Shown here: one piece after another, positions 1-64,000 of the stretch
Layout: the number at the start of each line of letters is the position of its first letter
Position numbering within the stretch: the stretch's first letter is position 1
Sequence record: PZ445454.1
Source: a phage
Direction: 5' to 3' (one strand)
Length of the DNA: 64,000 bases
Notes under the pieces: model-generated
Seen by the model: only the letters and a program-made list of their open reading frames with translations
The model's database searches: none
What the model was told of the DNA's origin: nothing
Translations under genes and position numbers: made by a program

Positions 1-2
1 TG

Positions 3-371
3 AAGTGGCTAGAGGAAGCTTTTAAAAATAATATTGGTGCAATTGTAGTTGGTATTTTTAGTGTTATTGGGATGTATACCACCATGCAAGTCTCGGATGG
101 TAAGCAAGAAGTGTCTATCACAACAAAGTTACAGCAGTTAGATAATTATTCCAAAAGTAATTATTCAGCTATTCGTGATTTACAGTCTGATATGAGGCTG
201 CTTCAGCTAGGGATGGAGAACCAGAAAGTCCAGTTAGAGAATGTTAAGGGTGAGAACGCAAAACTTACTAAGACTCTTGATAAATTCTCTGATAGTGTGA
301 ACAATCTGGCTCAATCAGTATCAGCCCTCCAAGCTATTACTGAAAAGAACACAAAGAATACTGAAAAGTAA
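3..371 (+). CDS. hypothetical protein, probably 5'-truncated by the window edge (in-frame hydrophobic segment upstream of the ATG at 72; coiled-coil-like C-terminus)
   Basis: ORF track 72..371; frame stays open back to position 3 with a hydrophobic stretch IGAIVVGIFSVIGMY; no obvious RBS before 72. Confidence 0.4.
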   Translation, partial: KWLEEAFKNNIGAIVVGIFSVIGMYTTMQVSDGKQEVSITTKLQQLDNYSKSNYSAIRDLQSDMRLLQLGMENQKVQLENVKGENAKLTKTLDKFSDSVNNLAQSVSALQAITEKNTKNTEK

Positions 372-376
372 AGTTT

Positions 377-406
377 AAGGCTCCTTTTTACGGGAGCCTT
401 TTTTGT
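377..406. terminator. hairpin plus T-run between convergent genes (candidate bidirectional intrinsic terminator)
   Basis: AAGGCTCC-TTTTTA-CGGGAGCCTT followed by TTTTTT, located between the + ORF ending 371 and the - ORF ending 408. Confidence 0.55.
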
Positions 407-407
407 T

Positions 408-1307
408 TTATTTACCTACTGACAAAGGTGCTTCAATCTTCCCTGCATGTTGATAGTTGCTAATACCACCAATAAAGTCACTTGCAGTAAGATGTTTCAG
501 GTCACTTAAAGTATTAAGTTGTAAACCAATCTCAAAAGTAGGTGCATGGAACTCTTCATTGCTCATCAGTTCATAAACCTGCTTCATATGGTTCTGATAA
601 ATCTGAGTATCCCCAAAGACACCTATCAAATATCGTGGAGTGTATCCAGTCATCTTACAAAGAACTTCCAGAATAAAACCATAAGACGCAATGTTAAAGG
701 GAAGTCCTAGAAAGGTGTCTACAGAACGCTGATACCATTGTAAGTCAACTTCACCTTCATTAGTGATATAAATCTGAAACAGAACATGACAAGGTGCTAA
801 AGCCATTGAGTTTGCTGCAATATCTGCTGCATTCCAAGCATTAACTAGCATGTAACGGTCTGTGATATCACCCTTCATCTTTGTTACTAAGGTCTCTAAC
901 TGGTCTACAACACAACCATTATGACCTTCAAAGTTTCTCCACTGAACTCCGTAGATTCTTCCACCTGCATCTTCTAACCAATCCTGTTCAGAAGAATAAT
1001 TAGAGCTTAACCAGCGTTTAAAATCATCTGACCAGATTGTCCAGCGTTCTCCGTCATTTTCACCCCAAGTACGGTAACGAAGTTCACCAAGCTTATTCTC
1101 ACCGTTCAGGAACCATAAAGCTTCCCCAATAACTTGCCGTGTAAACACCTGTTTAGATGTTAAGAGCGGGAAACCAGTTCGCATATCAAAACGAAACTGA
1201 GGTGGAGCAAATGCAGAGATAACATCTCCAGTTCGTGTAGTACGCAGTTCGCCAACAGATAAAACATGGTTCAGGATATTTTTGTAACTTGTATCTGCTT
1301 GTGACAT
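408..1307 (-). CDS. thyA: thymidylate synthase
   Basis: 299 aa; translation shows ThyA-like sequence throughout (RTGFPLLTSK, catalytic Cys region ALAPCHVLFQ, DTFLGLPFNIASY). Confidence 0.9.
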   Translation of the reverse strand: MSQADTSYKNILNHVLSVGELRTTRTGDVISAFAPPQFRFDMRTGFPLLTSKQVFTRQVIGEALWFLNGENKLGELRYRTWGENDGERWTIWSDDFKRWLSSNYSSEQDWLEDAGGRIYGVQWRNFEGHNGCVVDQLETLVTKMKGDITDRYMLVNAWNAADIAANSMALAPCHVLFQIYITNEGEVDLQWYQRSVDTFLGLPFNIASYGFILEVLCKMTGYTPRYLIGVFGDTQIYQNHMKQVYELMSNEEFHAPTFEIGLQLNTLSDLKHLTASDFIGGISNYQHAGKIEAPLSVGK

Positions 1308-1308
1308 A

Positions 1309-1854
1309 TCAAAAGTGTCCTTTTACTTGTGGAACATAAATTTCAAAAGTTGCTTTACCATCCTCTGATGGTTTTGACTGTACCTTTGTAAACACACGGT
1401 TATCATACAGCTTCTCAAAGAAGTTTTCAAAAGGTAAATGCACGGTGGCCTCTTCAGTAACTTTATGGAAAACAGTATGGAACACCACACTAGCATACGG
1501 TAAAGCATTGACAAGGATACCTGCACCACCAATTACAAAGACATCTTCATCAATAGAGCTATCAAGATACTTCAAAAATGCTCCAAATGACTCTTTACTG
1601 GCTTTAGCATACATTACATCATCTTTGCCAAAGTCTATGCCTAAGTATGGTACAGAATTTGTTAAGATGAGGTTTGCACGTTCTGGTAAAGGTTTACTAC
1701 CCAGAGTCTTGAAAGTTTCATTACCCATCACTACTAAGTTATTTTTAGTGAGTCTCTTAAACTCTTGCATGTCCTGTTTATGTCGAGGCCACGGCATACC
1801 AGTTGGAGTACCAAACTCACCATTTTCACCACTTGCAAAGATTAATTTAATCAT
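1309..1854 (-). CDS. folA: dihydrofolate reductase
   Basis: 181 aa; DHFR-like N-terminus IKLIFASGENGEFG...MPW and length; adjacent to thyA as in many large phages. Confidence 0.85.
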   Translation of the reverse strand: MIKLIFASGENGEFGTPTGMPWPRHKQDMQEFKRLTKNNLVVMGNETFKTLGSKPLPERANLILTNSVPYLGIDFGKDDVMYAKASKESFGAFLKYLDSSIDEDVFVIGGAGILVNALPYASVVFHTVFHKVTEEATVHLPFENFFEKLYDNRVFTKVQSKPSEDGKATFEIYVPQVKGHF

Positions 1855-2111
1855 TTTGTAAATCCTTTCTTAATAAACCAGTTGATAACATTCTTCACAG
1901 CTTTATTGCTATGGTAGATTAAGTGTGGTGTAGGTTGGTATGAACCATAAGCCCAGAATGATAGATGCTCACCACAACCAACACATGTTGTACTCTCTTC
2001 AGCTATATGACCATTAACAATCACATGAACTTCACCTTGTAAGTCTGTACATCCACAATGTGGGCATCGGATAGGTGTTCCATCAGACTCATAGCAGTGT
2101 TCAATTTTCAT
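1851..2111 (-). CDS. small zinc-ribbon protein (two CxxC pairs)
   Basis: 86 aa; CPHCGC and CVGCGEH motifs. Confidence 0.5.
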   Translation of the reverse strand: MKIEHCYESDGTPIRCPHCGCTDLQGEVHVIVNGHIAEESTTCVGCGEHLSFWAYGSYQPTPHLIYHSNKAVKNVINWFIKKGFTK

Positions 2112-2633
2112 CTATTTAACCTCAAAAACTGGCTCAAGAACCAATATAAAGTCTACACAGTCATCTTCTTCATCCAGAATACCATCAAAGTTCTTAGGAA
2201 CGAAGTCGAAGAGGCTCATAACAAAACAGTCAGAAGTAACCCTAATAGTCCCTCCCATGTTCTCTACAGTCAACACTGTACGACTTTCTTTTACCTCCCT
2301 CAGAAGATTACTCACAAAGTCATCTAAGAAATACTTCATTAGTGACTTGAAACCTTTAGGGTAATCTGTACCAGAGTATGTTTCAATCTGTGGTACAAGC
2401 TTAACATTTATACTAGTCTTTGTTAAGAATGTATTAGAGAACATACTATCAGGTAACTTACAAACAGTCTTTCCAGTACCTTCATGTTCAATCTCAACAA
2501 AACCAGCTTCATCGCCACATGTAACTATTTTAAAAGATGCTTCATTCTCATACTGTGAAGCCATAAACTTTTTAAGCATCACTTTAAGGAAGTCTGCATG
2601 AGCATCTTGTAAGAAGATATCAATCATAGTCAA
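2112..2633 (-). CDS. hypothetical protein
   Basis: 173 aa ORF, tight packing with neighbours. Confidence 0.5.
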   Translation of the reverse strand: MTMIDIFLQDAHADFLKVMLKKFMASQYENEASFKIVTCGDEAGFVEIEHEGTGKTVCKLPDSMFSNTFLTKTSINVKLVPQIETYSGTDYPKGFKSLMKYFLDDFVSNLLREVKESRTVLTVENMGGTIRVTSDCFVMSLFDFVPKNFDGILDEEDDCVDFILVLEPVFEVK

Positions 2634-2640
2634 TCACCTA

Positions 2641-3000
2641 TTATGGGAACAAGCACTTAATGTCATCGTTTTTGAAAACAAAACTTGTGTAGTTATGACC
2701 ATCAACATCCAGCCAAACAGCCTGAACATCCACACCATCAAGATTTTGGTAAAGCTCTTTGATGAAGTGGTCTTTTACAATCTGACTGCTAGTTGTTTCC
2801 AACTTAATGTTCGAGATTGCTGAACCTACAGCCATATAGCCCATGACACGTTTCTTCTCAGTATGCTTAATCTTACCATCTTTGTAAGCCATAATGAGAT
2901 TGGAAAGAATCTTTACACCATAATACTTTTCAAGGTGAGTAGGTACACCATAAAAGCCTAATGCGAAGTTTTCAGAGTGGATAATGTTTTCACGTTTCAT
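2641..3000 (-). CDS. hypothetical protein
   Basis: 119 aa ORF. Confidence 0.5.
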   Translation of the reverse strand: MKRENIIHSENFALGFYGVPTHLEKYYGVKILSNLIMAYKDGKIKHTEKKRVMGYMAVGSAISNIKLETTSSQIVKDHFIKELYQNLDGVDVQAVWLDVDGHNYTSFVFKNDDIKCLFP

Positions 3001-3001
3001 A

Positions 3002-3331
3002 TTAATCTGCCAACCTTAAATTGAAATTAACACCAAATTTTTCACATACTTCCAACATATACTCAAGGGAGACGTTACCAGTGAGATGGATTATGTTGGA
3101 TACACGAGCCTGAGAGATACCACAAATTTTAGCAACTTGCTCTTGAGAAAGACCTCTTGATTTAATCTCTCTCTTAAAACGATGTGCAACAAAGTCTCTC
3201 ATTTCGTCTACATCCATTGGACAAATATAACTCTCCATTTCAGCCTCTCTATCAGCCTCCCAATCATCTTGTGGGGCATAAGGGTCAAAAACCTCATTCA
3301 TCTTTCTTCTTCCGTTTGCGTGAAGTATCAA
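3002..3331 (-). CDS. helix-turn-helix DNA-binding protein (XRE-like HTH at C-terminus)
   Basis: 109 aa; LSQEQVAKICGISQARVSNI resembles XRE/Cro-type HTH. Confidence 0.5.
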   Translation of the reverse strand: MILHANGRRKMNEVFDPYAPQDDWEADREAEMESYICPMDVDEMRDFVAHRFKREIKSRGLSQEQVAKICGISQARVSNIIHLTGNVSLEYMLEVCEKFGVNFNLRLAD

Positions 3332-3506
3332 TCAATGAATCTATATTTGTAGCCCTAACCTTTTCACGTTCATCATTAAGATAATCATCAAGAGCCTTTT
3401 CAATCTGTGAATCATCTTGACAAATGACTGTAAAGACTGTAAAGCCGTCTGTATCATCAATTATCTTACCATAACCGCTTCTGGGATGTAACTTTTTAAG
3501 AGCCAT
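3294..3506 (-). CDS. hypothetical protein
   Basis: 70 aa ORF, overlaps downstream gene start; lysine-rich C-terminus. Confidence 0.35.
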   Translation of the reverse strand: MALKKLHPRSGYGKIIDDTDGFTVFTVICQDDSQIEKALDDYLNDEREKVRATNIDSLIDTSRKRKKKDE

Positions 3507-3507
3507 A

Positions 3508-3891
3508 TCAAATACCTGTGCAGCTTCTGTTTTCTAAGAAATACTCAACACCATACATAGCTTTTTGCATCAAATCTTCTTTAAACTGGATACGATGATT
3601 GAGCATAACCTGTACATCAATATCATCATGGTGTTTCTCTTTAATATTTGCAGATTGCAGGAAATACTCTGCAAGAACGCGATACTGGTAGTCAGTCACC
3701 TTATCAGTCATCTCTGTCAAAGACTCTTCAGAGATTGGTTTAAGTAACTCACCTTTAGATAGCGCAACACCTTTAACAATCTGGCAAGTGTCTTCTGGAA
3801 CACCTGATAAGTCCACATTTGGAAGTTCTGTTGCATTAACTGGTAAATTCATTGCCATAACCATTGCAGCAGCTAATAAAACCTTTTTCAT
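3508..3891 (-). CDS. secreted/periplasmic hypothetical protein
   Basis: 127 aa; N-terminal signal-peptide-like MKKVLLAAAMVMAMNLPVNA. Confidence 0.55.
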   Translation of the reverse strand: MKKVLLAAAMVMAMNLPVNATELPNVDLSGVPEDTCQIVKGVALSKGELLKPISEESLTEMTDKVTDYQYRVLAEYFLQSANIKEKHHDDIDVQVMLNHRIQFKEDLMQKAMYGVEYFLENRSCTGI

Positions 3892-4030
3892 AATGACCTC
3901 AAAGTTATATTAAATTTTGTATTACATTGAGTATAAAAATAAGCTATAACACCTGACTTGTCAACAGATTTTATAGCTTATTTGGCAGATTTTTTATAAG
4001 GCTACTGCCATCCTTCCATACCTTACCTTA

Positions 4031-4084
4031 CCACACCTAACCATACCTAACCATACCTAACCATACCTAACCATACCTAACCAA
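4031..4084. repeat. tandem decamer repeat (CCATACCTAA, about 5 copies)
   Basis: cacacctaa ccatacctaa x4 read directly; lies in a 590 bp ORF-free intergenic region (3892-4481). Confidence 0.8.
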
Positions 4085-4481
4085 ACTACACCATACAATA
4101 CCTTGTTAAAAGACCCTCTTAAAAGACCTTTTAAAAAGGTAAGTCTCATTTTAATGTAGTTGAGACTAACTACCCATACCAAACAGCACCGCACTATGCC
4201 TTACCCCACCTCACCGAGCCTCGCCCCACATCACTTAAAAACCCTTTTCAAAGACTCTTAAGTGATGCTGGTGAGTACCCGTTGGTTTATGCTGCTCAGT
4301 ATACTCACCAAATTTTCTATGTCAACAACTTTTATATAAAAGTCCTGATAGCTATATGTGTTACAAAACAGAAGATTGTGAACAAGACACCCATTGCAAA
4401 GGATGTGTTCAAAAGTTTACTTGTTATGTAAGACAACACAAAGATAACTAATGCAAATAGTATGATTATGCTTAGCATAGT

Positions 4482-5585
4482 TTACTCATAATCCCTAATA
4501 ACTAGTCCGACAGGGAACTGTAAAGAACCCTTACGAGTCATCTTCTGGAACTGAACCGTTAAAGGCTTCCCGATAAACTCATCAGGATGCTCAGCAAGAT
4601 ACTGTTTCTTCTCATGAGTAGTCTTCCATGAGACATCTACAAAGACGTTAGGAAGAGTCTCTACAACGAACTTACCATGACCACGTTTATCGGTCTTTAC
4701 ACCAGTCACTTTAAACTCTTCAGTGTGCATCTTCTTGTGCTTAATCAAGAAGTATGAACGGTGACCACACTCATAGAAGGAGTCTTCAGAGATTGAACGG
4801 TACATTGCACCTTCAAACTTGGCTTCAACCCACTTATCATGAGCTTCATCAAACTCTTCCCAAGAATTTACACGACGAGATTTAACAGGGACAACTTTAC
4901 AGCCATCTCTAAAGTCATTCAATGGTGAAGTCTCAATAATATCTCTACGCTCAGGCCACGTTTTAGTACTGTCACAGATATCATACCAGTAGAACTTAAG
5001 TAAGTGTCTGTCAGGATTGTCTTCATTTTTAATCATGGAGACAATATCTTCTAAGTCCCACCCATGAGCATAAATCTCTCCATCAAATTCATCAACATCT
5101 TTGTGGAGCCTTAACATTGCCATAATGTCAGGTATTAGTTCAGTAGGGATTTTGTAAACAGTATTCTCACGAGAATATGCTGTAAATACACTGCCAATAC
5201 TTAAGTGTCTTGAAATTCTACAACGTACACCATCAAGTTTTGGTTGAGCATCAGCAGGGAACTTCAGATACTTTGCATGACTAACCTTTGCAGCGTCATG
5301 AGCAAGCTGTACACCTACCTTTTCAGTATTCTGTGCAGACTCTTTTGTGTAAGCATAACCTTTACGGTCAACTTGCTTTTTATACTTAGCAGCAACTTCA
5401 AAGAGAGCTTGCTGTTCAGCGTTACGCTCATTCTTTTTACCGATGTTTTTCGGTTCTGCTGTATACTCTTCAAACATCATCTTGCCATTTTCTTTACCGT
5501 AGGTTGTAATAACTTTGTCACCTACAGCAACGCATGACCAGACGTTAAAAGAGCCATCTTTATTTTGTTTGTACAGAATTGTCAT
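4482..5585 (-). CDS. ATP-dependent DNA ligase
   Basis: Nucleotidyltransferase motif I KLDGVRC and DGEIY motif; ORF track starts at 5621 but the internal Met at 5585 has a better RBS (AGAGGT). Confidence 0.65.
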   Translation of the reverse strand: MTILYKQNKDGSFNVWSCVAVGDKVITTYGKENGKMMFEEYTAEPKNIGKKNERNAEQQALFEVAAKYKKQVDRKGYAYTKESAQNTEKVGVQLAHDAAKVSHAKYLKFPADAQPKLDGVRCRISRHLSIGSVFTAYSRENTVYKIPTELIPDIMAMLRLHKDVDEFDGEIYAHGWDLEDIVSMIKNEDNPDRHLLKFYWYDICDSTKTWPERRDIIETSPLNDFRDGCKVVPVKSRRVNSWEEFDEAHDKWVEAKFEGAMYRSISEDSFYECGHRSYFLIKHKKMHTEEFKVTGVKTDKRGHGKFVVETLPNVFVDVSWKTTHEKKQYLAEHPDEFIGKPLTVQFQKMTRKGSLQFPVGLVIRDYE

Positions 5586-5778
5586 TTTTAACCTCTGAGT
5601 GATACCAAGTGTAACAAGCATTACATGCGTAAAGCTCTAAGTCATTTTTATCTGGTTTATGGAAACAGTTTGACCCACAACGACACCGGAATAGTTTACC
5701 ATCAACACGAAGAATGAATGTTTCAAGCTCACCATCTTCTGTAAGAACTGCGTTCTTAAGTTTATCTTCTACAGTCAT
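5560..5778 (-). CDS. small zinc-finger protein
   Basis: 72 aa; CRCGSNC...CNAC cysteine pairs. Confidence 0.45.
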   Translation of the reverse strand: MTVEDKLKNAVLTEDGELETFILRVDGKLFRCRCGSNCFHKPDKNDLELYACNACYTWYHSEVKNDNSVQTK

Positions 5779-6080
5779 TTTCTCTTACCACCAATCTCTA
5801 CGTCAATCACTTGAACATCACCAGCAACATCAAACTTATGAATGATGCTTTCCACAGTGTAAGTCCAACCCTCGATTCGAACCAACTCACCTTCTCGTGG
5901 GACGATTGGGTTACGTTGAGCTACGGTTGTAGTGGAGTGAACAACATCATAACAGTAGATATAGTTTACTAGGACTTCCATCTTGAAAACCTCACTCAAT
6001 AACAGTAGTGTGTGATTGACCATTTTTGCCATAGCTATAAGATGTTGTTGTTTGAGAGTTTGGGCATCTGACAACAACAA
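5775..6080 (-). CDS. hypothetical protein
   Basis: 101 aa ORF (non-ATG start in track); overlaps the next ORF. Confidence 0.35.
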   Translation of the reverse strand: MLLSDAQTLKQQHLIAMAKMVNHTLLLLSEVFKMEVLVNYIYCYDVVHSTTTVAQRNPIVPREGELVRIEGWTYTVESIIHKFDVAGDVQVIDVEIGGKRK

Positions 6081-6252
6081 TATCTCTGCTTATGGCATCA
6101 CCATGTAACTTATAGGCTCTGCAATCTTGCATCTCTGGTGGGAGGCTATAAGAAGCATTTTTGTCCTCGTAAGAGGGATTACAGCCAGATAGAAGGATAA
6201 CACTAAGCACAATTACTGCTTTCCACATAATACTTCTCCTATTACTGTTCAC
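5992..6252 (-). CDS. putative lipoprotein
   Basis: 86 aa; internal Met followed by WKAVIVLSVILLSGC lipobox-like signal. Confidence 0.4.
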   Translation of the reverse strand: MNSNRRSIMWKAVIVLSVILLSGCNPSYEDKNASYSLPPEMQDCRAYKLHGDAISRDIVVVRCPNSQTTTSYSYGKNGQSHTTVIE

Positions 6253-6414
6253 GATGTTCTACTTCTCTGTACGTTCGTCGATAGTTTATAATAAGCTGTG
6301 CTAACTCGTTGCTTTTAACACCTGAACGTAGAAGTTGCCAATCAAAACCTTTACCGACTCTTCCATACAAACTAAAGAATTTTACTTTGCGTTTCATTTT
6401 GGTATCTCCAATAC

Positions 6415-6642
6415 TCAGATGTCAATGCTAATACGTTCACCCTTAAGGACTCCTGTACGGTCCCTTGCAATCTTACCGTCAACAATAAGGATATGTGCAG
6501 ACCTTAAAGATTCGCCATTAAAAGCTTTTACGAACTTACAAGGCATTACCACAATAGACATCTCCTGAATCAACTCTGGAGTATAGCAATTGTCGTGAAG
6601 TTGCTGAATAACGTCTGCAAGTGTCATTTTTGATGTCTCCAA
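6415..6642 (-). CDS. hypothetical protein
   Basis: 75 aa ORF. Confidence 0.35.
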   Translation of the reverse strand: METSKMTLADVIQQLHDNCYTPELIQEMSIVVMPCKFVKAFNGESLRSAHILIVDGKIARDRTGVLKGERISIDI

Positions 6643-6833
6643 TACTCAATATCAATAAGTTCTTGTGCAATACTTTTCAGATTACCTTTCAAGAAAACCT
6701 TCTCAGAACCTGAAAGAGATGAATTGTCAATTAGCCTGTTCATTCTCTCAAACAACTTCTGCTTACGGTTCTTGATAGTTTCCTTTGAAGCACCTTTCAT
6801 CATCGCTGCATGGGTTCTTCCACGGTGGCTCAT
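6624..6833 (-). CDS. hypothetical protein
   Basis: 69 aa ORF, basic. Confidence 0.35.
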   Translation of the reverse strand: MSHRGRTHAAMMKGASKETIKNRKQKLFERMNRLIDNSSLSGSEKVFLKGNLKSIAQELIDIEYWRHQK

Positions 6834-6884
6834 AAGCCCTCCTATACAAGATATAGTATAAGGTACTCTTCCCTGAGCACCTTG

Positions 6885-7451
6885 TCAACTTAGTTTTGCA
6901 AACTCTCCGTGGAGTTTAATAGCAGCTTCACAGTAAGCTTTATGGGCTTCTTCAGGTGTGTCATAGTAGCCTAATGACATCTTTTTACCTTTATAGCTTA
7001 TTTGCGCAAGCCACCTACCAGACTTCTTCTTCAGGCTTACACCCTTATAGCCTGATTTATTGGTAGATAGTTTGCTTTTATTCCAAGCACTTTGGCAGTC
7101 ATCTGCTTCTCTTAAGTTTACAACCCTGTTATCAAGGGAGTCCCCATTAATATGGTCGATAACACCTCTCGGTAGCCTACCATACACGTACAGCCATGCG
7201 AGTCTGTGTGCTTTATGTGCTTTCTTGTCAAAATAGATAGTAATCTGCTTATGACCAGTTGAGTCAATCTGGATGCTCCCCGCTACCTGTCCTGCGTACT
7301 TACTATTAAAGACTTTAACAGCCCTTGAGTCACCCTCTCTACGAAGCCAAGTAAAGACCCCTGTTTCGGGGTCATAGTGTAGTAGCTCCTTTAAACGTTC
7401 TTGTGTAATCATTTTGTCACCATTAATGCACTTCCAACCACGATTTACCAA
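6885..7451 (-). CDS. HNH homing endonuclease with AP2-type DNA-binding domain
   Basis: 188 aa; HNH motif DHINGDSLDNRVVNLREADDCQSAWN plus AP2-like YKGVSLKKKSGRWLAQISYKGKKMSLGYYDTPEEAHKAY; immediately downstream of the DNA polymerase. Confidence 0.8.
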   Translation of the reverse strand: MVNRGWKCINGDKMITQERLKELLHYDPETGVFTWLRREGDSRAVKVFNSKYAGQVAGSIQIDSTGHKQITIYFDKKAHKAHRLAWLYVYGRLPRGVIDHINGDSLDNRVVNLREADDCQSAWNKSKLSTNKSGYKGVSLKKKSGRWLAQISYKGKKMSLGYYDTPEEAHKAYCEAAIKLHGEFAKLS

Positions 7452-10152
7452 CCTTGCCAGTACCAGTTACCAGTGTTTCACTCTTTAGTCCTAAGTTCTT
7501 AGAGGCTTGCCCGTAATACCAATCAGTGACAGCCTTCACCTCTGCCGTCATACTTTCTGGGCATTCCCAACTCGTCTCGTCGTGATAGGAGCACAATAAA
7601 CGAGCACCTATAGCTGGTTTGCGACCGTTCAACTTCATCAAACCTTCGTCAATCATACGACGGCAAGCAAGGTTAATTGCCTCGTTCTGAATCTGACTTT
7701 CCGAACCCATGAGCAAATAATTCAATAACTTATGTGGAGATTTACACCACAACCAAGCTCCAGCAACCTTTACAAAACCCCCTTTAGAGATTGCAGCAGT
7801 CTTACCAAACACCTCTTCAAGTGCCTTTTTAGTTGCTTTGTAGTCAGCTTCCAAGTCATCTAACAGCTTCTTAATTTTAGGTAAACGAATAAAGTAAGTC
7901 TGTTTAGTCAGTGCGCCTTCCTGAGTAGTTGCAGCTTTAATCGTCTTAGCAAACTTCTCATCCCCTGCACCGAACAGTAGTGCATAGATACCATTCTTAG
8001 CTTTCTTACGACCTTTGCTAATCTCATGAAGAAGACTCTCATCCTGAGTAGCTCGACAAGTCAAGATGTCCTGCTCATCATTCAAGCTAAAGTAAATACT
8101 GTTCAGGGTGTGTGCATCAGTCCCTGAATAGACAACGTACAGGTCATTCTCAGAGTCATAGTGAAGGTACTTATCAATCTCTGGGTTGAGATACTCATCG
8201 AAGTGTTTGCAGTAATAGCGTCCATCTTCTTGACGAGTAAACTCAATTTCTTCTTTACCTTGCGTTACCGCTTTGGTGAAATCTTTATCACCCATAAAGT
8301 TACAAAGAAGAACTAACTGGGCTGAGTTCATGTCTACAGAGACAACGTTAGTACCTTCCTCACAAATCCACACTGCCCTCATTGGTTCCCCATAGACAGC
8401 AGCACCAGACGGTACGTTTACAATACCATATTGTGTCATACGTCCAGTTGAAGTACCAAACACCATTGCACCAGCACTAAGGCGACCATCAGGACGAATC
8501 TGGTTCAACCAACCTTTTTCATCATCCTTTGAGTTCTCAATAGTTCTGCGTCTGTGCATCAAAGTGTAGTATTTCGCAATCTTCTGTCCAAGCTCACCTT
8601 CAATCGTATCATAAGATGATTCAGTAAGTTTTGGTGAAGTACGGATTAAGCAAGGCTCAAGCAAATCTGTGTACTTCTTCACAGACCAGTTATGCTCAAT
8701 GTACTGTACACCTTCATGTTCAACATAACTCAAGCCACACCGCTCAACCATTTCCTGCCACTTAGGATGTTTTGTAATCATCTTTTTATTGTCTTTGAAA
8801 CGACAAACTTTGACAGGGCGACCATCAGAGTCTTTCTTGTAGTTCCAGTCATCTGGAATCCAACCAACTGATTTCAAGTAGTCTTTAACAACTGCTACCT
8901 GAGTCATACGAGAAACTTCAAACTCAATTGGTGTATACGGTGCATCAATCAAACCTGTGTAGCGACTTGACTCAAGTTCAAAGTGGTTAACAACGTGACT
9001 GTTATAATACTTCACAGTTTTAACTGTTTTTACTGGCTTCCAATCTTTGCATTTCTTACCCATCTTTGCATTCAACTCATTGCAAATTGCACGAGCATCC
9101 TTCATTGCTACAAAACCTTCCTTGTACTCTTCACCAGTTACAGTGTTGGTTGGTGTATAGCAATTCCTTTTTTCAATGTTAAAAATCTTTGTAGTTGGCT
9201 TACCAAATGGCTTGATTTCATATGTTTGCATCTCACCATTACGTACCTGCTGACGATACTTTGTCTTAGGGTACTTGGTAATTCTTTTCAGTCCATCTGC
9301 ATGACCAAATGTTTCAACATACTCATTCCAAGCTTTTGCAAACTCTTCTCCAGTGACTTTACCTTTGGTCTTAATAGTTGGAGGAAGATGTGGTTCAACC
9401 TCTGAAGCAAGCTCATTAGTCAACTTGTCAAGTTCCTTTACATGGAACTCCATAAGCTCTTTATCAGCTTTCCAACCATTAATAGCTTGTTGACTCATCC
9501 AGAAAGATGTTTCTTTAGCTCGCATGTAGGTTTCATAAGTATCTATACCACACTTCTTAAGCTTGAGATATTCATTATCAAGTGCCCGTTTAGTTTTGGC
9601 GTTAATACGAATATCTTCTACAACACGAGTGAAGATTTCTGCATTCCACACACCCCAATGCTCAATCTCTGGTTTACGAACACCAACACGAGCACCCCAT
9701 GCAGCCAAACCATGAGCACCTTTATAACCCTTTGGAGTTGGTCTATCCATCCACTGAACACGAGACTGGATAAGAGAGTCCTGAAAGAAATTACTCCACG
9801 GTTTACACTTTGGATTATCAAAGTTCCATAAATCCGGTGCAATGTGATTGAAAACCCACCAGTCATAACCGAGGCCATTATGGATACAAAGACGTTTTGC
9901 CTTTAACGCAAACTCAATACCTTCACGTAAACCACCCTTAATGTACTTAGTGTACTTGTGACCGAGGATAGGCTCATCTGTAAAGACCCATACAGGCGGC
10001 TCTTCATCGTCAGATTTATAGTCTGCAAAGGCCATTACGTGAACTTTAGTGAACTCAAGGAGTAAACCATCAGTTTCTGTATCACCAACCAAATGTAAGT
10101 TTTTAAAATCTACGTTTTCCATTTTTACTCCCTCTAAAACCATTAACCTCAT
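7423..10152 (-). CDS. DNA polymerase, family A, with 3'-5' exonuclease domain
   Basis: 909 aa; N-terminal exonuclease motif GDTETDGL; C-terminal motif-C-like YHDE; size and context fit a phage Pol I-type polymerase. Confidence 0.9.
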   Translation of the reverse strand: MRLMVLEGVKMENVDFKNLHLVGDTETDGLLLEFTKVHVMAFADYKSDDEEPPVWVFTDEPILGHKYTKYIKGGLREGIEFALKAKRLCIHNGLGYDWWVFNHIAPDLWNFDNPKCKPWSNFFQDSLIQSRVQWMDRPTPKGYKGAHGLAAWGARVGVRKPEIEHWGVWNAEIFTRVVEDIRINAKTKRALDNEYLKLKKCGIDTYETYMRAKETSFWMSQQAINGWKADKELMEFHVKELDKLTNELASEVEPHLPPTIKTKGKVTGEEFAKAWNEYVETFGHADGLKRITKYPKTKYRQQVRNGEMQTYEIKPFGKPTTKIFNIEKRNCYTPTNTVTGEEYKEGFVAMKDARAICNELNAKMGKKCKDWKPVKTVKTVKYYNSHVVNHFELESSRYTGLIDAPYTPIEFEVSRMTQVAVVKDYLKSVGWIPDDWNYKKDSDGRPVKVCRFKDNKKMITKHPKWQEMVERCGLSYVEHEGVQYIEHNWSVKKYTDLLEPCLIRTSPKLTESSYDTIEGELGQKIAKYYTLMHRRRTIENSKDDEKGWLNQIRPDGRLSAGAMVFGTSTGRMTQYGIVNVPSGAAVYGEPMRAVWICEEGTNVVSVDMNSAQLVLLCNFMGDKDFTKAVTQGKEEIEFTRQEDGRYYCKHFDEYLNPEIDKYLHYDSENDLYVVYSGTDAHTLNSIYFSLNDEQDILTCRATQDESLLHEISKGRKKAKNGIYALLFGAGDEKFAKTIKAATTQEGALTKQTYFIRLPKIKKLLDDLEADYKATKKALEEVFGKTAAISKGGFVKVAGAWLWCKSPHKLLNYLLMGSESQIQNEAINLACRRMIDEGLMKLNGRKPAIGARLLCSYHDETSWECPESMTAEVKAVTDWYYGQASKNLGLKSETLVTGTGKVGKSWLEVH

Positions 10153-10182
10153 ACATTACTGCAAAAAATTATAAAAAGCAAG

Positions 10183-10211
10183 TTGACAATGTACTTGACA
10201 AGGTGTTAATC
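10183..10211 (+). promoter_or_regulatory. candidate sigma70-type promoter with tandem TTGACA boxes in a divergent intergenic region
   Basis: TTGACAATGTACTTGACAAGGTG element; a near-identical element recurs at 56395-56417. Confidence 0.4.
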
Positions 10212-10379
10212 TTTGCGAAGTGGGTTTTTACTTAAAAGGTTACTTAACAGTTTAACTATACAGATACTTTAAAACTCTTAAAAGATTATTTAATAGCTTT
10301 TAAAAAGCTTTAAAGTATAACGTATAGAATACGTTAAGATAAAAGATTAAAACTTAATAGTTACTTAAAAGAGGCTTAC

Positions 10380-10802
10380 ATGCAGAAAATGTTTGTTCAC
10401 CCAGACATAGCTGACTTTGTTAGAGCTTTGCAGAAGTTGGAAGAACTTGACATTGCTGCTCAACGGGAATATGCTCACCATCACAGGAGAATGGTTGATA
10501 TACAACATGAGATAGAGTTATCAGAAGACTATGAAGATGACTTAAAATGCTCTGTGTTTGAGCATATGAAAGATGTTGCTACGGCGAGACGTAAAGCTAA
10601 AGACACAGTTGCTTTACTAGATTCTCTTAAAAAGAGGTTGCAAAGTGGTACAGACCTGTGTAATCTAGCATCACTGATTAACGATGTTGAAACTTCTTGG
10701 GATAGGCACTATTATCCGCGTTCTGAAAAGACACTTGACTTTTCTTCATCAGAAAACTTAAAATGTTCTAGAAAGAAACTTAACCAACTGAGAGAGAAAT
10801 AA
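10380..10802 (+). CDS. hypothetical protein
   Basis: 140 aa ORF, first gene of the plus-strand block. Confidence 0.5.
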   Translation: MQKMFVHPDIADFVRALQKLEELDIAAQREYAHHHRRMVDIQHEIELSEDYEDDLKCSVFEHMKDVATARRKAKDTVALLDSLKKRLQSGTDLCNLASLINDVETSWDRHYYPRSEKTLDFSSSENLKCSRKKLNQLREK

Positions 10803-10803
10803 T

Positions 10804-11604
10804 ATGAATATCGATGTAGAAAAGATGCTTGAAGAAAAAGGTATTGACGAAGCGTTCTTAATCAATGCCGTAGAAATCATGGCTATGATTCTTCGTGGCA
10901 ACAACTACACAGAACAGTTTATGCCTGCAAGTTATAACTTGCCTGAAGACAAGTCTGATAACGGTGCTTTTGCAGAACAGGTCAACATGATGCTTTGCGA
11001 CAAAACACTCGCTTTAGCATCTATCGTTGTAGGTGTTGATGCTCTTGCAGAGTTCATTTTTTATGAGATGCAGAAAAATGACTATATTGCCATGACCACT
11101 GAAGAAAAAGACTTGCTACTACTCGCAGGTAATGATGAACTAATTGACCTGTTAATTTCATCAACAAGTGCTGTTATGGCTGCTCTTGAGAAGCGTATGG
11201 AAGAGAAACTTTCACGATATGAAAAGCTTGATTGGGGCGTAGAAGAATTAAGCCCACGAATCAAGGAGATTATCCAGCAAACTAAAGAGTCTTTGGAAGA
11301 AGCTGTTGAAAATGACTCTGTAGCTGATATAGAACCACTTCAGGTGAAAGTTGCACTGATGATTCCAGCTATCTCTACGATGATGAATATCGTTGCACTA
11401 ATCCAGCTTTCACAGATGATGGGTGTGAGTATTGAGTTCATTGAGGAGATGACTGGCGGTGTTAGTATGCAAGCAATCAATGATGTTTTGGTGAACATTG
11501 GTGCTTCAATCATTGAAGAGAAACTACGCATTAACTTCGGTGATGATTTTGTGAAGCAACTCTCAGCTATGGCTGAAAAAGAGTCTGCTGAGCAACTGCA
11601 CTAA
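10804..11604 (+). CDS. hypothetical acidic protein
   Basis: 266 aa, Asp/Glu-rich. Confidence 0.55.
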   Translation: MNIDVEKMLEEKGIDEAFLINAVEIMAMILRGNNYTEQFMPASYNLPEDKSDNGAFAEQVNMMLCDKTLALASIVVGVDALAEFIFYEMQKNDYIAMTTEEKDLLLLAGNDELIDLLISSTSAVMAALEKRMEEKLSRYEKLDWGVEELSPRIKEIIQQTKESLEEAVENDSVADIEPLQVKVALMIPAISTMMNIVALIQLSQMMGVSIEFIEEMTGGVSMQAINDVLVNIGASIIEEKLRINFGDDFVKQLSAMAEKESAEQLH

Positions 11605-11622
11605 GTCTTTATAAATCTTACA

Positions 11623-11647
11623 AGCCTCCTTAGTTGGGGGCTTTTTA
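11623..11647 (+). terminator. intrinsic terminator-like hairpin
   Basis: AGCCTCC-TTAGTT-GGGGGCT followed by TTTTT. Confidence 0.5.
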
Positions 11648-11665
11648 GTAATTAATGGAGATAAA

Positions 11666-12409
11666 ATGAGTAATATTATCGCATTTACTGGAAAGGCACG
11701 TTCTGGAAAAGACACCTCATGTTCTATTGTGAAGAACATCTTAGAGGATGAGTATGGCTACAATGTTGAAGTAATGGCCTTTGCAGACAACCTTAAACTA
11801 TCTGCATCAAAGATATTTGACTTGACTTGGAATGACCTGTACGGTGAAACTAAAGAGACTCCACAGGTTTTTGACTTATCATATCCTGAACTGATGTTTA
11901 AAGTTACGGAAGCTATGGAGTTCACCTTCAGAGATGAACGTTACCATATGGACTTCAAGCTTATGTCAGAGTTAACCGGACGATTAATCATGGAGCTTAA
12001 GAAGGTTGCTAAACCGACTCTATTGACACGTCTGGGGTTTAGTAAAAAGTATAAATTCTCATCAAGACAAATTCAACAGATTTGGGGTACTGAAGTTGTC
12101 CGTAAAGTAATGGGCGACAAGTTCTGGTCTAAAGACCTTGAAAAAAGAATGGTTAGATTCCATGAAATGTGCTCACTTAGAAATCAATATGGTTTTGTCT
12201 TAATCAGTGATTTAAGATTTGACTCTGAAGCTGAATGGCTGAGTAGATTTGCACACCAAACTATTGAAGTAAAAAGAGACAATGTGGACAAAGTTTCATC
12301 ACATGTTTCAGAAAATGGTATTTCTACAAAATATGAGCGTGACATTATTCATAATAATGGTACTCTTGCAGACCTTGAGAACAAGCTAAGAGCCATCATT
12401 AAAGTTTAA
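11666..12409 (+). CDS. deoxynucleoside monophosphate kinase-like P-loop protein
   Basis: 247 aa; Walker A GKARSGKDT near the N-terminus, as I recall for T4 gp1-type dNMP kinases. Confidence 0.6.
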   Translation: MSNIIAFTGKARSGKDTSCSIVKNILEDEYGYNVEVMAFADNLKLSASKIFDLTWNDLYGETKETPQVFDLSYPELMFKVTEAMEFTFRDERYHMDFKLMSELTGRLIMELKKVAKPTLLTRLGFSKKYKFSSRQIQQIWGTEVVRKVMGDKFWSKDLEKRMVRFHEMCSLRNQYGFVLISDLRFDSEAEWLSRFAHQTIEVKRDNVDKVSSHVSENGISTKYERDIIHNNGTLADLENKLRAIIKV

Positions 12410-12417
12410 AAGAGAGA

Positions 12418-12618
12418 ATGAAGATGAGAGTAAAAGACAATTTTAAAGTTATTGACCACCGTTTAGTGGAACTCTCATCTCTTTCCAATGAGGTAATGAT
12501 TGAACGTCTTAAGAGAGTTGAATCACGAAGGAAAGAGATTGCAGATGAAATTCATGAACTGGACAAGATTGAAAATGGATTGAGGGCAGAACTACAACGA
12601 AGAGGTGCTAATGTCTAA
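12418..12618 (+). CDS. hypothetical protein
   Basis: 66 aa, coiled-coil-like. Confidence 0.45.
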   Translation: MKMRVKDNFKVIDHRLVELSSLSNEVMIERLKRVESRRKEIADEIHELDKIENGLRAELQRRGANV

Positions 12619-14596
12619 AGGTCGTAAATTGAAAGAGGCTGGTCAGTTTGTTGGTCATTGCGCATGTCCACGTTGTGGTTCATCAGATGCTGGTTCAATC
12701 TATCATCATGACGATGATTCTTATTCAATGACTTGCTTTAGTTGTAACAAAGGTTTCCCAGAATGGGATTTTGATAAAGGACAAATCGTGAGCACTTATT
12801 CTACTGGTTCAGACAATAAAAACCGTACTTTCCGTGGAATGGATTTAGACGATGTAAAAGAAAACCTAGAAGCAATGGACTTGAAAGATAGGAAGATTCC
12901 TGCAAAAGTCCTTGAACGCTTAGGTATCAAGGTTGACATTGACAGTGACGGTGAAATTGATGCGCACTTCTATCCAACTTACAAACGTAATGAAGATGGT
13001 AAGCTAGAACATGTTGGCTACCGTGTTCGTCACCGTTACCCAGAAGACCATCCAAAAGAGCACCTACGTGGTAAGCTAAAAGACTTTTCAGGTGGTGTTG
13101 GAGACATTAAAGGTGAACTGGCAATGTTCGGTTCATGGATTGCTCCAGAAGGTGGTAACCGTCTATTCATCTGGGAAGGTGAGATGGAATGTGCGACAGC
13201 AATCTATATGACCTCTCTTGCGATTAAAGACAAGTCTCGTCGTAAGAATTACTGTCATGTATCTGTTCCGTCAGGTGCAAACATCAAGTCTATCAAAGAT
13301 AACTATCAGTACATCACATCATTTGATGAAATCTACTTGTGCTTTGATAACGATGAAGCAGGTGCTAAAGCTACCAAAGAGGCTGCTGGTATCTTACCTA
13401 TTGAGAAGGTTCGTTTATTCCAGTATCCAGAGGGTGTAAAAGACCTTAACGAATGGTGGACAAAGTTCTATAAAGAGAAAGACACAGTTCTGGAAGGATT
13501 TAAGCAGCGTATCTACAACGCACCTCGTTACTGTCCTGCTGGTATCAAGAACTTTGCAGATGGTTTTGAGGCAATGAAGAATCGTGGTCAGATTCCATTG
13601 ATTCCTTTCCCAGAATCTTTCGGGGATTTGAACAGACTGACTTACGGTGGTTATGGTTTGGGTGAGATTACGACTATTGCAGCACCATCTTCAGTAGGTA
13701 AGTCAGCTTACACTCGTGAGATGATTTATTCAGCTTGGAAAGAAACTGATTACAATATCGGTGTAATTCCTGTAGAAGATACTTACGAAGAACTTATGGA
13801 AATGCTCTGTGCAATCCACCTGAGCAAGCAGATTTCTGAGATTCCTTATGACGAACGTGATTGGGATGAATTGAAGGAAGCACACGCAGAACTGTCTAAA
13901 GGCCGTCGTATACATATCGTTGACCATCAAGGGGCAATTGACCAAGATAACCTGCTGGAATTTGTTGACTATCTTGTTAACAGTTTAGATTGCAAGATTA
14001 TCATTCTTGACCCTATTACATTGGCTCTGTCACGTTCCGATACGGATGAAGAGGAAGTTTTGTCTGAGCTATTGCGTCGTTGTAAACGCTACCAGTATGC
14101 ACAGGTAAACGTCTGTCACGTTCGTAAGAGTGCAGGTGGTCAGAAAGCTAACTCTGAAGGTGGAGATATCTCTGAAGAGGATATTAAAGGCTCTGGTGCG
14201 TATTTCCAGATTTCTATGAACAACATTCTGTTAATGCGCAACAAGGTTGACCCAGACCCTGTTAAGAAAAACTTGACAAAAATCAAGTTAACTAAATGTC
14301 GTCGTCACGGTAAGTCAACGGGTATTGCTGGTCATACTTGGTACAATCCAGATACAGGGCGTCTCATTAAAGCATCTGGTTGTGGAGTTGACATTGATGG
14401 TGCAGCAGAAAATATCCGGCAACAGTTTGGTATTGGTGAGGCTGAAGACCATTACGATGACTCTTTGCCACATTATGAGGATGAAGTGTTTGACCGTGAG
14501 ACTGGTGAAGTCTATACTGATGAGCAGCGTCAAAGCTCAACGATTCCACCTGTATTAAGTGAGGATGCAGATGACTGCCCGTTCGAAACTGAGTGA
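12605..14596 (+). CDS. bifunctional DNA primase/helicase (T7 gp4-like)
   Basis: 663 aa; N-terminal Cys4 zinc ribbon CPRCGS...CFSCNKG, central TOPRIM-like region, C-terminal DnaB-type Walker A AAPSSVGKSAYT. Confidence 0.85.
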   Translation: MLMSKGRKLKEAGQFVGHCACPRCGSSDAGSIYHHDDDSYSMTCFSCNKGFPEWDFDKGQIVSTYSTGSDNKNRTFRGMDLDDVKENLEAMDLKDRKIPAKVLERLGIKVDIDSDGEIDAHFYPTYKRNEDGKLEHVGYRVRHRYPEDHPKEHLRGKLKDFSGGVGDIKGELAMFGSWIAPEGGNRLFIWEGEMECATAIYMTSLAIKDKSRRKNYCHVSVPSGANIKSIKDNYQYITSFDEIYLCFDNDEAGAKATKEAAGILPIEKVRLFQYPEGVKDLNEWWTKFYKEKDTVLEGFKQRIYNAPRYCPAGIKNFADGFEAMKNRGQIPLIPFPESFGDLNRLTYGGYGLGEITTIAAPSSVGKSAYTREMIYSAWKETDYNIGVIPVEDTYEELMEMLCAIHLSKQISEIPYDERDWDELKEAHAELSKGRRIHIVDHQGAIDQDNLLEFVDYLVNSLDCKIIILDPITLALSRSDTDEEEVLSELLRRCKRYQYAQVNVCHVRKSAGGQKANSEGGDISEEDIKGSGAYFQISMNNILLMRNKVDPDPVKKNLTKIKLTKCRRHGKSTGIAGHTWYNPDTGRLIKASGCGVDIDGAAENIRQQFGIGEAEDHYDDSLPHYEDEVFDRETGEVYTDEQRQSSTIPPVLSEDADDCPFETE

Positions 14597-14848
14597 TAGC
14601 TATAAAAGAGAGGGGTTCATACCCTTCTTTGAAGAAAAAAGTTTAAATAAATTTCAGGAAGAGTGTTTGACAAAGGTTGATAGGTTCTATAGAATGCTCT
14701 ACATGAAATGTGATGGTGGTGTCGAAGTAGAGAAAAAGTCCTATCACAATACTGTCACAGTCATCATCACTATGCCTGAACATAATATTGGTTGGCTGTT
14801 TGTAATAAAAGAAAATGTGTTTGAATATCAAGTATATCGGAGAATATC

Positions 14849-14998
14849 ATGAAACACTCTAAAGCATTTGAAAAAGTTTTTGGGGATTCCTTAAAAGCCA
14901 CTGCTGGAAAACCAGCAAAATACTATGAAGAGAAGCGTGTAAGAACTGGAAAAACTGCACGTAAAGCAACTTCTAAAGATAAGCACAACTTCCAGTAA
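14849..14998 (+). CDS. small basic hypothetical protein (49 aa, below ORF-track cutoff)
   Basis: ATG preceded by GGAG; own translation MKHSKAFEKVFGDSLKATAGKPAKYYEEKRVRTGKTARKATSKDKHNFQ. Confidence 0.3.
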   Translation: MKHSKAFEKVFGDSLKATAGKPAKYYEEKRVRTGKTARKATSKDKHNFQ

Positions 14999-15070
14999 TT
15001 AATGTTTGACAATAGAGTATCAACAAATTAGAATTGGTACTCTTCATAAATTGAGATAGAGGTTTAAATA

Positions 15071-15928
15071 ATGTCTAAAGTTGTTAAAATGAAAGCTCCG
15101 GTAGAGAAGTACAACGGTACTGAACGTCAAACTCTGCGTTACCTTCTGAAAGATGTCTGGTTTTATTACCTGAACACTTCACCACGTCCGGGAAAAGGTA
15201 AGTCCATTGATAAGAAATTCCCAGGCAAAGACTGTAACTACAGCGTTTCAATTCTGGCAGAAGATGGTAACAAGCTGTTTAAAGAGTTTACTAAGTCTAA
15301 GAAAAACCCAGAAGGTTGGGATAAAGTTACTACTGAAGCAGTTGATGCAGATGACTTCGAAGAGAAGTTTGGTTGCAAACCACCATTTGAAGCAGATACT
15401 TACTACATCTTGAAAGTAAGTCGTGCAGCAGCTTATAAAGATGGTGCTGTGTGGACAGCTAAACAGTCATTCCCTGTAATGCTGATTGAAGAAGTAAATG
15501 GTAAGCGTGTAGCTGTTAAACAGCCGATGAAGAAAATCAAAGCTCAAGCATCTGACAAACATGAAGATGATAAGAACTATGATGTAATTCACCCAGATAT
15601 TGCAGTTGGTAACGGTTCTTTTGGTAGTGTGATTCTCTCTACTCACTTCTACACTTTTGAGAATAACGTTCTGACAAAACCTATTCAGGAACAGTTTATC
15701 ATTGATACTCTTGTACCTTACACTGGGGGTAACGGTGCTAACGGTGAACCTGAACTGGATGAAGATGAACTGGCTATGCTTGGTCTTGATGGCGTTGAAG
15801 ATAACGGTGAAATCACTGAAGAAGATGCAACAGACCACAAACCTTCGAATGACTCTGATGATGGTGATGACGAAGACTTGCCGGACCCAGATGACGAAGG
15901 AGAGGAAGACTTCGATACAGAAGACTAA
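15071..15928 (+). CDS. single-stranded DNA-binding protein-like (acidic C-terminal tail)
   Basis: 285 aa; strongly acidic C-terminus DDEDLPDPDDEGEEDFDTED; sits between primase-helicase and flap endonuclease. Confidence 0.5.
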   Translation: MSKVVKMKAPVEKYNGTERQTLRYLLKDVWFYYLNTSPRPGKGKSIDKKFPGKDCNYSVSILAEDGNKLFKEFTKSKKNPEGWDKVTTEAVDADDFEEKFGCKPPFEADTYYILKVSRAAAYKDGAVWTAKQSFPVMLIEEVNGKRVAVKQPMKKIKAQASDKHEDDKNYDVIHPDIAVGNGSFGSVILSTHFYTFENNVLTKPIQEQFIIDTLVPYTGGNGANGEPELDEDELAMLGLDGVEDNGEITEEDATDHKPSNDSDDGDDEDLPDPDDEGEEDFDTED

Positions 15929-15946
15929 TCTCTAAAAGTTACTTTA

Positions 15947-15976
15947 AAGCCCTGTACTTAGTATGGGGCTTTTTCA
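15947..15976 (+). terminator. intrinsic terminator-like hairpin
   Basis: AAGCCC...GGGCTT followed by TTTTT after the SSB-like gene. Confidence 0.45.
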
Positions 15977-15990
15977 TATGGAGAGCCATA

Positions 15991-17031
15991 ATGGAGAAGT
16001 ACACATTAACAAAGCTTCCCGATTCAGTTACACATGTCTTTATTGACTCTGACAGCATTGCCTATAAAGGTGCTTGTGTAGTTGAGAAAGCAAAGTATAA
16101 ATACGTTAATAAACTCACAGCAGAAGAATCTGAACCATTTGATAATGCGAAAGATGCTGCAAGATGGTTAGCAGACCAGAGAATCCTTGTGGAAGAGCTT
16201 GGCCTGACATTTGATGAAGATGAATGGGAAAGACAAACTTGGAAAGAAGCTAAGAGTGAAAAAGAAGCTATCATGGCTACTCAACAGGTTCTTCAGGAAT
16301 GGCTTAAGGTTGTTGGTAAAGAAAGAACTTGGGTGGGTTATTTAACAGAGAAAGGTGTGCATAAACATAAAGACATTAAAGGTCTTGAGCACCAATATCA
16401 AGGTAACCGTAAAGATGCTGTCACACCAACACACTTAGTCGCTTGTCGTGAATACCTTTTATCCAGACCAGAGTTCAAGCTCTTAAAGGGAGGCTTCGAA
16501 GCCGATTCAATCGTAATTGCTAAAGCTGAAAAGATGGGTAAGAAGGCTGCTCTTATGAGTATTGACAAAGACCTTCGACAAGCTGAAGGAACTTATTGTA
16601 TTGATATGACTTATGAAAAATCACCACTAATCTTTATTGCTGATAATAATGTTGGTGATATCTGGGATTGTCCTATCAAATCAAAACCAAAAGCTGCAAA
16701 AACAGTTGGTGTAGGTTTTAAATTCTTGTGCTATCAGGCTGTTGCTGGAGATAATGCAGACAACTACTTTGGCCTTAAAGGTGCTGGTAAAGTAGCTGTG
16801 ATGAATGCTTTAGATGGCAAAGAGACATACAAAGAGTGTCTTGATGCTATCTATGAACTCTATGCTAAAAAAGACTCTTACACCTATGTATCATGGGATG
16901 GACAGACAGTTACAAAGACACCGTTAGAGTTAATGGAACAGCATTTCTGGATAGCTTATCAAGAAAGAAATCCAAAAGATAATTTCTCTTTTAAGAAATA
17001 TAATTGGGAGCCACGTATGAATGAAGATTAA
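15991..17031 (+). CDS. 5'-3' exonuclease / flap endonuclease (RNase H-like)
   Basis: 346 aa; N-terminal VFIDSDSIAY and H3TH motif AGDNADNYFGLKGAGKVAV. Confidence 0.75.
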   Translation: MEKYTLTKLPDSVTHVFIDSDSIAYKGACVVEKAKYKYVNKLTAEESEPFDNAKDAARWLADQRILVEELGLTFDEDEWERQTWKEAKSEKEAIMATQQVLQEWLKVVGKERTWVGYLTEKGVHKHKDIKGLEHQYQGNRKDAVTPTHLVACREYLLSRPEFKLLKGGFEADSIVIAKAEKMGKKAALMSIDKDLRQAEGTYCIDMTYEKSPLIFIADNNVGDIWDCPIKSKPKAAKTVGVGFKFLCYQAVAGDNADNYFGLKGAGKVAVMNALDGKETYKECLDAIYELYAKKDSYTYVSWDGQTVTKTPLELMEQHFWIAYQERNPKDNFSFKKYNWEPRMNED

Positions 17032-17518
17032 AGGATTTGGCAATTGCCCCACCTATGGTCATTGGGTATCTTTATGTGGGGAAGTTGACCCCACTAAACA
17101 TTTTGGTTTTGTCTATTTAGTACACTGTAAGAAAACCGGACAATATTATATCGGAAAGAAACAGCTTAATAGTGTGACTAAAAGAAAAGTTGCTGGCAAG
17201 ACTCGGAAGAAGGTAGTCACTAAGGAGAGTGATTGGATGACTTATGAAACTTCTTCTGAGTATATTAAAAAAGATATTGAGAGCTTTGGAAAAGAATTTT
17301 TTGACTTTTACATTATTCAGACCTACTACACGAAAGGTGGCCTAGTTTATGGTGAAGCAAACCTCCAACATAAATTCGATGTAATGACAAAAAGGATTGA
17401 CTCTAAGCTCAGACTCTTCTACAATGCCAATATTGCAGCAATTAAGTTTATCACTAAAGAAACTTATGAAGATGCTGAAAAAAGAATCCATAAGGTAATG
17501 AAAGCAAACTGCGCTTGA
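17021..17518 (+). CDS. hypothetical protein, possible GIY-YIG nuclease fold
   Basis: 165 aa; FVYLVHCKKTGQYYIGKK resembles a GIY-YIG motif; weak. Confidence 0.35.
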   Translation: MKIKGFGNCPTYGHWVSLCGEVDPTKHFGFVYLVHCKKTGQYYIGKKQLNSVTKRKVAGKTRKKVVTKESDWMTYETSSEYIKKDIESFGKEFFDFYIIQTYYTKGGLVYGEANLQHKFDVMTKRIDSKLRLFYNANIAAIKFITKETYEDAEKRIHKVMKANCA

Positions 17519-17524
17519 TAACTA

Positions 17525-17788
17525 TTGAGAGAGAATAAAATGTTTAATAAAAGCAAAGCTGTGAGTCATGTAGCAAAAGTTGACAGTAAGATTGAAGAAC
17601 TTGAGCGCATTCTTGCAAATGCTAGAGAGTCGATAATTAAAGAAGTTGAAGCTGTTGAATCTCAAATGCAGCACCTAATGCTTAAACGTCAAGAGCTACG
17701 TGAACATCTGGAATATATTGAAACACGAGAGCTAAAGGTTAACAGATATTTTAAGGAGTCCGAATGTTTAACTCAAGAGAATCAGTAA
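17525..17788 (+). CDS. hypothetical coiled-coil protein
   Basis: 87 aa. Confidence 0.45.
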   Translation: MRENKMFNKSKAVSHVAKVDSKIEELERILANARESIIKEVEAVESQMQHLMLKRQELREHLEYIETRELKVNRYFKESECLTQENQ

Positions 17789-18519
17789 AAAACTGGAATC
17801 TTCGTTGCGGAAAAACTCAAAAACAACCATACAGTAATGAGTATTGGGAGTCTTTGAAATCTCAATCTCTGTGTATGCTTGAAGAAGCAAAAGAGCTTGT
17901 AAAAGCAATTGAAGAGAAAGACCCCATTGAGACACTGGATGCTCAGGCAGATTTGCAATATGTTCTTGACGGTTTGATTTATCTGTCACAACATGACCAT
18001 AACGGTGCTATGAAAGCTGTTTGCCATAATAATGACCTGAAGTACACAGATGACTATGAAGAAGCTTTAAAACGTCTTGCAGATGTTGAGAAGCGTACTG
18101 GTCAAGAGTGTATCATCAGAATGTCAGTGGTTGATGGTAAAGAGTGGTATGCGATTGTCCGTGCAGCCGATGGGAAGATTATGAAGCAATCAAATCTCCC
18201 TAAAGTACAGCTTGGTGAATACATTGTAGAGCTTGAAAGCCAAGAACTTTTTGTGGTAGTATCTGAGACATGCGTTATCTGCAAAGGTATTGTAGGTAGC
18301 TTAAAGGATTTGGGTGTAGATGGTTTTGTAGAAGTTAATCCAATTACCTCTAAAGCAGATAAAGATTTCTGTAAAGAGAATGGACTATGGATTGCAGATA
18401 TTGTCTACTATGATGGTGAGCAGTTCCATGTAACCTCATACCCGAAACTGAATTATGATGCTAATAACCTGAAGTGCTGGTTAAAAGGGGTTGGTTATAA
18501 TGGATTCACAGAACATTAA
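17764..18519 (+). CDS. hypothetical protein
   Basis: 251 aa ORF. Confidence 0.5.
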   Translation: MFNSRESVKNWNLRCGKTQKQPYSNEYWESLKSQSLCMLEEAKELVKAIEEKDPIETLDAQADLQYVLDGLIYLSQHDHNGAMKAVCHNNDLKYTDDYEEALKRLADVEKRTGQECIIRMSVVDGKEWYAIVRAADGKIMKQSNLPKVQLGEYIVELESQELFVVVSETCVICKGIVGSLKDLGVDGFVEVNPITSKADKDFCKENGLWIADIVYYDGEQFHVTSYPKLNYDANNLKCWLKGVGYNGFTEH

Positions 18520-18823
18520 TAAAGAGGGTGTGGCTCAGAAGAGCCACTTCTCAAACTACAATATTTCTATGACGGTGTTTATGAATGACCCGTTACTAGA
18601 AAAATATGGTGAGACTCCAGATACACTTCTGGACAATGAACAAGTTTTAAAAGCAGTCCTGTACAAATACGGGATTGATATTGAGAAAGAGTATTCCTTT
18701 GAAATCTGCCAACATAGGAATACTTTCGGTAAAGTTGTGATGGCTCCGCTCTTTATGGGTGTAGAAAGGACTGACTATGGTTGGTTGTATCTAAAAAGAA
18801 ACTTGGAGAAATACCGTGTCTAA
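18491..18823 (+). CDS. hypothetical protein
   Basis: 110 aa ORF. Confidence 0.45.
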   Translation: MVIMDSQNINKEGVAQKSHFSNYNISMTVFMNDPLLEKYGETPDTLLDNEQVLKAVLYKYGIDIEKEYSFEICQHRNTFGKVVMAPLFMGVERTDYGWLYLKRNLEKYRV

Positions 18824-19154
18824 AGCAAAAAAGCTATCTTATGATGACATTATCTCAGGTGTTAAGCTAGGTGTTGACAGCATCGGACAAGACGTTAAGC
18901 ACGGAGACACAGTTATGTACTGTGATGACCGAAGAGGTAGAAGTGCAATCTTGTTTGGAAGAGTTGTTTGCAAGATGCGAGGTAATTACGTTGTTGCAGA
19001 CATGGATGTGAACGTTACACAAAAACTTGAAACAATTATGGATGATAATACATCATCATGGTTCTCCCTGAATTGTATGCACACTTCTTCAGTCACAAAG
19101 GTAAGTGATAAGTTTTACGATATGTGGCAGAATGAGCAAATTTTCAAGATTTAA
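18816..19154 (+). CDS. hypothetical protein
   Basis: 112 aa ORF. Confidence 0.5.
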   Translation: MSKAKKLSYDDIISGVKLGVDSIGQDVKHGDTVMYCDDRRGRSAILFGRVVCKMRGNYVVADMDVNVTQKLETIMDDNTSSWFSLNCMHTSSVTKVSDKFYDMWQNEQIFKI

Positions 19155-19159
19155 ACTAG

Positions 19160-19184
19160 GGAGCCTCTTCGGAGGCTCTTTTCA
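19160..19184 (+). terminator. intrinsic terminator
   Basis: GAGCCTC-TTCG-GAGGCTC followed by TTTT. Confidence 0.6.
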
Positions 19185-19200
19185 TCTGTAGGATTCAAAA

Positions 19201-21435
19201 ATGATTAAGACAATTAAAAAATCAAATGGTACAGTAGTAAGCTTTGACCCAGAAAGACTGAATAAGTGGGCATCATGGGCAGATAAACGTGGAATTATCT
19301 GGTCAGAAGTCACTATGGAAGCTATGAAACGTGTTTATGAAGGATGCACCACAAAAGAGATGCACCAAGCCATGATTGATGTTTGTGTTGATAAACAAAC
19401 TCAAGAATACTCAGATATGGCTGGACGGCTACTTTTGGGTATTATCTACAAAGAAGCCTTTGGAGGCTTTACTAAGGTTCCTACACTAGTTACCTTCGTT
19501 AAAAATATGGAGAGAGCAGGACTTTGGGAGAAGATGGACTATTCACAGGAAGAGCTTGAATACCTGCAAGGTTACATCGTACATTCAAAAGATATCTCTT
19601 ACGGTTATGCAGTCTTGAAACAGTTCAGAGACAAGTATGGTATCCGTGATATTAAAACGGGAAGACTTTTTGAGTCACCACAATTTATGTTTATGGGTAT
19701 GGCTATGAAAGCCTTTGAGAAGCAACCAAAGCACCGTAGACTGCAAGATGTTATCAAGCTGTACACTTACCTATCTGACCTGAAGATTAACGCTCCTACA
19801 CCTTATTTAAACGGTTTAAGAGCAACTAAATCAGGCTATGCGTCATGCTGTTTGATTAAGGCAAATGATACTGCTGAATCACTTGGTATTGCTGCAAAGG
19901 TTGCTTATGATATGACTACAAAGCAAGCTGGTATTGGTATGCTGATGGAGACTCGCACTATTGGTGATGGTATCCGTCAAAATACGATTGAGCACATGGG
20001 TAAACTGCCTTATTACAAGCTTGTACGTTCATCTGTAGAGGCAAACAAACAGAAGAGCCGTGGTGGTTCAGCTAATAACTTCTACACTGCTCTAGACCCG
20101 CAGATTGAAGATTTACTGCGTTTGAAGCACCCTACAACGGTTCCTTCTAAACGTATTAATGAGATGGACTACTCATTCGGCACAAACGATTATTTCTGGC
20201 AGTGTGTTCAGTATGATACAGATTGGTTGCTATTCTCTTACAAAGATGCACCAAAACTCTATGACATGTTCTACACAGCATCTGCTGATGAGTTTGCTAT
20301 GGCAGTTGGTCACGCAGTACATTCAGGAGTTAAGCACAGACGAGTCAAGGCTCGTGAAATTGCTAAGCTGTTTATTCAACAGCGTTATGCTACAGGTCGT
20401 GTGTATCCATTCTTCACTAACAATGCAAACACACATACACCATTTAAAGAACCATTGAAGATGTCAAATCTTTGCATGGAAATTGTGTTGCCAGTGTATG
20501 GTTTTGAGAAAGAGACAGACCTTTACAGAGACGATGCTGTGAAAGAGGATGGTGAGGTGGCTCTTTGCTTCCTAGCTAGTTTGGTTGCAGGGAGAATTTC
20601 AGAAGATGAATACGCTGACGTTGCTTATTATGCTCTTGCAATGGTTGACTCCGTTATTGACCTTATGGATTATCCGTATCCGTCGATGCGTAACCATGTT
20701 CAGAAGCGTCGTTCTGTTGGGATTGGCCTTACAAATGTGGCTCATTACCTTGCGAAGAACTACGTGAACTACTCTTCACGAGCAGGTAAAACGAAACTTC
20801 ATGAACTTGCAGAGATGCACTCTTACTATCTGCATGAAGCTTCTCTGAGACTTGCTAAAGAGCGTGGCGTTCCAGAGTACATGAAGTTCACTAAGTATCC
20901 TGAAGGTTGGGTTCCTCCAAAGACAGCTAACAAGAAGATTGATGAAAAGCATGATGCAAAACTACGATATGATTGGGATGACTTAGCACAACGTATCAAA
21001 GAAAATGGTGGAATCCGAAACTCTGTATTAGAAGCTTACATGCCTAATGAGAGTTCTTCACTAGCAACTAATACGACAAATGGCTTGTACCCAATTCGTG
21101 ACTTTATTTTAACTAAAAAGTCTGCAACTGGTAACGTACTGTTTATTGTTCCAGATTATGAAGAGTTGAAGTATGTCTATGAAATTGCTTGGGATATCGA
21201 CACCTTTGACATGATTGACTGTTATGCAATTGTTCAAAAGTTCACTGGTCAAGCTATCTCTTCAGACTTCTATGTTGACTATGCAAAGTCTAAGAAGGTA
21301 TCATTGGCTCAAGCTTTGAAGTACATGATTTATGCCAACTCGGTAGGTATGAAAACCATGTACTACCTTAACAGTCGCATTGGTGTAGGTAAATCTGCAC
21401 TGCAAGATGCTTATTGCGAGGGTTGTGGTGTTTAG
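19201..21435 (+). CDS. nrdA: ribonucleotide reductase class I large subunit
   Basis: 744 aa; N-terminal ATP-cone-like region; C-terminal CEGCGV tail typical of NrdA. Confidence 0.9.
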   Translation: MIKTIKKSNGTVVSFDPERLNKWASWADKRGIIWSEVTMEAMKRVYEGCTTKEMHQAMIDVCVDKQTQEYSDMAGRLLLGIIYKEAFGGFTKVPTLVTFVKNMERAGLWEKMDYSQEELEYLQGYIVHSKDISYGYAVLKQFRDKYGIRDIKTGRLFESPQFMFMGMAMKAFEKQPKHRRLQDVIKLYTYLSDLKINAPTPYLNGLRATKSGYASCCLIKANDTAESLGIAAKVAYDMTTKQAGIGMLMETRTIGDGIRQNTIEHMGKLPYYKLVRSSVEANKQKSRGGSANNFYTALDPQIEDLLRLKHPTTVPSKRINEMDYSFGTNDYFWQCVQYDTDWLLFSYKDAPKLYDMFYTASADEFAMAVGHAVHSGVKHRRVKAREIAKLFIQQRYATGRVYPFFTNNANTHTPFKEPLKMSNLCMEIVLPVYGFEKETDLYRDDAVKEDGEVALCFLASLVAGRISEDEYADVAYYALAMVDSVIDLMDYPYPSMRNHVQKRRSVGIGLTNVAHYLAKNYVNYSSRAGKTKLHELAEMHSYYLHEASLRLAKERGVPEYMKFTKYPEGWVPPKTANKKIDEKHDAKLRYDWDDLAQRIKENGGIRNSVLEAYMPNESSSLATNTTNGLYPIRDFILTKKSATGNVLFIVPDYEELKYVYEIAWDIDTFDMIDCYAIVQKFTGQAISSDFYVDYAKSKKVSLAQALKYMIYANSVGMKTMYYLNSRIGVGKSALQDAYCEGCGV

Positions 21436-21748
21436 TTTTAACAACTATGAGGGTCGTAAAAGACCCTCTAAAAATAGCTTTGGAGAGACCATGAAAGATT
21501 TAATAGAAAAACATGAGCGACCAATATACTTGCTCTACAAACCCCGCAAAACATTGTACTATGTGAGCAGCACAGGTATCATGATAAAGCAGAATGATGA
21601 CTTATGGGTCACTGGAGCCTCTTACATCTCTACAGCAGATGGTAAAATCTACGCAAGACCTTATGAGATGTTTAACAAAGAAAATTGGGAAGTTTTAGAC
21701 AGAAAACAAGCCTTAGAAATGATAAAGAAAGGAGAAATCACGCTATGA
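21407..21748 (+). CDS. hypothetical protein
   Basis: 113 aa ORF between nrdA and nrdB. Confidence 0.4.
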   Translation: MLIARVVVFSFNNYEGRKRPSKNSFGETMKDLIEKHERPIYLLYKPRKTLYYVSSTGIMIKQNDDLWVTGASYISTADGKIYARPYEMFNKENWEVLDRKQALEMIKKGEITL

Positions 21749-22818
21749 TTAACCAGCACCCAATCTTTTTAGGTGGTGAGAGAAAGACGTTTGACTCTCT
21801 TAATAAACACTACCCAAAAATCTTTGAACTTTATAAACAACAAAAGGCACAAGACTGGTCAGAAGATGAGTTCCCTTTTGAACAATCACGTCTTGATTTT
21901 GAGAGTGTTCCAGCATCAATGTCAGGTGTAATGCTTGAGATTCTTAAGTGGCAGTGGGAAGCAGATACTCAAGTCGCTAAAAGTTTAGCGTTTGCCTTTG
22001 CACCATTCATCTCTGATGACATCTATGCGACTGCAATTATGAAGCAGTCTGAGATTGAAAACCTACATGCTCTTACTTACTCAGAGATTGTAAGGCAATG
22101 TATTAAAAACCCTGAAACAATCTTAGATGAGATTAACCAGAATGTTGCTGTACAAGACCGATTAAAAACTGTGAATCGTGTTCTTGAAGAATTACTGGAT
22201 GAAGGTATAAACTATCGCCTGAGTTATGTGCGTGACTCACTTCTGGACAAAGACCCTTTACACTTCCATAAAGTGATTCTGAAAGGGCTGTTTGCAGTGA
22301 CTGCACTTGAAGGTATATCTTTTATGGCATCCTTTGCATGTACTTTTGCACTTGATGCTCAAGATAAATTTCAGGGTATTGCTCAAGCTGTCCAGAAAAT
22401 TATGCTTGATGAAATCCTTCACACTAAAATTGATATTGAAGTTTTAAAAGAAACTTTAAGAGATGATGAGTGGCAGAAAGCTTTTCAACAAATTCTTCCA
22501 GAGATTAAAGTAATCTTAGATGAAGTAGTTGAAAGTGAAGAGAAATGGTCGTATTATATCTTCTCCGAAGGACGTGCTGTAGTTGGCTTAAATACAAAGC
22601 TTCTTCATGAGTGGGTTTACTATAATGCTGCCCCACTGTATGATATGTTTGGCATTCCCAGAGATTTTGTAGCTCCTAAAGAACCACCTTTGAAGTACAT
22701 GATTAAGAAGATGGAAATTGATAAAGAGCAGAATGCTAATCAGGAGCAACAGAACGGTGCGTACCTATTGAATACTGTTGTAGATGATTTGAATAGTGGA
22801 TTTTTAGAGGTTCCTTAA
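21745..22818 (+). CDS. nrdB: ribonucleotide reductase class I small subunit
   Basis: ORF track 21685..22818; likely start at the internal Met (MINQHPIF) preceded by AAGGAG; ferritin-like di-iron protein length. Confidence 0.8.
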   Translation: MINQHPIFLGGERKTFDSLNKHYPKIFELYKQQKAQDWSEDEFPFEQSRLDFESVPASMSGVMLEILKWQWEADTQVAKSLAFAFAPFISDDIYATAIMKQSEIENLHALTYSEIVRQCIKNPETILDEINQNVAVQDRLKTVNRVLEELLDEGINYRLSYVRDSLLDKDPLHFHKVILKGLFAVTALEGISFMASFACTFALDAQDKFQGIAQAVQKIMLDEILHTKIDIEVLKETLRDDEWQKAFQQILPEIKVILDEVVESEEKWSYYIFSEGRAVVGLNTKLLHEWVYYNAAPLYDMFGIPRDFVAPKEPPLKYMIKKMEIDKEQNANQEQQNGAYLLNTVVDDLNSGFLEVP

Positions 22819-23060
22819 TGACTTATGTAATTTACTCCAAAACTGGATGCCCTCAATGTGAGACTGCAAAGAATTTTGCAAAAGCTCGTGGTATTGAACA
22901 TGTTGTGAGAATGTTAGGGCAGGATTATGAGCTATCAGACCTGATGGATATTGCACAGATGCCAGTTCGTCAGATGCCATTCATCATGAAAACTGATGGG
23001 CAAAACCTAAAGCCTGTTGGAACGCTACAGAATTTTATGGCAGAGGTGAATAATGCTTAA
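22818..23060 (+). CDS. glutaredoxin-like protein (NrdH/Grx-type redoxin)
   Basis: 80 aa; CPQC active-site motif near N-terminus; follows nrdB. Confidence 0.6.
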   Translation: MTYVIYSKTGCPQCETAKNFAKARGIEHVVRMLGQDYELSDLMDIAQMPVRQMPFIMKTDGQNLKPVGTLQNFMAEVNNA

Positions 23061-23259
23061 ACGCCTTTGGGAAGGTTTGGTTGTTGATGCACCAGCTATT
23101 GTGATTGGTATGCTTATTGTTAACCTATTTACTGACTTTGAACAAGGTTCATTGTTTGGAGCTATGTTACTATGGGTTATCTTCGAAATATTAGAGATAC
23201 AGTTAGGTATCACTGAAAAACTAAGAGAACTCTTTGCGAAGTTTTCTAAAAAGATTTAA
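23053..23259 (+). CDS. small hydrophobic protein
   Basis: 68 aa with two hydrophobic segments. Confidence 0.4.
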   Translation: MLKRLWEGLVVDAPAIVIGMLIVNLFTDFEQGSLFGAMLLWVIFEILEIQLGITEKLRELFAKFSKKI

Positions 23260-23266
23260 AATGAAA

Positions 23267-23288
23267 GGGTCTCTTCGGAGACCTTTTT
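23267..23288 (+). terminator. intrinsic terminator
   Basis: GGTCTC-TTCG-GAGACC followed by TTTTT. Confidence 0.6.
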
Positions 23289-23307
23289 AGCATGTAAAGG
23301 GGCAATA

Positions 23308-24504
23308 ATGAACAAAGTACAGATTATTAAAAAGAATGGCTCACTCGAAGAACCTGATATCAAAAAAGTTTTAGCAGCAGTCACAAAGTCAGCTAATAGG
23401 GTTGGGTATAGAGAACTCCCACCAGATGTTACCCAAGCTCTTGAGTCAGCATTTATGAGGATTCTGGTAAAATCCACTAAGCAGAATAACTTGCTCATCT
23501 CGGTAAATGATATCCACAGTATCGTTGAAGGTGCTTTGGCAGAAGTCAATCACGAGATTTATGAGTCTTACTCAACATACAGAAATTACCGTAAAGAGGT
23601 TGCTCAAAATTGGGATGAACTCTACCAGAAGACTAAAGATACACTCTTCTTAGGTGACCGTGAAAATGCTAACTTTGACAGTAGTTTAATTTCTACGAAA
23701 GGTTCAATTATCCGTGGTTACCTGACTAAAGAAATCTTTAAACAGTATCATCTAACACCAGAGGAACTTGAAGCCATTGAGAAAGGCTTTATCTATATCC
23801 ACGATTTGAGAGACCTGATTTTTGGTGGTATTAACTGTTGCCTGTTTGACATTGGTAAAGTCCTGAAAGGTGGCTTTGAAATGTCTGGCATCGAATATTG
23901 TGAACCAAAGTCTGTGCTGTCGGCCTTACAGGTTATTGGTGACGTAGTTCTTTCAGCAACTGCACAGCAATTTGGTGGCTTTACTTTAGCAGAGATTGAT
24001 AAGGTACTTGTGCCGTATGCTAAGAAGTCTCTACGCTACCATGCTGAGAAAGCAGCATCTTATGGTATTCCTAAAGAACATTACCATAATTATGTCATGG
24101 AGCAGCTACAGCTTGAATTGACTCAAGGTTTTCAATCACTTGAAATGAAACTAAACACTGTACCTTGTAGCCGTGGGGATTTTGCATTCACAACTTTGAC
24201 ATTTGGTTTACTTGACTCAGATATGTCTAATGAAGACAACCGGCTACAATACATGATTGCAAGTACTCTCCTAGATGTTCGTATGAATGGACAAGGTAAG
24301 AGCAAGAAGCCTGTTGTATTCCCTAAACTGGTTTATATCTATGACCAGAAGAGACATGATGAAAATATCTGTCAAGGTCACCTGTACAGTAAAGCCATTG
24401 AGTGCTGCTCTAAAGCAATGTATCCAGATTTCTTAAGTGTATCTGGTCATGGTGCTGTAGCAGAGGCTTTTGAGCGTTCTGGTAAGGTTATTTCACCGAT
24501 GGGT
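23308..24504 (+). CDS. nrdD: anaerobic ribonucleotide reductase, exon 1
   Basis: ORF ends ...SPMG then stop; the stop lies in the intron; continuation CRAFLSPY...GRANIGAVSLNLP found in frame at 25247. Confidence 0.8.
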
Positions 24505-25246
24505 TAACAGGCTCTATAGCTCATCTAAAACGTGCCTAAACAGGGAAACTCTACAGATGTAGACAATCCTGTGCTAAATGATGTAAGATGTAAGAAACTA
24601 TATAACATAGGAGTATTACATGCCAAATTATCATGTTACTGAAGACGGAAGAGTCTTTAGAGAAAATGGTGTAGAGCTTACACAGTGGAAATCCAACACT
24701 GGGTATATGAAAGTAAAGTTTTACGGTAAGAAGAATCGTGACATGTATGTCCATAGGTTAGTTGCTGAGAAATATGTACCTAACCCAAACAATCTTCCAA
24801 TTGTAAAACACAAAGATGATAACAAACTGAACAACCATGCTTCTAACTTAGAATGGGGAACTCATTCTGAGAATGTTAAAGAAGGTTATGAGAACGGTTG
24901 CTACAAGTTTTGTAAGCGTTCATATGCTGTGAAGGCTACACACAAAGTGACAAAAGAAGTTATTGCTGCCAAGTCAATACGAGAGTTATCCAATATACTC
25001 GGATATAATCGCAAGACTATCTCTTCAATATTGAAGGGTGTAAAAGAGCATAATAACTTTGAACATGAATTTGAATACATCTAAATGCCGAACGACTAAC
25101 CGTGATGAATGTAGCGGTGTAGGGTCAAGCGACTCGAAATGGTACGCTACTTAGAAATAAGTAGAAGATATAGTCTGGACTTACTGGTGACAGTAAGCAG
25201 CTTGGATAAAGCGGGGTAAGCGTAGCGAACTTGCCTGAACAACAAG
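24505..25246 (+). mobile_element. group I self-splicing intron interrupting nrdD, carrying an HNH homing endonuclease ORF
   Basis: 5' exon ends in T, intron ends in G; 5' region (CTAAACAGGGAAACTCT...GTAGACAATCCTGTGCTAAAT) resembles the T4 td/nrdD intron core as I recall it; ORF in a peripheral loop. Confidence 0.8.
24620..25084 (+). CDS. HNH homing endonuclease (intron-encoded)
   Basis: 154 aa; HKDDNKLNNHASNLEWGTHSEN HNH motif. Confidence 0.8.
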   Translation: MPNYHVTEDGRVFRENGVELTQWKSNTGYMKVKFYGKKNRDMYVHRLVAEKYVPNPNNLPIVKHKDDNKLNNHASNLEWGTHSENVKEGYENGCYKFCKRSYAVKATHKVTKEVIAAKSIRELSNILGYNRKTISSILKGVKEHNNFEHEFEYI

Positions 25247-26194
25247 TGTAGAGCATTTTTATCACCATACCATAACGAAGATGGTGAAGAGTTTTATGTA
25301 GGTCGTGCTAACATTGGTGCTGTGTCTTTGAACTTACCAATGATTTACCAGTATTCTAAAGAGAATGGTTTAGATTTCTGGAAAGAGCTTGATAAGTACC
25401 TAGAGATGATTCGTAGTTTCCACAAGAAACGCTATGAAATGATTGCCAATATGCCAGCAAGTTCTAACCCTCTTGCATTTACACAAGGTGGTCTGTACAA
25501 AGGAACTAAGAAGCCTACTGACAGGGTTGGTTGGGATATTGTGAAGTCCTTCACAGCTTCTTTTGGGGTTACTGCGCTTGATGAGCTATCTGTTCTTGCT
25601 GAAGGTAAACGACTTCATGAAGTTGGAAGTTATAGTTTTGCATATGATGTTCTGGCATACATCAACATGAAAACTGAAGAGTTTAAAAATGAAGATGGCT
25701 TCTTATATGCCGTCTATGGTACTCCAGCAGAATCACTTTGTGGAACTCAGCTAAAACAGTTCAGAGAAATGTTTGGTGTTATCAAAGGTGTTTCTGATAA
25801 GGAATATTTTACAAACAGTTTCCATATGAATGTTGCAGCAGACATCTCACCATTTGAGAAGCAGGACTTAGAAGAACCATTCTTCCATATCTGTAGAGGT
25901 GGCAGAATCCAGTATGTAAGGGTAGCTAACCCAGAAAACTTAACAGCACTTAAAAGTTGTATTACAAGAGGGATGTTGAAAGGTTTTTATCAGGGACTTA
26001 ACTTTGACTTAGCAATCTGTGAACATTGTGGTAACAGACCAAAGGCTGATGTCGAAGAATGTGAGGTTTGCCATTCACATGATATCTCTGTGATTAACAG
26101 GGTGTGCGGATATCTGGGATGGACTAAGATTAAAGGTGAATCCCGAATGAATGATGCAAAAATCGCTGAGATTCGTGACAGGATTTCTATGTAA
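25247..26194 (+). CDS. nrdD: anaerobic ribonucleotide reductase, exon 2
   Basis: C-terminal Cys cluster CEHCG...CEVC and glycyl-radical motif RVCGYLG; ORF track 25322..26194 but the frame is open from 25247. Confidence 0.8.
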   Translation, partial: CRAFLSPYHNEDGEEFYVGRANIGAVSLNLPMIYQYSKENGLDFWKELDKYLEMIRSFHKKRYEMIANMPASSNPLAFTQGGLYKGTKKPTDRVGWDIVKSFTASFGVTALDELSVLAEGKRLHEVGSYSFAYDVLAYINMKTEEFKNEDGFLYAVYGTPAESLCGTQLKQFREMFGVIKGVSDKEYFTNSFHMNVAADISPFEKQDLEEPFFHICRGGRIQYVRVANPENLTALKSCITRGMLKGFYQGLNFDLAICEHCGNRPKADVEECEVCHSHDISVINRVCGYLGWTKIKGESRMNDAKIAEIRDRISM

Positions 26195-26348
26195 AACTTG
26201 ACAAGATGGTGTGGGTCTTGATAGGCTTACATCACCTTTTTTATTGGATGTTAGATATGGCAGAGAGTATTATTGGGTTGTTCATAGGTTCTGTCTTACT
26301 AGGGTTCTTTTTAGGACTCTCTTATTGTGAATTGAGAGATAAGTTAAA

Positions 26349-26549
26349 ATGTTTAAGATATCAAAAACGATGATATACATACTCCACATTCTAATCTTCT
26401 TCTTTGGGGTTAGTGTTATGGTATGGGGTTTTTCAGACCCACAATGGAGTTTCTCATATCATGGTCAGATGGATTTATGGTCATGCTTCAAACCATTTTT
26501 AGGGTTAGCTATAGCATTCAGTGCATTACCAACTAAGGTGAAATTATGA
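26349..26549 (+). CDS. small membrane protein
   Basis: 66 aa, two hydrophobic helices. Confidence 0.4.
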   Translation: MFKISKTMIYILHILIFFFGVSVMVWGFSDPQWSFSYHGQMDLWSCFKPFLGLAIAFSALPTKVKL

Positions 26550-26941
26550 TTAAGTTAAACCAAAAACAGTTAGAGTGGCTTAAAGATTACGCCTCAGAGT
26601 GTGGCTCTTGCGAAAAGAATCACGTAAAATACTCAACATTCCATACGACCTTCATATTGTATATCAGCGACAACGTTCTAAGCGATTCCGTAGAAGATGG
26701 TGTAGTATTGCCTAATGAGTTACTTGATAAATTAGCTGTAGTCACTGGAACTTGGTCTGAAGAAGATGGTCATGAATTATCTGATGATGTTGTCTTCTAC
26801 ACCCTTGAAAACATCATGAATCCAGAGTACATTATACTAATGACTTGCGCGCAAGATTGTGTTCCATTACAAGACTTTATTAAAGAACACTGTGAAGAGT
26901 TTATTACTAAACAGGTTCCTTGTGAGGTGGTGTTTGAATGA
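26546..26941 (+). CDS. hypothetical protein
   Basis: 131 aa ORF. Confidence 0.5.
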   Translation: MIKLNQKQLEWLKDYASECGSCEKNHVKYSTFHTTFILYISDNVLSDSVEDGVVLPNELLDKLAVVTGTWSEEDGHELSDDVVFYTLENIMNPEYIILMTCAQDCVPLQDFIKEHCEEFITKQVPCEVVFE

Positions 26942-27237
26942 GTAAAACAATTCGAAGAAAAGGTTTAAAGAACGTTCATGGACTCTATGAGTGGAGAAAT
27001 GAGGTACGTAACAGAGAAAATGCTTCAGAGGTCTACTACCACTCTGATATGATGTCCAGAAAAGGTGGCTCTTACGACTTTACAAGTCAGCCTTGCAGAG
27101 AGATTAAGAAGGCTACTAAACGTCTTACAAGAACACAAATAAGGCAGCTTTCTAAGACATCCTTCTTAGATGAAGACTTTGACATTGATAGCAAGTCTCC
27201 AAAGAAAGCCGCTAACAGCACTTATATGTATTGGTGA
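26938..27237 (+). CDS. hypothetical protein
   Basis: 99 aa ORF. Confidence 0.5.
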   Translation: MSKTIRRKGLKNVHGLYEWRNEVRNRENASEVYYHSDMMSRKGGSYDFTSQPCREIKKATKRLTRTQIRQLSKTSFLDEDFDIDSKSPKKAANSTYMYW

Positions 27238-27246
27238 GGTAACTAG

Positions 27247-27732
27247 ATGAATTACATGGAGATTCGACCATTTGACACAGCTAATGGTGAAGGGGTTCGT
27301 GTAAGCCTCTTCGTAGCTGGCTGTAAACATCACTGTGAAGGATGCTTTAACAGGGAGTCTTGGAAGTTTAATGCTGGTAAAGAGTTTACCTATGCAAACC
27401 TCTACGGCATCATTAAGTTAATGGATGATAATGCTATCAGTGGGTTGTCAATACTTGGTGGGGAGCCTCTGGATGACAGAAACATTCAAGAGGTCACCAA
27501 CATATGCAAGCGTATTAAAACTGTTTATCCAGAAAAGTCTATATGGCTTTGGACAGGTTTTCAACTGCACGAAAAAATCCACTTAGATGTGATGAAATAT
27601 GTTGACGTGGTGATTGATGGTAAGTATGATTCATCTAAACCAACAGTTAAACCATATCGTGGTTCTGATAACCAAAACCTCTGGAGAAAAGAGTATGGAT
27701 GGCAAGGCGATTGTCAGTGGAGAGCAGAGTGA
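27247..27732 (+). CDS. nrdG: anaerobic ribonucleotide reductase activating protein (radical SAM)
   Basis: 161 aa; CKHHCEGC radical-SAM cysteine motif near N-terminus; located near nrdD. Confidence 0.75.
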   Translation: MNYMEIRPFDTANGEGVRVSLFVAGCKHHCEGCFNRESWKFNAGKEFTYANLYGIIKLMDDNAISGLSILGGEPLDDRNIQEVTNICKRIKTVYPEKSIWLWTGFQLHEKIHLDVMKYVDVVIDGKYDSSKPTVKPYRGSDNQNLWRKEYGWQGDCQWRAE

Positions 27733-27970
27733 TTATTCTGGCAAGTGGACTTATGACATCAACAAGTTAGATGCTTGGATGATTTATACGAGAGAAAAAT
27801 TTGGTGCACATTCATTATGTGCTCTTGCAACGATTGTAAAGAATGTCACCTTTGTCATAAACGAGTCAGATAAATTTGGAAACTTCTACAGGATTCAAAA
27901 CATTAGAGAAGGTATAACTCCAATCGGTATCACTGAAGAAGAACTTCATAAGTTCTGTATCAAACTTTAA
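27695..27970 (+). CDS. hypothetical protein
   Basis: ORF track 27614..27970; internal Met at 27695 with RBS-like GGAGAAAAGAG avoids a long overlap with nrdG. Confidence 0.4.
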   Translation: MDGKAIVSGEQSDYSGKWTYDINKLDAWMIYTREKFGAHSLCALATIVKNVTFVINESDKFGNFYRIQNIREGITPIGITEEELHKFCIKL

Positions 27971-27973
27971 TGA

Positions 27974-28252
27974 GTGAGACTAAAAATGGGAATTTTAGGT
28001 AATATGAAAGCTGGATTCTTGAAGGCACTGGCAAAAGCAGCAGCAATCATTTCTATGACTGGAAAGCAGGTTGGTGTGGATGCTTCAGCAATTGCACAGG
28101 TTCTTGCAAGCCAAATTGAACAGCAGCCTTACATCCACGTTGGACGTGGTAAAGGTGGTAAAAAACAAGCACATCGACCAACTGGTGCAGCAGCTATTAA
28201 ACGAGCAGCTAAGAAAGCTCGTAACCGTAAACGTAATAAGAAGGCTAAATAA
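27974..28252 (+). CDS. small basic protein (lysine/arginine-rich C-terminus)
   Basis: 92 aa; C-terminal KRAAKKARNRKRNKKAK. Confidence 0.45.
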   Translation: MRLKMGILGNMKAGFLKALAKAAAIISMTGKQVGVDASAIAQVLASQIEQQPYIHVGRGKGGKKQAHRPTGAAAIKRAAKKARNRKRNKKAK

Positions 28253-28254
28253 TC

Positions 28255-28575
28255 ATGAGCAAAGTTTATAACACTCGCAAATTACAGATTTTCGTACTGT
28301 GCCAGTTTATGGCTAAAGAATATAACTTCTACTATTGTGGTACAGGTTTTATTAGTGATGATGATGGCTCATACCTCCCATTCAAAGAAGCTGTAAAACT
28401 CTTTAATGAAGAGAAAAGCTCTAAGAAAGATATTGAAAAGGTTAAGCTAACCTACAGCAAGAAAGATAAGAAGATTATCTGCCTAGATAACTTTGTAAAA
28501 GTTACTGGAGAAGCAAAAGAGTTTATGGATGAGAGTGAGATTTCATTCACAAGCATCTTGAAAGTAGCTCAGTAA
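28255..28575 (+). CDS. hypothetical protein
   Basis: 106 aa ORF. Confidence 0.5.
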   Translation: MSKVYNTRKLQIFVLCQFMAKEYNFYYCGTGFISDDDGSYLPFKEAVKLFNEEKSSKKDIEKVKLTYSKKDKKIICLDNFVKVTGEAKEFMDESEISFTSILKVAQ

Positions 28576-28625
28576 ACAGATACTATAAGGGGACTGTAAA
28601 GGTTCCCTTTTATTTTGGAGATGAT

Positions 28626-29141
28626 ATGTATCTGTCAAACCTAAAACGTTCTGCTGCAATGTCAGTGCTAAGACTCAGCTTTGAGGAACGTCAAGAGTTC
28701 ATTGACTCCCACCAATACGACCCTTCTAACTCCAATCACATGATTCTCTGGAATCGTGGCAGTACTCGTGAAAGAGCACTATTCCGTTACTACCCGCATT
28801 ACACCATAGATAACCTGTATGAGTGTTTTGTTGTGAAGAACACCATTACAGTACTCAATAAACTTTGCAGATACACAGGTAGTCAATCCTTCACATTAGG
28901 CCACCACAAACCTGTTACAAAGGGTGGTGAGCATCACTGTGCAAACTGGTTTATCCAGACTAAACTTGATAACCAGAAGCAAGGGGATAACCTTCTAAGC
29001 ACACCTAAGATGACCTATGAAGAGCAAGAGAAATATATCAAAAATAATATGCCAGGTGTGCTTGACAACAACTATACAGATTTGGCAATATCTCTCCTGT
29101 TGAAGTTCGAGACAGTTTATAGGGCAACTTACAATGGCTAA
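28626..29141 (+). CDS. HNH endonuclease-like protein
   Basis: 171 aa; GHHKPVTKGGEHHCANW...N motif. Confidence 0.45.
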   Translation: MYLSNLKRSAAMSVLRLSFEERQEFIDSHQYDPSNSNHMILWNRGSTRERALFRYYPHYTIDNLYECFVVKNTITVLNKLCRYTGSQSFTLGHHKPVTKGGEHHCANWFIQTKLDNQKQGDNLLSTPKMTYEEQEKYIKNNMPGVLDNNYTDLAISLLLKFETVYRATYNG

Positions 29142-29412
29142 AGAGAAGTGGGAGATTTTACCATTAGTCAGTGAAGGTGGTAATGGTTGTGAAATGTACA
29201 TGATACGTGGTCATGTTCCAGAACCAATTGCGCTTGAGATGGTAAACAACTTTACAGATGGCTCTTACAAAGACTTAGGGGAGCCAACTATAAAGCAGCA
29301 ATGGGTAAAGCCTGTACCAGACAGCACAGGTAACTGTAGTGTACTTTATCACGTTGTAGACCCTGCAAAATGCAAATCTGCAATGGCAGTAACAAACGTA
29401 ACTTTTGATTGA
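29134..29412 (+). CDS. hypothetical protein
   Basis: 92 aa ORF. Confidence 0.45.
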   Translation: MAKEKWEILPLVSEGGNGCEMYMIRGHVPEPIALEMVNNFTDGSYKDLGEPTIKQQWVKPVPDSTGNCSVLYHVVDPAKCKSAMAVTNVTFD

Positions 29413-29423
29413 GAGATAAAACT

Positions 29424-30305
29424 ATGAAAACTGTTATTGAAGCCGTCGTCACCGCACAAGAGAAATTCTTCCACACAGAAAAATTCAATATCATTCAATT
29501 CCCATCTGGAGAAATTGGTGGAAACTTCTCTGAAGATTTTGTTAAGTTTACTGAGCGTAATGCTGGTAAGATTGATAATGTTATAATTACTGTACAGGGA
29601 TATGACAAAGATACACTGTTTGCATTAGCTTTGGCTAAGGATGCCGTTGACAGTCTTGTTCCCCAGAAATCAGCGATGAAAACCATTGTTTTCGGGTTCT
29701 TACCAAATGCTCGATATGACCGCCACATGTTCAAAGGTGATGCAGCAGCACTGAAAGTCTTTGCCAACCTAGTTAATGCAATGGGTTTTGATGCAGTATG
29801 TGCTCTTGACCCTCACAGTAATGTTGCAGAAAACTTATTTAAGTGCTTTCAAAGCATGAAGCAAAAAGATGTGGCAGTACACTTTGCAAGTGACCCACGC
29901 ATTGATTTCTTGGTAGCCCCAGATGCAGGTGCAGCTAAGAAGACTGAAGACACCGCTAAAGAGGTGGATAAACCGTATATCACAATGTCTAAGGTGCGCA
30001 ATCTTAAGACTGGAGAAATTACTGGTATGCGAATCCTTGATGATGTTGATTTGACAGATAAAACTGTCATGATTCTGGATGATATTTGTGATGGAGGCCG
30101 AACCTTCGTAGAGGCAGCGAAACACCTACGCGAAGCAGGTGCAAAACGTGTGGAACTCTATGTAACACATGGAATTTTCTCTAAAGGTGTTGAAAACTTG
30201 CTTGACAACGGAATCGACCATATCTACACTACAAACACTTTAGGTGAAGCTAAAGACCGTGGCTTAACACATTACGGTCAAGTGACTGTAGCAACCATTG
30301 ACTGA
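29424..30305 (+). CDS. ribose-phosphate pyrophosphokinase (PRPP synthetase)-like protein; candidate ADP-ribose pyrophosphokinase of a NAD+ reconstitution pathway
   Basis: PRTase-type motif MILDDICDGGRTF and PRPP-synthetase-like N-terminal half; ORF track start 29409 is non-ATG, ATG at 29424; immediately upstream of the NAMPT-like gene. Confidence 0.7.
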   Translation: MKTVIEAVVTAQEKFFHTEKFNIIQFPSGEIGGNFSEDFVKFTERNAGKIDNVIITVQGYDKDTLFALALAKDAVDSLVPQKSAMKTIVFGFLPNARYDRHMFKGDAAALKVFANLVNAMGFDAVCALDPHSNVAENLFKCFQSMKQKDVAVHFASDPRIDFLVAPDAGAAKKTEDTAKEVDKPYITMSKVRNLKTGEITGMRILDDVDLTDKTVMILDDICDGGRTFVEAAKHLREAGAKRVELYVTHGIFSKGVENLLDNGIDHIYTTNTLGEAKDRGLTHYGQVTVATID

Positions 30306-30313
30306 GATTTTAT

Positions 30314-30336
30314 AGGGGCTTGAAAGCCCCATTTTG
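30314..30336 (+). terminator. hairpin (terminator-like)
   Basis: GGGGCTTGAAAGCCCC followed by ATTTT. Confidence 0.4.
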
Positions 30337-30350
30337 AGAGAGACTAAAAG

Positions 30351-32132
30351 ATGACTAAATCACTTTACGCAGTACCAGCAGGTTTAAATGCAGATGCTTA
30401 CAAATCTGGTCATGTTTACCAGTACCCTAGTGCAACAGAATACTTGATGTTCAACCTGACACCACGTAGTGATAAATGGTTTAACAGCCCCTTAGCAATT
30501 GATGGTGTAGTGGCTTTTGGTATTCAGCGTTTTGTTAAAGATTACTTGATAGACCACTGGAACGCAACTTTCTTTGAGCGTGATAAAAAAGAAGCAATTG
30601 ACGAAATCTTAGAAGTCATGAATGGTGTTCTGGGTAAAGATGCTATCGGTCGAGAGCATTGGGAAGCACTTCACGACTTAGGCTATCTACCAGTTGAAGT
30701 ATATGCTGTAGAAGAAGGTACAGTTGTCCCTATGCGTGTCCCAATGATTGTCTTCCAGAACACTGTTTCAGGCTTCCATTGGGTAGCAGGTTATCTGGAA
30801 GATGCTTTCTCTGCTGAGATTTGGAAGGCTTGTACCATTGCAACTATTGCATTGCACTACAAACGCATCTGTAAGAAGTGGGCTGACCTTACTTGCGACA
30901 ATGACTTACATTTACCTTATCAGTGCCATGACTTTGCTATGCGTGGTATGTCCGGCTTTACTGATGACGCATTTAACGCTGTAGGCCACTTAACCAGCTT
31001 TAAAGGAACTGATAGCTTCCCTGCTGTGTATACGGCTAAACGAATATATGGACAGTCTTACCCAATCTCTGATATTGGTAGTTCTGTACCAGCCACTGAG
31101 CACTCTGTAATGTGTGCAAACATTGCTTGGGAAGGTGGTAATGAGTTGATTGAAGAAGAAAGACGCTTTAAAGGTGAGTTGCAAACCTTCCGTCGTTTCT
31201 TAACAGAAACTTACCCAACTGGTATTGCAAGTATTGTTTCAGATACTTATAACTTCTGGAGAACCGTGTCAGAAATCTTGCCAGCACTTCGTAAAGAAAT
31301 TATGGAACGTGATGGTAAGCTGGTAATTCGCCCTGACTCTGGAGACCCTGTACATATTGTCACAGGTTATAAAGCAATCCACTTAGAGTGTGCTAAGAAG
31401 GCTTATTACGAGCATCTAAGCAAGCTGGAAGCTAGTGACACAATGTTGGATGCTGTTCTGAACATGAAGCTTGAAAACATCAGCTATGGTATTGCTGGAT
31501 GGCTACTATCAGAAGGCTACGAAATGGTTGTTGACAGAGAAGACTTTGAAGTTGCTGATACAGTGATGTTGAAAAATGCTTATATGGTTGGTTCTGCAAA
31601 CGTTGTAACACGTCCTGTAGCTGAGATTGATGGAGCTATTAAGACACTGTACAACATCTTTGGAGGAACTACTAACTCTAAAGGGTTTAAGGTGCTGGAT
31701 GAGCATATCGGCCTTATCTATGGTGACTCTATCACGCTGGAACGTGCAAACGAAATCCTGAAGCGTCTGTATGAAATGGGTTTTGCAAGCTCTAACGTAG
31801 TGTTTGGTGTAGGCTCTTACACTTACCAGTACATGACTCGTGATACCTTTGCATTTGCTGTCAAAGCAACCCTTGCAAGCATTGGTGGTAAAGAGATTAT
31901 GCTTGCAAAAGACCCTAAAACAGATAGTGGTGTTAAGAAGTCTGCCTTTGGTGGTGTATCACCTATGTGGGATGGTGATAAGCTGAAAGCTGTAGATGGC
32001 TATGGATTCCAGAGTTTTGCAGATGTACTTGACCACCCAGCTTGTGCTTTACGTTTAGTCTTTAGTGACTCTGAGCAGTTCGGTTACACAACTCTTGGTG
32101 ATATTCGAAACAATATTGACAAGCAGCTTTAA
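30351..32132 (+). CDS. nicotinamide phosphoribosyltransferase (NAMPT/NadV)-like protein
   Basis: 593 aa; N-terminal DAYKSGH motif and length typical of the NAMPT family. Confidence 0.75.
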   Translation: MTKSLYAVPAGLNADAYKSGHVYQYPSATEYLMFNLTPRSDKWFNSPLAIDGVVAFGIQRFVKDYLIDHWNATFFERDKKEAIDEILEVMNGVLGKDAIGREHWEALHDLGYLPVEVYAVEEGTVVPMRVPMIVFQNTVSGFHWVAGYLEDAFSAEIWKACTIATIALHYKRICKKWADLTCDNDLHLPYQCHDFAMRGMSGFTDDAFNAVGHLTSFKGTDSFPAVYTAKRIYGQSYPISDIGSSVPATEHSVMCANIAWEGGNELIEEERRFKGELQTFRRFLTETYPTGIASIVSDTYNFWRTVSEILPALRKEIMERDGKLVIRPDSGDPVHIVTGYKAIHLECAKKAYYEHLSKLEASDTMLDAVLNMKLENISYGIAGWLLSEGYEMVVDREDFEVADTVMLKNAYMVGSANVVTRPVAEIDGAIKTLYNIFGGTTNSKGFKVLDEHIGLIYGDSITLERANEILKRLYEMGFASSNVVFGVGSYTYQYMTRDTFAFAVKATLASIGGKEIMLAKDPKTDSGVKKSAFGGVSPMWDGDKLKAVDGYGFQSFADVLDHPACALRLVFSDSEQFGYTTLGDIRNNIDKQL

Positions 32133-32145
32133 AAGTATATGATAA

Positions 32146-32168
32146 GAGGCTCCTACGGGAGCCTTTTT
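32146..32168 (+). terminator. intrinsic terminator
   Basis: GGCTCC-TACG-GGAGCC followed by TTTTT. Confidence 0.6.
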
Positions 32169-32185
32169 AATTTCTGGAGAAGACT

Positions 32186-32530
32186 ATGGATAACCTTTCT
32201 ATATGGTTCAATAAGGAACCTGTACAACCTAAATACTTACAAGTTGCCTATACAGACATCCTTGAAGTTCTCGGTAAAGAAAAGTTTGAAAAGTTCTGTG
32301 AAGGTATCTATAATCACCACTGTCAGTTTGCTACGAAAGAGGGTATGTTTGTCATAGAACAGTTCTTTGGCAGAGACCCAGATGACTATGAAGAGATTAG
32401 CTTTGTAATGAAATACATGATAGAGTATATTGAGAATCGTGGATTCGAAGTTAATCCTGAATTTTATGAACATGAGGGTGTACCTTTAGCAAAAGGTTTT
32501 GACGGTATACTTGTTAACTGGACTTGGTAA
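32186..32530 (+). CDS. hypothetical protein
   Basis: 114 aa ORF. Confidence 0.5.
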   Translation: MDNLSIWFNKEPVQPKYLQVAYTDILEVLGKEKFEKFCEGIYNHHCQFATKEGMFVIEQFFGRDPDDYEEISFVMKYMIEYIENRGFEVNPEFYEHEGVPLAKGFDGILVNWTW

Positions 32531-32871
32531 AAGCTATGAAAATCAAAGAGATGAACATCAACGTTGTCCTAGAAGAACGTTGGGAGAATATTAAGAAACC
32601 CGAAGATGGTAAAAAGTTTCTTAACAAAATTTTAGTAGCAGCTAAAGAAGAACTGACTGGTAAGGTTGCAGCAGCAATCACAATAAAAGTCTGTGTAAAA
32701 GGTCTTCCACAACATCACCAATTTGCTCTTGATGAGTTTAAAGAAAACTTCTACAATCCAAACAAACAGATGCTTGAAAGTAACTTTGCAGTGTCTACAA
32801 GTATCGTCCATGACAGAAGTTTTATCCTTTACAAAAATATGAGAGGTGAGCCATGCAAGCATATTGGATAG
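32524..32871 (+). CDS. hypothetical protein
   Basis: 115 aa ORF. Confidence 0.45.
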   Translation: MVKAMKIKEMNINVVLEERWENIKKPEDGKKFLNKILVAAKEELTGKVAAAITIKVCVKGLPQHHQFALDEFKENFYNPNKQMLESNFAVSTSIVHDRSFILYKNMRGEPCKHIG

Positions 32872-33029
32872 AAATTTTACTGTCACTTGGTAGTGTAGCA
32901 GTATTTGTTTACCTTCTTTGCAAGTACTATGCAGAGCACAAGAAGTGTGACTACTGTAACGGAGAAGGGTATACAAGAGCAGGTTGTTGCCCTATGTGTG
33001 GCGGTTCTGGTAAAATGTTTAATAAGTAA
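32853..33029 (+). CDS. small membrane-anchored zinc-ribbon protein (58 aa, below ORF-track cutoff)
   Basis: Own translation MQAYWIEILLSLGSVAVFVYLLCKYYAEHKKCDYCNGEGYTRAGCCPMCGGSGKMFNK; TM helix plus CxxCxGxG-type motifs. Confidence 0.35.
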   Translation: MQAYWIEILLSLGSVAVFVYLLCKYYAEHKKCDYCNGEGYTRAGCCPMCGGSGKMFNK

Positions 33030-33057
33030 TTTAACAGTAAACTAAGAGGAAAGTATT

Positions 33058-35424
33058 ATGCGCATGGTAAATGACCACGCAGAAGTGATTAAGAGTTCAA
33101 CTTCTTTGGAGACATCTCAAGCTCAGATTACAATGACACCTGAAATGTTCAGTCTTCTGAGTTCTGGTGTATATACCTTTAAAGAGAGGGCAGTGATTCG
33201 TGAACTGTCATGTAATGCAGTAGATGCTCAGAAAGAAGCTGGAAAAGAGAATATCCCGTTCCATGTGCATTTACCTACTCGTTTTGAGCCTTACTTTGAA
33301 GTCCGTGATTTTGGAACTGGATTGACTCATGATAAAGTTATGAGTTTGTATCTGAACTACGGGGCTTCTACGAAGAATGACTCTAATGATTACATTGGCG
33401 CAATGGGTATCGGCTCAAAATCCCCATTTGCAATTGCTCAGTCATTCACAGTATCTAGTTATGTTGATGGTGTTGTTAATAAGTACTCTGTTTACCTTGA
33501 GAATGGTATCCCTCAAGTAACTAAGCTTACTACTAACCCAACAAATGAACCCAATGGTTTAGCTGTACGTGTAGCAGTTGCTGACCACCGTATTTCAAAG
33601 TTCTTTGAAGAGGCTGGTCACGTATATTCATACTTTGCTGTAAAACCAGAAAGCAATATTGTATATGATGATGTGTTAGCAGATATGAACGTCATTGCCC
33701 GTGAAGAGGGTGTTTATGATGCTATGATTCATAAGCAAAGTTGGCGTTCTAGTGGTAACAGGACAGAGTTTAATGTGGTGATGGGTAACATTGCCTACCC
33801 TGTTAACATGGAAGCATTACTTGGTGATGATTTCTTCAAAGTCTTGCCAGAGTTTTTCCGTAGGAGTGTAGACCTTGTAAACATCTACATGCCTATTGGT
33901 TCAGTTGCTATAGCAGCTTCTCGTGAAGCATTGCAGATGAATGATACGACAAAAAATGTTATCATTGAGGCTACTAAAAAGATAACTGAAGCAATTACAA
34001 AGGATGTTATCAAGAAAGTTAATAGTCAACCTACACTCATGGATGCTGCACAGGCTTATGCTGAGTTACGTTTGAACTCACGAGAGATGTTTAATGCTGT
34101 GTGTCCGAAGCTGGAGTGGGGTGGCGTTAAGCTTGATTCTCTGGAAGAAGAATTACTAAACATTCGTCGTGGGATTATCTACGCAGAAGACGGCTCAGTC
34201 ATTTATGAACGTGACGGCAAAGGTAATATTAAGGTTGACAGTAAAGGAAACAACATTCCTAAAGTGGACTACCTATACAATCCAGTTGCTTATGTCAAGT
34301 TCAACTCTTTAGAGAGTAAGATTCGTGCAACAGCACTTTCCTACACTCAAGAGGCAAGTATGTTCAATATCTTTGGTGCAATGCGTAAAAGCCAAATTGA
34401 ACAGTTTTTGTTCGTGATTAATGACCGTCGCAATAAAAACGGAACTGAGAAGACTGTAGGACGCAATCAAATCTTGCGTGGTGCATGTCGAGACTACGCC
34501 AATGAGTCAAGTCTGTTTCACAGATACAATGGTATTGTGTTTGTTTTCTCGACTGAAAAAGAGCTAGATGACTTAATCAACCTACACAAACTTGATAAAA
34601 GCTTGTTAAAGATTGTGAAGATGTCTGATAAGGAACATCACTATCAGCGTAAAGAAGCTGTGAGGGGTGTTGTAAAACTCTGGAAAGCTGTTCCAGCAGA
34701 AGGTGTAGCTTCCTATAAAGAGGTTTCAGAGGACTTTGATACAATTGAAGAACCTCAGCTTTACATTAAGGCAGTTGGTGACACAGTTGATGGCGAATGT
34801 TTTTGCTCATCTCCAGAAGATGTAGCTAAGTCAGTCGCTAATGTTATAGGGAAGACAGTCTATGTTTTCCGAAAAGCAAATTGGAAAAAGATACCAGAAG
34901 ACTGGATTGAAGTAGATGAGAAACTATTGAATGACAGCCTAACTGATGTTCACTGGATTAATCATAACAGGTATATGACACGTATCTATATGAATGGTGT
35001 CCTTGACCTTACAAGTAGTTGGATTATTGCCAGAAACTTTACGTTTAATAACAAGAAGATTTCTCGCGGGTATTGCTATTCACGAGATACATACAAAACC
35101 ATCTTCTTAGAAGGTAATGAGAATGCTGTTGAGGCAATGTTTGGTAAGATTCAGTATGTGGCTGCACCGTTTGCATACACTTACACTATCAGTGTTCTTC
35201 AGGATTTGAAGTCATGCCTTGACAATGATACAAAACTGTACAAAAAGATTAAGAAAGCGGGTGACCGCATGGTTATCAAACTGACAAACTACCTTTCAAA
35301 AAGAAAACAAGAAAACTTCTTGCTTTCCCATTTAGATTGGAATAAAGTGTCACCCATCGAAGTGAGTAAGTTCTTAGGCTTTGATGTGAAGTGTGTTCCA
35401 GAAGGGACTACAATTTACGATTAA
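33058..35424 (+). CDS. GHKL-type ATPase domain protein, rIIA-like
   Basis: 788 aa; N-terminal Bergerat-fold motifs ELSCNAVDA (N-box), DFGTGL (G1), GAMGIGSKS (G2); rIIA proteins carry such a domain as far as I recall. Confidence 0.6.
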   Translation: MRMVNDHAEVIKSSTSLETSQAQITMTPEMFSLLSSGVYTFKERAVIRELSCNAVDAQKEAGKENIPFHVHLPTRFEPYFEVRDFGTGLTHDKVMSLYLNYGASTKNDSNDYIGAMGIGSKSPFAIAQSFTVSSYVDGVVNKYSVYLENGIPQVTKLTTNPTNEPNGLAVRVAVADHRISKFFEEAGHVYSYFAVKPESNIVYDDVLADMNVIAREEGVYDAMIHKQSWRSSGNRTEFNVVMGNIAYPVNMEALLGDDFFKVLPEFFRRSVDLVNIYMPIGSVAIAASREALQMNDTTKNVIIEATKKITEAITKDVIKKVNSQPTLMDAAQAYAELRLNSREMFNAVCPKLEWGGVKLDSLEEELLNIRRGIIYAEDGSVIYERDGKGNIKVDSKGNNIPKVDYLYNPVAYVKFNSLESKIRATALSYTQEASMFNIFGAMRKSQIEQFLFVINDRRNKNGTEKTVGRNQILRGACRDYANESSLFHRYNGIVFVFSTEKELDDLINLHKLDKSLLKIVKMSDKEHHYQRKEAVRGVVKLWKAVPAEGVASYKEVSEDFDTIEEPQLYIKAVGDTVDGECFCSSPEDVAKSVANVIGKTVYVFRKANWKKIPEDWIEVDEKLLNDSLTDVHWINHNRYMTRIYMNGVLDLTSSWIIARNFTFNNKKISRGYCYSRDTYKTIFLEGNENAVEAMFGKIQYVAAPFAYTYTISVLQDLKSCLDNDTKLYKKIKKAGDRMVIKLTNYLSKRKQENFLLSHLDWNKVSPIEVSKFLGFDVKCVPEGTTIYD

Positions 35425-35429
35425 AGTGT

Positions 35430-35459
35430 TTGACAAGGGGCTTCAAAGCCCCTTAGAAT
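35430..35459 (+). promoter_or_regulatory. candidate promoter with hairpin in the spacer
   Basis: TTGACA-AGGGGCTTCAAAGCCCC-TTAGAAT upstream of 35504. Confidence 0.4.
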
Positions 35460-35503
35460 AGCCTTACAAAATGATTTATTAACTAACAAGAGAGAGTAAT
35501 AAG

Positions 35504-36610
35504 ATGACTACTAAAACTAAAGCACAGATTGACGCAGAAATTTACGAACTGGTTAAAGAAGGTAAGCTGACTAAAACAGCTATTGCACAGAAGTTCAATA
35601 CTTCAACCCGTTCAGTTGGTCGTGCTGTAGAGCGTCATGAAGCAACCTTAAAAGGTAAGAAAAAGGTAGCTTCTAAACCAGCTACGAAGACTTTGAAGCA
35701 AGTTGCTAAATCAGTTAAAAAGAAAGCTGACAAGCCAGTTAAAAAGGCTGTTAAAGAGCCTGTACAGAAAGCTCCGGTAAATAAACTGCATGAAGCTATG
35801 CAGAATGGTAACCAGATTGAGTATATGATTACTGGCGATTCTGTTATCATGACTTTCGGTGCAGATTCTGAAATCGTTGAATCTACCCATCCGAACTACA
35901 AAGAAATTGTGATGGCTGTTGTATCCGGTGAGTATAAGAAAGCTTTCGAACTGATGAACATTCGTAAGTCTATCGAAAACTTCACTCAGGGTGCTATCAC
36001 CATCAAAGGTGATAAGCTATTCTATGGTGCTGTTGAGATGCGTTCTACTCTGGTTGACCGTATTCTTCACATGATGAAGACTGGTGATAAAGGTTTTGAA
36101 CGACTTGTAATGTTCTTCGAAAAACTGATGGAAAACCCATCTAAAGGTTCTGTAGAACAACTGTGGGGATTCATATCTCACCTTGATGTTGAAATTGATG
36201 AAGAAGGCTACATTATCGGTTGGAAAAAGGTACAAAGTAAAGCTGACGGTTCTCTGGTAGACAGCCACACCCATAAAGTACCTAATGACTTAGGTAACCT
36301 AGTTGAGATGCCTCGTTGGATGGTTGATAGTGACCCTAACCGCACTTGCTCTCAGGGTTTACATGTTGGTGCATGGGAATACGTATCATGTTTTGGAGGT
36401 GATACCATCCTGAAAGTTCGTGTCCACCCACGAGATGTTGTATCTGTTCCGATTGATTACAACGATATGAAGATGCGTGTATCAGCTTATGAGTCTTTTG
36501 CGATTGTTGACAGCAACCGTAAAGTTATCAAGACTCACTCTGGCTCTGGTGGTCATCGTGTAGTAATTGGTTCTCACGGCGAGTTAATCTCCAAGACACC
36601 ACGCGTTTAA
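35504..36610 (+). CDS. hypothetical protein, possible rIIB-like partner of the upstream ATPase
   Basis: 368 aa; N-terminal HTH-like segment, lysine-rich linker, conserved-looking C-terminal domain; rIIB assignment is by position and size only. Confidence 0.5.
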   Translation: MTTKTKAQIDAEIYELVKEGKLTKTAIAQKFNTSTRSVGRAVERHEATLKGKKKVASKPATKTLKQVAKSVKKKADKPVKKAVKEPVQKAPVNKLHEAMQNGNQIEYMITGDSVIMTFGADSEIVESTHPNYKEIVMAVVSGEYKKAFELMNIRKSIENFTQGAITIKGDKLFYGAVEMRSTLVDRILHMMKTGDKGFERLVMFFEKLMENPSKGSVEQLWGFISHLDVEIDEEGYIIGWKKVQSKADGSLVDSHTHKVPNDLGNLVEMPRWMVDSDPNRTCSQGLHVGAWEYVSCFGGDTILKVRVHPRDVVSVPIDYNDMKMRVSAYESFAIVDSNRKVIKTHSGSGGHRVVIGSHGELISKTPRV

Positions 36611-36621
36611 TAGTTTACAAT

Positions 36622-36647
36622 AGGCTGCTTCGGCGGCCTTTTTTATT
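36622..36647 (+). terminator. intrinsic terminator
   Basis: AGGCTGC-TTCG-GCGGCCT followed by TTTTTT. Confidence 0.6.
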
Positions 36648-36705
36648 TGTATTTTGTGCAGAGTGCTGTATAATTGATGTCACGATAAACTAAACAGGAG
36701 AACCA

Positions 36706-37254
36706 ATGAAGAAGTTGATTCTAGGTTTGTGCTTAATGTTTACAGCACACTTATCTTATGCAGTTGACTGCCCAGAGCTATCAATTAGCCAAAAAGTAAA
36801 CATGTTAAAAGCTTACCAGTATGGTGAGAATAACATGGGTAAAGGTTGGGGTATCACTCTAGCTGCTATAGCCTTACAAGAGTCAGAGTTAGGTCTGAAG
36901 GTAGAGAATAAAAAGACACATGATTATGGTATTTTCCAGAATCACTTGAAGACTGTTGTAAAGCGTAACAAAATCAGTCCTAATGTGGCTAAAAAGAAAC
37001 TCTTAAGAGACTTTGATTATGCTGCGAAGGAAACTCACAAAGAGCTTGAGTTTTGGACAAAGGTGCATGGTCAGCCAAAGTCAAAGAAGACTTTACAAAA
37101 AGTTTTAGCATCATATAATGCTGGGTATTCGTACAGAATCCCTAAAGCTAAGAAATATTCTCAAGATGTCTATAACAACATGAAAGTCATCGCTCAATGT
37201 GAATTTGCAACAAACATTTCTAAGGTAAACCATGAAAAAATTAAGAAAGTCTGA
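36706..37254 (+). CDS. secreted lytic transglycosylase-like protein (SLT domain)
   Basis: 182 aa; signal peptide MKKLILGLCLMFTAHLSYA; SLT-like motifs ES, GIFQ and SYNAG. Confidence 0.55.
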   Translation: MKKLILGLCLMFTAHLSYAVDCPELSISQKVNMLKAYQYGENNMGKGWGITLAAIALQESELGLKVENKKTHDYGIFQNHLKTVVKRNKISPNVAKKKLLRDFDYAAKETHKELEFWTKVHGQPKSKKTLQKVLASYNAGYSYRIPKAKKYSQDVYNNMKVIAQCEFATNISKVNHEKIKKV

Positions 37255-37927
37255 TGAAGTACTGTGTCATGCTTATGACTTACATCCTCATGAGTTAGGT
37301 CTTGATTCCTGTGTATGGACTCCAGAACAGTGTAGGGATTTTGAAGACACCGCAAGAGAAGTTGTATGTTCACTTGAAGAGTTCCACACATCAGAGCCAA
37401 TTGTGAATGTTGTAGATAAAGAGACTGGACAAACTATAGGTGTAAGTCGTGATAGCTTAGTCATAGTCAATAAAGACCTTGTAGAAAAAGGGAATCTTAT
37501 CTTAGCAGATATTGATGGTGTTCTTACAAATTTTAATCACGAAGATTGTTCAACGGAATTGACTGATGGTTCATTTTCACAGTATACTAATCTTCTTGAC
37601 TCTGTAAGAGCAAAACCAACGTATGTTTTCAATATCATTGATGCAATTGCTAATCATGCTGCTGTTGGACTCTTGACAGCAAGAGGTGAATCTCAGAGAA
37701 TACCTACTGAGATGTTTTTAAGGCATAATACAGAGCATGATTACATGCTTTTTATGCGTGGTTTTGGAACTAACTCTATAAGTGCAGAAAGTTTAAAAGT
37801 AAGGATGATTCAGTCTTGCATTCTACCTTACTTTAATATAGTATGTTTTATAGAAGATACAGAGAAGAATGTTCAGAAGGTAAACAGAATCCTTCCACAC
37901 ATTAAAACTATGTTAGTAAAACATTGA
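37232..37927 (+). CDS. hypothetical protein, possible HAD-like phosphatase/nucleotidase
   Basis: 231 aa; LADIDGVLTNF resembles HAD motif I; weak. Confidence 0.35.
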   Translation: MKKLRKSDEVLCHAYDLHPHELGLDSCVWTPEQCRDFEDTAREVVCSLEEFHTSEPIVNVVDKETGQTIGVSRDSLVIVNKDLVEKGNLILADIDGVLTNFNHEDCSTELTDGSFSQYTNLLDSVRAKPTYVFNIIDAIANHAAVGLLTARGESQRIPTEMFLRHNTEHDYMLFMRGFGTNSISAESLKVRMIQSCILPYFNIVCFIEDTEKNVQKVNRILPHIKTMLVKH

Positions 37928-37937
37928 GAGAAAACTT

Positions 37938-38402
37938 ATGAACAATATCATTACGGTAGCACTGGACGTTACGGCAAACAAATCTGAAGTAGTTCGTAAC
38001 ATTATCAAAAGCAACTTTGAGGGTAAAATCTTCCGTGCTGTCAATGTAAAAGCAGACGGTAACATCCGAGAATACCGTGCTCTTCTGAATGTTAAGAAAC
38101 ACGTCAAAGGTGCTGGTTCAACGACTGCACACAAAGAAAACCTGATGACTATCTATGATATGGGTATGGCTTCAGAGTTAGGTGCTGAAGGTATCGTCAA
38201 AGAAGGTGCTCCGTATCGCTCTTTCAATCTGGAAACTGCTCTTATGCTTTCCTTTACAAGTGGTTCTAAAACAACTACTTATCTCTTTACTGATGCTGCA
38301 ACGGTATCTGCTATCAAGGATAACGCTATCAAAGCTGGGGTAGCTGCTGCTGCAAAAGCTTCTTCGATGGCTGCAAATGTCCTTGCTAAAGTCCTCGGTT
38401 AA
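37938..38402 (+). CDS. hypothetical protein
   Basis: 154 aa ORF. Confidence 0.5.
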   Translation: MNNIITVALDVTANKSEVVRNIIKSNFEGKIFRAVNVKADGNIREYRALLNVKKHVKGAGSTTAHKENLMTIYDMGMASELGAEGIVKEGAPYRSFNLETALMLSFTSGSKTTTYLFTDAATVSAIKDNAIKAGVAAAAKASSMAANVLAKVLG

Positions 38403-38413
38403 GGTTAAGATAC

Positions 38414-38436
38414 AGGCTCCTTCGGGAGCCTTTTTC
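38414..38436 (+). terminator. intrinsic terminator
   Basis: GGCTCC-TTCG-GGAGCC followed by TTTTT. Confidence 0.6.
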
Positions 38437-38454
38437 ATTTCAGGAGATTGTTAA

Positions 38455-38802
38455 ATGACATTTAAAGAGTTCTGTCAAGCTACTTTCATAATTGTTTTCT
38501 TAGTTGGGGCAGGTGTCTGGGGAGGATACTCTTACAGAGACTATCAAGTTGCTGAAGCTGAGCTAAATAATGAGAAACTAATAAGTGTGGCTAAAGATGC
38601 TTATCAGGAAGGTTTAGCCACACTCAGCACCAATTACAAAAATGATTTGAAAGATGTGCTTGCTAAGAATAAGCATACAAAAGAGGTACTAACATATGAA
38701 AAAACTAAGCCAGAGTTTTATAATGTTTGTGTTACTGATAATTATGTCAGGGTGTTCAACGAACAAAGTGAACAGTACATTCAAAAACTCCCAAGTAAGT
38801 GA
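38455..38802 (+). CDS. inner-membrane spanin-like protein (Rz-like, candidate)
   Basis: 115 aa; N-terminal TM helix FIIVFLVGAGVWGGY then coiled-coil-like periplasmic region. Confidence 0.45.
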   Translation: MTFKEFCQATFIIVFLVGAGVWGGYSYRDYQVAEAELNNEKLISVAKDAYQEGLATLSTNYKNDLKDVLAKNKHTKEVLTYEKTKPEFYNVCVTDNYVRVFNEQSEQYIQKLPSK

Positions 38803-38965
38803 GAGTGACAAGTACACTCAAGAAGAATCAAGATTCACTGTCAAAGGCAACACTGGTAGTGATGTGGCAGCAGCCCTTGAGTTTTATCGTGATGGTTTTT
38901 ACCAGTGCACAATCAAAGCTAATAACCTTATTGATATGATTTTATTAGGGAACAAACAGCAATGA
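38696..38965 (+). CDS. outer-membrane lipoprotein, spanin-like (Rz1-like, candidate), overlapping the previous gene in another frame
   Basis: 89 aa; signal plus lipobox-like LLIIMSGC; starts inside 38455..38802 and extends past it. Confidence 0.4.
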   Translation: MKKLSQSFIMFVLLIIMSGCSTNKVNSTFKNSQVSESDKYTQEESRFTVKGNTGSDVAAALEFYRDGFYQCTIKANNLIDMILLGNKQQ

Positions 38966-39231
38966 CAGAGAATGAAGACACTTTCTATGTAGAAGGGTAC
39001 TTACTGCTACCACGACCAAAAGAAACTTATATGCGAATTGATTTCTCACCGACCATTATGGATAACGTGATGTGTCATATTTTTATGCAAGGTATCACAG
39101 CACAACTGAAGCATGTTGGTAAAGAGTGCAAAATAAAGGTTGACACTCATCCAGAAATCAAAGAGAATCACTACACATGGTTCTTACCAGACTCTAAAGA
39201 AATCTTAGCAGTTCTTAAAACGAGGAAGTAA
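38962..39231 (+). CDS. hypothetical protein
   Basis: 89 aa ORF. Confidence 0.45.
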   Translation: MTENEDTFYVEGYLLLPRPKETYMRIDFSPTIMDNVMCHIFMQGITAQLKHVGKECKIKVDTHPEIKENHYTWFLPDSKEILAVLKTRK

Positions 39232-39233
39232 CT

Positions 39234-39560
39234 ATGCAGATTAACGGAAGAGACTTTGTAGCCGTTTACTATGAGAAAGGCAAAGAAGTTGGCGTAGCAC
39301 AAGTATCTTATGGCAATGGTAAGTGGTTATATGGAACAATCGCAGTAGTCGGAACAAGAAGTGATACAAAAACTTTTAAAGATTGTGTTGACCTTCTTGA
39401 AGAATCCATCCACAATCATTGGTGTCTGATATGGATGACTGACAACGAAGTGATAGAACGCTTCAAAAAGATTGACATCAACATTGATAGCATTGAGCAT
39501 GTTGATTTGTATGAGCTAACTGAGAAGGTAAACTATGAAAGTAATACTAGCCAGAGATAA
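39234..39560 (+). CDS. hypothetical protein
   Basis: 108 aa ORF. Confidence 0.45.
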   Translation: MQINGRDFVAVYYEKGKEVGVAQVSYGNGKWLYGTIAVVGTRSDTKTFKDCVDLLEESIHNHWCLIWMTDNEVIERFKKIDINIDSIEHVDLYELTEKVNYESNTSQR

Positions 39561-39762
39561 AAAGACACGGAAACTTATCAGGTCAGCAGTGTTCATTGGA
39601 CGAAATGAAGTCATACCATTTACAGCAAATGATGTGATAGCTTACCGGAAGAACTTAGTATTCGCTGACTGTTTACGTGGATTCATCTCTGAACCATTGG
39701 AAGACTTTAAAAGTCGTTGTGGTAAAGGCATCATCATTCAAGAGGCAATTATTCATGGCTGA
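39535..39762 (+). CDS. hypothetical protein
   Basis: 75 aa ORF. Confidence 0.35.
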   Translation: MKVILARDKKTRKLIRSAVFIGRNEVIPFTANDVIAYRKNLVFADCLRGFISEPLEDFKSRCGKGIIIQEAIIHG

Positions 39763-39955
39763 CTTCTGCAAAGATTGTGCTATCGAAATGTTCGGACGTG
39801 ATACAGGTGACTTAAAAGGTCTTATCACTGAAGATGACTTTAAGGCTGGCTATGCAATGCCAGTAATCTGTGAAGGTTGTGGATGTATCTGGGTAGACCA
39901 CGAAGGACAGCGTGTAAAACCTTCAGAAGATAAAGAATCTTGGGAGAGATGCTAA
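39677..39955 (+). CDS. hypothetical protein (Cys-rich)
   Basis: 92 aa; CKDC...CEGCGC. Confidence 0.35.
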   Translation: MDSSLNHWKTLKVVVVKASSFKRQLFMADFCKDCAIEMFGRDTGDLKGLITEDDFKAGYAMPVICEGCGCIWVDHEGQRVKPSEDKESWERC

Positions 39956-40741
39956 ATGGGTATTGTAAAAATCATCAATGGGGATATCTTCTCCGCATTT
40001 GATAAAGGTAAGTTTGATATTATTGGTCACGGTTGCAACTGTATGAACTTAATGGGTGCAGGTATCGCTGACAAGATTTCTAAACTTTACCCAAAAGCAT
40101 ATGAGACAGATACAGAAGTTTATCTGTATGCAGGTGGTATAGGCCACAAACCCTGTGAAAATTTACTAGGCAACTTCTCTGTAGCACGTTTAAAACAAGG
40201 CCGTATAGCTAACCTTTACACTCAGCTTAAGACTGGTAAAGATGCCCGATACAGTGCTTTAGAGTCATCTCTGAAACAGCTTAACAGATACTGTGAAGTT
40301 AATCAGTTGAAGAAAGTTGGTTTACCTATGATTGGTGCAGGTATCGGTGGACTTGACCCTCAAGCCGTCACCGTTATCATTAATCAGGTGATGAAGAGCG
40401 TAGATGTCTATCTATATGTCTACGAAGGAGAGATGTACTACAAGTTACGCTCAGGTTGGAAGAACTACTGTGAACCAGAATACTTTGCAGGTGTAGTAGT
40501 GTTCACTGACAATGCAGTTACCCTCTTCAGACGAAGAAAAGGTAAGATACATCAAAGTAACCCTCCGGTTGAAAAGATGTCTCTAAGTAACGCTCTAGTT
40601 ACCCACCTGTCGAAGAGCAATCACAGAATTGCCGTGACGTTTGGTAGTGATGCCGATACATATATCTATGCAAGAACTGATGAGGATATCGAGACAGTTT
40701 TCTCTTCACCAGAAGTTACCTTCTTAGACGCAAAGAACTAA
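39956..40741 (+). CDS. Macro-domain protein (ADP-ribose binding/processing)
   Basis: 261 aa; N-terminal INGDIFSAFDKGKFDIIGHGCNCMNLMGAGIADKI and later GLPMIGAGIGGLDP match Macro-domain signatures. Confidence 0.6.
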   Translation: MGIVKIINGDIFSAFDKGKFDIIGHGCNCMNLMGAGIADKISKLYPKAYETDTEVYLYAGGIGHKPCENLLGNFSVARLKQGRIANLYTQLKTGKDARYSALESSLKQLNRYCEVNQLKKVGLPMIGAGIGGLDPQAVTVIINQVMKSVDVYLYVYEGEMYYKLRSGWKNYCEPEYFAGVVVFTDNAVTLFRRRKGKIHQSNPPVEKMSLSNALVTHLSKSNHRIAVTFGSDADTYIYARTDEDIETVFSSPEVTFLDAKN

Positions 40742-40807
40742 GAAACTCTGTAGAATATTCACAATAGATTAAGCCTTTCTTATCTGGTAAATTTTTCAGG
40801 TAAGGAG

Positions 40808-41010
40808 GGCTTTTTCATTTTAGAATTGTGCAGGTAGAGTTCTGTAGAGAAATCTGTAGAGAGAATTTTGAACTCCAAAGAGAAAATTCATTTTCAAACT
40901 GTGCAGGTAATCTCCAAAGAGCTTTTTCATTTTCAAAACGTGCAGACCCCGCTCAGGTCGGGCAAGAAAAATCATTTTAGAATTGTGCAGGTAGGTGGGT
41001 GCAGGTGGGG
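40808..41010. repeat. four direct repeats of a ~25 nt motif (consensus about TCATTTTMRAAYKGTGCAGGTA); iteron-like
   Basis: Copies at about 40811-40837, 40883-40910, 40922-40948, 40968-40995 read directly; two overlapping ORF-track ORFs here are probably spurious. Confidence 0.7.
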
Positions 41011-41170
41011 ATGTCGCCATTTCTCACAAGGCTACCACATCTGGAAATAAAAGTCAACAGAAAAATTTGTAGCGGATTGAAAAATAATTCTTGATTGTAG
41101 TTCTGTTTTGTGGTATTCGCGCGCACCCGTTTCATTACAATTTTTGCAAAAAATATTTTTAAAATTCCTA

Positions 41171-41199
41171 TTGACTCTTTGAGTATGGTTATCTAATAT
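41171..41199 (+). promoter_or_regulatory. sigma70-like promoter for the first cassette gene
   Basis: TTGACT-N17-TAATAT upstream of 41250. Confidence 0.5.
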
Positions 41200-41249
41200 T
41201 TGCATCAGACGGGCAAGCAAGCCCACTTCCTAAACTGGAGAATCTAAAA

Positions 41250-41456
41250 ATGCTGTACAGTCGCGAATTGATGGTTACAACTAACATTAACACAAAGGCA
41301 AAACGTTTTTACATACAAATCTGTGGCGTATGGTCCAGAATATCAGAAGCTGACTATTGCAACTATGTAGAAACGGCTATAAACTCTAATTGCTACCTTA
41401 CAAGAAATACAAGAAAGTACATAAGACAGACAGCAATTTACTACTACGATAAATAA
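41250..41456 (+). CDS. small hypothetical protein (cassette gene 1)
   Basis: 68 aa; preceded by conserved leader CTAAACTGGAGAATCTAAAA-ATG. Confidence 0.55.
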   Translation: MLYSRELMVTTNINTKAKRFYIQICGVWSRISEADYCNYVETAINSNCYLTRNTRKYIRQTAIYYYDK

Positions 41457-41543
41457 AGTACTTTACAAGGGGCTTATAGTTCGATAAAGTAAGCCCCAGA
41501 TAAAGAGCTTTGCTAACTAACCTTAAACTAGGAGAATCTGAAA
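41456..41543 (+). repeat. conserved intergenic regulatory cassette, type A
   Basis: TTTACA-like box, hairpin GGGGCTTATAGTTCGATAAAGTAAGCCCC, leader CTAAACTAGGAGAATCTGAAA-ATG. Confidence 0.7.
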
Positions 41544-41924
41544 ATGGCATATCGTGCACCTAAATTCATCAACAAAGACAACTTTCGCAACGCACTGGAG
41601 AAGTCACTTGATGAAAAATTTAACGGTAAATTGATTATTGTTCACGCATTCAATTTTAAGTATGATATTAATGGGAATAAAATCAACCATTACACGGCAA
41701 CCATGATAGATGGTACACTTTCAAGTGAAAAAGCCGTACTGAATGCACTTGCTGGACGCGGTAAAAACCTGATAAAATGTGATAAGCGACGTTATCAGGG
41801 TGGCGCATATGGTTACGATGATGCTGTTTACCATCTTGAAAACATGGGCTATCAAGTAGAAAAAGCTGGAGTATCACAAATTATCGGGAGTGATGGTTAT
41901 GTGACAATTTTCAAAATTAACTAA
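41544..41924 (+). CDS. hypothetical protein (cassette gene 2)
   Basis: 126 aa; conserved leader directly upstream. Confidence 0.6.
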   Translation: MAYRAPKFINKDNFRNALEKSLDEKFNGKLIIVHAFNFKYDINGNKINHYTATMIDGTLSSEKAVLNALAGRGKNLIKCDKRRYQGGAYGYDDAVYHLENMGYQVEKAGVSQIIGSDGYVTIFKIN

Positions 41925-42014
41925 TAAAGTACTTTACAGGGGGCTTATAGTTCGATAAAGTAAGCCCCAGATAAAGAGCTTTACCACTAAATCCTAAATT
42001 GGAGAATCTGAAAA
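41925..42014 (+). repeat. conserved intergenic regulatory cassette, type A
   Basis: Near-identical to 41456-41543. Confidence 0.7.
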
Positions 42015-42272
42015 ATGGCTATTATTAAAAACGTTGTAATTTCTGCAAAAACTCGTGATGACGCTCGCGTTATGGCTAAAAAGTTATGTGGGAAAGTGGT
42101 TGACAACGGGAAACAATCTGCTGTAAGATGGGGTGTAAAGGTTGATAAACATTTAACCTTAAAACGTAGTTCAAACAACCTTTTTAAAGGTGTAAAATCA
42201 CTCGGTAAAGTGAACGTTTTTACCAAAAAAGGTTATAAAATGCACTTATCATTAACTGGCAATTTAATCTGA
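42015..42272 (+). CDS. small hypothetical protein (cassette gene 3)
   Basis: 85 aa; starts MAII, conserved leader. Confidence 0.55.
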   Translation: MAIIKNVVISAKTRDDARVMAKKLCGKVVDNGKQSAVRWGVKVDKHLTLKRSSNNLFKGVKSLGKVNVFTKKGYKMHLSLTGNLI

Positions 42273-42360
42273 TAAAGTACTTTACAAGGGGCTTAAAAGT
42301 TGATATCTTAAGCCCCAGATAAAGAGCTTTACCACTAAATCCTAAACTGGAGAATCTAAA
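42273..42360 (+). repeat. conserved intergenic regulatory cassette, type A variant
   Basis: GGGGCTTAAAAGTTGATATCTTAAGCCCC hairpin plus conserved leader. Confidence 0.7.
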
Positions 42361-42873
42361 ATGAAAACTGTAGACGCTACCTTTGAAGTTGTAAAAGAAA
42401 AATTCACCATTATTTATGAAGCTGTCAATTGCTTTGAAGCAAGCCATAATCTTGATAATTGGAAGTTTACAGATGACCATCAAGGCGGTGTGACGATTAA
42501 AAATCCTAACTGTCAGCGTAATGAATTTAAATATGCAATCCCTTTGCATTACAGCCTTAAGCAGCTTTCAAGTGACTATGCAAAACAAGGCCGTGAGAAT
42601 CCATCGAAAGAGGCTTACACGAGCTTACAGAAAGAACTAGAAAGAGATTTAGAGGCTTCAGAGTACAACCTTGCCGCGAAAGTTGTGGATGCAAACGGTA
42701 ACACGGTTTTAGAAAGTTTTTATCTTGGTTATGCTTTCGATTGGTGCTATCGTGACGGCGATGATTTAGAGGGTAGACTAAAAGAAGAGGTGAACAATTC
42801 AGACGCAGAAACTGAAGTATTAGAACGTTTGGAATCGTTGAAAGACTCAGTGATGAATATCTTTAAGAACTAA
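42361..42873 (+). CDS. hypothetical acidic protein (cassette gene 4)
   Basis: 170 aa. Confidence 0.6.
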   Translation: MKTVDATFEVVKEKFTIIYEAVNCFEASHNLDNWKFTDDHQGGVTIKNPNCQRNEFKYAIPLHYSLKQLSSDYAKQGRENPSKEAYTSLQKELERDLEASEYNLAAKVVDANGNTVLESFYLGYAFDWCYRDGDDLEGRLKEEVNNSDAETEVLERLESLKDSVMNIFKN

Positions 42874-42965
42874 ATAGATTTCTTTACACGGGGCTAACAA
42901 GCTGATATGGTAGCCCCAGATAAAGAGATTTATCAAATAAAGCCCTTAAACTAGGAGATTCTAAA
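42874..42965 (+). repeat. conserved intergenic regulatory cassette, type A variant
   Basis: GGGGCTAACAAGCTGATATGGTAGCCCC hairpin plus conserved leader. Confidence 0.65.
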
Positions 42966-43262
42966 ATGAAATTATCGAATAAAGTTCGTGAAAATCTAAG
43001 CAAGTTACTCAACAAAATTGATTTTATCGAGACATCAAGAAATAATCATGATGTTATGGAATGGTTGCACGGCAAAATAAAAGGCCGTCGCGTAGTGATT
43101 TGCTTATGGAATAGTTGCAGGGAATATAAAAAACCTGTATTGCAAGTAAATATCTATGATGATACTTTTAAAAGTCCAGTAAAATCTAAAAGTGACTTAC
43201 TAGATTCTTATGAGATAACTGTAAATGGCAAAGTATCACGTAAAGAGGAAACACCATGTTAA
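42966..43262 (+). CDS. hypothetical protein (cassette gene 5)
   Basis: 98 aa. Confidence 0.55.
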   Translation: MKLSNKVRENLSKLLNKIDFIETSRNNHDVMEWLHGKIKGRRVVICLWNSCREYKKPVLQVNIYDDTFKSPVKSKSDLLDSYEITVNGKVSRKEETPC

Positions 43263-43588
43263 TGACTGGTATCACTGCAATCATTGCCATTTTCGCGCTA
43301 TATAAGGCATATAAAGCCTATAATCTAGCAAATAAGGCAATCACACAGCAGGTTAGCAATAACCTTGTAGAAAGCTTTCTAGGGCGCCTCAGTGATGAGC
43401 AAATAAAGCGGCTAGAGATGAGCTTCAGATATAAAGCGAAAACCTATCAGATAAGTGACATCTTCAAAGATGATTTTCAGTTAGTCGATGATTATAATTC
43501 ACTGATAAATGCTTTAAATATCAGTGATTTGAAAGACTATTACGCTGTAATTGTTCAAGAATTGAGCAAACGAAAACAAAATGTTTGA
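43256..43588 (+). CDS. hypothetical protein with N-terminal TM helix
   Basis: 110 aa; translationally coupled to the previous gene (no cassette upstream). Confidence 0.5.
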   Translation: MLMTGITAIIAIFALYKAYKAYNLANKAITQQVSNNLVESFLGRLSDEQIKRLEMSFRYKAKTYQISDIFKDDFQLVDDYNSLINALNISDLKDYYAVIVQELSKRKQNV

Positions 43589-43677
43589 CACTGGTTTTCA
43601 GATAGATTAAATTACACATCAACGGGGTGGGAATGACCTTCCCCACTAAGTAAAGTCCTAAACTGGAGATTCTGAAA
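43585..43677 (+). repeat. conserved intergenic regulatory cassette, type B (includes promoter TTGACA-N17-TAAATT)
   Basis: TTGACACTGGTTTTCAGATAGATTAAATT, hairpin GGGAATGACCTTCCC, leader CTAAACTGGAGATTCTGAAA-ATG. Confidence 0.7.
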
Positions 43678-43950
43678 ATGTATACTACTAACAACGGTCG
43701 TACTTTAAACGTAACCATACGCCACTACATCAACGGGGTGATGCACTTTGAAGACTTACAAGCTGAGCAACATATCTTAGATTGGCAAGTTGCAGGACTC
43801 CAAAAAACTGCTACAGGATACGGGAAAAAGATTCCAACCAGTTGGAAAGTATACTACGAAGGCCGTTTGCGCAGAATTTATCAAGATGTATATAGCAATA
43901 GCGCAACAAGTTACATCATGGTAAAAGGTAAAAAGCTGCATTTAGTGTAA
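43678..43950 (+). CDS. small hypothetical protein (cassette gene 6)
   Basis: 90 aa. Confidence 0.55.
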   Translation: MYTTNNGRTLNVTIRHYINGVMHFEDLQAEQHILDWQVAGLQKTATGYGKKIPTSWKVYYEGRLRRIYQDVYSNSATSYIMVKGKKLHLV

Positions 43951-44035
43951 AGTACTTTACAAGGGGCTTATAGTTCGATAAAGTAAGCCCCAGATAAAGA
44001 GCTTTACCACTAAATCCTAAATTGGAGATTCAAAA
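43951..44035 (+). repeat. conserved intergenic regulatory cassette, type A
   Basis: Near-identical to 41925-42014. Confidence 0.7.
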
Positions 44036-44440
44036 ATGGCTATTAATAACCGTGAATTATCAATCTTAAAAGCACGTTTGACCGTTAACCGGATTAATGT
44101 TATTACATCATCAGCACCGGACGAAACATTGCACAACATTATTGGGAAGATTCAAAGTGTTATCTTAGACGTTGAAAACGTAAAAAACTCATTGGCTGAC
44201 GTTGCAGCAGGTATCACGCTAGACGGTGCACAATATGAAATGACCGACATGTTAGGCAAATCTAAGGTAATGAATAAAGAGCTTGATTTGAAAATGTTTC
44301 GGTTTGCTGTTAAAGTGTGGCTATCTGTCGAATATGACGCTAACTTTGCAATCGCTGACTTTTTCGCCACTTGGTTACAACGTAATTTGACAAATCATGA
44401 TTTTCGTGGTATCTGCGATGCAATTTATGCAGAACTCTAA
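44036..44440 (+). CDS. hypothetical protein (cassette gene 7)
   Basis: 134 aa; starts MAIN. Confidence 0.6.
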   Translation: MAINNRELSILKARLTVNRINVITSSAPDETLHNIIGKIQSVILDVENVKNSLADVAAGITLDGAQYEMTDMLGKSKVMNKELDLKMFRFAVKVWLSVEYDANFAIADFFATWLQRNLTNHDFRGICDAIYAEL

Positions 44441-44540
44441 AAATTTTGTTGACACTGGTTTTCAGATAGATTAAATTACACATCAACGGGGCGGGAATGA
44501 CCTTCCCCACTAAATAAAGTCCTAAACTGGAGATTCAAAA
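44441..44540 (+). repeat. conserved intergenic regulatory cassette, type B (promoter TTGACA-N17-TAAATT)
   Basis: Near-identical to 43585-43677. Confidence 0.7.
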
Positions 44541-44738
44541 ATGGCTATTATTAATGGTTTAACCATTGAAACTACACACATCAAAGACATTAAAGTTGGT
44601 GATGTAGTTCTTTTTCACGGCGTAGAAAAAACCGTCACGGCGAAAGATATTACAGAGGACTCCTTCATGGGCCGGTCACTCTTCGGTGATTCTTATTGCT
44701 TAGGTTATCGCGCAGTTTTAAAAGTTATCAAAAAATAA
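44541..44738 (+). CDS. small hypothetical protein (cassette gene 8)
   Basis: 65 aa; starts MAII. Confidence 0.5.
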   Translation: MAIINGLTIETTHIKDIKVGDVVLFHGVEKTVTAKDITEDSFMGRSLFGDSYCLGYRAVLKVIKK

Positions 44739-44830
44739 CCGATAAAGTACTCTACAAGGGGCTTAAAAGTTGATATCTTAAGCCCCAGATAAAGAGCTTT
44801 ACCACTAAATCCTAAACTGGAGATTCAAAA
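44739..44830 (+). repeat. conserved intergenic regulatory cassette, type A variant
   Basis: Near-identical to 42273-42360. Confidence 0.7.
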
Positions 44831-45373
44831 ATGAAATGCTTTCACGGTACTACTCAAGAAAACTTCCTCAATCTGATTAATAACGGTGACAAGCCATCAG
44901 GTGCATGGAATTGTTCGGATATGGACGGCAATTTTTACGTGTACCCAGAAAATAAAATCTATGGCGACGATGAGGAAGAGATAATCTCTGAAGGCATCCA
45001 GCAAGCGTTAGGTAATGCCACTATTACGGCTGCTTTCCAGATGAAAACCCAAAATATTGTTATCTTAGAACTTGATATCCCAGAGGATGACCTAAATGAT
45101 GATTATTCTTGTGATAATATGTCTGGCGTAGCAAGTTTTACAGAATACTTCGATTTAAATTGGATTAAAAAGGTTTACGTAACCGAGTTTAATGCGATGT
45201 TTTCGCCTTTTTGTCTTCCTTCATTGGATAACCCAAATTTAAACTATCTTGAGGAGTCTCTGGAGCTTCTTGCTAAAAGTGTTCAACAGTCGGACAGTAT
45301 TCAGGTTTTTTGTGACATCATGGATACACTGACAGGAAACATCACAGAAGAGGATTTAAAGAGCTTTTTCTGA
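44831..45373 (+). CDS. hypothetical strongly acidic protein (cassette gene 9)
   Basis: 180 aa, Asp/Glu-rich. Confidence 0.6.
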   Translation: MKCFHGTTQENFLNLINNGDKPSGAWNCSDMDGNFYVYPENKIYGDDEEEIISEGIQQALGNATITAAFQMKTQNIVILELDIPEDDLNDDYSCDNMSGVASFTEYFDLNWIKKVYVTEFNAMFSPFCLPSLDNPNLNYLEESLELLAKSVQQSDSIQVFCDIMDTLTGNITEEDLKSFF

Positions 45374-45414
45374 AAACCTATACAATCACCTTATAAACAC
45401 TGATTAGCCCCTCA

Positions 45415-45437
45415 CAGGGGCTTTTAAGAGGCTTAAA
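45415..45437 (+). terminator. hairpin plus T-run
   Basis: AGCCCC-TCACA-GGGGCT followed by TTTT. Confidence 0.45.
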
Positions 45438-45439
45438 TC

Positions 45440-45673
45440 ATGCTTACAACCGTTTATCTTATCCTTTCTATTTGTAACGGTCATTCATGCGATTTTAAAG
45501 GGCTTGAAGAGTTTACAGGAAGTAAAGAAAATGCTATTCAAGTTTGCCAGATAGCAAGGCAAGACTACCCCGCCAGTGATGATATACAATGTTACTTTAA
45601 GACAGAAGATGATGATGGAATCTATTTCGACAGCGTTGACGGTCAATATGAAATTATCATTGAAAAAGACTAG
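45440..45673 (+). CDS. small hypothetical protein
   Basis: 77 aa; hydrophobic N-terminus; no conserved cassette leader. Confidence 0.45.
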   Translation: MLTTVYLILSICNGHSCDFKGLEEFTGSKENAIQVCQIARQDYPASDDIQCYFKTEDDDGIYFDSVDGQYEIIIEKD

Positions 45674-45762
45674 ACAAGCCTGATAAAAGTCTGTAAATTG
45701 TCAATCAACGGGGCGGGAATGACCTTCCCCACTAAATAAAGTCCTAAACTGGAGATTCAAAA
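45674..45762 (+). repeat. conserved intergenic regulatory cassette, type B
   Basis: CAACGGGGCGGGAATGACCTTCCCCACTAAATAAAGTCCTAAACTGGAGATTCAAAA-ATG. Confidence 0.7.
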
Positions 45763-46104
45763 ATGGCTTATGTAACCGTAATTACCGATAAAGCTGGCTC
45801 ATCTTGGTCAACTCAAGTAAGCGATAATCTATCACCTATGCAGTGCCTAAAATACTTTGAGCAATGGAATAAAGGTGAGGATACAAGCCCCTTTCAAGTG
45901 ATGCAGATTATACATGTAGACAATGAAGGGAAGAAAACGACTTTAAACAGCGAGTTCTACGCAACCCGATTTGAAACGAGATGTAAAACGATGAAGTTAT
46001 TACGTGAATCCGGTTATGCCCATATCGCCGCGTTAATCTGGGATGACCTGCTAAAAAACCAACGTATGAACTATGTAAAACCTGAAAAAATATTCATCAG
46101 TTAA
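45763..46104 (+). CDS. hypothetical protein (cassette gene 10)
   Basis: 113 aa. Confidence 0.55.
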   Translation: MAYVTVITDKAGSSWSTQVSDNLSPMQCLKYFEQWNKGEDTSPFQVMQIIHVDNEGKKTTLNSEFYATRFETRCKTMKLLRESGYAHIAALIWDDLLKNQRMNYVKPEKIFIS

Positions 46105-46239
46105 TCAATAACTTACAAAAAACTTTTAAAAAAGTGTTGACAATACCCCTTGACATTGGTAACTTTGTTCGAGGGGGTTTATCTAAAAGGGATTAACTTA
46201 AAAGATTCTTTATAGATAAACTTAAAAAATTGCTTGCAA

Positions 46240-46327
46240 TCAGATATCAAAACAAGTAAATTACTAATCAACGGTGAGGGAATGAACTTCCTCACTAAAT
46301 AAAGTCCTTAAACTAGGAGATTCAAAA
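46240..46327 (+). repeat. conserved intergenic regulatory cassette, type B variant
   Basis: CAACGGTGAGGGAATGAACTTCCTCACTAAATAAAGTCCTTAAACTAGGAGATTCAAAA-ATG. Confidence 0.65.
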
Positions 46328-46858
46328 ATGAACAAGTTCAAAGCTATCAACTACATCCGTTCAAGTAGTGTCATGTCAAAGCCTGTTAAAGATACCTATG
46401 AATTTCGTTGCAATGGTGTACACTTTGCAACCATTACCAAATCAGAAAACGGGGCTTATTACGTTCATCGTCGTAATGTTGCAACAGTTGTAGTCTCTCA
46501 CTTTATGCAAGCTGTAGCAGAATTATTACCGTTATTCTTAGGGATTTACTTGGATGAGTGTAAAAACGTTCACAACCACGTTAAAAGCCTTTTAAACAGT
46601 TATAAAATGGCTTATGAACGTTCTATCAAGTCCTTAAACAAGTTCTATAAAGCCCCTGTAAATACTGTTTCAATGGCCTACGCTGCAAATGGTGAAAGAG
46701 TAAACCTATCCGATGTGGAAGATATCGAGCTTTACAACCATCGGCCTAACGGTTACTCTCAGACTCTAGGTGAAGGTTTAACTTTCAATATCAAGAACTT
46801 AGAAAAAACTTTAAAAGATATTGAAAAAGATATTGACGAGACAATCAAAAATCTGTAA
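46328..46858 (+). CDS. hypothetical protein (cassette gene 11)
   Basis: 176 aa. Confidence 0.6.
   Translation: MNKFKAINYIRSSSVMSKPVKDTYEFRCNGVHFATITKSENGAYYVHRRNVATVVVSHFMQAVAELLPLFLGIYLDECKNVHNHVKSLLNSYKMAYERSIKSLNKFYKAPVNTVSMAYAANGERVNLSDVEDIELYNHRPNGYSQTLGEGLTFNIKNLEKTLKDIEKDIDETIKNL

Positions 46859-64000: not shown

What the first reader, a model, noticed from the sequence alone, without database searches (positions are those of the whole stretch)
33058..36610. GHKL-ATPase protein plus partner resembling an rIIA/rIIB pair
The 788 aa protein has unmistakable Bergerat-fold motifs (ExxxNAxDA, DxGxG, GxxGxG) and is followed by a 368 aa partner. Size, order and the ATPase domain fit rIIA/rIIB, proteins implicated in resistance to abortive-infection exclusion. 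Calling it topoisomerase or MutL is less likely given the lack of matching downstream domains.
Basis: partly seen in the sequence, partly recalled or inferred. Interest (0 to 1): 0.5.

Follow-up and report, generated by a model that had tools for sequence, protein, structure and literature searches.

The report
Ordinary phage rIIA/rIIB gene pair

Summary
ORFs 33058-35424 (788 aa) and 35504-36610 (368 aa) exist on the + strand. All three Bergerat motifs are present (E49LSCNAVDA, D84FGTG, G114AMGIG) and their key residues are invariant in 44 diverse homologues.

The interpretation also holds. The proteins match the PHROG families that contain T4 rIIA and rIIB (E 4e-189 and 2e-87). They align directly to T4 rIIA (32% identity, E 2e-37) and T4 rIIB (36%, E 3e-63).

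The window is a Felixounavirus, about 94% identical in DNA to more than 200 deposited phages that annotate this pair as rIIA/rIIB. FelixO1 "gene 1" has been called rIIA since 2010.

In the related phage SUSP1 (63% and 77% identical), published knockdown of either gene sensitises the phage to lambda RexAB. The biochemical mechanism is still unknown in every phage.

Verdict: correct call, already known, low interest.

The parts
33058..35424 (+). rIIA gene (788 aa)
   Evidence: ORF. phrog_612 RIIA at E 4.1e-189 over the full length. 32% identity to T4 rIIA over aa 24-317, E 2e-37. 63% identity over the full length to SUSP1 rIIA. 99.4% identity to the annotated rIIA of Salmonella phage PMBT20.
33130..34023 (+). 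rIIA N-terminal GHKL (Bergerat) ATPase module plus adjoining transducer-like domain, about aa 25-322
33202..33228 (+). GHKL motif I, E49-LSC-N53-AV-D56-A (candidate catalytic Glu and Mg-binding Asn)
   Evidence: Position. E49, N53 and D56 are invariant in 44 homologues. The residue roles are inferred from established GHKL biochemistry.
33307..33321 (+). GHKL motif II, D84-F-G86-T-G88
   Evidence: Position. D84 and G86 are invariant and G88 is at least 90% conserved.
33397..33414 (+). GHKL motif III / ATP-lid, G114-AM-G117-I-G119
   Evidence: Position. G114, G117 and G119 are invariant. Residues 101-119 have pLDDT below 50 in the model, which suits a flexible lid.
34024..35421 (+). rIIA C-terminal region (about aa 323-788), lineage-variable
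35430..35459 (+). sigma-70-like promoter match in the rIIA-rIIB spacer (TTGACA, 18 nt, TAGAAT), whose spacer forms a perfect 7-bp hairpin
   Evidence: Consensus scan, 11 of 12 hexamer matches. Hairpin AGGGGCTTCAAAGCCCCT. This is a consensus match only; function is not shown.
35504..36610 (+). rIIB gene (368 aa)
   Evidence: ORF. phrog_609 RIIB at E 2.2e-87. 36% identity to T4 rIIB over aa 11-330, E 3e-63. 77% identity to SUSP1 rIIB. All 102 listed homologues except one truncated fragment carry PF26926 Phage_T4_rIIB.
35519..35653 (+). rIIB N-terminal helix-turn-helix domain (aa 6-50)
35660..35770 (+). rIIB lysine-rich disordered linker (aa 53-89)
   Evidence: pLDDT below 50. The sequence is KKVASKPATKTLKQVAKSVKKKADKPVKKAVKEPVQK.
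35783..36607 (+). rIIB conserved body (aa 94-368); the most conserved core is aa 194-329
   Evidence: Invariant residues are G235, G264, C282, H287, Y293, P309, V313, P316, K323 and R325 in 45 homologues. It aligns to T4 rIIB. It has no solved relative by sequence or by fold.
36622..36639 (+). intrinsic-terminator-like hairpin plus T-run just after rIIB
   Evidence: AGGCTGCTTCGGCGGCCT followed by TTTTTTATTT, 7 pairs of which 5 are GC.

Best explanation
These are the rIIA and rIIB genes of a Felixounavirus (FelixO1-like myovirus), orthologues of the classical phage T4 rII genes. They form a two-protein module that is dispensable on naive hosts. It lets the phage grow on cells carrying Rex-type (lambda RexAB-like) exclusion systems, which otherwise abort infection by depolarising the membrane.

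Shown here: homology to T4 rIIA and rIIB; conserved rIIA-then-rIIB order; a GHKL ATPase module with intact, invariant nucleotide-binding motifs in rIIA; a helix-turn-helix, a disordered basic linker and a conserved C-terminal domain in rIIB; and no predicted transmembrane helix in either protein.

Shown by others, in a relative with 63% and 77% identity (SUSP1): knockdown of either gene lowers plating efficiency only when RexAB is present.

Inferred mechanism: rIIA works as an ATP-driven Hsp90/MORC-like clamp or remodeller, not as a topoisomerase or mismatch-repair enzyme. Together with DNA-binding rIIB, it prevents the infection-specific trigger (phage replication or recombination DNA-protein intermediates) from activating RexA/RexB, or it neutralises the activated complex at the membrane. 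That biochemical step has not been established in any phage.
For: - **PHROG:** rIIA matches phrog_612 at E 4.1e-189 over the full length, and rIIB matches phrog_609 at E 2.2e-87. T4 rIIA and rIIB are in the same PHROGs.
- **BLASTP to T4:** rIIA E 2e-37, rIIB E 3e-63.
- **rIIA C-terminal half alone:** phrog_612 at E 4.6e-44.
- **Deposited records:** 257 phage records match the DNA, 210 of them over at least 80% of the query, mostly 90-95% identical and annotated rIIA/rIIB.
- **Synteny:** identical in HMD-P10 and SUSP1. The rIIA-then-rIIB order also holds in three loci at 30-40% rIIA identity and in T4 across the ends of the deposited record.
- **GHKL fold:**, with invariant motifs.
- **rIIB HTH:**
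- **Hydrophobicity:** the maximum 19-residue Kyte-Doolittle average is 1.29 for rIIA and 0.78 for rIIB, below the customary 1.6 threshold for a transmembrane helix.
- **Literature:** rII knockdown in T4, MM02, EdH4, SUSP1 and N4 reduces plating efficiency only on RexAB-expressing E. coli (PMC11879866). rIIA is described as an N-terminal GHKL domain plus a variable C-terminal domain within a 'poorly understood counter-defense system' (PMC7824862). FelixO1 gene 1 is rIIA (PMC3185647).
Against: - Nothing was tested on this phage itself. The Rex phenotype is transferred from SUSP1, which belongs to another genus of the same subfamily.
- ATPase activity, an rIIA-rIIB interaction and any DNA binding by rIIB are all unproven.
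- The database label 'lysis inhibitor' reflects the historical T4 rapid-lysis phenotype and may not describe the primary function.
- Many hosts of these phages (Salmonella, Citrobacter, Shigella) do not carry lambda, so the natural target may be a different exclusion system.
- The full-length query scores below threshold against the Pfam GHKL models.
Confidence: 0.93

Rival explanations
1. The 788-aa protein is the ATPase subunit of a phage type II topoisomerase (GyrB, ParE, T4 gp39 or Topo VI-B type), with the 368-aa protein as its partner subunit.
Against: - Sequence identity in those matches is only 11-14%.
- Pfam finds no Toprim, DNA_gyraseB or DNA_topoisoIV domain in either protein.
- A family profile against all PDB sequences hits only Hsp90-family proteins and no topoisomerase at E<=1.
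- The partner is an rIIB (E 3e-63 to T4 rIIB), not a GyrA, gp52 or Topo VI-A homologue.
- T4 encodes rIIA in addition to its topoisomerase genes 39, 52 and 60.
Confidence: 0.01
2. The 788-aa protein is a MutL or MORC-like DNA mismatch, nicking or chromatin-compaction ATPase.
Against: - Pfam finds no DNA_mis_repair or MutL_C domain.
- No MORC or MutL sequence is hit by the family profile.
- The C-terminal 460 residues match only the rIIA PHROG.
- The resemblance is confined to the shared GHL/MORC ATPase module.
Confidence: 0.02
3. The pair is primarily a regulator of phage development, with rIIB acting as a transcription factor and rIIA as its ATPase partner that tunes timing or lysis. It would not be a dedicated anti-exclusion module, and Rex sensitivity of mutants would be a secondary consequence.
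For: rIIB has a confident N-terminal HTH resembling sigma region 4 and the DeoR and LuxR DNA-binding domains. Iyer et al. classify rIIB as a specific transcription factor (PMC7824862). The classical T4 r phenotype is altered lysis timing, which is why the database label is 'lysis inhibitor'.
Against: Knockdown of rIIA or rIIB in five phages, including SUSP1, has no effect without RexAB (PMC11879866). That argues against an important general regulatory role under laboratory conditions. No DNA target is known.
Confidence: 0.12

Closest known systems
Phage T4 rIIA / rIIB (Benzer's rII locus; GenBank AF158101, AAD42647 and AAD42649)
   Same: - They fall in the same PHROG families.
- The gene order is the same, with rIIA directly upstream of rIIB.
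- rIIA shares the N-terminal GHKL module with the same motifs.
- rIIB aligns over almost its whole length, including the N-terminal HTH region and the conserved C-terminal core.
   Different: - Identity is only 32% for rIIA (N-terminal about 300 aa by BLASTP) and 36% for rIIB.
- The rIIA C-terminal half is recognisable only by profile.
- This rIIA is 63 aa longer and this rIIB 56 aa longer.
- The neighbours differ: NAD-salvage genes and a small membrane zinc-finger ORF here, against rIIA.1 and topoisomerase gene 60 in T4.
rIIA / rIIB of Felixounavirus and other Ounavirinae (FelixO1 genes 1 and 2; HMD-P10; PMBT20; SUSP1 ALH46972 and ALH46973)
   Same: These are essentially the same genes. DNA identity is about 94% to HMD-P10 and many others. 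rIIA protein is 99.4% identical to PMBT20. Identity to SUSP1 is 63% and 77%, with identical flanking gene order. SUSP1 rII has been tested experimentally against RexAB (PMC11879866).
   Different: Only point differences within the genus. No record in the collection searched is identical at the DNA level; the best is 95.2% over 96% of the query.
Hsp90 family (TRAP1, HtpG, Grp94) and other GHL/MORC ATPases
   Different: Only about 110 residues align to the Hsp90 model, and the score of 42.6 bits is far below the 455-bit cut-off. There is no Hsp90 middle or C-terminal domain. This is a resemblance in how it may work, not family membership.

Membership tests
rIIA (T4-type) | Significant full-length sequence homology to T4 rIIA | tested here: met
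   phrog_612 matches at E 4.1e-189, covering residues 1-770 on profile positions 1-716 of 725. T4 rIIA matches the same PHROG at E 9e-250. BLASTP to T4 rIIA gives E 2e-37 over aa 24-317. The C-terminal half alone matches phrog_612 positions 309-716 at E 4.6e-44.
rIIA (T4-type) | N-terminal GHKL/Bergerat ATPase domain with conserved motifs I-III | tested here: met
rIIA (T4-type) | Encoded directly upstream of an rIIB gene on the same strand | tested here: met
   A 79-nt spacer separates the genes. The same arrangement is seen in T4, HMD-P10, SUSP1 and three distant loci.
rIIA / rIIB | Loss of function gives sensitivity to lambda RexAB exclusion (and rapid lysis in T4) | not testable with these tools
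   This needs phage genetics. It has been reported for the SUSP1 orthologues (63% and 77% identity) by CRISPRi-ART knockdown (PMC11879866). It has not been tested for this phage.
rIIB (T4-type; Pfam PF26926 Phage_T4_rIIB) | Sequence homology to T4 rIIB across the conserved C-terminal core | tested here: met
   BLASTP to T4 rIIB gives 36% identity over aa 11-330, E 3e-63. phrog_609 matches at E 2.2e-87. Homologues up to 96% identical carry PF26926. That model is absent from the local Pfam copy, so the query itself could not be scored against it.
Type II topoisomerase ATPase subunit (GyrB, ParE, gp39, Topo VI-B) | Toprim or topoisomerase-specific transducer domains, plus a DNA-cleaving partner subunit | tested here: not met
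   Pfam finds no Toprim, DNA_gyraseB or topo IV domain in either protein. The family profile hits no topoisomerase in PDB at E<=1. The partner is rIIB. Only GHKL-superfamily fold similarity exists, at 11-14% identity.
MutL / MLH | DNA_mis_repair transducer domain and MutL C-terminal dimerisation or endonuclease domain | tested here: not met
Hsp90 / HtpG | Full-length match to the Hsp90 N, middle and C-terminal domains | tested here: not met
   The NCBIfam HSP90-family model scores 42.6 bits against a 455-bit cut-off, and only profile positions 15-128 of 604 align.

The most novel reading that the evidence does not exclude
In Ounavirinae the rII module may have a third component. This is the 58-aa protein encoded immediately upstream of rIIA (32853-33029), which has one N-terminal hydrophobic helix followed by two DnaJ-type CxxCxGxG zinc-finger motifs. 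It is kept in that position from this phage to SUSP1 and to Pectobacterium phage Wc4-1, where rIIA is only 40% identical. It could tether the soluble, Hsp90-like rIIA ATPase to the inner membrane, where RexB-type channels act. That would explain the long-standing puzzle that rII proteins fractionate with membranes although they lack transmembrane segments. The membrane-fractionation point is from my own knowledge of the older T4 literature and was not checked here.
Probability: 0.1. Interest if true: 0.5.

Novelty: already known. Interest (0 to 1): 0.08.

Why it matters
It matters little as a discovery. The pair is annotated as rIIA/rIIB in hundreds of Felixounavirus genomes, the FelixO1 genome paper of 2010 opened the genome map at rIIA, and the GHKL domain of rIIA is already in the literature.

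The value here is confirmation. A reader working from raw sequence made the right call, and the structure predictions add detail that fits published descriptions: a GHL/MORC-type two-domain ATPase module in rIIA, and an HTH plus an orphan conserved domain in rIIB.

The general open question is how rII proteins biochemically block Rex-type abortive infection, unanswered about 70 years after Benzer. It is real, but this locus does not make it more testable than T4 or SUSP1 already do.

Tried and rejected
- **Topoisomerase or MutL membership:** rejected. Neither protein has the family-specific domains, and profile hits in PDB are Hsp90 only.
- **Hsp90 membership:** rejected. The score is 42.6 bits against a 455-bit cut-off.
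- **phmmer of rIIA alone against PDB:** no hit at E<=1.
- **rIIB family profile against PDB:** nothing significant; the best is E 0.17, to designed helical repeat proteins.
- **Rfam over 32800-36800 at E<=1:** no structured RNA family in or around the locus.
- **PADLOC:** only a weak match of the rIIA GHKL region to the N-terminus of TmtA, and nothing for rIIB or the small upstream ORF.
- **T4 rIIA.1 as a counterpart of the small upstream zinc-finger ORF:** rejected, because the sequence is unrelated and has no cysteine motifs or hydrophobic helix.
- **Recurrence of the hairpin-in-promoter element:** only one convincing instance in the window, so it is not a repeated regulatory family here.
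- **First literature search ('rIIA', 'rIIB'):** swamped by Fc-gamma receptor papers. One search failed on a two-letter term.
- **Not used, because the answer was already clear:** the exhaustive representative-protein search, the metagenome and genome contig scans, and the third fold search.
Full report
**What is there.** Each has a plausible Shine-Dalgarno sequence. The 79-nt spacer holds a sigma-70-like promoter match, TTGACA-18-TAGAAT at 35430-35459, whose spacer is a perfect 7-bp hairpin. A terminator-like hairpin with a T-run follows the second gene at 36622-36639.

**Where the window comes from.** The 3.5-kb locus matches 257 phage records, 210 of them over at least 80% of its length and mostly at 90-95% DNA identity. 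Almost all are Escherichia, Salmonella, Shigella or Citrobacter phages of the genus Felixounavirus, and the genes under the match are annotated rIIA and rIIB. At protein level rIIA is 99.4% identical to the annotated rIIA of Salmonella phage PMBT20. The surrounding gene order is identical in Escherichia phage HMD-P10 and in phage SUSP1 of the sister genus Suspvirus. That order is ribose-phosphate pyrophosphokinase, nicotinamide phosphoribosyltransferase, three small ORFs, rIIA, rIIB, an SLT-like protein, polynucleotide kinase and the spanins. [quoted passage not shown]

**Family membership.**
- rIIA matches PHROG 612 ("RIIA lysis inhibitor") at E 4.1e-189 over essentially its whole length, and rIIB matches PHROG 609 at E 2.2e-87.
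- T4 rIIA and rIIB, taken from the T4 GenBank record, fall in the same two PHROGs.
- Direct BLASTP gives 32% identity to T4 rIIA over residues 24-317 (E 2e-37) and 36% identity to T4 rIIB over residues 11-330 (E 3e-63).
- BLASTP cannot align the rIIA C-terminal half to T4. By itself it still matches the C-terminal part of the rIIA PHROG (profile positions 309-716, E 4.6e-44). [quoted passage not shown]
- All 102 listed rIIB homologues but one truncated fragment, including ones 96% identical to this protein, carry Pfam PF26926. A later look-up names it Phage_T4_rIIB. That model is missing from the local Pfam copy, which explains the empty Pfam result for rIIB.
- The order rIIA then rIIB also holds in T4 (across the ends of the deposited record) and in three distant loci where rIIA is only 30-40% identical.

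**The ATPase domain.**
- Pfam does not score the query above threshold: no family for the full protein at E<=0.01, and HATPase_c at E 0.077 for the N-terminal 330 aa. Many homologues do carry PF13589 HATPase_c_3.
- In a 44-sequence alignment going down to 22% identity, E49, N53, D56, D84, G86, G114, G117 and G119 are invariant.
- A profile of that alignment, searched against all PDB sequences, finds only Hsp90-family N-domains (TRAP1 at E 8e-5, then HtpG and Grp94). It finds no topoisomerase or MutL.
- The 250-306 aligned residues cover both the Bergerat fold and the adjoining second domain, the architecture typical of the GyrB-Hsp90-MutL/MORC branch.
- The low-confidence segment 101-119 coincides with motif III, as expected for a mobile ATP lid.
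- Invariant R289-E290 in the second domain is a candidate gamma-phosphate sensor. This is my inference by analogy with other GHL ATPases and was not tested.
- Identity to all these structures is only 10-19%. None of the family-specific downstream domains (Toprim, DNA gate, MutL C-terminal domain, Hsp90 middle and C domains) is detected. The similarity is therefore at superfamily level.

**The partner.** The rIIB model (mean pLDDT 84.0) has three parts.
- A disordered lysine-rich linker (aa 53-89).
- A conserved body whose core (aa 194-329) holds invariant residues including C282, H287, K323 and R325. It has no solved relative by sequence or by fold.

Neither protein has a segment hydrophobic enough for a transmembrane helix. 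The maximum 19-residue Kyte-Doolittle averages are 1.29 and 0.78.

**How it most likely works.**
- From the literature: T4 rII mutants cannot grow on lambda lysogens because of RexA and RexB (PMC11077077; PMC8594841).
- SUSP1's proteins are 63% (rIIA) and 77% (rIIB) identical to those in the window over their full lengths. Transferring that function is therefore reasonable, though it is not proven for this phage.
- My inference: rIIA acts as an ATP-driven clamp or remodeller of the Hsp90/MORC kind. Together with DNA-binding rIIB, it prevents the infection-specific signal from activating the Rex-type system. No paper I read establishes this step, and the module is repeatedly called "poorly understood".
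- The database label "lysis inhibitor" records the historical T4 plaque phenotype, not a mechanism.
- PHROG 609 is 1055 positions long. Its first roughly 310 positions match rIIA and its last roughly 300 match rIIB. This suggests that the family includes natural rIIA-rIIB fusions, which would fit the two proteins acting together. I did not verify this by inspecting members.

**Verdict.** The finding is ordinary: a correctly recognised, already annotated rIIA/rIIB pair in a Felixounavirus genome.

**Noticed along the way.**
- The anaerobic ribonucleotide reductase gene nrdD is interrupted by an HNH endonuclease ORF, with sub-threshold group I intron signal.
- A conserved 58-aa membrane and zinc-finger ORF sits directly upstream of rIIA.
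- A block of 25 tRNA genes lies at 58.6-63.6 kb.
- An NAD-salvage gene pair lies just upstream of the locus.

Noticed in passing
window 23308-26194: The anaerobic ribonucleotide reductase large-subunit gene nrdD is split. 23308-24507 (399 aa) matches NrdD profile positions 1-392 and 25322-26194 (290 aa) matches positions 419-711. An HNH homing-endonuclease ORF (24620-25084) lies between them. A relaxed Rfam search gives sub-threshold group I intron hits at 24912-25197 (38.9 bits against a gathering score of 50, E 4e-8 for that stretch) and 24540-24637. SUSP1 has an uninterrupted 713-aa nrdD. This is probably an endonuclease-carrying group I intron, like the one in T4 nrdD (the T4 comparison is from my own knowledge).
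   Followed up: partly
window 32853-33029 (+): A 58-aa ORF lies immediately upstream of rIIA. It has an N-terminal hydrophobic helix followed by two DnaJ-type zinc-finger motifs (CDYCNGEG and CPMCGGSG). It is conserved in the same position in HMD-P10 (annotated 'membrane protein'), SUSP1 and Pectobacterium phage Wc4-1, but is replaced by an unrelated 86-94 aa ORF in two more distant rIIA loci. It is not related to T4 rIIA.1 and has no PADLOC hit. It is a possible membrane-anchored accessory of the Hsp90-like rIIA.
   Followed up: partly
window 35430-35459 (+): A sigma-70-like promoter match (TTGACA, 18 nt, TAGAAT) sits in the rIIA-rIIB spacer. Its spacer is a perfect 7-bp GC-rich hairpin (AGGGGCTTCAAAGCCCCT). 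It could be a promoter, an attenuator or a processing site. It is the only clear instance of this arrangement in the window.
   Followed up: partly
window 58577-63556 (+): There is a cluster of 25 tRNA genes, with several ORFs interspersed, including two tRNA-Met, two tRNA-Lys, two tRNA-Gln, two tRNA-Arg(tct) and three tRNA-Leu (Rfam confirms 23 of them). This is typical of FelixO1-like phages; 22 were reported for FelixO1 (PMC3185647, abstract listed). One of the tRNA-Arg(tct) calls, at 63384-63476, is unusually long at 93 nt.
   Followed up: no
window 29409-32132 (+): An NAD-salvage gene pair lies just upstream of the rII locus: a ribose-phosphate pyrophosphokinase-like protein (298 aa) and a nicotinamide phosphoribosyltransferase (593 aa). 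NAMPT stays close upstream of rIIA even in loci where rIIA is only 30-40% identical. Phage NAD salvage has been discussed as a counter to host NAD depletion (PMC7824862), so this region may be a counter-defence neighbourhood.
   Followed up: partly
window 53537-54919 (-): A 460-aa protein matches a 'tail protein' PHROG over its N-terminal part and carries several repeats resembling Hoc-like, Ig-like decoration domains.
   Followed up: no
window, about 10000 and about 46000-56000: GC skew changes sign near 10 kb and again, less sharply, across 46-56 kb. This coincides with switches in coding strand: minus-strand genes lie before 10.2 kb (for example DNA polymerase at 7423-10152) and around 53.5-54.9 kb.
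   Followed up: no

What the first reader, a model, noticed from the sequence alone, without database searches (positions are those of the whole stretch)
39956..40741. Macro-domain protein: possible ADP-ribosylation reversal
The N-terminal ~160 aa match Macro-domain signatures for ADP-ribose binding or hydrolysis, followed by a ~100 aa extension. In a phage that also carries a candidate NAD+ reconstitution module, a Macro protein could remove ADP-ribose marks laid down by host defences such as DarT-like toxins, or process ADPR-derived signals.
Basis: partly seen in the sequence, partly recalled or inferred. Interest (0 to 1): 0.6.

Follow-up and report, generated by a model that had tools for sequence, protein, structure and literature searches.

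The report
Two-domain phage macrodomain ADP-ribose hydrolase
This gene of a Felix O1-like phage encodes a real ADP-ribose-handling (macro) enzyme domain, related to two recently described phage anti-immunity enzymes, joined to a small extra domain of unknown role found only in this phage group; it is a known kind of gene in a slightly new form.

Summary
The ORF at 39956-40741 (+, 261 aa) is real, and its first ~157 aa are a confident macrodomain: Pfam 32 bits against a cut-off of 22, AF2 pLDDT 90, TM 0.80-0.85 to TARG1 and DarG. The window is a Felixounavirus, where relatives annotate this gene as 'putative phosphatase'.

The domain belongs to the TARG1/DarG/Poa1p class but carries an invariant Gln (Q90) where TARG1 and DarG have their catalytic Lys. 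SCO6735, a proven thymidine-ADPr DNA hydrolase, has the same substitution.

Two phage homologues have experimental support:
- T4 Tk.4 ('AdfM', 34% identity) is needed to resist DarTG2.
- Vibrio phage Gary 'Adpp' (27%) dephosphorylates ADPR-1''-phosphate so that NARP1 can rebuild NAD+.

Those two are 39% identical to each other. Phylogeny does not tie the Felix clade to either. The phage's own NARP1 (Adps and Namat) lies 7.8 kb upstream.

Residues ~170-255 form a beta-rich domain with no Pfam, PDB or viral structural relative. It is found only fused to this macrodomain, in Ounavirinae-like phages.

My best guess is an AdfM-like remover of DarT2 marks from phage DNA (~0.4). The close rival is an Adpp-like ADPR-1''P phosphatase (~0.3). 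Overall this is a new variant of a known kind, of moderate interest.

The parts
39956..40741 (+). Complete ORF, 261 aa including stop: macrodomain plus an orphan C-terminal domain
   Evidence: ORF list. PHROG_335 'phosphatase' at E 1e-112 over aa 1-260. 93-97% nt identity to Felixounavirus genomes, where it is annotated 'putative phosphatase'.
39942..39949 (+). Shine-Dalgarno GGGAGAGA. The upstream ORF's TAA stop (39953-39955) abuts the ATG, suggesting translational coupling
   Evidence: Sequence read.
39956..40426 (+). Macrodomain, aa 1-157, of the TARG1/DarG/Poa1p (ALC1-like) class
   Evidence: Pfam PF01661 at 32.3 bits. Profile versus PDB at 4e-17 to 1e-13. Foldseek TM 0.74-0.85.
40028..40069 (+). 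Motif 1, H25-G-C-N28-C-M-N-L-M-G34-A-G36-I-A38: the ADP-ribose-binding loop with the conserved Asn. H25 aligns with Poa1p H23
   Evidence: Invariant columns in A1/A2. N28 aligns with PhiKZ AdfM N23, whose mutation lowers activity. Poa1p alignment via Tk.4.
40136..40156 (+). Clade-specific 7-residue insertion, aa 61-67 (G-I-G-H-K-P-C), absent from Tk.4, Adpp and bacterial homologues
   Evidence: Column-by-column comparison.
40211..40225 (+). Motif 2, N86-L-Y-T-Q90. Q90 occupies the position of the catalytic Lys of TARG1 (K84), DarG (K80) and PhiKZ AdfM
   Evidence: Alignments to TARG1. hhalign to PhiKZ gp104 'FPTK'. Q invariant in 80/80 bacterial homologues and in all phage homologues examined. 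SCO6735 Q85 is equivalent and essential.
40325..40357 (+). Motif 3, P124-M-I-G-A-G-I-G-G-L-D134: the diphosphate-binding loop. It has no Asp at the TARG1 D125 position. The Trp of the family-wide 'AGGDW' is lost in this clade
40463..40720 (+). C-terminal orphan domain, aa ~170-255: six beta-strands plus a terminal helix
40771..40822 (+). Terminator-like hairpin (17 bp stem) plus T-tract that closes the transcription unit
   Evidence: z = -3.2 for the 259-nt downstream region.
29409..32132 (+). Context: the NARP1 NAD+ reconstitution genes, Adps 29409-30305 and Namat 30351-32132. They would consume the free ADP-ribose that the macrodomain releases
   Evidence: Pfam and NCBIfam hits. NARP1 was defined on Bas63 genes 79-80. 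Synteny is kept in Kolesnikvirus and in two distant metagenomic relatives.

Best explanation
The protein is a phage counter-defence ADP-ribosyl hydrolase. The N-terminal macrodomain binds an ADP-ribose adduct through the H-G-C-N-C...G-A-G-I-A and I-G-A-G-I-G-G loops. It hydrolyses the bond at ribose C1'' by a Gln-dependent, water-mediated mechanism of the SCO6735 type, not by the lysine mechanism of DarG and TARG1. The product is free ADP-ribose. The substrate I commit to is ADP-ribose attached to thymidine in single-stranded phage DNA by DarT2 toxins. On this reading the protein is the Ounavirinae counterpart of T4 Tk.4/AdfM and keeps phage DNA replicable in DarTG2 hosts. The C-terminal beta-rich domain does not contribute to catalysis. 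It most likely acts as a targeting or partner-binding module, for a host toxin or a phage replication protein. The released ADP-ribose can be recycled to NAD+ by the phage's own NARP1. What is shown: the fold, the class, the motif conservation and the homology. What is inferred: the catalytic role of Q90, the substrate, and any role of the C-domain.
For: Fold and class are established. Q90 sits at the catalytic position in three independent alignments. It is invariant in 80/80 bacterial homologues and in every phage homologue examined. SCO6735 carries Gln at that position; Q85A abolishes its dT-ADPr DNA hydrolase activity, and the wild-type protein protects against DarT. T4 tk.4 was the single hit in a transposon screen on DarTG2, and its knockout sensitises T4. 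The Tequatrovirus Tk.4 orthologue is 34% identical to this protein over 163 columns (E 1e-24, 83 bits) and shares HGCNC, NLYTQ and PxIGxGIxGG. That is a better match than to the Adpp phosphatase, at 27-29% and 53-56 bits. Like Tk.4, this protein has Thr before the Gln, whereas Gary and Ceto Adpp have Gly, and it lacks their 7-residue insertion after the Gln. The gene is not in the NARP1 operon. A second domain after the macrodomain echoes DarG's layout. Bas63 gene 95 ('putative phosphatase') is dispensable on lab hosts, as expected for an accessory anti-defence gene.
Against: No biochemical or genetic data exist for this protein or its clade. The T4 evidence is genetic only. T4 Tk.4 and Gary Adpp are 39% identical to each other, so sequence does not separate the two activities, and the family may be promiscuous. 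The two-domain clade has no stable sister group: Tk.4-clade members appear in 5 of 49 bootstrap trees, the same as a NARP1-linked homologue. The C-domain is unrelated to the DarG C-terminal domain. Its net charge ranges from -5 to +4 across homologues, so it is not an obvious DNA binder. The clade has altered the loop next to the diphosphate site, with AGGDW replaced by GGLD, so its specificity may have shifted.
Confidence: 0.4

Rival explanations
1. Adpp-like ADPR-1''-phosphate phosphatase acting in trans with the phage's NARP1. RES-domain defence proteins (aRES) split NAD+ into nicotinamide and ADPR-1''P, which Adps cannot use. The macrodomain would remove the 1''-phosphate and so extend NARP1 to 'NARP1-AP'. 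It could also salvage ADPR-1''P arising from breakdown of ADPR-PP or ADPR-cyclic-phosphate.
For: Purified Vibrio phage Gary Adpp, a Poa1p-like macro protein, converts ADPR-1P to ADPR and is needed with Adps and Namat to overcome aRES. Its sequence, and that of the near-identical Ceto gp176, aligns with this protein at 27-29% identity with the same H-x-C-N-C, N-x-Y-x-Q and IGxGxxGG motifs. This phage group is where NARP1 was discovered. The macro gene and Namat stay syntenic in Felixounavirus, Kolesnikvirus and two distant relatives. NARP1-adjacent homologues at 34-39% identity are scattered over the family tree, so the phosphatase role seems available to many lineages. aRES occurs in E. coli, Klebsiella and Enterobacter. 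The existing 'phosphatase' annotation derives from Poa1p.
Against: The gene lies 7.8 kb and about 15 ORFs downstream of Namat, outside the two-gene window that defines NARP1-AP. No Escherichia, Salmonella or Erwinia phage appears in that study's table of NARP1-associated macro proteins. It is less similar to Adpp than to Tk.4. A small-molecule phosphatase has no evident need for an extra domain. Synteny across Ounavirinae is genome-wide and so is weak evidence of functional coupling.
Confidence: 0.3
2. Reversal of another macromolecular ADP-ribosylation: RNA or protein marks laid down by host toxins such as CmdT-type mRNA ADP-ribosyltransferases, or phosphate-end ADP-ribosylation of nucleic acids. 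The C-domain would then supply recognition of that target.
For: Enzymes of the TARG1 class act on Glu/Asp-linked protein ADPr and on phosphate-linked DNA/RNA ADPr. The clade-specific insertion, the altered loop and the added domain are compatible with a shifted macromolecular specificity. RNA-targeting ADP-ribosyltransferase defences against coliphages exist.
Against: No homologue has been linked to these substrates. [quoted passage not shown] No hydrolase reversing CmdT marks is reported in the paper read.
Confidence: 0.12
3. A non-catalytic ADP-ribose binder or sponge, or a degrader of ADPR-derived immune signals such as Thoeris cyclic ADPR isomers.
For: Macrodomains can act as readers, and loss of the class's catalytic Lys and Asp could at first sight suggest inactivation. 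Phage macro domains have been proposed on comparative grounds to target soluble ADPr signals.
Against: The Gln replacing the Lys is itself catalytic in SCO6735. It is invariant across hundreds of homologues together with H25, N28, N86 and Y88, which is the pattern of an active enzyme. Homologues with the same residues are enzymatically active (Adpp). No experimental link to Thoeris signals was found for this family.
Confidence: 0.06

Closest known systems
T4 Tk.4 = AdfM (anti-DarT factor Macrodomain; HIDEN-SEQ preprint 10.1101/2025.11.20.689424)
   Same: Same macrodomain family: 34% identity, E 1e-24. It shares HGCNC, NLYTQ and PxIGxGIxGG, including the Gln at the catalytic-Lys position. Both are dispensable early-region genes of lytic coliphages.
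   Different: Tk.4 is a single ~155-160 aa domain. This protein adds a ~100 aa orphan C-domain and a 7-residue insertion, and has lost the 'GGDW' Trp. It does not group specifically with the Tk.4 clade. The T4 phenotype is genetic only, and nothing has been tested here.
Adpp, the ADPR-1''P phosphatase of NARP1-AP (Vibrio phage Gary gp137 and Ceto gp176; bioRxiv 10.64898/2026.01.28.702374)
   Same: Poa1p-like macrodomain with the same motif set, in a phage that encodes NARP1.
   Different: Only 27-29% identical. Adpp sits between Adps and Namat, whereas this gene is 7.8 kb away. Adpp has Gly before the Gln and a 7-residue insertion after it. Adpp has no C-terminal domain.
Streptomyces coelicolor SCO6735 (PDB 5E3B)
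   Same: A standalone ALC1-like macrodomain with Gln instead of the catalytic Lys and with 'PRIGCGLAGG' lacking the TARG1 Asp. The family profile matches it at 3e-15. It hydrolyses dT-ADPr on DNA and protects from DarT.
   Different: It is a bacterial, DNA-damage-induced, single-domain protein. The equivalence of Q90 to Q85 was obtained transitively, through TARG1 K84, not from a direct alignment.
DarG antitoxin macrodomain (T. aquaticus, M. tuberculosis) and PhiKZ gp104 AdfM
   Same: Same fold and class (TM 0.77-0.80, profile E 5e-16). The conserved Asn and both Gly-rich loops are present. DarG also has a two-domain layout with an N-terminal macrodomain.
   Different: The catalytic Lys ('PTK') is replaced by Gln. 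The NCBIfam DarG score is 48 against a cut-off of 250, and only the macro part matches. The C-domain is unrelated. There is no DarT partner gene.
Yeast Poa1p (ADP-ribose 1''-phosphate phosphatase, PDB 6LFQ)
   Same: The 'H-x-C-N-C ... G-x-G-I-A' N-terminal motif, including the His that depositors mutated (H23A). Profile E 4e-15, TM 0.74-0.76.
   Different: Poa1p S30 and F152 correspond to L32 and G131 here. Poa1p has Ser rather than Gln at the Q90 position; that last point is from my memory of the sequence and was not checked with a tool.

Membership tests
Macro domain superfamily (Pfam PF01661) | Sequence score above the Pfam gathering threshold | tested here: met
   32.3 bits against 22, aa 25-141.
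Macro domain superfamily (Pfam PF01661) | Three-layer alpha/beta/alpha macro fold superposable on solved macrodomains | tested here: met
   AF2 pLDDT 90.4. Foldseek probability 1.00 and target-normalised TM 0.69-0.85 to about 50 solved macrodomains.
Macro domain superfamily (Pfam PF01661) | ADP-ribose-binding loops: Asn followed by G-x-G, and a second G-x-G loop | tested here: met
   N28...G34-A-G36 and G127-A-G129 are invariant in A1/A2 and in 80/80 bacterial homologues.
TARG1/DarG lysine-type hydrolases (ALC1-like class) | Closest solved relatives belong to this class rather than to the MacroD, PARG or macroH2A types | tested here: met
   Profile E-values of 4e-17 to 1e-13 for TARG1, DarG, SCO6735 and Poa1p, against 0.47 and weaker for Af1521 (MacroD-type); PARG does not appear among the hits.
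TARG1/DarG lysine-type hydrolases (ALC1-like class) | Catalytic Lys (TARG1 K84, DarG K80) | tested here: not met
   The aligned residue is Q90, and it is invariant in the family.
TARG1/DarG lysine-type hydrolases (ALC1-like class) | TARG1 catalytic Asp125 | tested here: not met
   The aligned residue is G131.
DarG antitoxin (NCBIfam NF048014) | Equivalog score at or above the cut-off, including the C-terminal DarT-binding domain | tested here: not met
   48 bits against 250. Only model positions 4-154 of 338 match.
DarG antitoxin (NCBIfam NF048014) | Encoded next to a DarT toxin gene | tested here: not met
   The neighbours are small phage ORFs, and annotated relatives show no DarT-like product.
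Gln-type dT-ADPr DNA hydrolase (SCO6735-like) | Gln at the catalytic-Lys position and a loop IGxGxxGG without Asp | tested here: met
   Q90 is placed via TARG1 K84 and the PhiKZ Lys. SCO6735 Q85 is stated to be equivalent to K84/K80. 'PRIGCGLAGG' compares with 'PMIGAGIGG'.
Gln-type dT-ADPr DNA hydrolase (SCO6735-like) | Hydrolysis of thymidine-linked ADP-ribose on ssDNA | not testable with these tools
   Requires an enzyme assay.
T4 Tk.4 / AdfM | Significant full-domain homology with shared active-site motifs | tested here: met
   34% identity, E 1e-24. Motifs shared.
T4 Tk.4 / AdfM | Membership of the Tk.4 clade (orthology) | tested here: inconclusive
   The NJ tree is star-like. The two-domain clade is monophyletic in 49/60 bootstraps but has no stable sister, and Tk.4-clade taxa appear as sister in 5 of 49.
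T4 Tk.4 / AdfM | Required for plating on DarTG2 hosts | not testable with these tools
   Needs phage genetics. DarTG was not in the PhageMaP Bas63 panel.
Adpp of NARP1-AP | Poa1p-like macro protein in a phage that encodes Adps and Namat | tested here: met
Adpp of NARP1-AP | Encoded within two genes of Adps/Namat (the study's operational definition) | tested here: not met
   The gene starts 7.8 kb after the end of Namat, with about 15 ORFs between them.
Adpp of NARP1-AP | ADPR-1''P to ADPR phosphatase activity | not testable with these tools
   Requires LC-MS with purified ADPR-1''P.

The most novel reading that the evidence does not exclude
The Ounavirinae protein is a two-pronged anti-defence factor. 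The Gln-type macrodomain erases the product of a host NAD+-consuming toxin, either dT-ADPr on DNA or ADPR-1''P. The fast-evolving orphan C-terminal domain directly binds and blocks that toxin (DarT2 or aRES), or docks the enzyme onto NARP1 or the replisome. Erasure, inhibition and NAD+ recycling would then be coupled in one phage. This would be a convergent, structurally unrelated re-invention of DarG's 'hydrolase plus toxin-binding domain' logic, using a new fold.
Probability: 0.15. Interest if true: 0.65.

Novelty: new variant of a known kind. Interest (0 to 1): 0.42.

Why it matters
Within about a year, two studies assigned different anti-immunity jobs to near-identical phage macrodomains: DNA de-ADP-ribosylation against DarTG2, and ADPR-1''P dephosphorylation against aRES. 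The Felix O1 group is an ideal place to find out whether one enzyme does both. It carries the founding NARP1 system, a single macro gene located away from that operon, and a genetically tractable member in Bas63, where gene 95 is already known to be dispensable. It would also test whether the Gln-for-Lys active site seen in SCO6735 is the general mechanism of this very large family. That family includes thousands of phage genes (2796 records in one phage collection) and hundreds of standalone bacterial genes. The orphan C-terminal domain is a small, confidently folded module with no known relatives. Its partner, if it has one, would show how the enzyme is targeted. Practically, Felixounaviruses are used for Salmonella and E. 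coli biocontrol, so knowing which host defences they can neutralise bears on host-range prediction.

Tried and rejected
1. A DarG/TARG1 lysine mechanism is rejected. Q90 and G131 occupy the catalytic positions.

2. Membership as a DarG equivalog is rejected: 48 bits against a cut-off of 250.

3. The C-domain is not a known domain.
- Pfam gives nothing below E 0.1.
- BFVD returns only the SUSP2 orthologue.
- The afdb50 library was not available.

4. The C-domain does not occur elsewhere. An exhaustive hmmsearch of 1.84 billion representatives found only macro fusions or fragments of them. The few repeat-protein hits look spurious, for example a beta-propeller-like protein.

5. A Rosetta-stone link to the T4 neighbours Vs or Tk.3 is rejected, with hhalign probability 0.1%.

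6. The C-domain is not supported as a conserved basic DNA-binding module. Its net charge ranges from -5 to +4 across homologues.

7. Gene context of the bacterial homologues gave no clue to function. The top 80 of 479 homologues were examined; those with a callable gene are mostly ~151-aa standalone genes with no recurrent neighbour and no recurrent partner gene of the kind a DarT toxin would be.

8. Phylogeny does not decide between AdfM-like and Adpp-like. It is unresolved, and the first bootstrap attempt timed out.

9. A search for residues that separate NARP1-adjacent homologues from Tk.4-clade homologues found only a weak tendency. The residue before the Gln is Thr in all Tk.4-clade and Felix-clade proteins, and Gly, Ala or Ser in 6 of 9 NARP1-linked ones.

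10. There is no second macro gene in the window.

11. A guessed Bas63 accession turned out to be Bas51. Bas63 gene 95 was identified through the PhageMaP supplement instead.

12. A search for Felix-type phages in the aRES study's tables found none.
Full report
**Observation**

The window is a Felix O1-like myovirus (Ounavirinae, Felixounavirus). The 3 kb around the finding is 93-97% identical to Escherichia and Salmonella phages such as warpig, nataliec and LinBro.

An ATG ORF of 261 aa runs 39956-40741 on the + strand. It has a GGGAGAGA ribosome-binding site, and its start abuts the stop codon of the upstream ORF. A 17-bp hairpin with a T-tract follows at 40771-40822. The gene therefore closes a long rightward transcription unit that also holds the NAD+ genes, rIIA/rIIB, a HAD/PNKP-like gene and the spanin.

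Relatives annotate the gene as 'putative phosphatase', and occasionally as 'O-acetyl-ADP-ribose deacetylase' or 'macro domain protein'.

**The macrodomain is real**

- Pfam Macro scores 32.3 bits against a cut-off of 22.
- PHROG_335 matches at 1e-112.
- A profile of 31 homologues hits TARG1 (4e-17), M. tuberculosis DarG (5e-16), SCO6735 (3e-15), Poa1p (4e-15) and T. aquaticus DarG (1e-13). The MacroD-type protein Af1521 scores about 0.5, and PARG does not appear among the hits.
- The AlphaFold2 model is confident, with pLDDT 90.4 and pTM 0.89.
- Its first ~157 residues superpose on TARG1 (TM 0.81-0.85), DarG (0.77-0.80) and Poa1p (0.74-0.76).

**Active site**

Three alignments place the invariant Gln90 of the motif N-L-Y-T-Q at the position of the catalytic lysine of TARG1 (K84), DarG (K80) and PhiKZ AdfM ('FPTK'). 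They are phmmer and hmmsearch against TARG1 and hhalign against PhiKZ gp104. TARG1 Asp125 corresponds to Gly131. The protein therefore cannot use the lysine mechanism.

This is not a sign of decay. Q90, N86, Y88, P124, G127 and G129 are invariant in 80 of 80 bacterial homologues that were retrieved with a pattern from a different part of the protein, and in every phage homologue examined.

The literature supplies the precedent. SCO6735 is an ALC1-like macrodomain with Gln85 at exactly this position. Q85A abolishes its activity, the enzyme removes thymidine-linked ADP-ribose from DNA, and it protects cells from DarT (PMC9411070). SCO6735 also shares the loop 'PRIGCGLAGG'. The equivalence of Q90 and Q85 is transitive, through TARG1 K84, because I could not obtain a direct alignment.

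**Experimentally anchored phage relatives**

1. T4 Tk.4.
- The T4-like homologue lies between vs and tk.3, which is the position of tk.4.
- It is 34% identical to this protein (E 1e-24) and has the same motifs.
- The HIDEN-SEQ preprint reports tk.4 as the only T4 gene depleted on a DarTG2 host. A clean knockout became DarTG2-sensitive, and the gene was named adfM.

2. PhiKZ gp104.
- A Cell Reports paper also uses the name AdfM for PhiKZ gp104, which removes DarT2 marks from DNA in vitro.
- That protein keeps the DarG lysine and is only distantly related to this one, at hhalign E 2e-9.

3. Adpp.
- A 2026 preprint shows that RES-domain 'aRES' defence converts NAD+ to nicotinamide plus ADPR-1''-phosphate, which NARP1 cannot use.
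- About 15% of NARP1 operons carry a Poa1p-like macro gene, Adpp.
- Purified Adpp from Vibrio phage Gary dephosphorylates ADPR-1''P to ADPR, and it is required with Adps and Namat to beat aRES.
- Gary Adpp and its near-identical Ceto gp176, which sits between Adps and Namat, are 27-29% identical to this protein. They carry H-Q-C-N-C, N-V-Y-G-Q and IGCGLAGGDW.

Tk.4 and Gary Adpp are 39% identical to each other. The two published functions therefore sit inside one family and cannot be separated by sequence.

**Genomic logic**

NARP1 was discovered in the Felixounavirus Bas63 as genes 79-80. The window's counterparts are 29409-30305, with PRPP-synthetase-like Pfam and TIGR hits, and 30351-32132, with NAMPT/NAPRTase hits.

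The macro gene starts 7.8 kb downstream of Namat. That places it outside the 'within two genes' definition of NARP1-AP. No Escherichia, Salmonella or Erwinia phage is listed in that study's table.

The order Namat - rIIA - rIIB - ... - SLT - HAD/PNKP - ... - macro is kept in three further lineages: Kolesnikvirus, and two metagenomic relatives whose macro proteins are only 32-36% identical to this one. Genome-wide synteny in this subfamily is high, so this is only weak evidence of coupling.

The window has a single macro gene.

**Family breadth and phylogeny**

- tblastn finds macro homologues in 2796 phage records, but full-length two-domain matches in only about 257.
- One scan of species-representative genomes found 479 bacterial homologues. 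Of the 80 examined, most are ~151-aa standalone genes, with no recurrent neighbour and no recurrent partner gene.
- In IMG/VR, homologues at 34-39% identity that sit beside Adps or Namat are scattered over the tree.
- The two-domain proteins form one clade in 49 of 60 bootstraps, with no stable sister group. Tk.4-clade taxa and a NARP1-linked taxon each appear as sister in 5 of 49 trees.

Clade-specific features of the macrodomain are a 7-residue insertion (aa 61-67, G-I-G-H-K-P-C) and 'GGLD' in place of the otherwise invariant 'AGGDW' after the diphosphate loop.

**The C-terminal domain**

Residues ~170-255 fold into six beta-strands and a terminal helix. The domain reaches pLDDT 81 when modelled alone and 84-93 in the full-length model.

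- It has no Pfam match.
- In BFVD it matches only the SUSP2 orthologue.
- An exhaustive profile search of 1.84 billion representative proteins found it only fused to this macrodomain, or as fragments of such proteins.
- It is unrelated to the DarG C-terminal domain and to the T4 neighbours Vs and Tk.3.
- Its net charge varies from -5 to +4 among homologues, so a conserved nucleic-acid-binding role is not supported.
- It diverges about twice as fast as the macrodomain: 42-51% against 75-77% identity to the Suspvirus- and Mooglevirus-like group, and 17-23% against roughly 40-52% to distant homologues.

The high pTM of the full model suggests a fixed packing against the macrodomain. I could not read the coordinates to locate the interface.

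**Mechanism and ranking**

With high confidence (about 0.85) this is an active, Gln-type macrodomain hydrolase used by the phage against NAD+-consuming host defence. It releases free ADP-ribose, which the phage's NARP1 can turn back into NAD+.

For the substrate I commit, at about 0.4, to DarT2-made thymidine-ADPr on phage ssDNA, the AdfM-like reading. The reasons are:
- similarity to Tk.4 is higher than to Adpp (83 against 53-56 bits);
- the Y-T-Q motif is shared with Tk.4, and the Adpp insertion is absent;
- the Gln-type enzyme SCO6735 has proven DNA activity;
- the gene lies outside the NARP1 operon;
- the two-domain layout recalls DarG.

The Adpp-like ADPR-1''P phosphatase reading is close behind, at about 0.3, and the two are not mutually exclusive. 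Other macromolecular ADPr substrates (about 0.12) and a non-catalytic binder or signal degrader (about 0.06) are less likely.

PhageMaP data show that Bas63 gene 95 ('putative phosphatase') is dispensable on laboratory E. coli and in the defence backgrounds visible. Its betaML values are +0.6 to +1.1, whereas essential genes score negative. This fits an accessory counter-defence gene. That panel contained neither DarTG nor aRES. That gene 95 is the orthologue of this ORF is inferred from its annotation and position, not from an alignment.

**Novelty and verdict**

The gene is present and annotated in hundreds of sequenced phages, and its macrodomain family has just been functionally characterised in other phages. 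The core of the finding is therefore a known kind.

What appears undescribed is the Ounavirinae-specific architecture: the Gln-type macrodomain with an altered loop and an insertion, fused to an orphan beta-rich domain. Whether this single gene serves DarTG2 evasion, NARP1 feeding or both is also open.

I rate it a new variant of a known kind, with interest 0.42. The decisive experiments are simple and are listed separately.

Noticed in passing
window 40806-40990: There are four copies of a 28-34 nt unit (consensus ...TTTTTCATTTT[AC][GA]AA[TC][TG]GTGCAG), spaced 73, 39 and 45 nt. They lie in the ~800-nt non-coding stretch just after the macro gene's terminator hairpin and upstream of a promoter-like site at 41171-41199. 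This could be a regulatory or protein-binding array.
   Followed up: no
window 41450-46930: Almost every small gene downstream is preceded by a repeated ~93-96 nt cassette. Each cassette has a GC-rich hairpin (GGGGCTTA...TAAGCCCC, or GGGGTGGGAATGACCTTCCCCAC), a conserved leader and the ribosome-binding site ACTGGAGA. Two cassette families occur, with 4-5 copies each at 69-97% identity. This looks like a modular terminator/processing-site-plus-leader unit for a set of accessory genes.
   Followed up: partly
window 29409-32132: The NARP1 genes Adps and Namat are directly adjacent here. Phage LinBro has an HNH endonuclease inserted between them, and one distant relative has an HNH gene just after Namat.
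   Followed up: partly
window 37232-37927: This 231-aa ORF is annotated 'polynucleotide kinase' in relatives. It has no Pfam or NCBIfam hit here, and only weak or faint HAD_PNKP hits in distant homologues. No RNA ligase is annotated in the related genome LinBro, so a classical tRNA-repair role is doubtful.
   Followed up: partly
window 58577-63556: A cluster of 25 tRNA genes lies on the + strand, including two tRNA-Met, three tRNA-Leu and two tRNA-Arg(tct).
   Followed up: no
window 17021-17518: This 165-aa ORF corresponds to a LinBro gene annotated 'NAD synthetase', next to an exonuclease and a MazG-like pyrophosphatase. It is too short for a canonical NAD synthetase. It could be another NAD-related accessory gene.
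   Followed up: no
Bas63 genome (literature), gene 107: The PhageMaP preprint notes that Bas63 gp107 has 'slight' structural similarity to the NAD-binding domain of RNA 2'-phosphotransferase (Tpt1/KptA) and matters on E. coli S17-1. Such an enzyme would generate ADPR-1''-2''-cyclic phosphate, a precursor of the Poa1p-type substrate. Its counterpart in this window, probably in the 44-47 kb accessory-gene block, was not identified.
   Followed up: no
L002:2498-2974 versus Vibrio phage Gary Adpp (sequence from the preprint's Table S1): T4-type Tk.4/AdfM (anti-DarTG2) and Adpp (ADPR-1''P phosphatase) are 39% identical (E 1e-27) and share all active-site motifs. The two published functions may be two faces of one promiscuous enzyme family.
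   Followed up: partly

What the first reader, a model, noticed from the sequence alone, without database searches (positions are those of the whole stretch)
40808..41010. Four ~25 nt direct repeats immediately upstream of the cassette array
Four direct repeats (TCATTTT..AA..GTGCAGGTA) lie in the intergenic region before the strong promoter of the first cassette gene. This is an iteron-like arrangement that could be an operator for a phage or host regulator, or an origin element. The two ORF-track ORFs overlapping it are probably artefacts.
Basis: seen in the sequence. Interest (0 to 1): 0.55.

Follow-up and report, generated by a model that had tools for sequence, protein, structure and literature searches.

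The report
Conserved four-copy DNA motif array, Felix-O1-like phages
Four same-direction copies of a 28-base motif lie in one non-coding gap of a Felix-O1-type phage; the cluster occurs once per genome and is kept across the whole phage subfamily, so it is very probably a docking site for a still-unknown DNA-binding protein, but nobody has described it and its job is not established.

Summary
Four direct copies of G-N-W5-TCATTTY-N6-GTGCAK start at 40815, 40888, 40927 and 40972 (+ strand). They lie in a 509-bp gap between the terminator of a macro-domain gene and the first early promoter.

The window is a Felixounavirus. A motif matrix scores the four copies at 34-42 bits. The next-best site in the whole 86-kb Felix O1 genome scores 9.4 bits, which is within the range of shuffled sequence. 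The array is therefore unique in the genome.

The array is present at the same junction and in the same orientation in every one of about 45 Ounavirinae loci inspected, spanning four genera and one unclassified lineage. Copy number is 3-5. The core is conserved (pairwise diversity 0.06), while N6 and the spacers vary (about 0.30-0.33).

Several readings are excluded:
- It is not the genome terminus; the terminal repeat lies about 6.7 kb downstream.
- It is not a gene; the reading frame across the copies differs between lineages.
- It matches no Rfam family and shows no RNA fold signal.
- It is not a dispersed promoter class.

Best reading: a binding-site array for an unidentified sequence-specific protein. 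It most likely controls or insulates the junction between the rIIA-macro operon and the immediate-early cassette block. A replication origin is the main rival. No paper in the searched library describes it. Interest is moderate.

The parts
39956..40741 (+). Macro-domain ('phosphatase', Tk.4-like) gene. It is the last gene of the conserved rIIA-to-macro block and is always immediately upstream of the array.
   Evidence: Pfam PF01661 Macro, E=1e-7. PHROG 335. Annotations in relatives. A 148-aa macro protein also precedes the array in the divergent lineage L024.
40771..40821 (+). Intrinsic terminator (Felix O1 't13'): a 17-pair hairpin plus a T-tract. The T-tract is also the 5' part of repeat copy 1.
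   Evidence: Terminator scan. Listed as t13 in Table 2 of PMC3185647.
40809..40836 (+). Repeat copy R1: GCTTTTTCATTTTAGAATTGTGCAGGTA
   Evidence: PWM score 42.2 bits.
40882..40909 (+). Repeat copy R2: GAAAATTCATTTTCAAACTGTGCAGGTA
   Evidence: PWM score 37.5 bits.
40921..40948 (+). Repeat copy R3: GCTTTTTCATTTTCAAAACGTGCAGACC
   Evidence: PWM score 34.2 bits.
40966..40993 (+). Repeat copy R4: GAAAAATCATTTTAGAATTGTGCAGGTA. It is orthologous to unit 3 of the Kolesnikvirus array.
   Evidence: PWM score 38.1 bits. The only stretch that BLAST aligns to Erwinia and Hafnia phages is query 146-248, which is window 40887-40989.
40994..41007 (+). Half copy of the 3' part of the motif (GGTGGGTGCAGGTG). 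It is not conserved among relatives.
   Evidence: family D2. Relatives read ggtaggttttta at this position instead. The segment 40994-41049 is the most variable part of the gap, pi=0.47.
41050..41134 (+). Conserved block with a weak promoter-like site (TTGATT 41091-41096, 17-nt spacer, TATTCG 41114-41119). Its function is unknown.
   Evidence: Read from the sequence. Conserved in Mordin. pi=0.23.
41171..41199 (+). Sigma-70-type promoter of the first early cassette gene (TTGACT-17-TAATAT), with an A/T-rich upstream region.
   Evidence: The 80-bp window 41130-41209 is 77.5% A+T. An equivalent promoter is annotated in phage ASO1B.
41250..41456 (+). First early cassette gene (68 aa, PHROG 5293, unknown function). 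It is absent from VpaE1-type phages, so it is not tied to the array.
47655..48244 (.). Context only: the direct terminal repeat, which marks the physical genome ends. It lies about 6.7 kb downstream of the array.
   Evidence: The 581-bp terminal duplication of phage D4 maps here. The BPS15Q2 record starts at window ~47641 and ends just before it, at ~47610.

Best explanation
The four repeats form an ancient cis-acting array, unique in the genome, of same-orientation binding sites for one sequence-specific DNA-binding protein. That protein is not identified and could be phage- or host-encoded.

Each site is bipartite and asymmetric. An A/T run and TCATTTY are separated from GTGCA(G/T) by a 6-bp A/T-rich spacer whose sequence is free to vary. 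The two conserved halves are therefore about one helical turn apart.

The array sits exactly at the junction between the terminator of the conserved rIIA-to-macro operon and the promoters of the immediate-early, hypervariable cassette block. That block fills the last ~6.7 kb before the terminal repeat.

My preferred mechanism is inferred, not shown. Protein bound at the array controls transcription across this junction. It either blocks read-through into the early block, acting as an insulator or roadblock backing up the terminator, or it represses or activates the adjacent first early promoters as infection proceeds.

Shown: existence, uniqueness, orientation, position, deep conservation of the core with a free spacer, absence of coding potential and absence of RNA-fold signal.

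Inferred: that a protein binds, which protein it is, and the transcriptional role.
For: Uniqueness
- The four copies score 34-42 bits. The next-best site in the complete Felix O1 genome scores 9.4 bits, within the shuffle range. This is one locus-specific element, not a dispersed signal.

Conservation
- The 509-bp gap matches 289 GenBank phage records.
- The array itself was seen in every Ounavirinae locus inspected: 31 IMG/VR stretches plus GenBank records of Felixounavirus, Mooglevirus, Suspvirus, Kolesnikvirus and an unclassified 88-kb lineage.
- It is always on the same strand as the flanking genes and always directly after the macro gene.

Selection pattern typical of protein recognition
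- Pairwise diversity is 0.06 in the core, 0.30 in N6, 0.33 in the inter-repeat spacers and 0.47 just downstream.
- Orthologous copies keep their own N6 across genomes, so the copies are old and are not being homogenised.

Copy number and spacing
- Copy number is 3-5. Spacing varies: 73/39/45, 75/41/45, 37/37/39, 36/148/38 and 75/45.
- This fits independently bound sites better than a folded RNA or a gene.

Position
- Copy 1 overlaps the terminator T-tract, and the sigma-70 promoter lies about 180 bp downstream of copy 4.
- Felix O1 ORFs 13, 16, 20, 21 and 22, which flank the array, are maximally expressed at 5 min (PMC3185647 Table 3).

Exclusions
- No Rfam match.
- RNA fold z-scores of 0.14 and 0.15.
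- The reading frame across the copies is not conserved.
Against: - No binding protein is identified. The neighbouring genes have no DNA-binding Pfam domain. The only HTH protein found in the window is a distant Xre type with no motif copy near its own gene.
- The distance from the last copy to the first promoter-like site varies (about 114-152 bp, read), and the intervening segment is the least conserved part of the gap. That argues against a precisely phased activator or repressor.
- Only the first promoters are near the array. The many downstream cassette promoters have no such sites, so the array cannot be a general early-promoter operator.
- The spacing between copies is not in constant helical phase. 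At 10.5 bp per turn, 36-45 bp is about 3.4 to 4.3 turns.
- The diversity figures carry an ascertainment bias, because the IMG/VR loci were found by requiring two exact copies. The other copies, and the loci found by BLAST, were not constrained in this way.
Confidence: 0.4

Rival explanations
1. Replication-origin iterons. An unidentified phage initiator binds the four sites and, together with transcription from the adjacent strong promoters and their A/T-rich upstream DNA, opens the duplex for the T7-like primase-helicase and polymerase.
For: - The repeats are direct, same-orientation and unique in the genome.
- They lie next to strong promoters and a 77.5% A+T stretch.
- The Felix O1 replisome is T7-like (PMC3185647). 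From my own knowledge, the T7 primary origin is a promoter pair plus an A/T-rich region.
- The Kolesnikvirus copies read CTATGCACA on the other strand. That is one mismatch from the DnaA-box consensus TTWTNCACA quoted.
Against: - No Rep-like initiator gene is adjacent or recognisable.
- Spacing is irregular and not in helical phase (36-45, 73-75 and 148 bp).
- A variable, G+C-rich segment (40942-41021 is 46-51% A+T; pi=0.47) separates the array from the A/T-rich DNA.
- Cumulative GC skew rises smoothly through 40.8 kb with no inflection. Its turning points are at about 10 kb and about 46-49 kb.
- The 1.66-kb terminal-repeat region looks more origin-like. It has about 20 TTAACA sites, many in 11-bp-spaced pairs, and 80-81% A+T windows.
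- Felixounavirus copies match the DnaA box at only 6 of 9 positions (counting the N).
Confidence: 0.2
2. Non-functional or merely recombinogenic repeats. They could be duplicated terminator tails (CTTTTTCATTT is the usual terminator tail in this phage), or conserved 'linker' sequences that promote homologous exchange of the hypervariable cassette block.
For: - Terminators t5, t13 and t35 end in TTTTTCATTT or TTTTTTATTTT.
- The array marks the border between a conserved block and a hyperplastic block whose genes differ between phages.
- Copy number varies from 3 to 5.
Against: - Core positions are about five times less diverse than N6 and the spacers lying within and between the copies. Neutral or gene-conversion models predict uniform similarity.
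- Copies keep individual N6 sequences across genera, so there is no homogenisation.
- Half of the copies carry A5 instead of T5, so they are not terminator tails.
- GTGCA is invariant although it is not part of any terminator.
Confidence: 0.1
3. An RNA-level linear motif. Read-through transcripts from the macro operon would carry four UCAUUUU..GUGCAG sites for an RNA-binding protein, for example a processive antiterminator that lets polymerase cross the many cassette terminators.
For: The orientation is always that of the flanking genes. The position just after a terminator and ahead of a terminator-rich gene array is where antitermination signals are placed in lambdoid phages (my own knowledge).
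Against: - No fold signal on either strand (z = 0.14 and 0.15).
- No Rfam family.
- The array lies downstream of a 17-pair terminator and upstream of the early promoters, so most transcripts of either unit would not contain it.
- No boxA/boxB-like structure was seen.
Confidence: 0.08
4. A polar barrier or DNA-entry pause site. The array, about 7.3 kb (8%) from the right physical end, would delimit a first-entering early segment, functionally like the phage T5 injection stop signal, or would act as a one-way block to forks or polymerases coming from the terminal repeat.
For: - The array and the terminal repeat bracket the immediate-early cassette block in Felixounavirus. The same layout is seen in the divergent lineage L024/L060.
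- All sites share one polarity.
- The T5 iss is likewise a conserved, repeat-rich, non-coding region bordering the 7.9% first-step segment, and it contains DnaA boxes including TTATGCACA (bioRxiv 10.1101/866236). The Kolesnikvirus copies are one mismatch from such a box.
Against: - Two-step entry has never been reported for Felix O1 in the papers found.
- It is not known which end enters first.
- No T5 A1/A2-like proteins were recognised; the cassette proteins match only PHROGs of unknown function.
- The cassette genes are transcribed towards the end, whereas the T5 coding region 1-6022, which holds the conserved pre-early genes dmp, A1 and A2, is transcribed inward.
- The T5 iss is far more complex, with inverted repeats and palindromes. 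None are conserved here.
Confidence: 0.06

Closest known systems
Iterons of phage lambda ori and of theta-replicating plasmids
   Same: Several same-orientation copies of one roughly 20-bp protein-binding motif, confined to one non-coding locus and lying near A/T-rich DNA and a promoter.
   Different: Spacing here is irregular and long (36-75 bp) rather than about two helical turns. No initiator gene is adjacent or overlapping. A variable G+C-rich segment separates the array from the A/T-rich DNA. Origin activity is untested.
Operator or upstream binding-site arrays of transcription factors with bipartite asymmetric sites (AraC/XylS/MarA-type boxes; T4 MotA boxes)
   Same: The site is asymmetric, with two conserved halves about one helical turn apart, a free spacer and an A/T-rich half. 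It lies in a promoter-upstream region.
   Different: The motif is not a marbox. Copies match 9 of 14 specified positions at best, and the A-run is 2 bp out of register with the consensus, which I recalled from memory. It is not a MotA box. The copies do not overlap a -35 region, no -10 element follows them, and the distance to the promoter is not fixed.
Phage T5 injection stop signal (iss) region
   Same: A conserved, repeat-rich, non-coding region at the inner border of a terminal early-gene segment of about 8% of the genome. The Kolesnikvirus copies contain near-consensus DnaA boxes.
   Different: The T5 iss lies inside a 10-kb terminal repeat and is built from inverted repeats, palindromes and eight paired DnaA boxes. 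Here there are 3-5 simple direct repeats outside a ~0.6-kb terminal repeat. Two-step entry is unknown in this phage group.
Lambda cosB R-sites and SPP1 pacL/pacR boxes (small-terminase binding arrays)
   Same: Three to four copies of a roughly 16-25-bp motif within about 180 bp, unique in the genome.
   Different: Those arrays abut the cleavage site. This one is about 6.7 kb from the terminal repeat, and the repeat itself carries a different motif cluster (TTAACA).
Polar terminator/barrier arrays (Tus-Ter; Sal-box/TTF-I elements downstream of rRNA genes)
   Same: Same-polarity, protein-binding repeats placed just after the end of a transcription unit.
   Different: There is no sequence similarity to Ter, and no cognate protein is known. 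This is a purely architectural analogy drawn from general knowledge.

Membership tests
Replication-origin iterons | Multiple direct repeats of one motif at a single locus | tested here: met
   Four copies, unique in the genome.
Replication-origin iterons | Regular, helically phased spacing of the repeats | tested here: not met
   Spacings of 73/39/45, 75/41/45, 37/37/39 and 36/148/38 bp in different lineages.
Replication-origin iterons | Cognate initiator gene adjacent to or overlapping the repeats | tested here: not met
   Flanking genes are a macro-domain protein and small proteins with no Pfam or annotated PHROG function. A novel initiator cannot be excluded.
Replication-origin iterons | Directly adjoining A/T-rich unwinding element | tested here: inconclusive
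   A 77.5% A+T stretch exists at 41130-41209, but it lies about 140 bp away, beyond a variable segment with 46-51% A+T windows, and it doubles as a promoter upstream element.
Replication-origin iterons | Demonstrated origin activity, or a strand-skew switch at the site | tested here: not met
   There is no GC-skew inflection at 40.8 kb. Skew follows gene orientation here, so this is weak evidence. Origin activity cannot be tested with these tools.
Promoter-linked operator | Sites overlap the promoter they control or lie at a fixed distance from it | tested here: not met
   The last copy lies about 114-152 bp from the first promoter-like -35 in different phages. The intervening DNA is the least conserved part of the gap.
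Promoter-linked operator | Identified cognate regulator | not testable with these tools
   Only an Xre-type HTH protein at 3002-3331 was found. Nothing links it to the motif.
Phage-specific promoter class (T7-type or MotA-type) | Copies dispersed upstream of many genes; a -10 element at fixed distance | tested here: not met
   No further copies in 86 kb. No TAnnnT at constant spacing after GTGCA (read).
Terminal repeat / pac or cos site | Located at or next to the physical genome ends | tested here: not met
   The terminal repeat maps to window ~47655-48244, about 6.7 kb away.
Structured non-coding RNA | Match to a curated family, or folding energy better than shuffles | tested here: not met
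   Rfam gives only sub-threshold noise in the gap and tRNAs elsewhere. z = 0.14 and 0.15.
Protein-coding ORF (the ORFs at 40820-41020 on the - strand, and 40828-40980 and 40868-41050 on the + strand) | Reading frame preserved among relatives | tested here: not met
   The relative frames of the copies differ in every lineage.
CRISPR-like array or repeat mimic | Repeats of 28-37 bp separated by unique spacers of similar length; usually a palindromic repeat | tested here: not met
   Spacers are 11-17 bp (one is 45 bp), and the repeat has no conserved dyad.
T5-type injection stop signal | Inverted-repeat/palindrome complex with paired DnaA boxes at the border of the first-step-transfer DNA; A1/A2 genes | tested here: not met
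   Only direct repeats are present. The inverted-repeat pairs reported in this stretch of the window are imperfect, and I did not test whether relatives keep them. The window has only 3 consensus DnaA boxes, none in the array. The cassette proteins have no known function. Two-step entry itself cannot be tested here.
DnaA-box cluster | TTWTNCACA with at most 1 mismatch in each copy | tested here: inconclusive
   Kolesnikvirus copies read CTATGCACA or TTATGCACG, 8 of 9. Felixounavirus, Mooglevirus and Suspvirus copies read ACCTGCACA, 6 of 9.

The most novel reading that the evidence does not exclude
The array is a polar stop or boundary signal that, together with the terminal repeat, delimits a ~7-kb immediate-early 'first-delivered' segment. 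That would make it a T5-like staged genome delivery or a one-way barrier in a myovirus group where nothing of the kind is known. The near-DnaA-box form of the motif in Kolesnikviruses hints at a host membrane-associated binder.
Probability: 0.06. Interest if true: 0.8.

Novelty: new member of a known kind. Interest (0 to 1): 0.42.

Why it matters
Felix O1 is a classical Salmonella typing and biocontrol phage. Its relatives, such as BASEL phage Bas63, are becoming model systems. [quoted passage not shown] I also found no description of a mapped replication origin.

A single cis-element conserved across the subfamily, sitting exactly at the border of the immediate-early, hypervariable host-takeover block, is a concrete handle on those questions. 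The four sites can be used directly as bait to fish out the binding protein. They can also be deleted or moved to test early-gene control, origin function or DNA-entry polarity.

The element also matters for engineering. The cassette block next to it is the natural place to insert payloads, and the array may be needed in cis.

If it turns out to be only a local operator, the finding is ordinary.

Tried and rejected
- **Genome terminus or pac site.** Rejected. The 581-bp terminal duplication of phage D4 and the record ends of BPS15Q2 map to window ~47641-48244. UAB_Phi87 has an experimentally determined 608-bp terminal repeat (PMC4837284), but its record is not opened at the ends.
- **Known RNA family.** Rfam finds nothing in the gap and only tRNAs in the rest of the window.
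- **Structured RNA.** No fold signal.
- **Coding.** The reading frame is not conserved.
- **A fifth copy at 36643, after the rIIB terminator.** It scores 9.4 bits, which is chance level. It reads as an ordinary sigma-70 promoter, TTGTAT-16-TATAAT in the window and TTGAAA-16-TATA.. in Mooglevirus.
- **A dispersed promoter class.** No other copies exist.
- **Host-factor consensus sequences compared by eye, from my own knowledge.** These were the IHF, Fis, CRP and NtrC sites, the sigma-54 and sigma-E promoters, the marbox, XerCD/dif, Ter, ops, Chi, and the EcoKI and other type I restriction sites. None fits all copies. Chi occurs once in the window, elsewhere, and DnaA boxes occur three times, elsewhere.
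- **The same array outside Ounavirinae.** A looser three-copy pattern in viral contigs, and the two-copy pattern in 185,579 bacterial and archaeal genomes, returned only unrelated perfect tandem repeats. None was in Enterobacterales.
- **Literature.** Full-text searches found no description of these repeats. The Felix O1 paper lists other repeats and terminator t13 only. One search with badly chosen terms was wasted. The PhageMaP paper on Bas63 has no held supplementary data for intergenic sites.
- **Candidate binder among neighbouring genes.** No DNA-binding domains were found.
- **DNA curvature modelling.** Not attempted, because I could not vouch for wedge parameters recalled from memory.

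Full report
**What the window is**

Megablast of 39900-42300 finds 250 phage records. The best is Escherichia phage skuden at 96.8% identity, and nearly all hits are Felixounavirus (Ounavirinae) genomes of 84-90 kb. The window carries 25 tRNA genes at 58.5-63.6 kb, as expected for this group.

In Felix O1 coordinates, the finding lies between ORF13 and ORF15. ORF13 is a macro-domain protein annotated as 'phosphatase'.

**The observation**

The four copies are real. TCATTTT starts at 40815, 40888, 40927 and 40972 on the + strand, spaced 73, 39 and 45 bp apart.

With up to 2 mismatches there are 6 matches in 64 kb, against 0.45 expected from shuffles, and no shuffle reached 6.

From 69 distinct copies in related genomes, the conserved unit is 28 bp: G at -6, an A5 or T5 run, TCATTTY, an A/T-rich but variable N6, GTGCA, then G (or T in some lineages). 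Copy 3 ends in GACC. A non-conserved half copy follows copy 4.

**Anatomy of the 509-bp gap (40742-41250)**

In order along the + strand:
- The stop codon of the macro gene.
- A 17-pair intrinsic terminator, whose T-tract is the start of copy 1 (t13 in the Felix O1 paper).
- Copies 1-4.
- A variable, relatively G+C-rich segment, 40994-41049.
- A conserved block with a weak promoter-like site, 41050-41134.
- The A/T-rich upstream region and the sigma-70 promoter TTGACT-17-TAATAT at 41171-41199.
- The ribosome-binding site and a 68-aa gene.

All genes from about 10 kb to about 47 kb are on the + strand.

**Uniqueness**

A position-weight matrix covering -6 to +21 scores the four copies at 34-42 bits. 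The next-best site in the window scores 9.5 bits and in the complete Felix O1 genome 9.4 bits. Shuffled genomes reach 9.9-10.4 bits.

A look-alike at 36643, after the rIIB terminator, is at chance level. It is better read as an ordinary promoter, TTGTAT-16-TATAAT.

The array is therefore a single-locus element. That rules out a promoter or operator class used throughout the genome.

**Conservation**

The gap matches 289 GenBank phage records. In distant Erwinia and Hafnia phages (Kolesnikvirus), the only part BLAST still aligns is query 146-248, which is exactly copies 2-4.

Reading the loci shows the array at the same place and in the same orientation in every lineage:

| Lineage | Copies | Spacing (bp) |
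|---|---|---|
| Felixounavirus | 4 | 73/39/45 |
| Mooglevirus (Mordin) | 4 | 75/41/45 |
| Suspvirus type | 4 | 73/39/45 |
| VpaE1/phiWec172 type | 3 | 75/45 |
| Kolesnikvirus (3' half GTGCATAG) | 4, plus a degenerate one | 37/37/39 |
| Unclassified 88-kb metagenomic lineage L024 | 4, plus a degenerate one | 36/148/38 |

In L024 the upstream gene is again a macro-domain protein.

An exact two-copy pattern search of IMG/VR returned 31 stretches. All but two come from contigs of 51-94 kb, and nearly all of those are 84-94 kb. On inspection, all but one (L016, which the three-copy filter did not list) showed the array.

Looser searches of viral contigs, and a search of 185,579 prokaryotic genomes, found only unrelated perfect tandem repeats.

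**Selection pattern**

In an alignment of 27 distinct versions of the gap, mean pairwise diversity is:

| Segment | Diversity (pi) |
|---|---|
| 12 core positions of each copy | 0.06 |
| -6 to -1 | 0.14 |
| N6 | 0.30 |
| Inter-repeat spacers | 0.33 |
| Just downstream (40994-41049) | 0.47 |

Caveat: the IMG/VR loci were found by requiring two exact copies, which biases the core estimate downward. The other copies in those loci were unconstrained, and so were all copies in the loci found by BLAST. They are equally intact.

Orthologous copies keep their own N6 across genomes; for example, CAAACT in copy 2 and CAAAAC in copy 3. The copies are therefore old and are not being homogenised. Their cores have been maintained separately.

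Two short conserved blocks about one helical turn apart, with a free spacer, are the usual signature of a protein-recognition site.

**What it is not**

- *Not the terminus.* Phage D4's record carries a 581-bp terminal duplication that maps to window 47655-48244. The BPS15Q2 record is opened at the same point. Papers report terminal repeats of 581 bp and 608 bp in this group. The array is about 6.7 kb inside the right end.
- *Not coding.* The copies fall in different relative frames in each lineage. The three ORFs overlapping the array, and the 'hypothetical proteins' annotated there in some records (for example Mordin_126), are artefacts.
- *Not a recognisable RNA.* There is no Rfam hit and no fold signal on either strand.
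- *Not CRISPR-like.* The spacers are too short and the repeat has no conserved dyad.

**Mechanism**

Sequence alone cannot name the binder or the function, so this part is inference.

The placement is constant: directly after the terminator of the conserved rIIA-to-macro operon and ahead of the first promoter of the immediate-early cassette block. Felix O1 ORFs 13, 16, 20, 21 and 22 peak at 5 min.

That makes a transcriptional boundary or control element the most economical reading. It could be a protein roadblock or insulator reinforcing the terminator, or a site from which the adjacent early promoters are switched. I give this about 0.4.

Arguments against it:
- The distance to the promoter is variable.
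- Such sites are absent from the other cassette promoters.
- No regulator is identified.

The main rival is an iteron-type origin, at about 0.2. The elements one expects are nearby (strong promoters, A/T-rich DNA, a T7-like replisome). However:
- Spacing is irregular.
- No initiator gene is evident.
- GC skew shows no inflection.
- The terminal-repeat region, with its roughly 20 TTAACA sites (many in 11-bp pairs) and its extreme A+T content, looks more origin-like.

Minor rivals are neutral or recombinogenic repeats (0.1), a linear RNA motif (0.08), and a polar barrier or DNA-entry pause analogous to the T5 injection stop signal (0.06).

The last is the most novel reading the data allow. The array and the terminal repeat bracket the early block, about 8% of the genome, in both Felixounavirus and the divergent L024 lineage. 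The Kolesnikvirus copies are one mismatch from the DnaA-box consensus that Davison highlights in the T5 iss. But staged entry is unknown for this group, and the T5 element is built quite differently.

The protein at 3002-3331 is an Xre-type HTH_3 protein. Nothing connects it to this asymmetric motif, and no motif copy lies near its gene.

**Literature**

The Felix O1 genome paper lists twelve direct repeats of 24 bp or more and 17 terminators, but not this array. It states that temporal control of transcription in this phage is not understood. No paper in the searchable library contains the motif in a relevant context.

**Verdict**

The interpretation as a functional iteron-like array is supported, but the choice between operator and origin remains open.

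This is a new, undescribed member of a familiar kind of element. It is of moderate interest, mainly as an experimentally tractable entry point into the regulation and replication of Felix-O1-like phages.

Noticed in passing
window 47171-48832 (terminal repeat ~47655-48244): A 1662-bp ORF-free region contains the direct terminal repeat. It is packed with about 20 copies of TTAACA/TGTTAA, many in pairs 11 bp apart. Three + strand copies sit at the left boundary and mostly - strand copies lie towards the right. These are the only TTAACA clusters in the window, and they include some of the most A/T-rich 80-bp windows (80-81%). They are possibly terminase, replication or promoter (-35-like) sites.
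   Followed up: partly
L024 + L060 merged and reverse-complemented (IMGVR_UViG_3300045988_063805): 5361-5733 and 13104-13592: In this divergent 88-kb lineage, a cluster of 8 TTAACA sites follows the TCATTTT..GTGCA array directly. A second TTAACA/TGTTAA cluster lies 7.4 kb downstream, at the probable terminal repeat, with the early cassette genes between them. The two motif systems may therefore be functionally linked.
   Followed up: partly
window 41455-41511, 41933-41961, 43956-43984 and other gaps between the small genes 41250-47000: The cassette genes are separated by repeated modules in which a promoter (TTTACA-17-TAAAGT) is interleaved with a hairpin (GGGGCTTA/TAAGCCCC). These correspond to the 57-bp repeats noted in the Felix O1 paper. 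From memory, they resemble the 'promoter-early stem-loop' modules of T4-type hyperplastic regions. The gene content of this block differs between close relatives.
   Followed up: partly
window 41050-41134: A block in the same gap that is better conserved than its surroundings (pi=0.23). It contains TTGATT-17-TATTCG, which lacks the usual final T of a -10 element, and an A/T palindrome, ATTTTTGCAAAAAT. It could be a second promoter, a small transcript or another binding site.
   Followed up: no
window 36622-36675: The terminator after rIIB is followed by TTATTTGTATTTTGTGCAGAGTGCTGTATAAT. GTGCAG in the promoter spacer is conserved in Mooglevirus too, although the whole site scores at chance level against the repeat matrix. 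I read it as an ordinary promoter, but a distant relationship to the repeat motif is not excluded.
   Followed up: partly
GenBank GU169904.1 128687-129193; MG065664.1 69894-70399: Records named 'Staphylococcus phage SA1' (147 kb) and 'Campylobacter phage A132' carry this coliphage gap at 88% and 97% identity. This suggests chimeric or mislabelled records.
   Followed up: no
window 41237-41252 and 41531-41546: Nearly identical translation-initiation regions (GGAGAATCT[A/G]AAAATG) precede successive cassette genes. The Mordin record annotates similar 14-bp 'repeat_region' features just upstream of its ribosome-binding sites.
   Followed up: no
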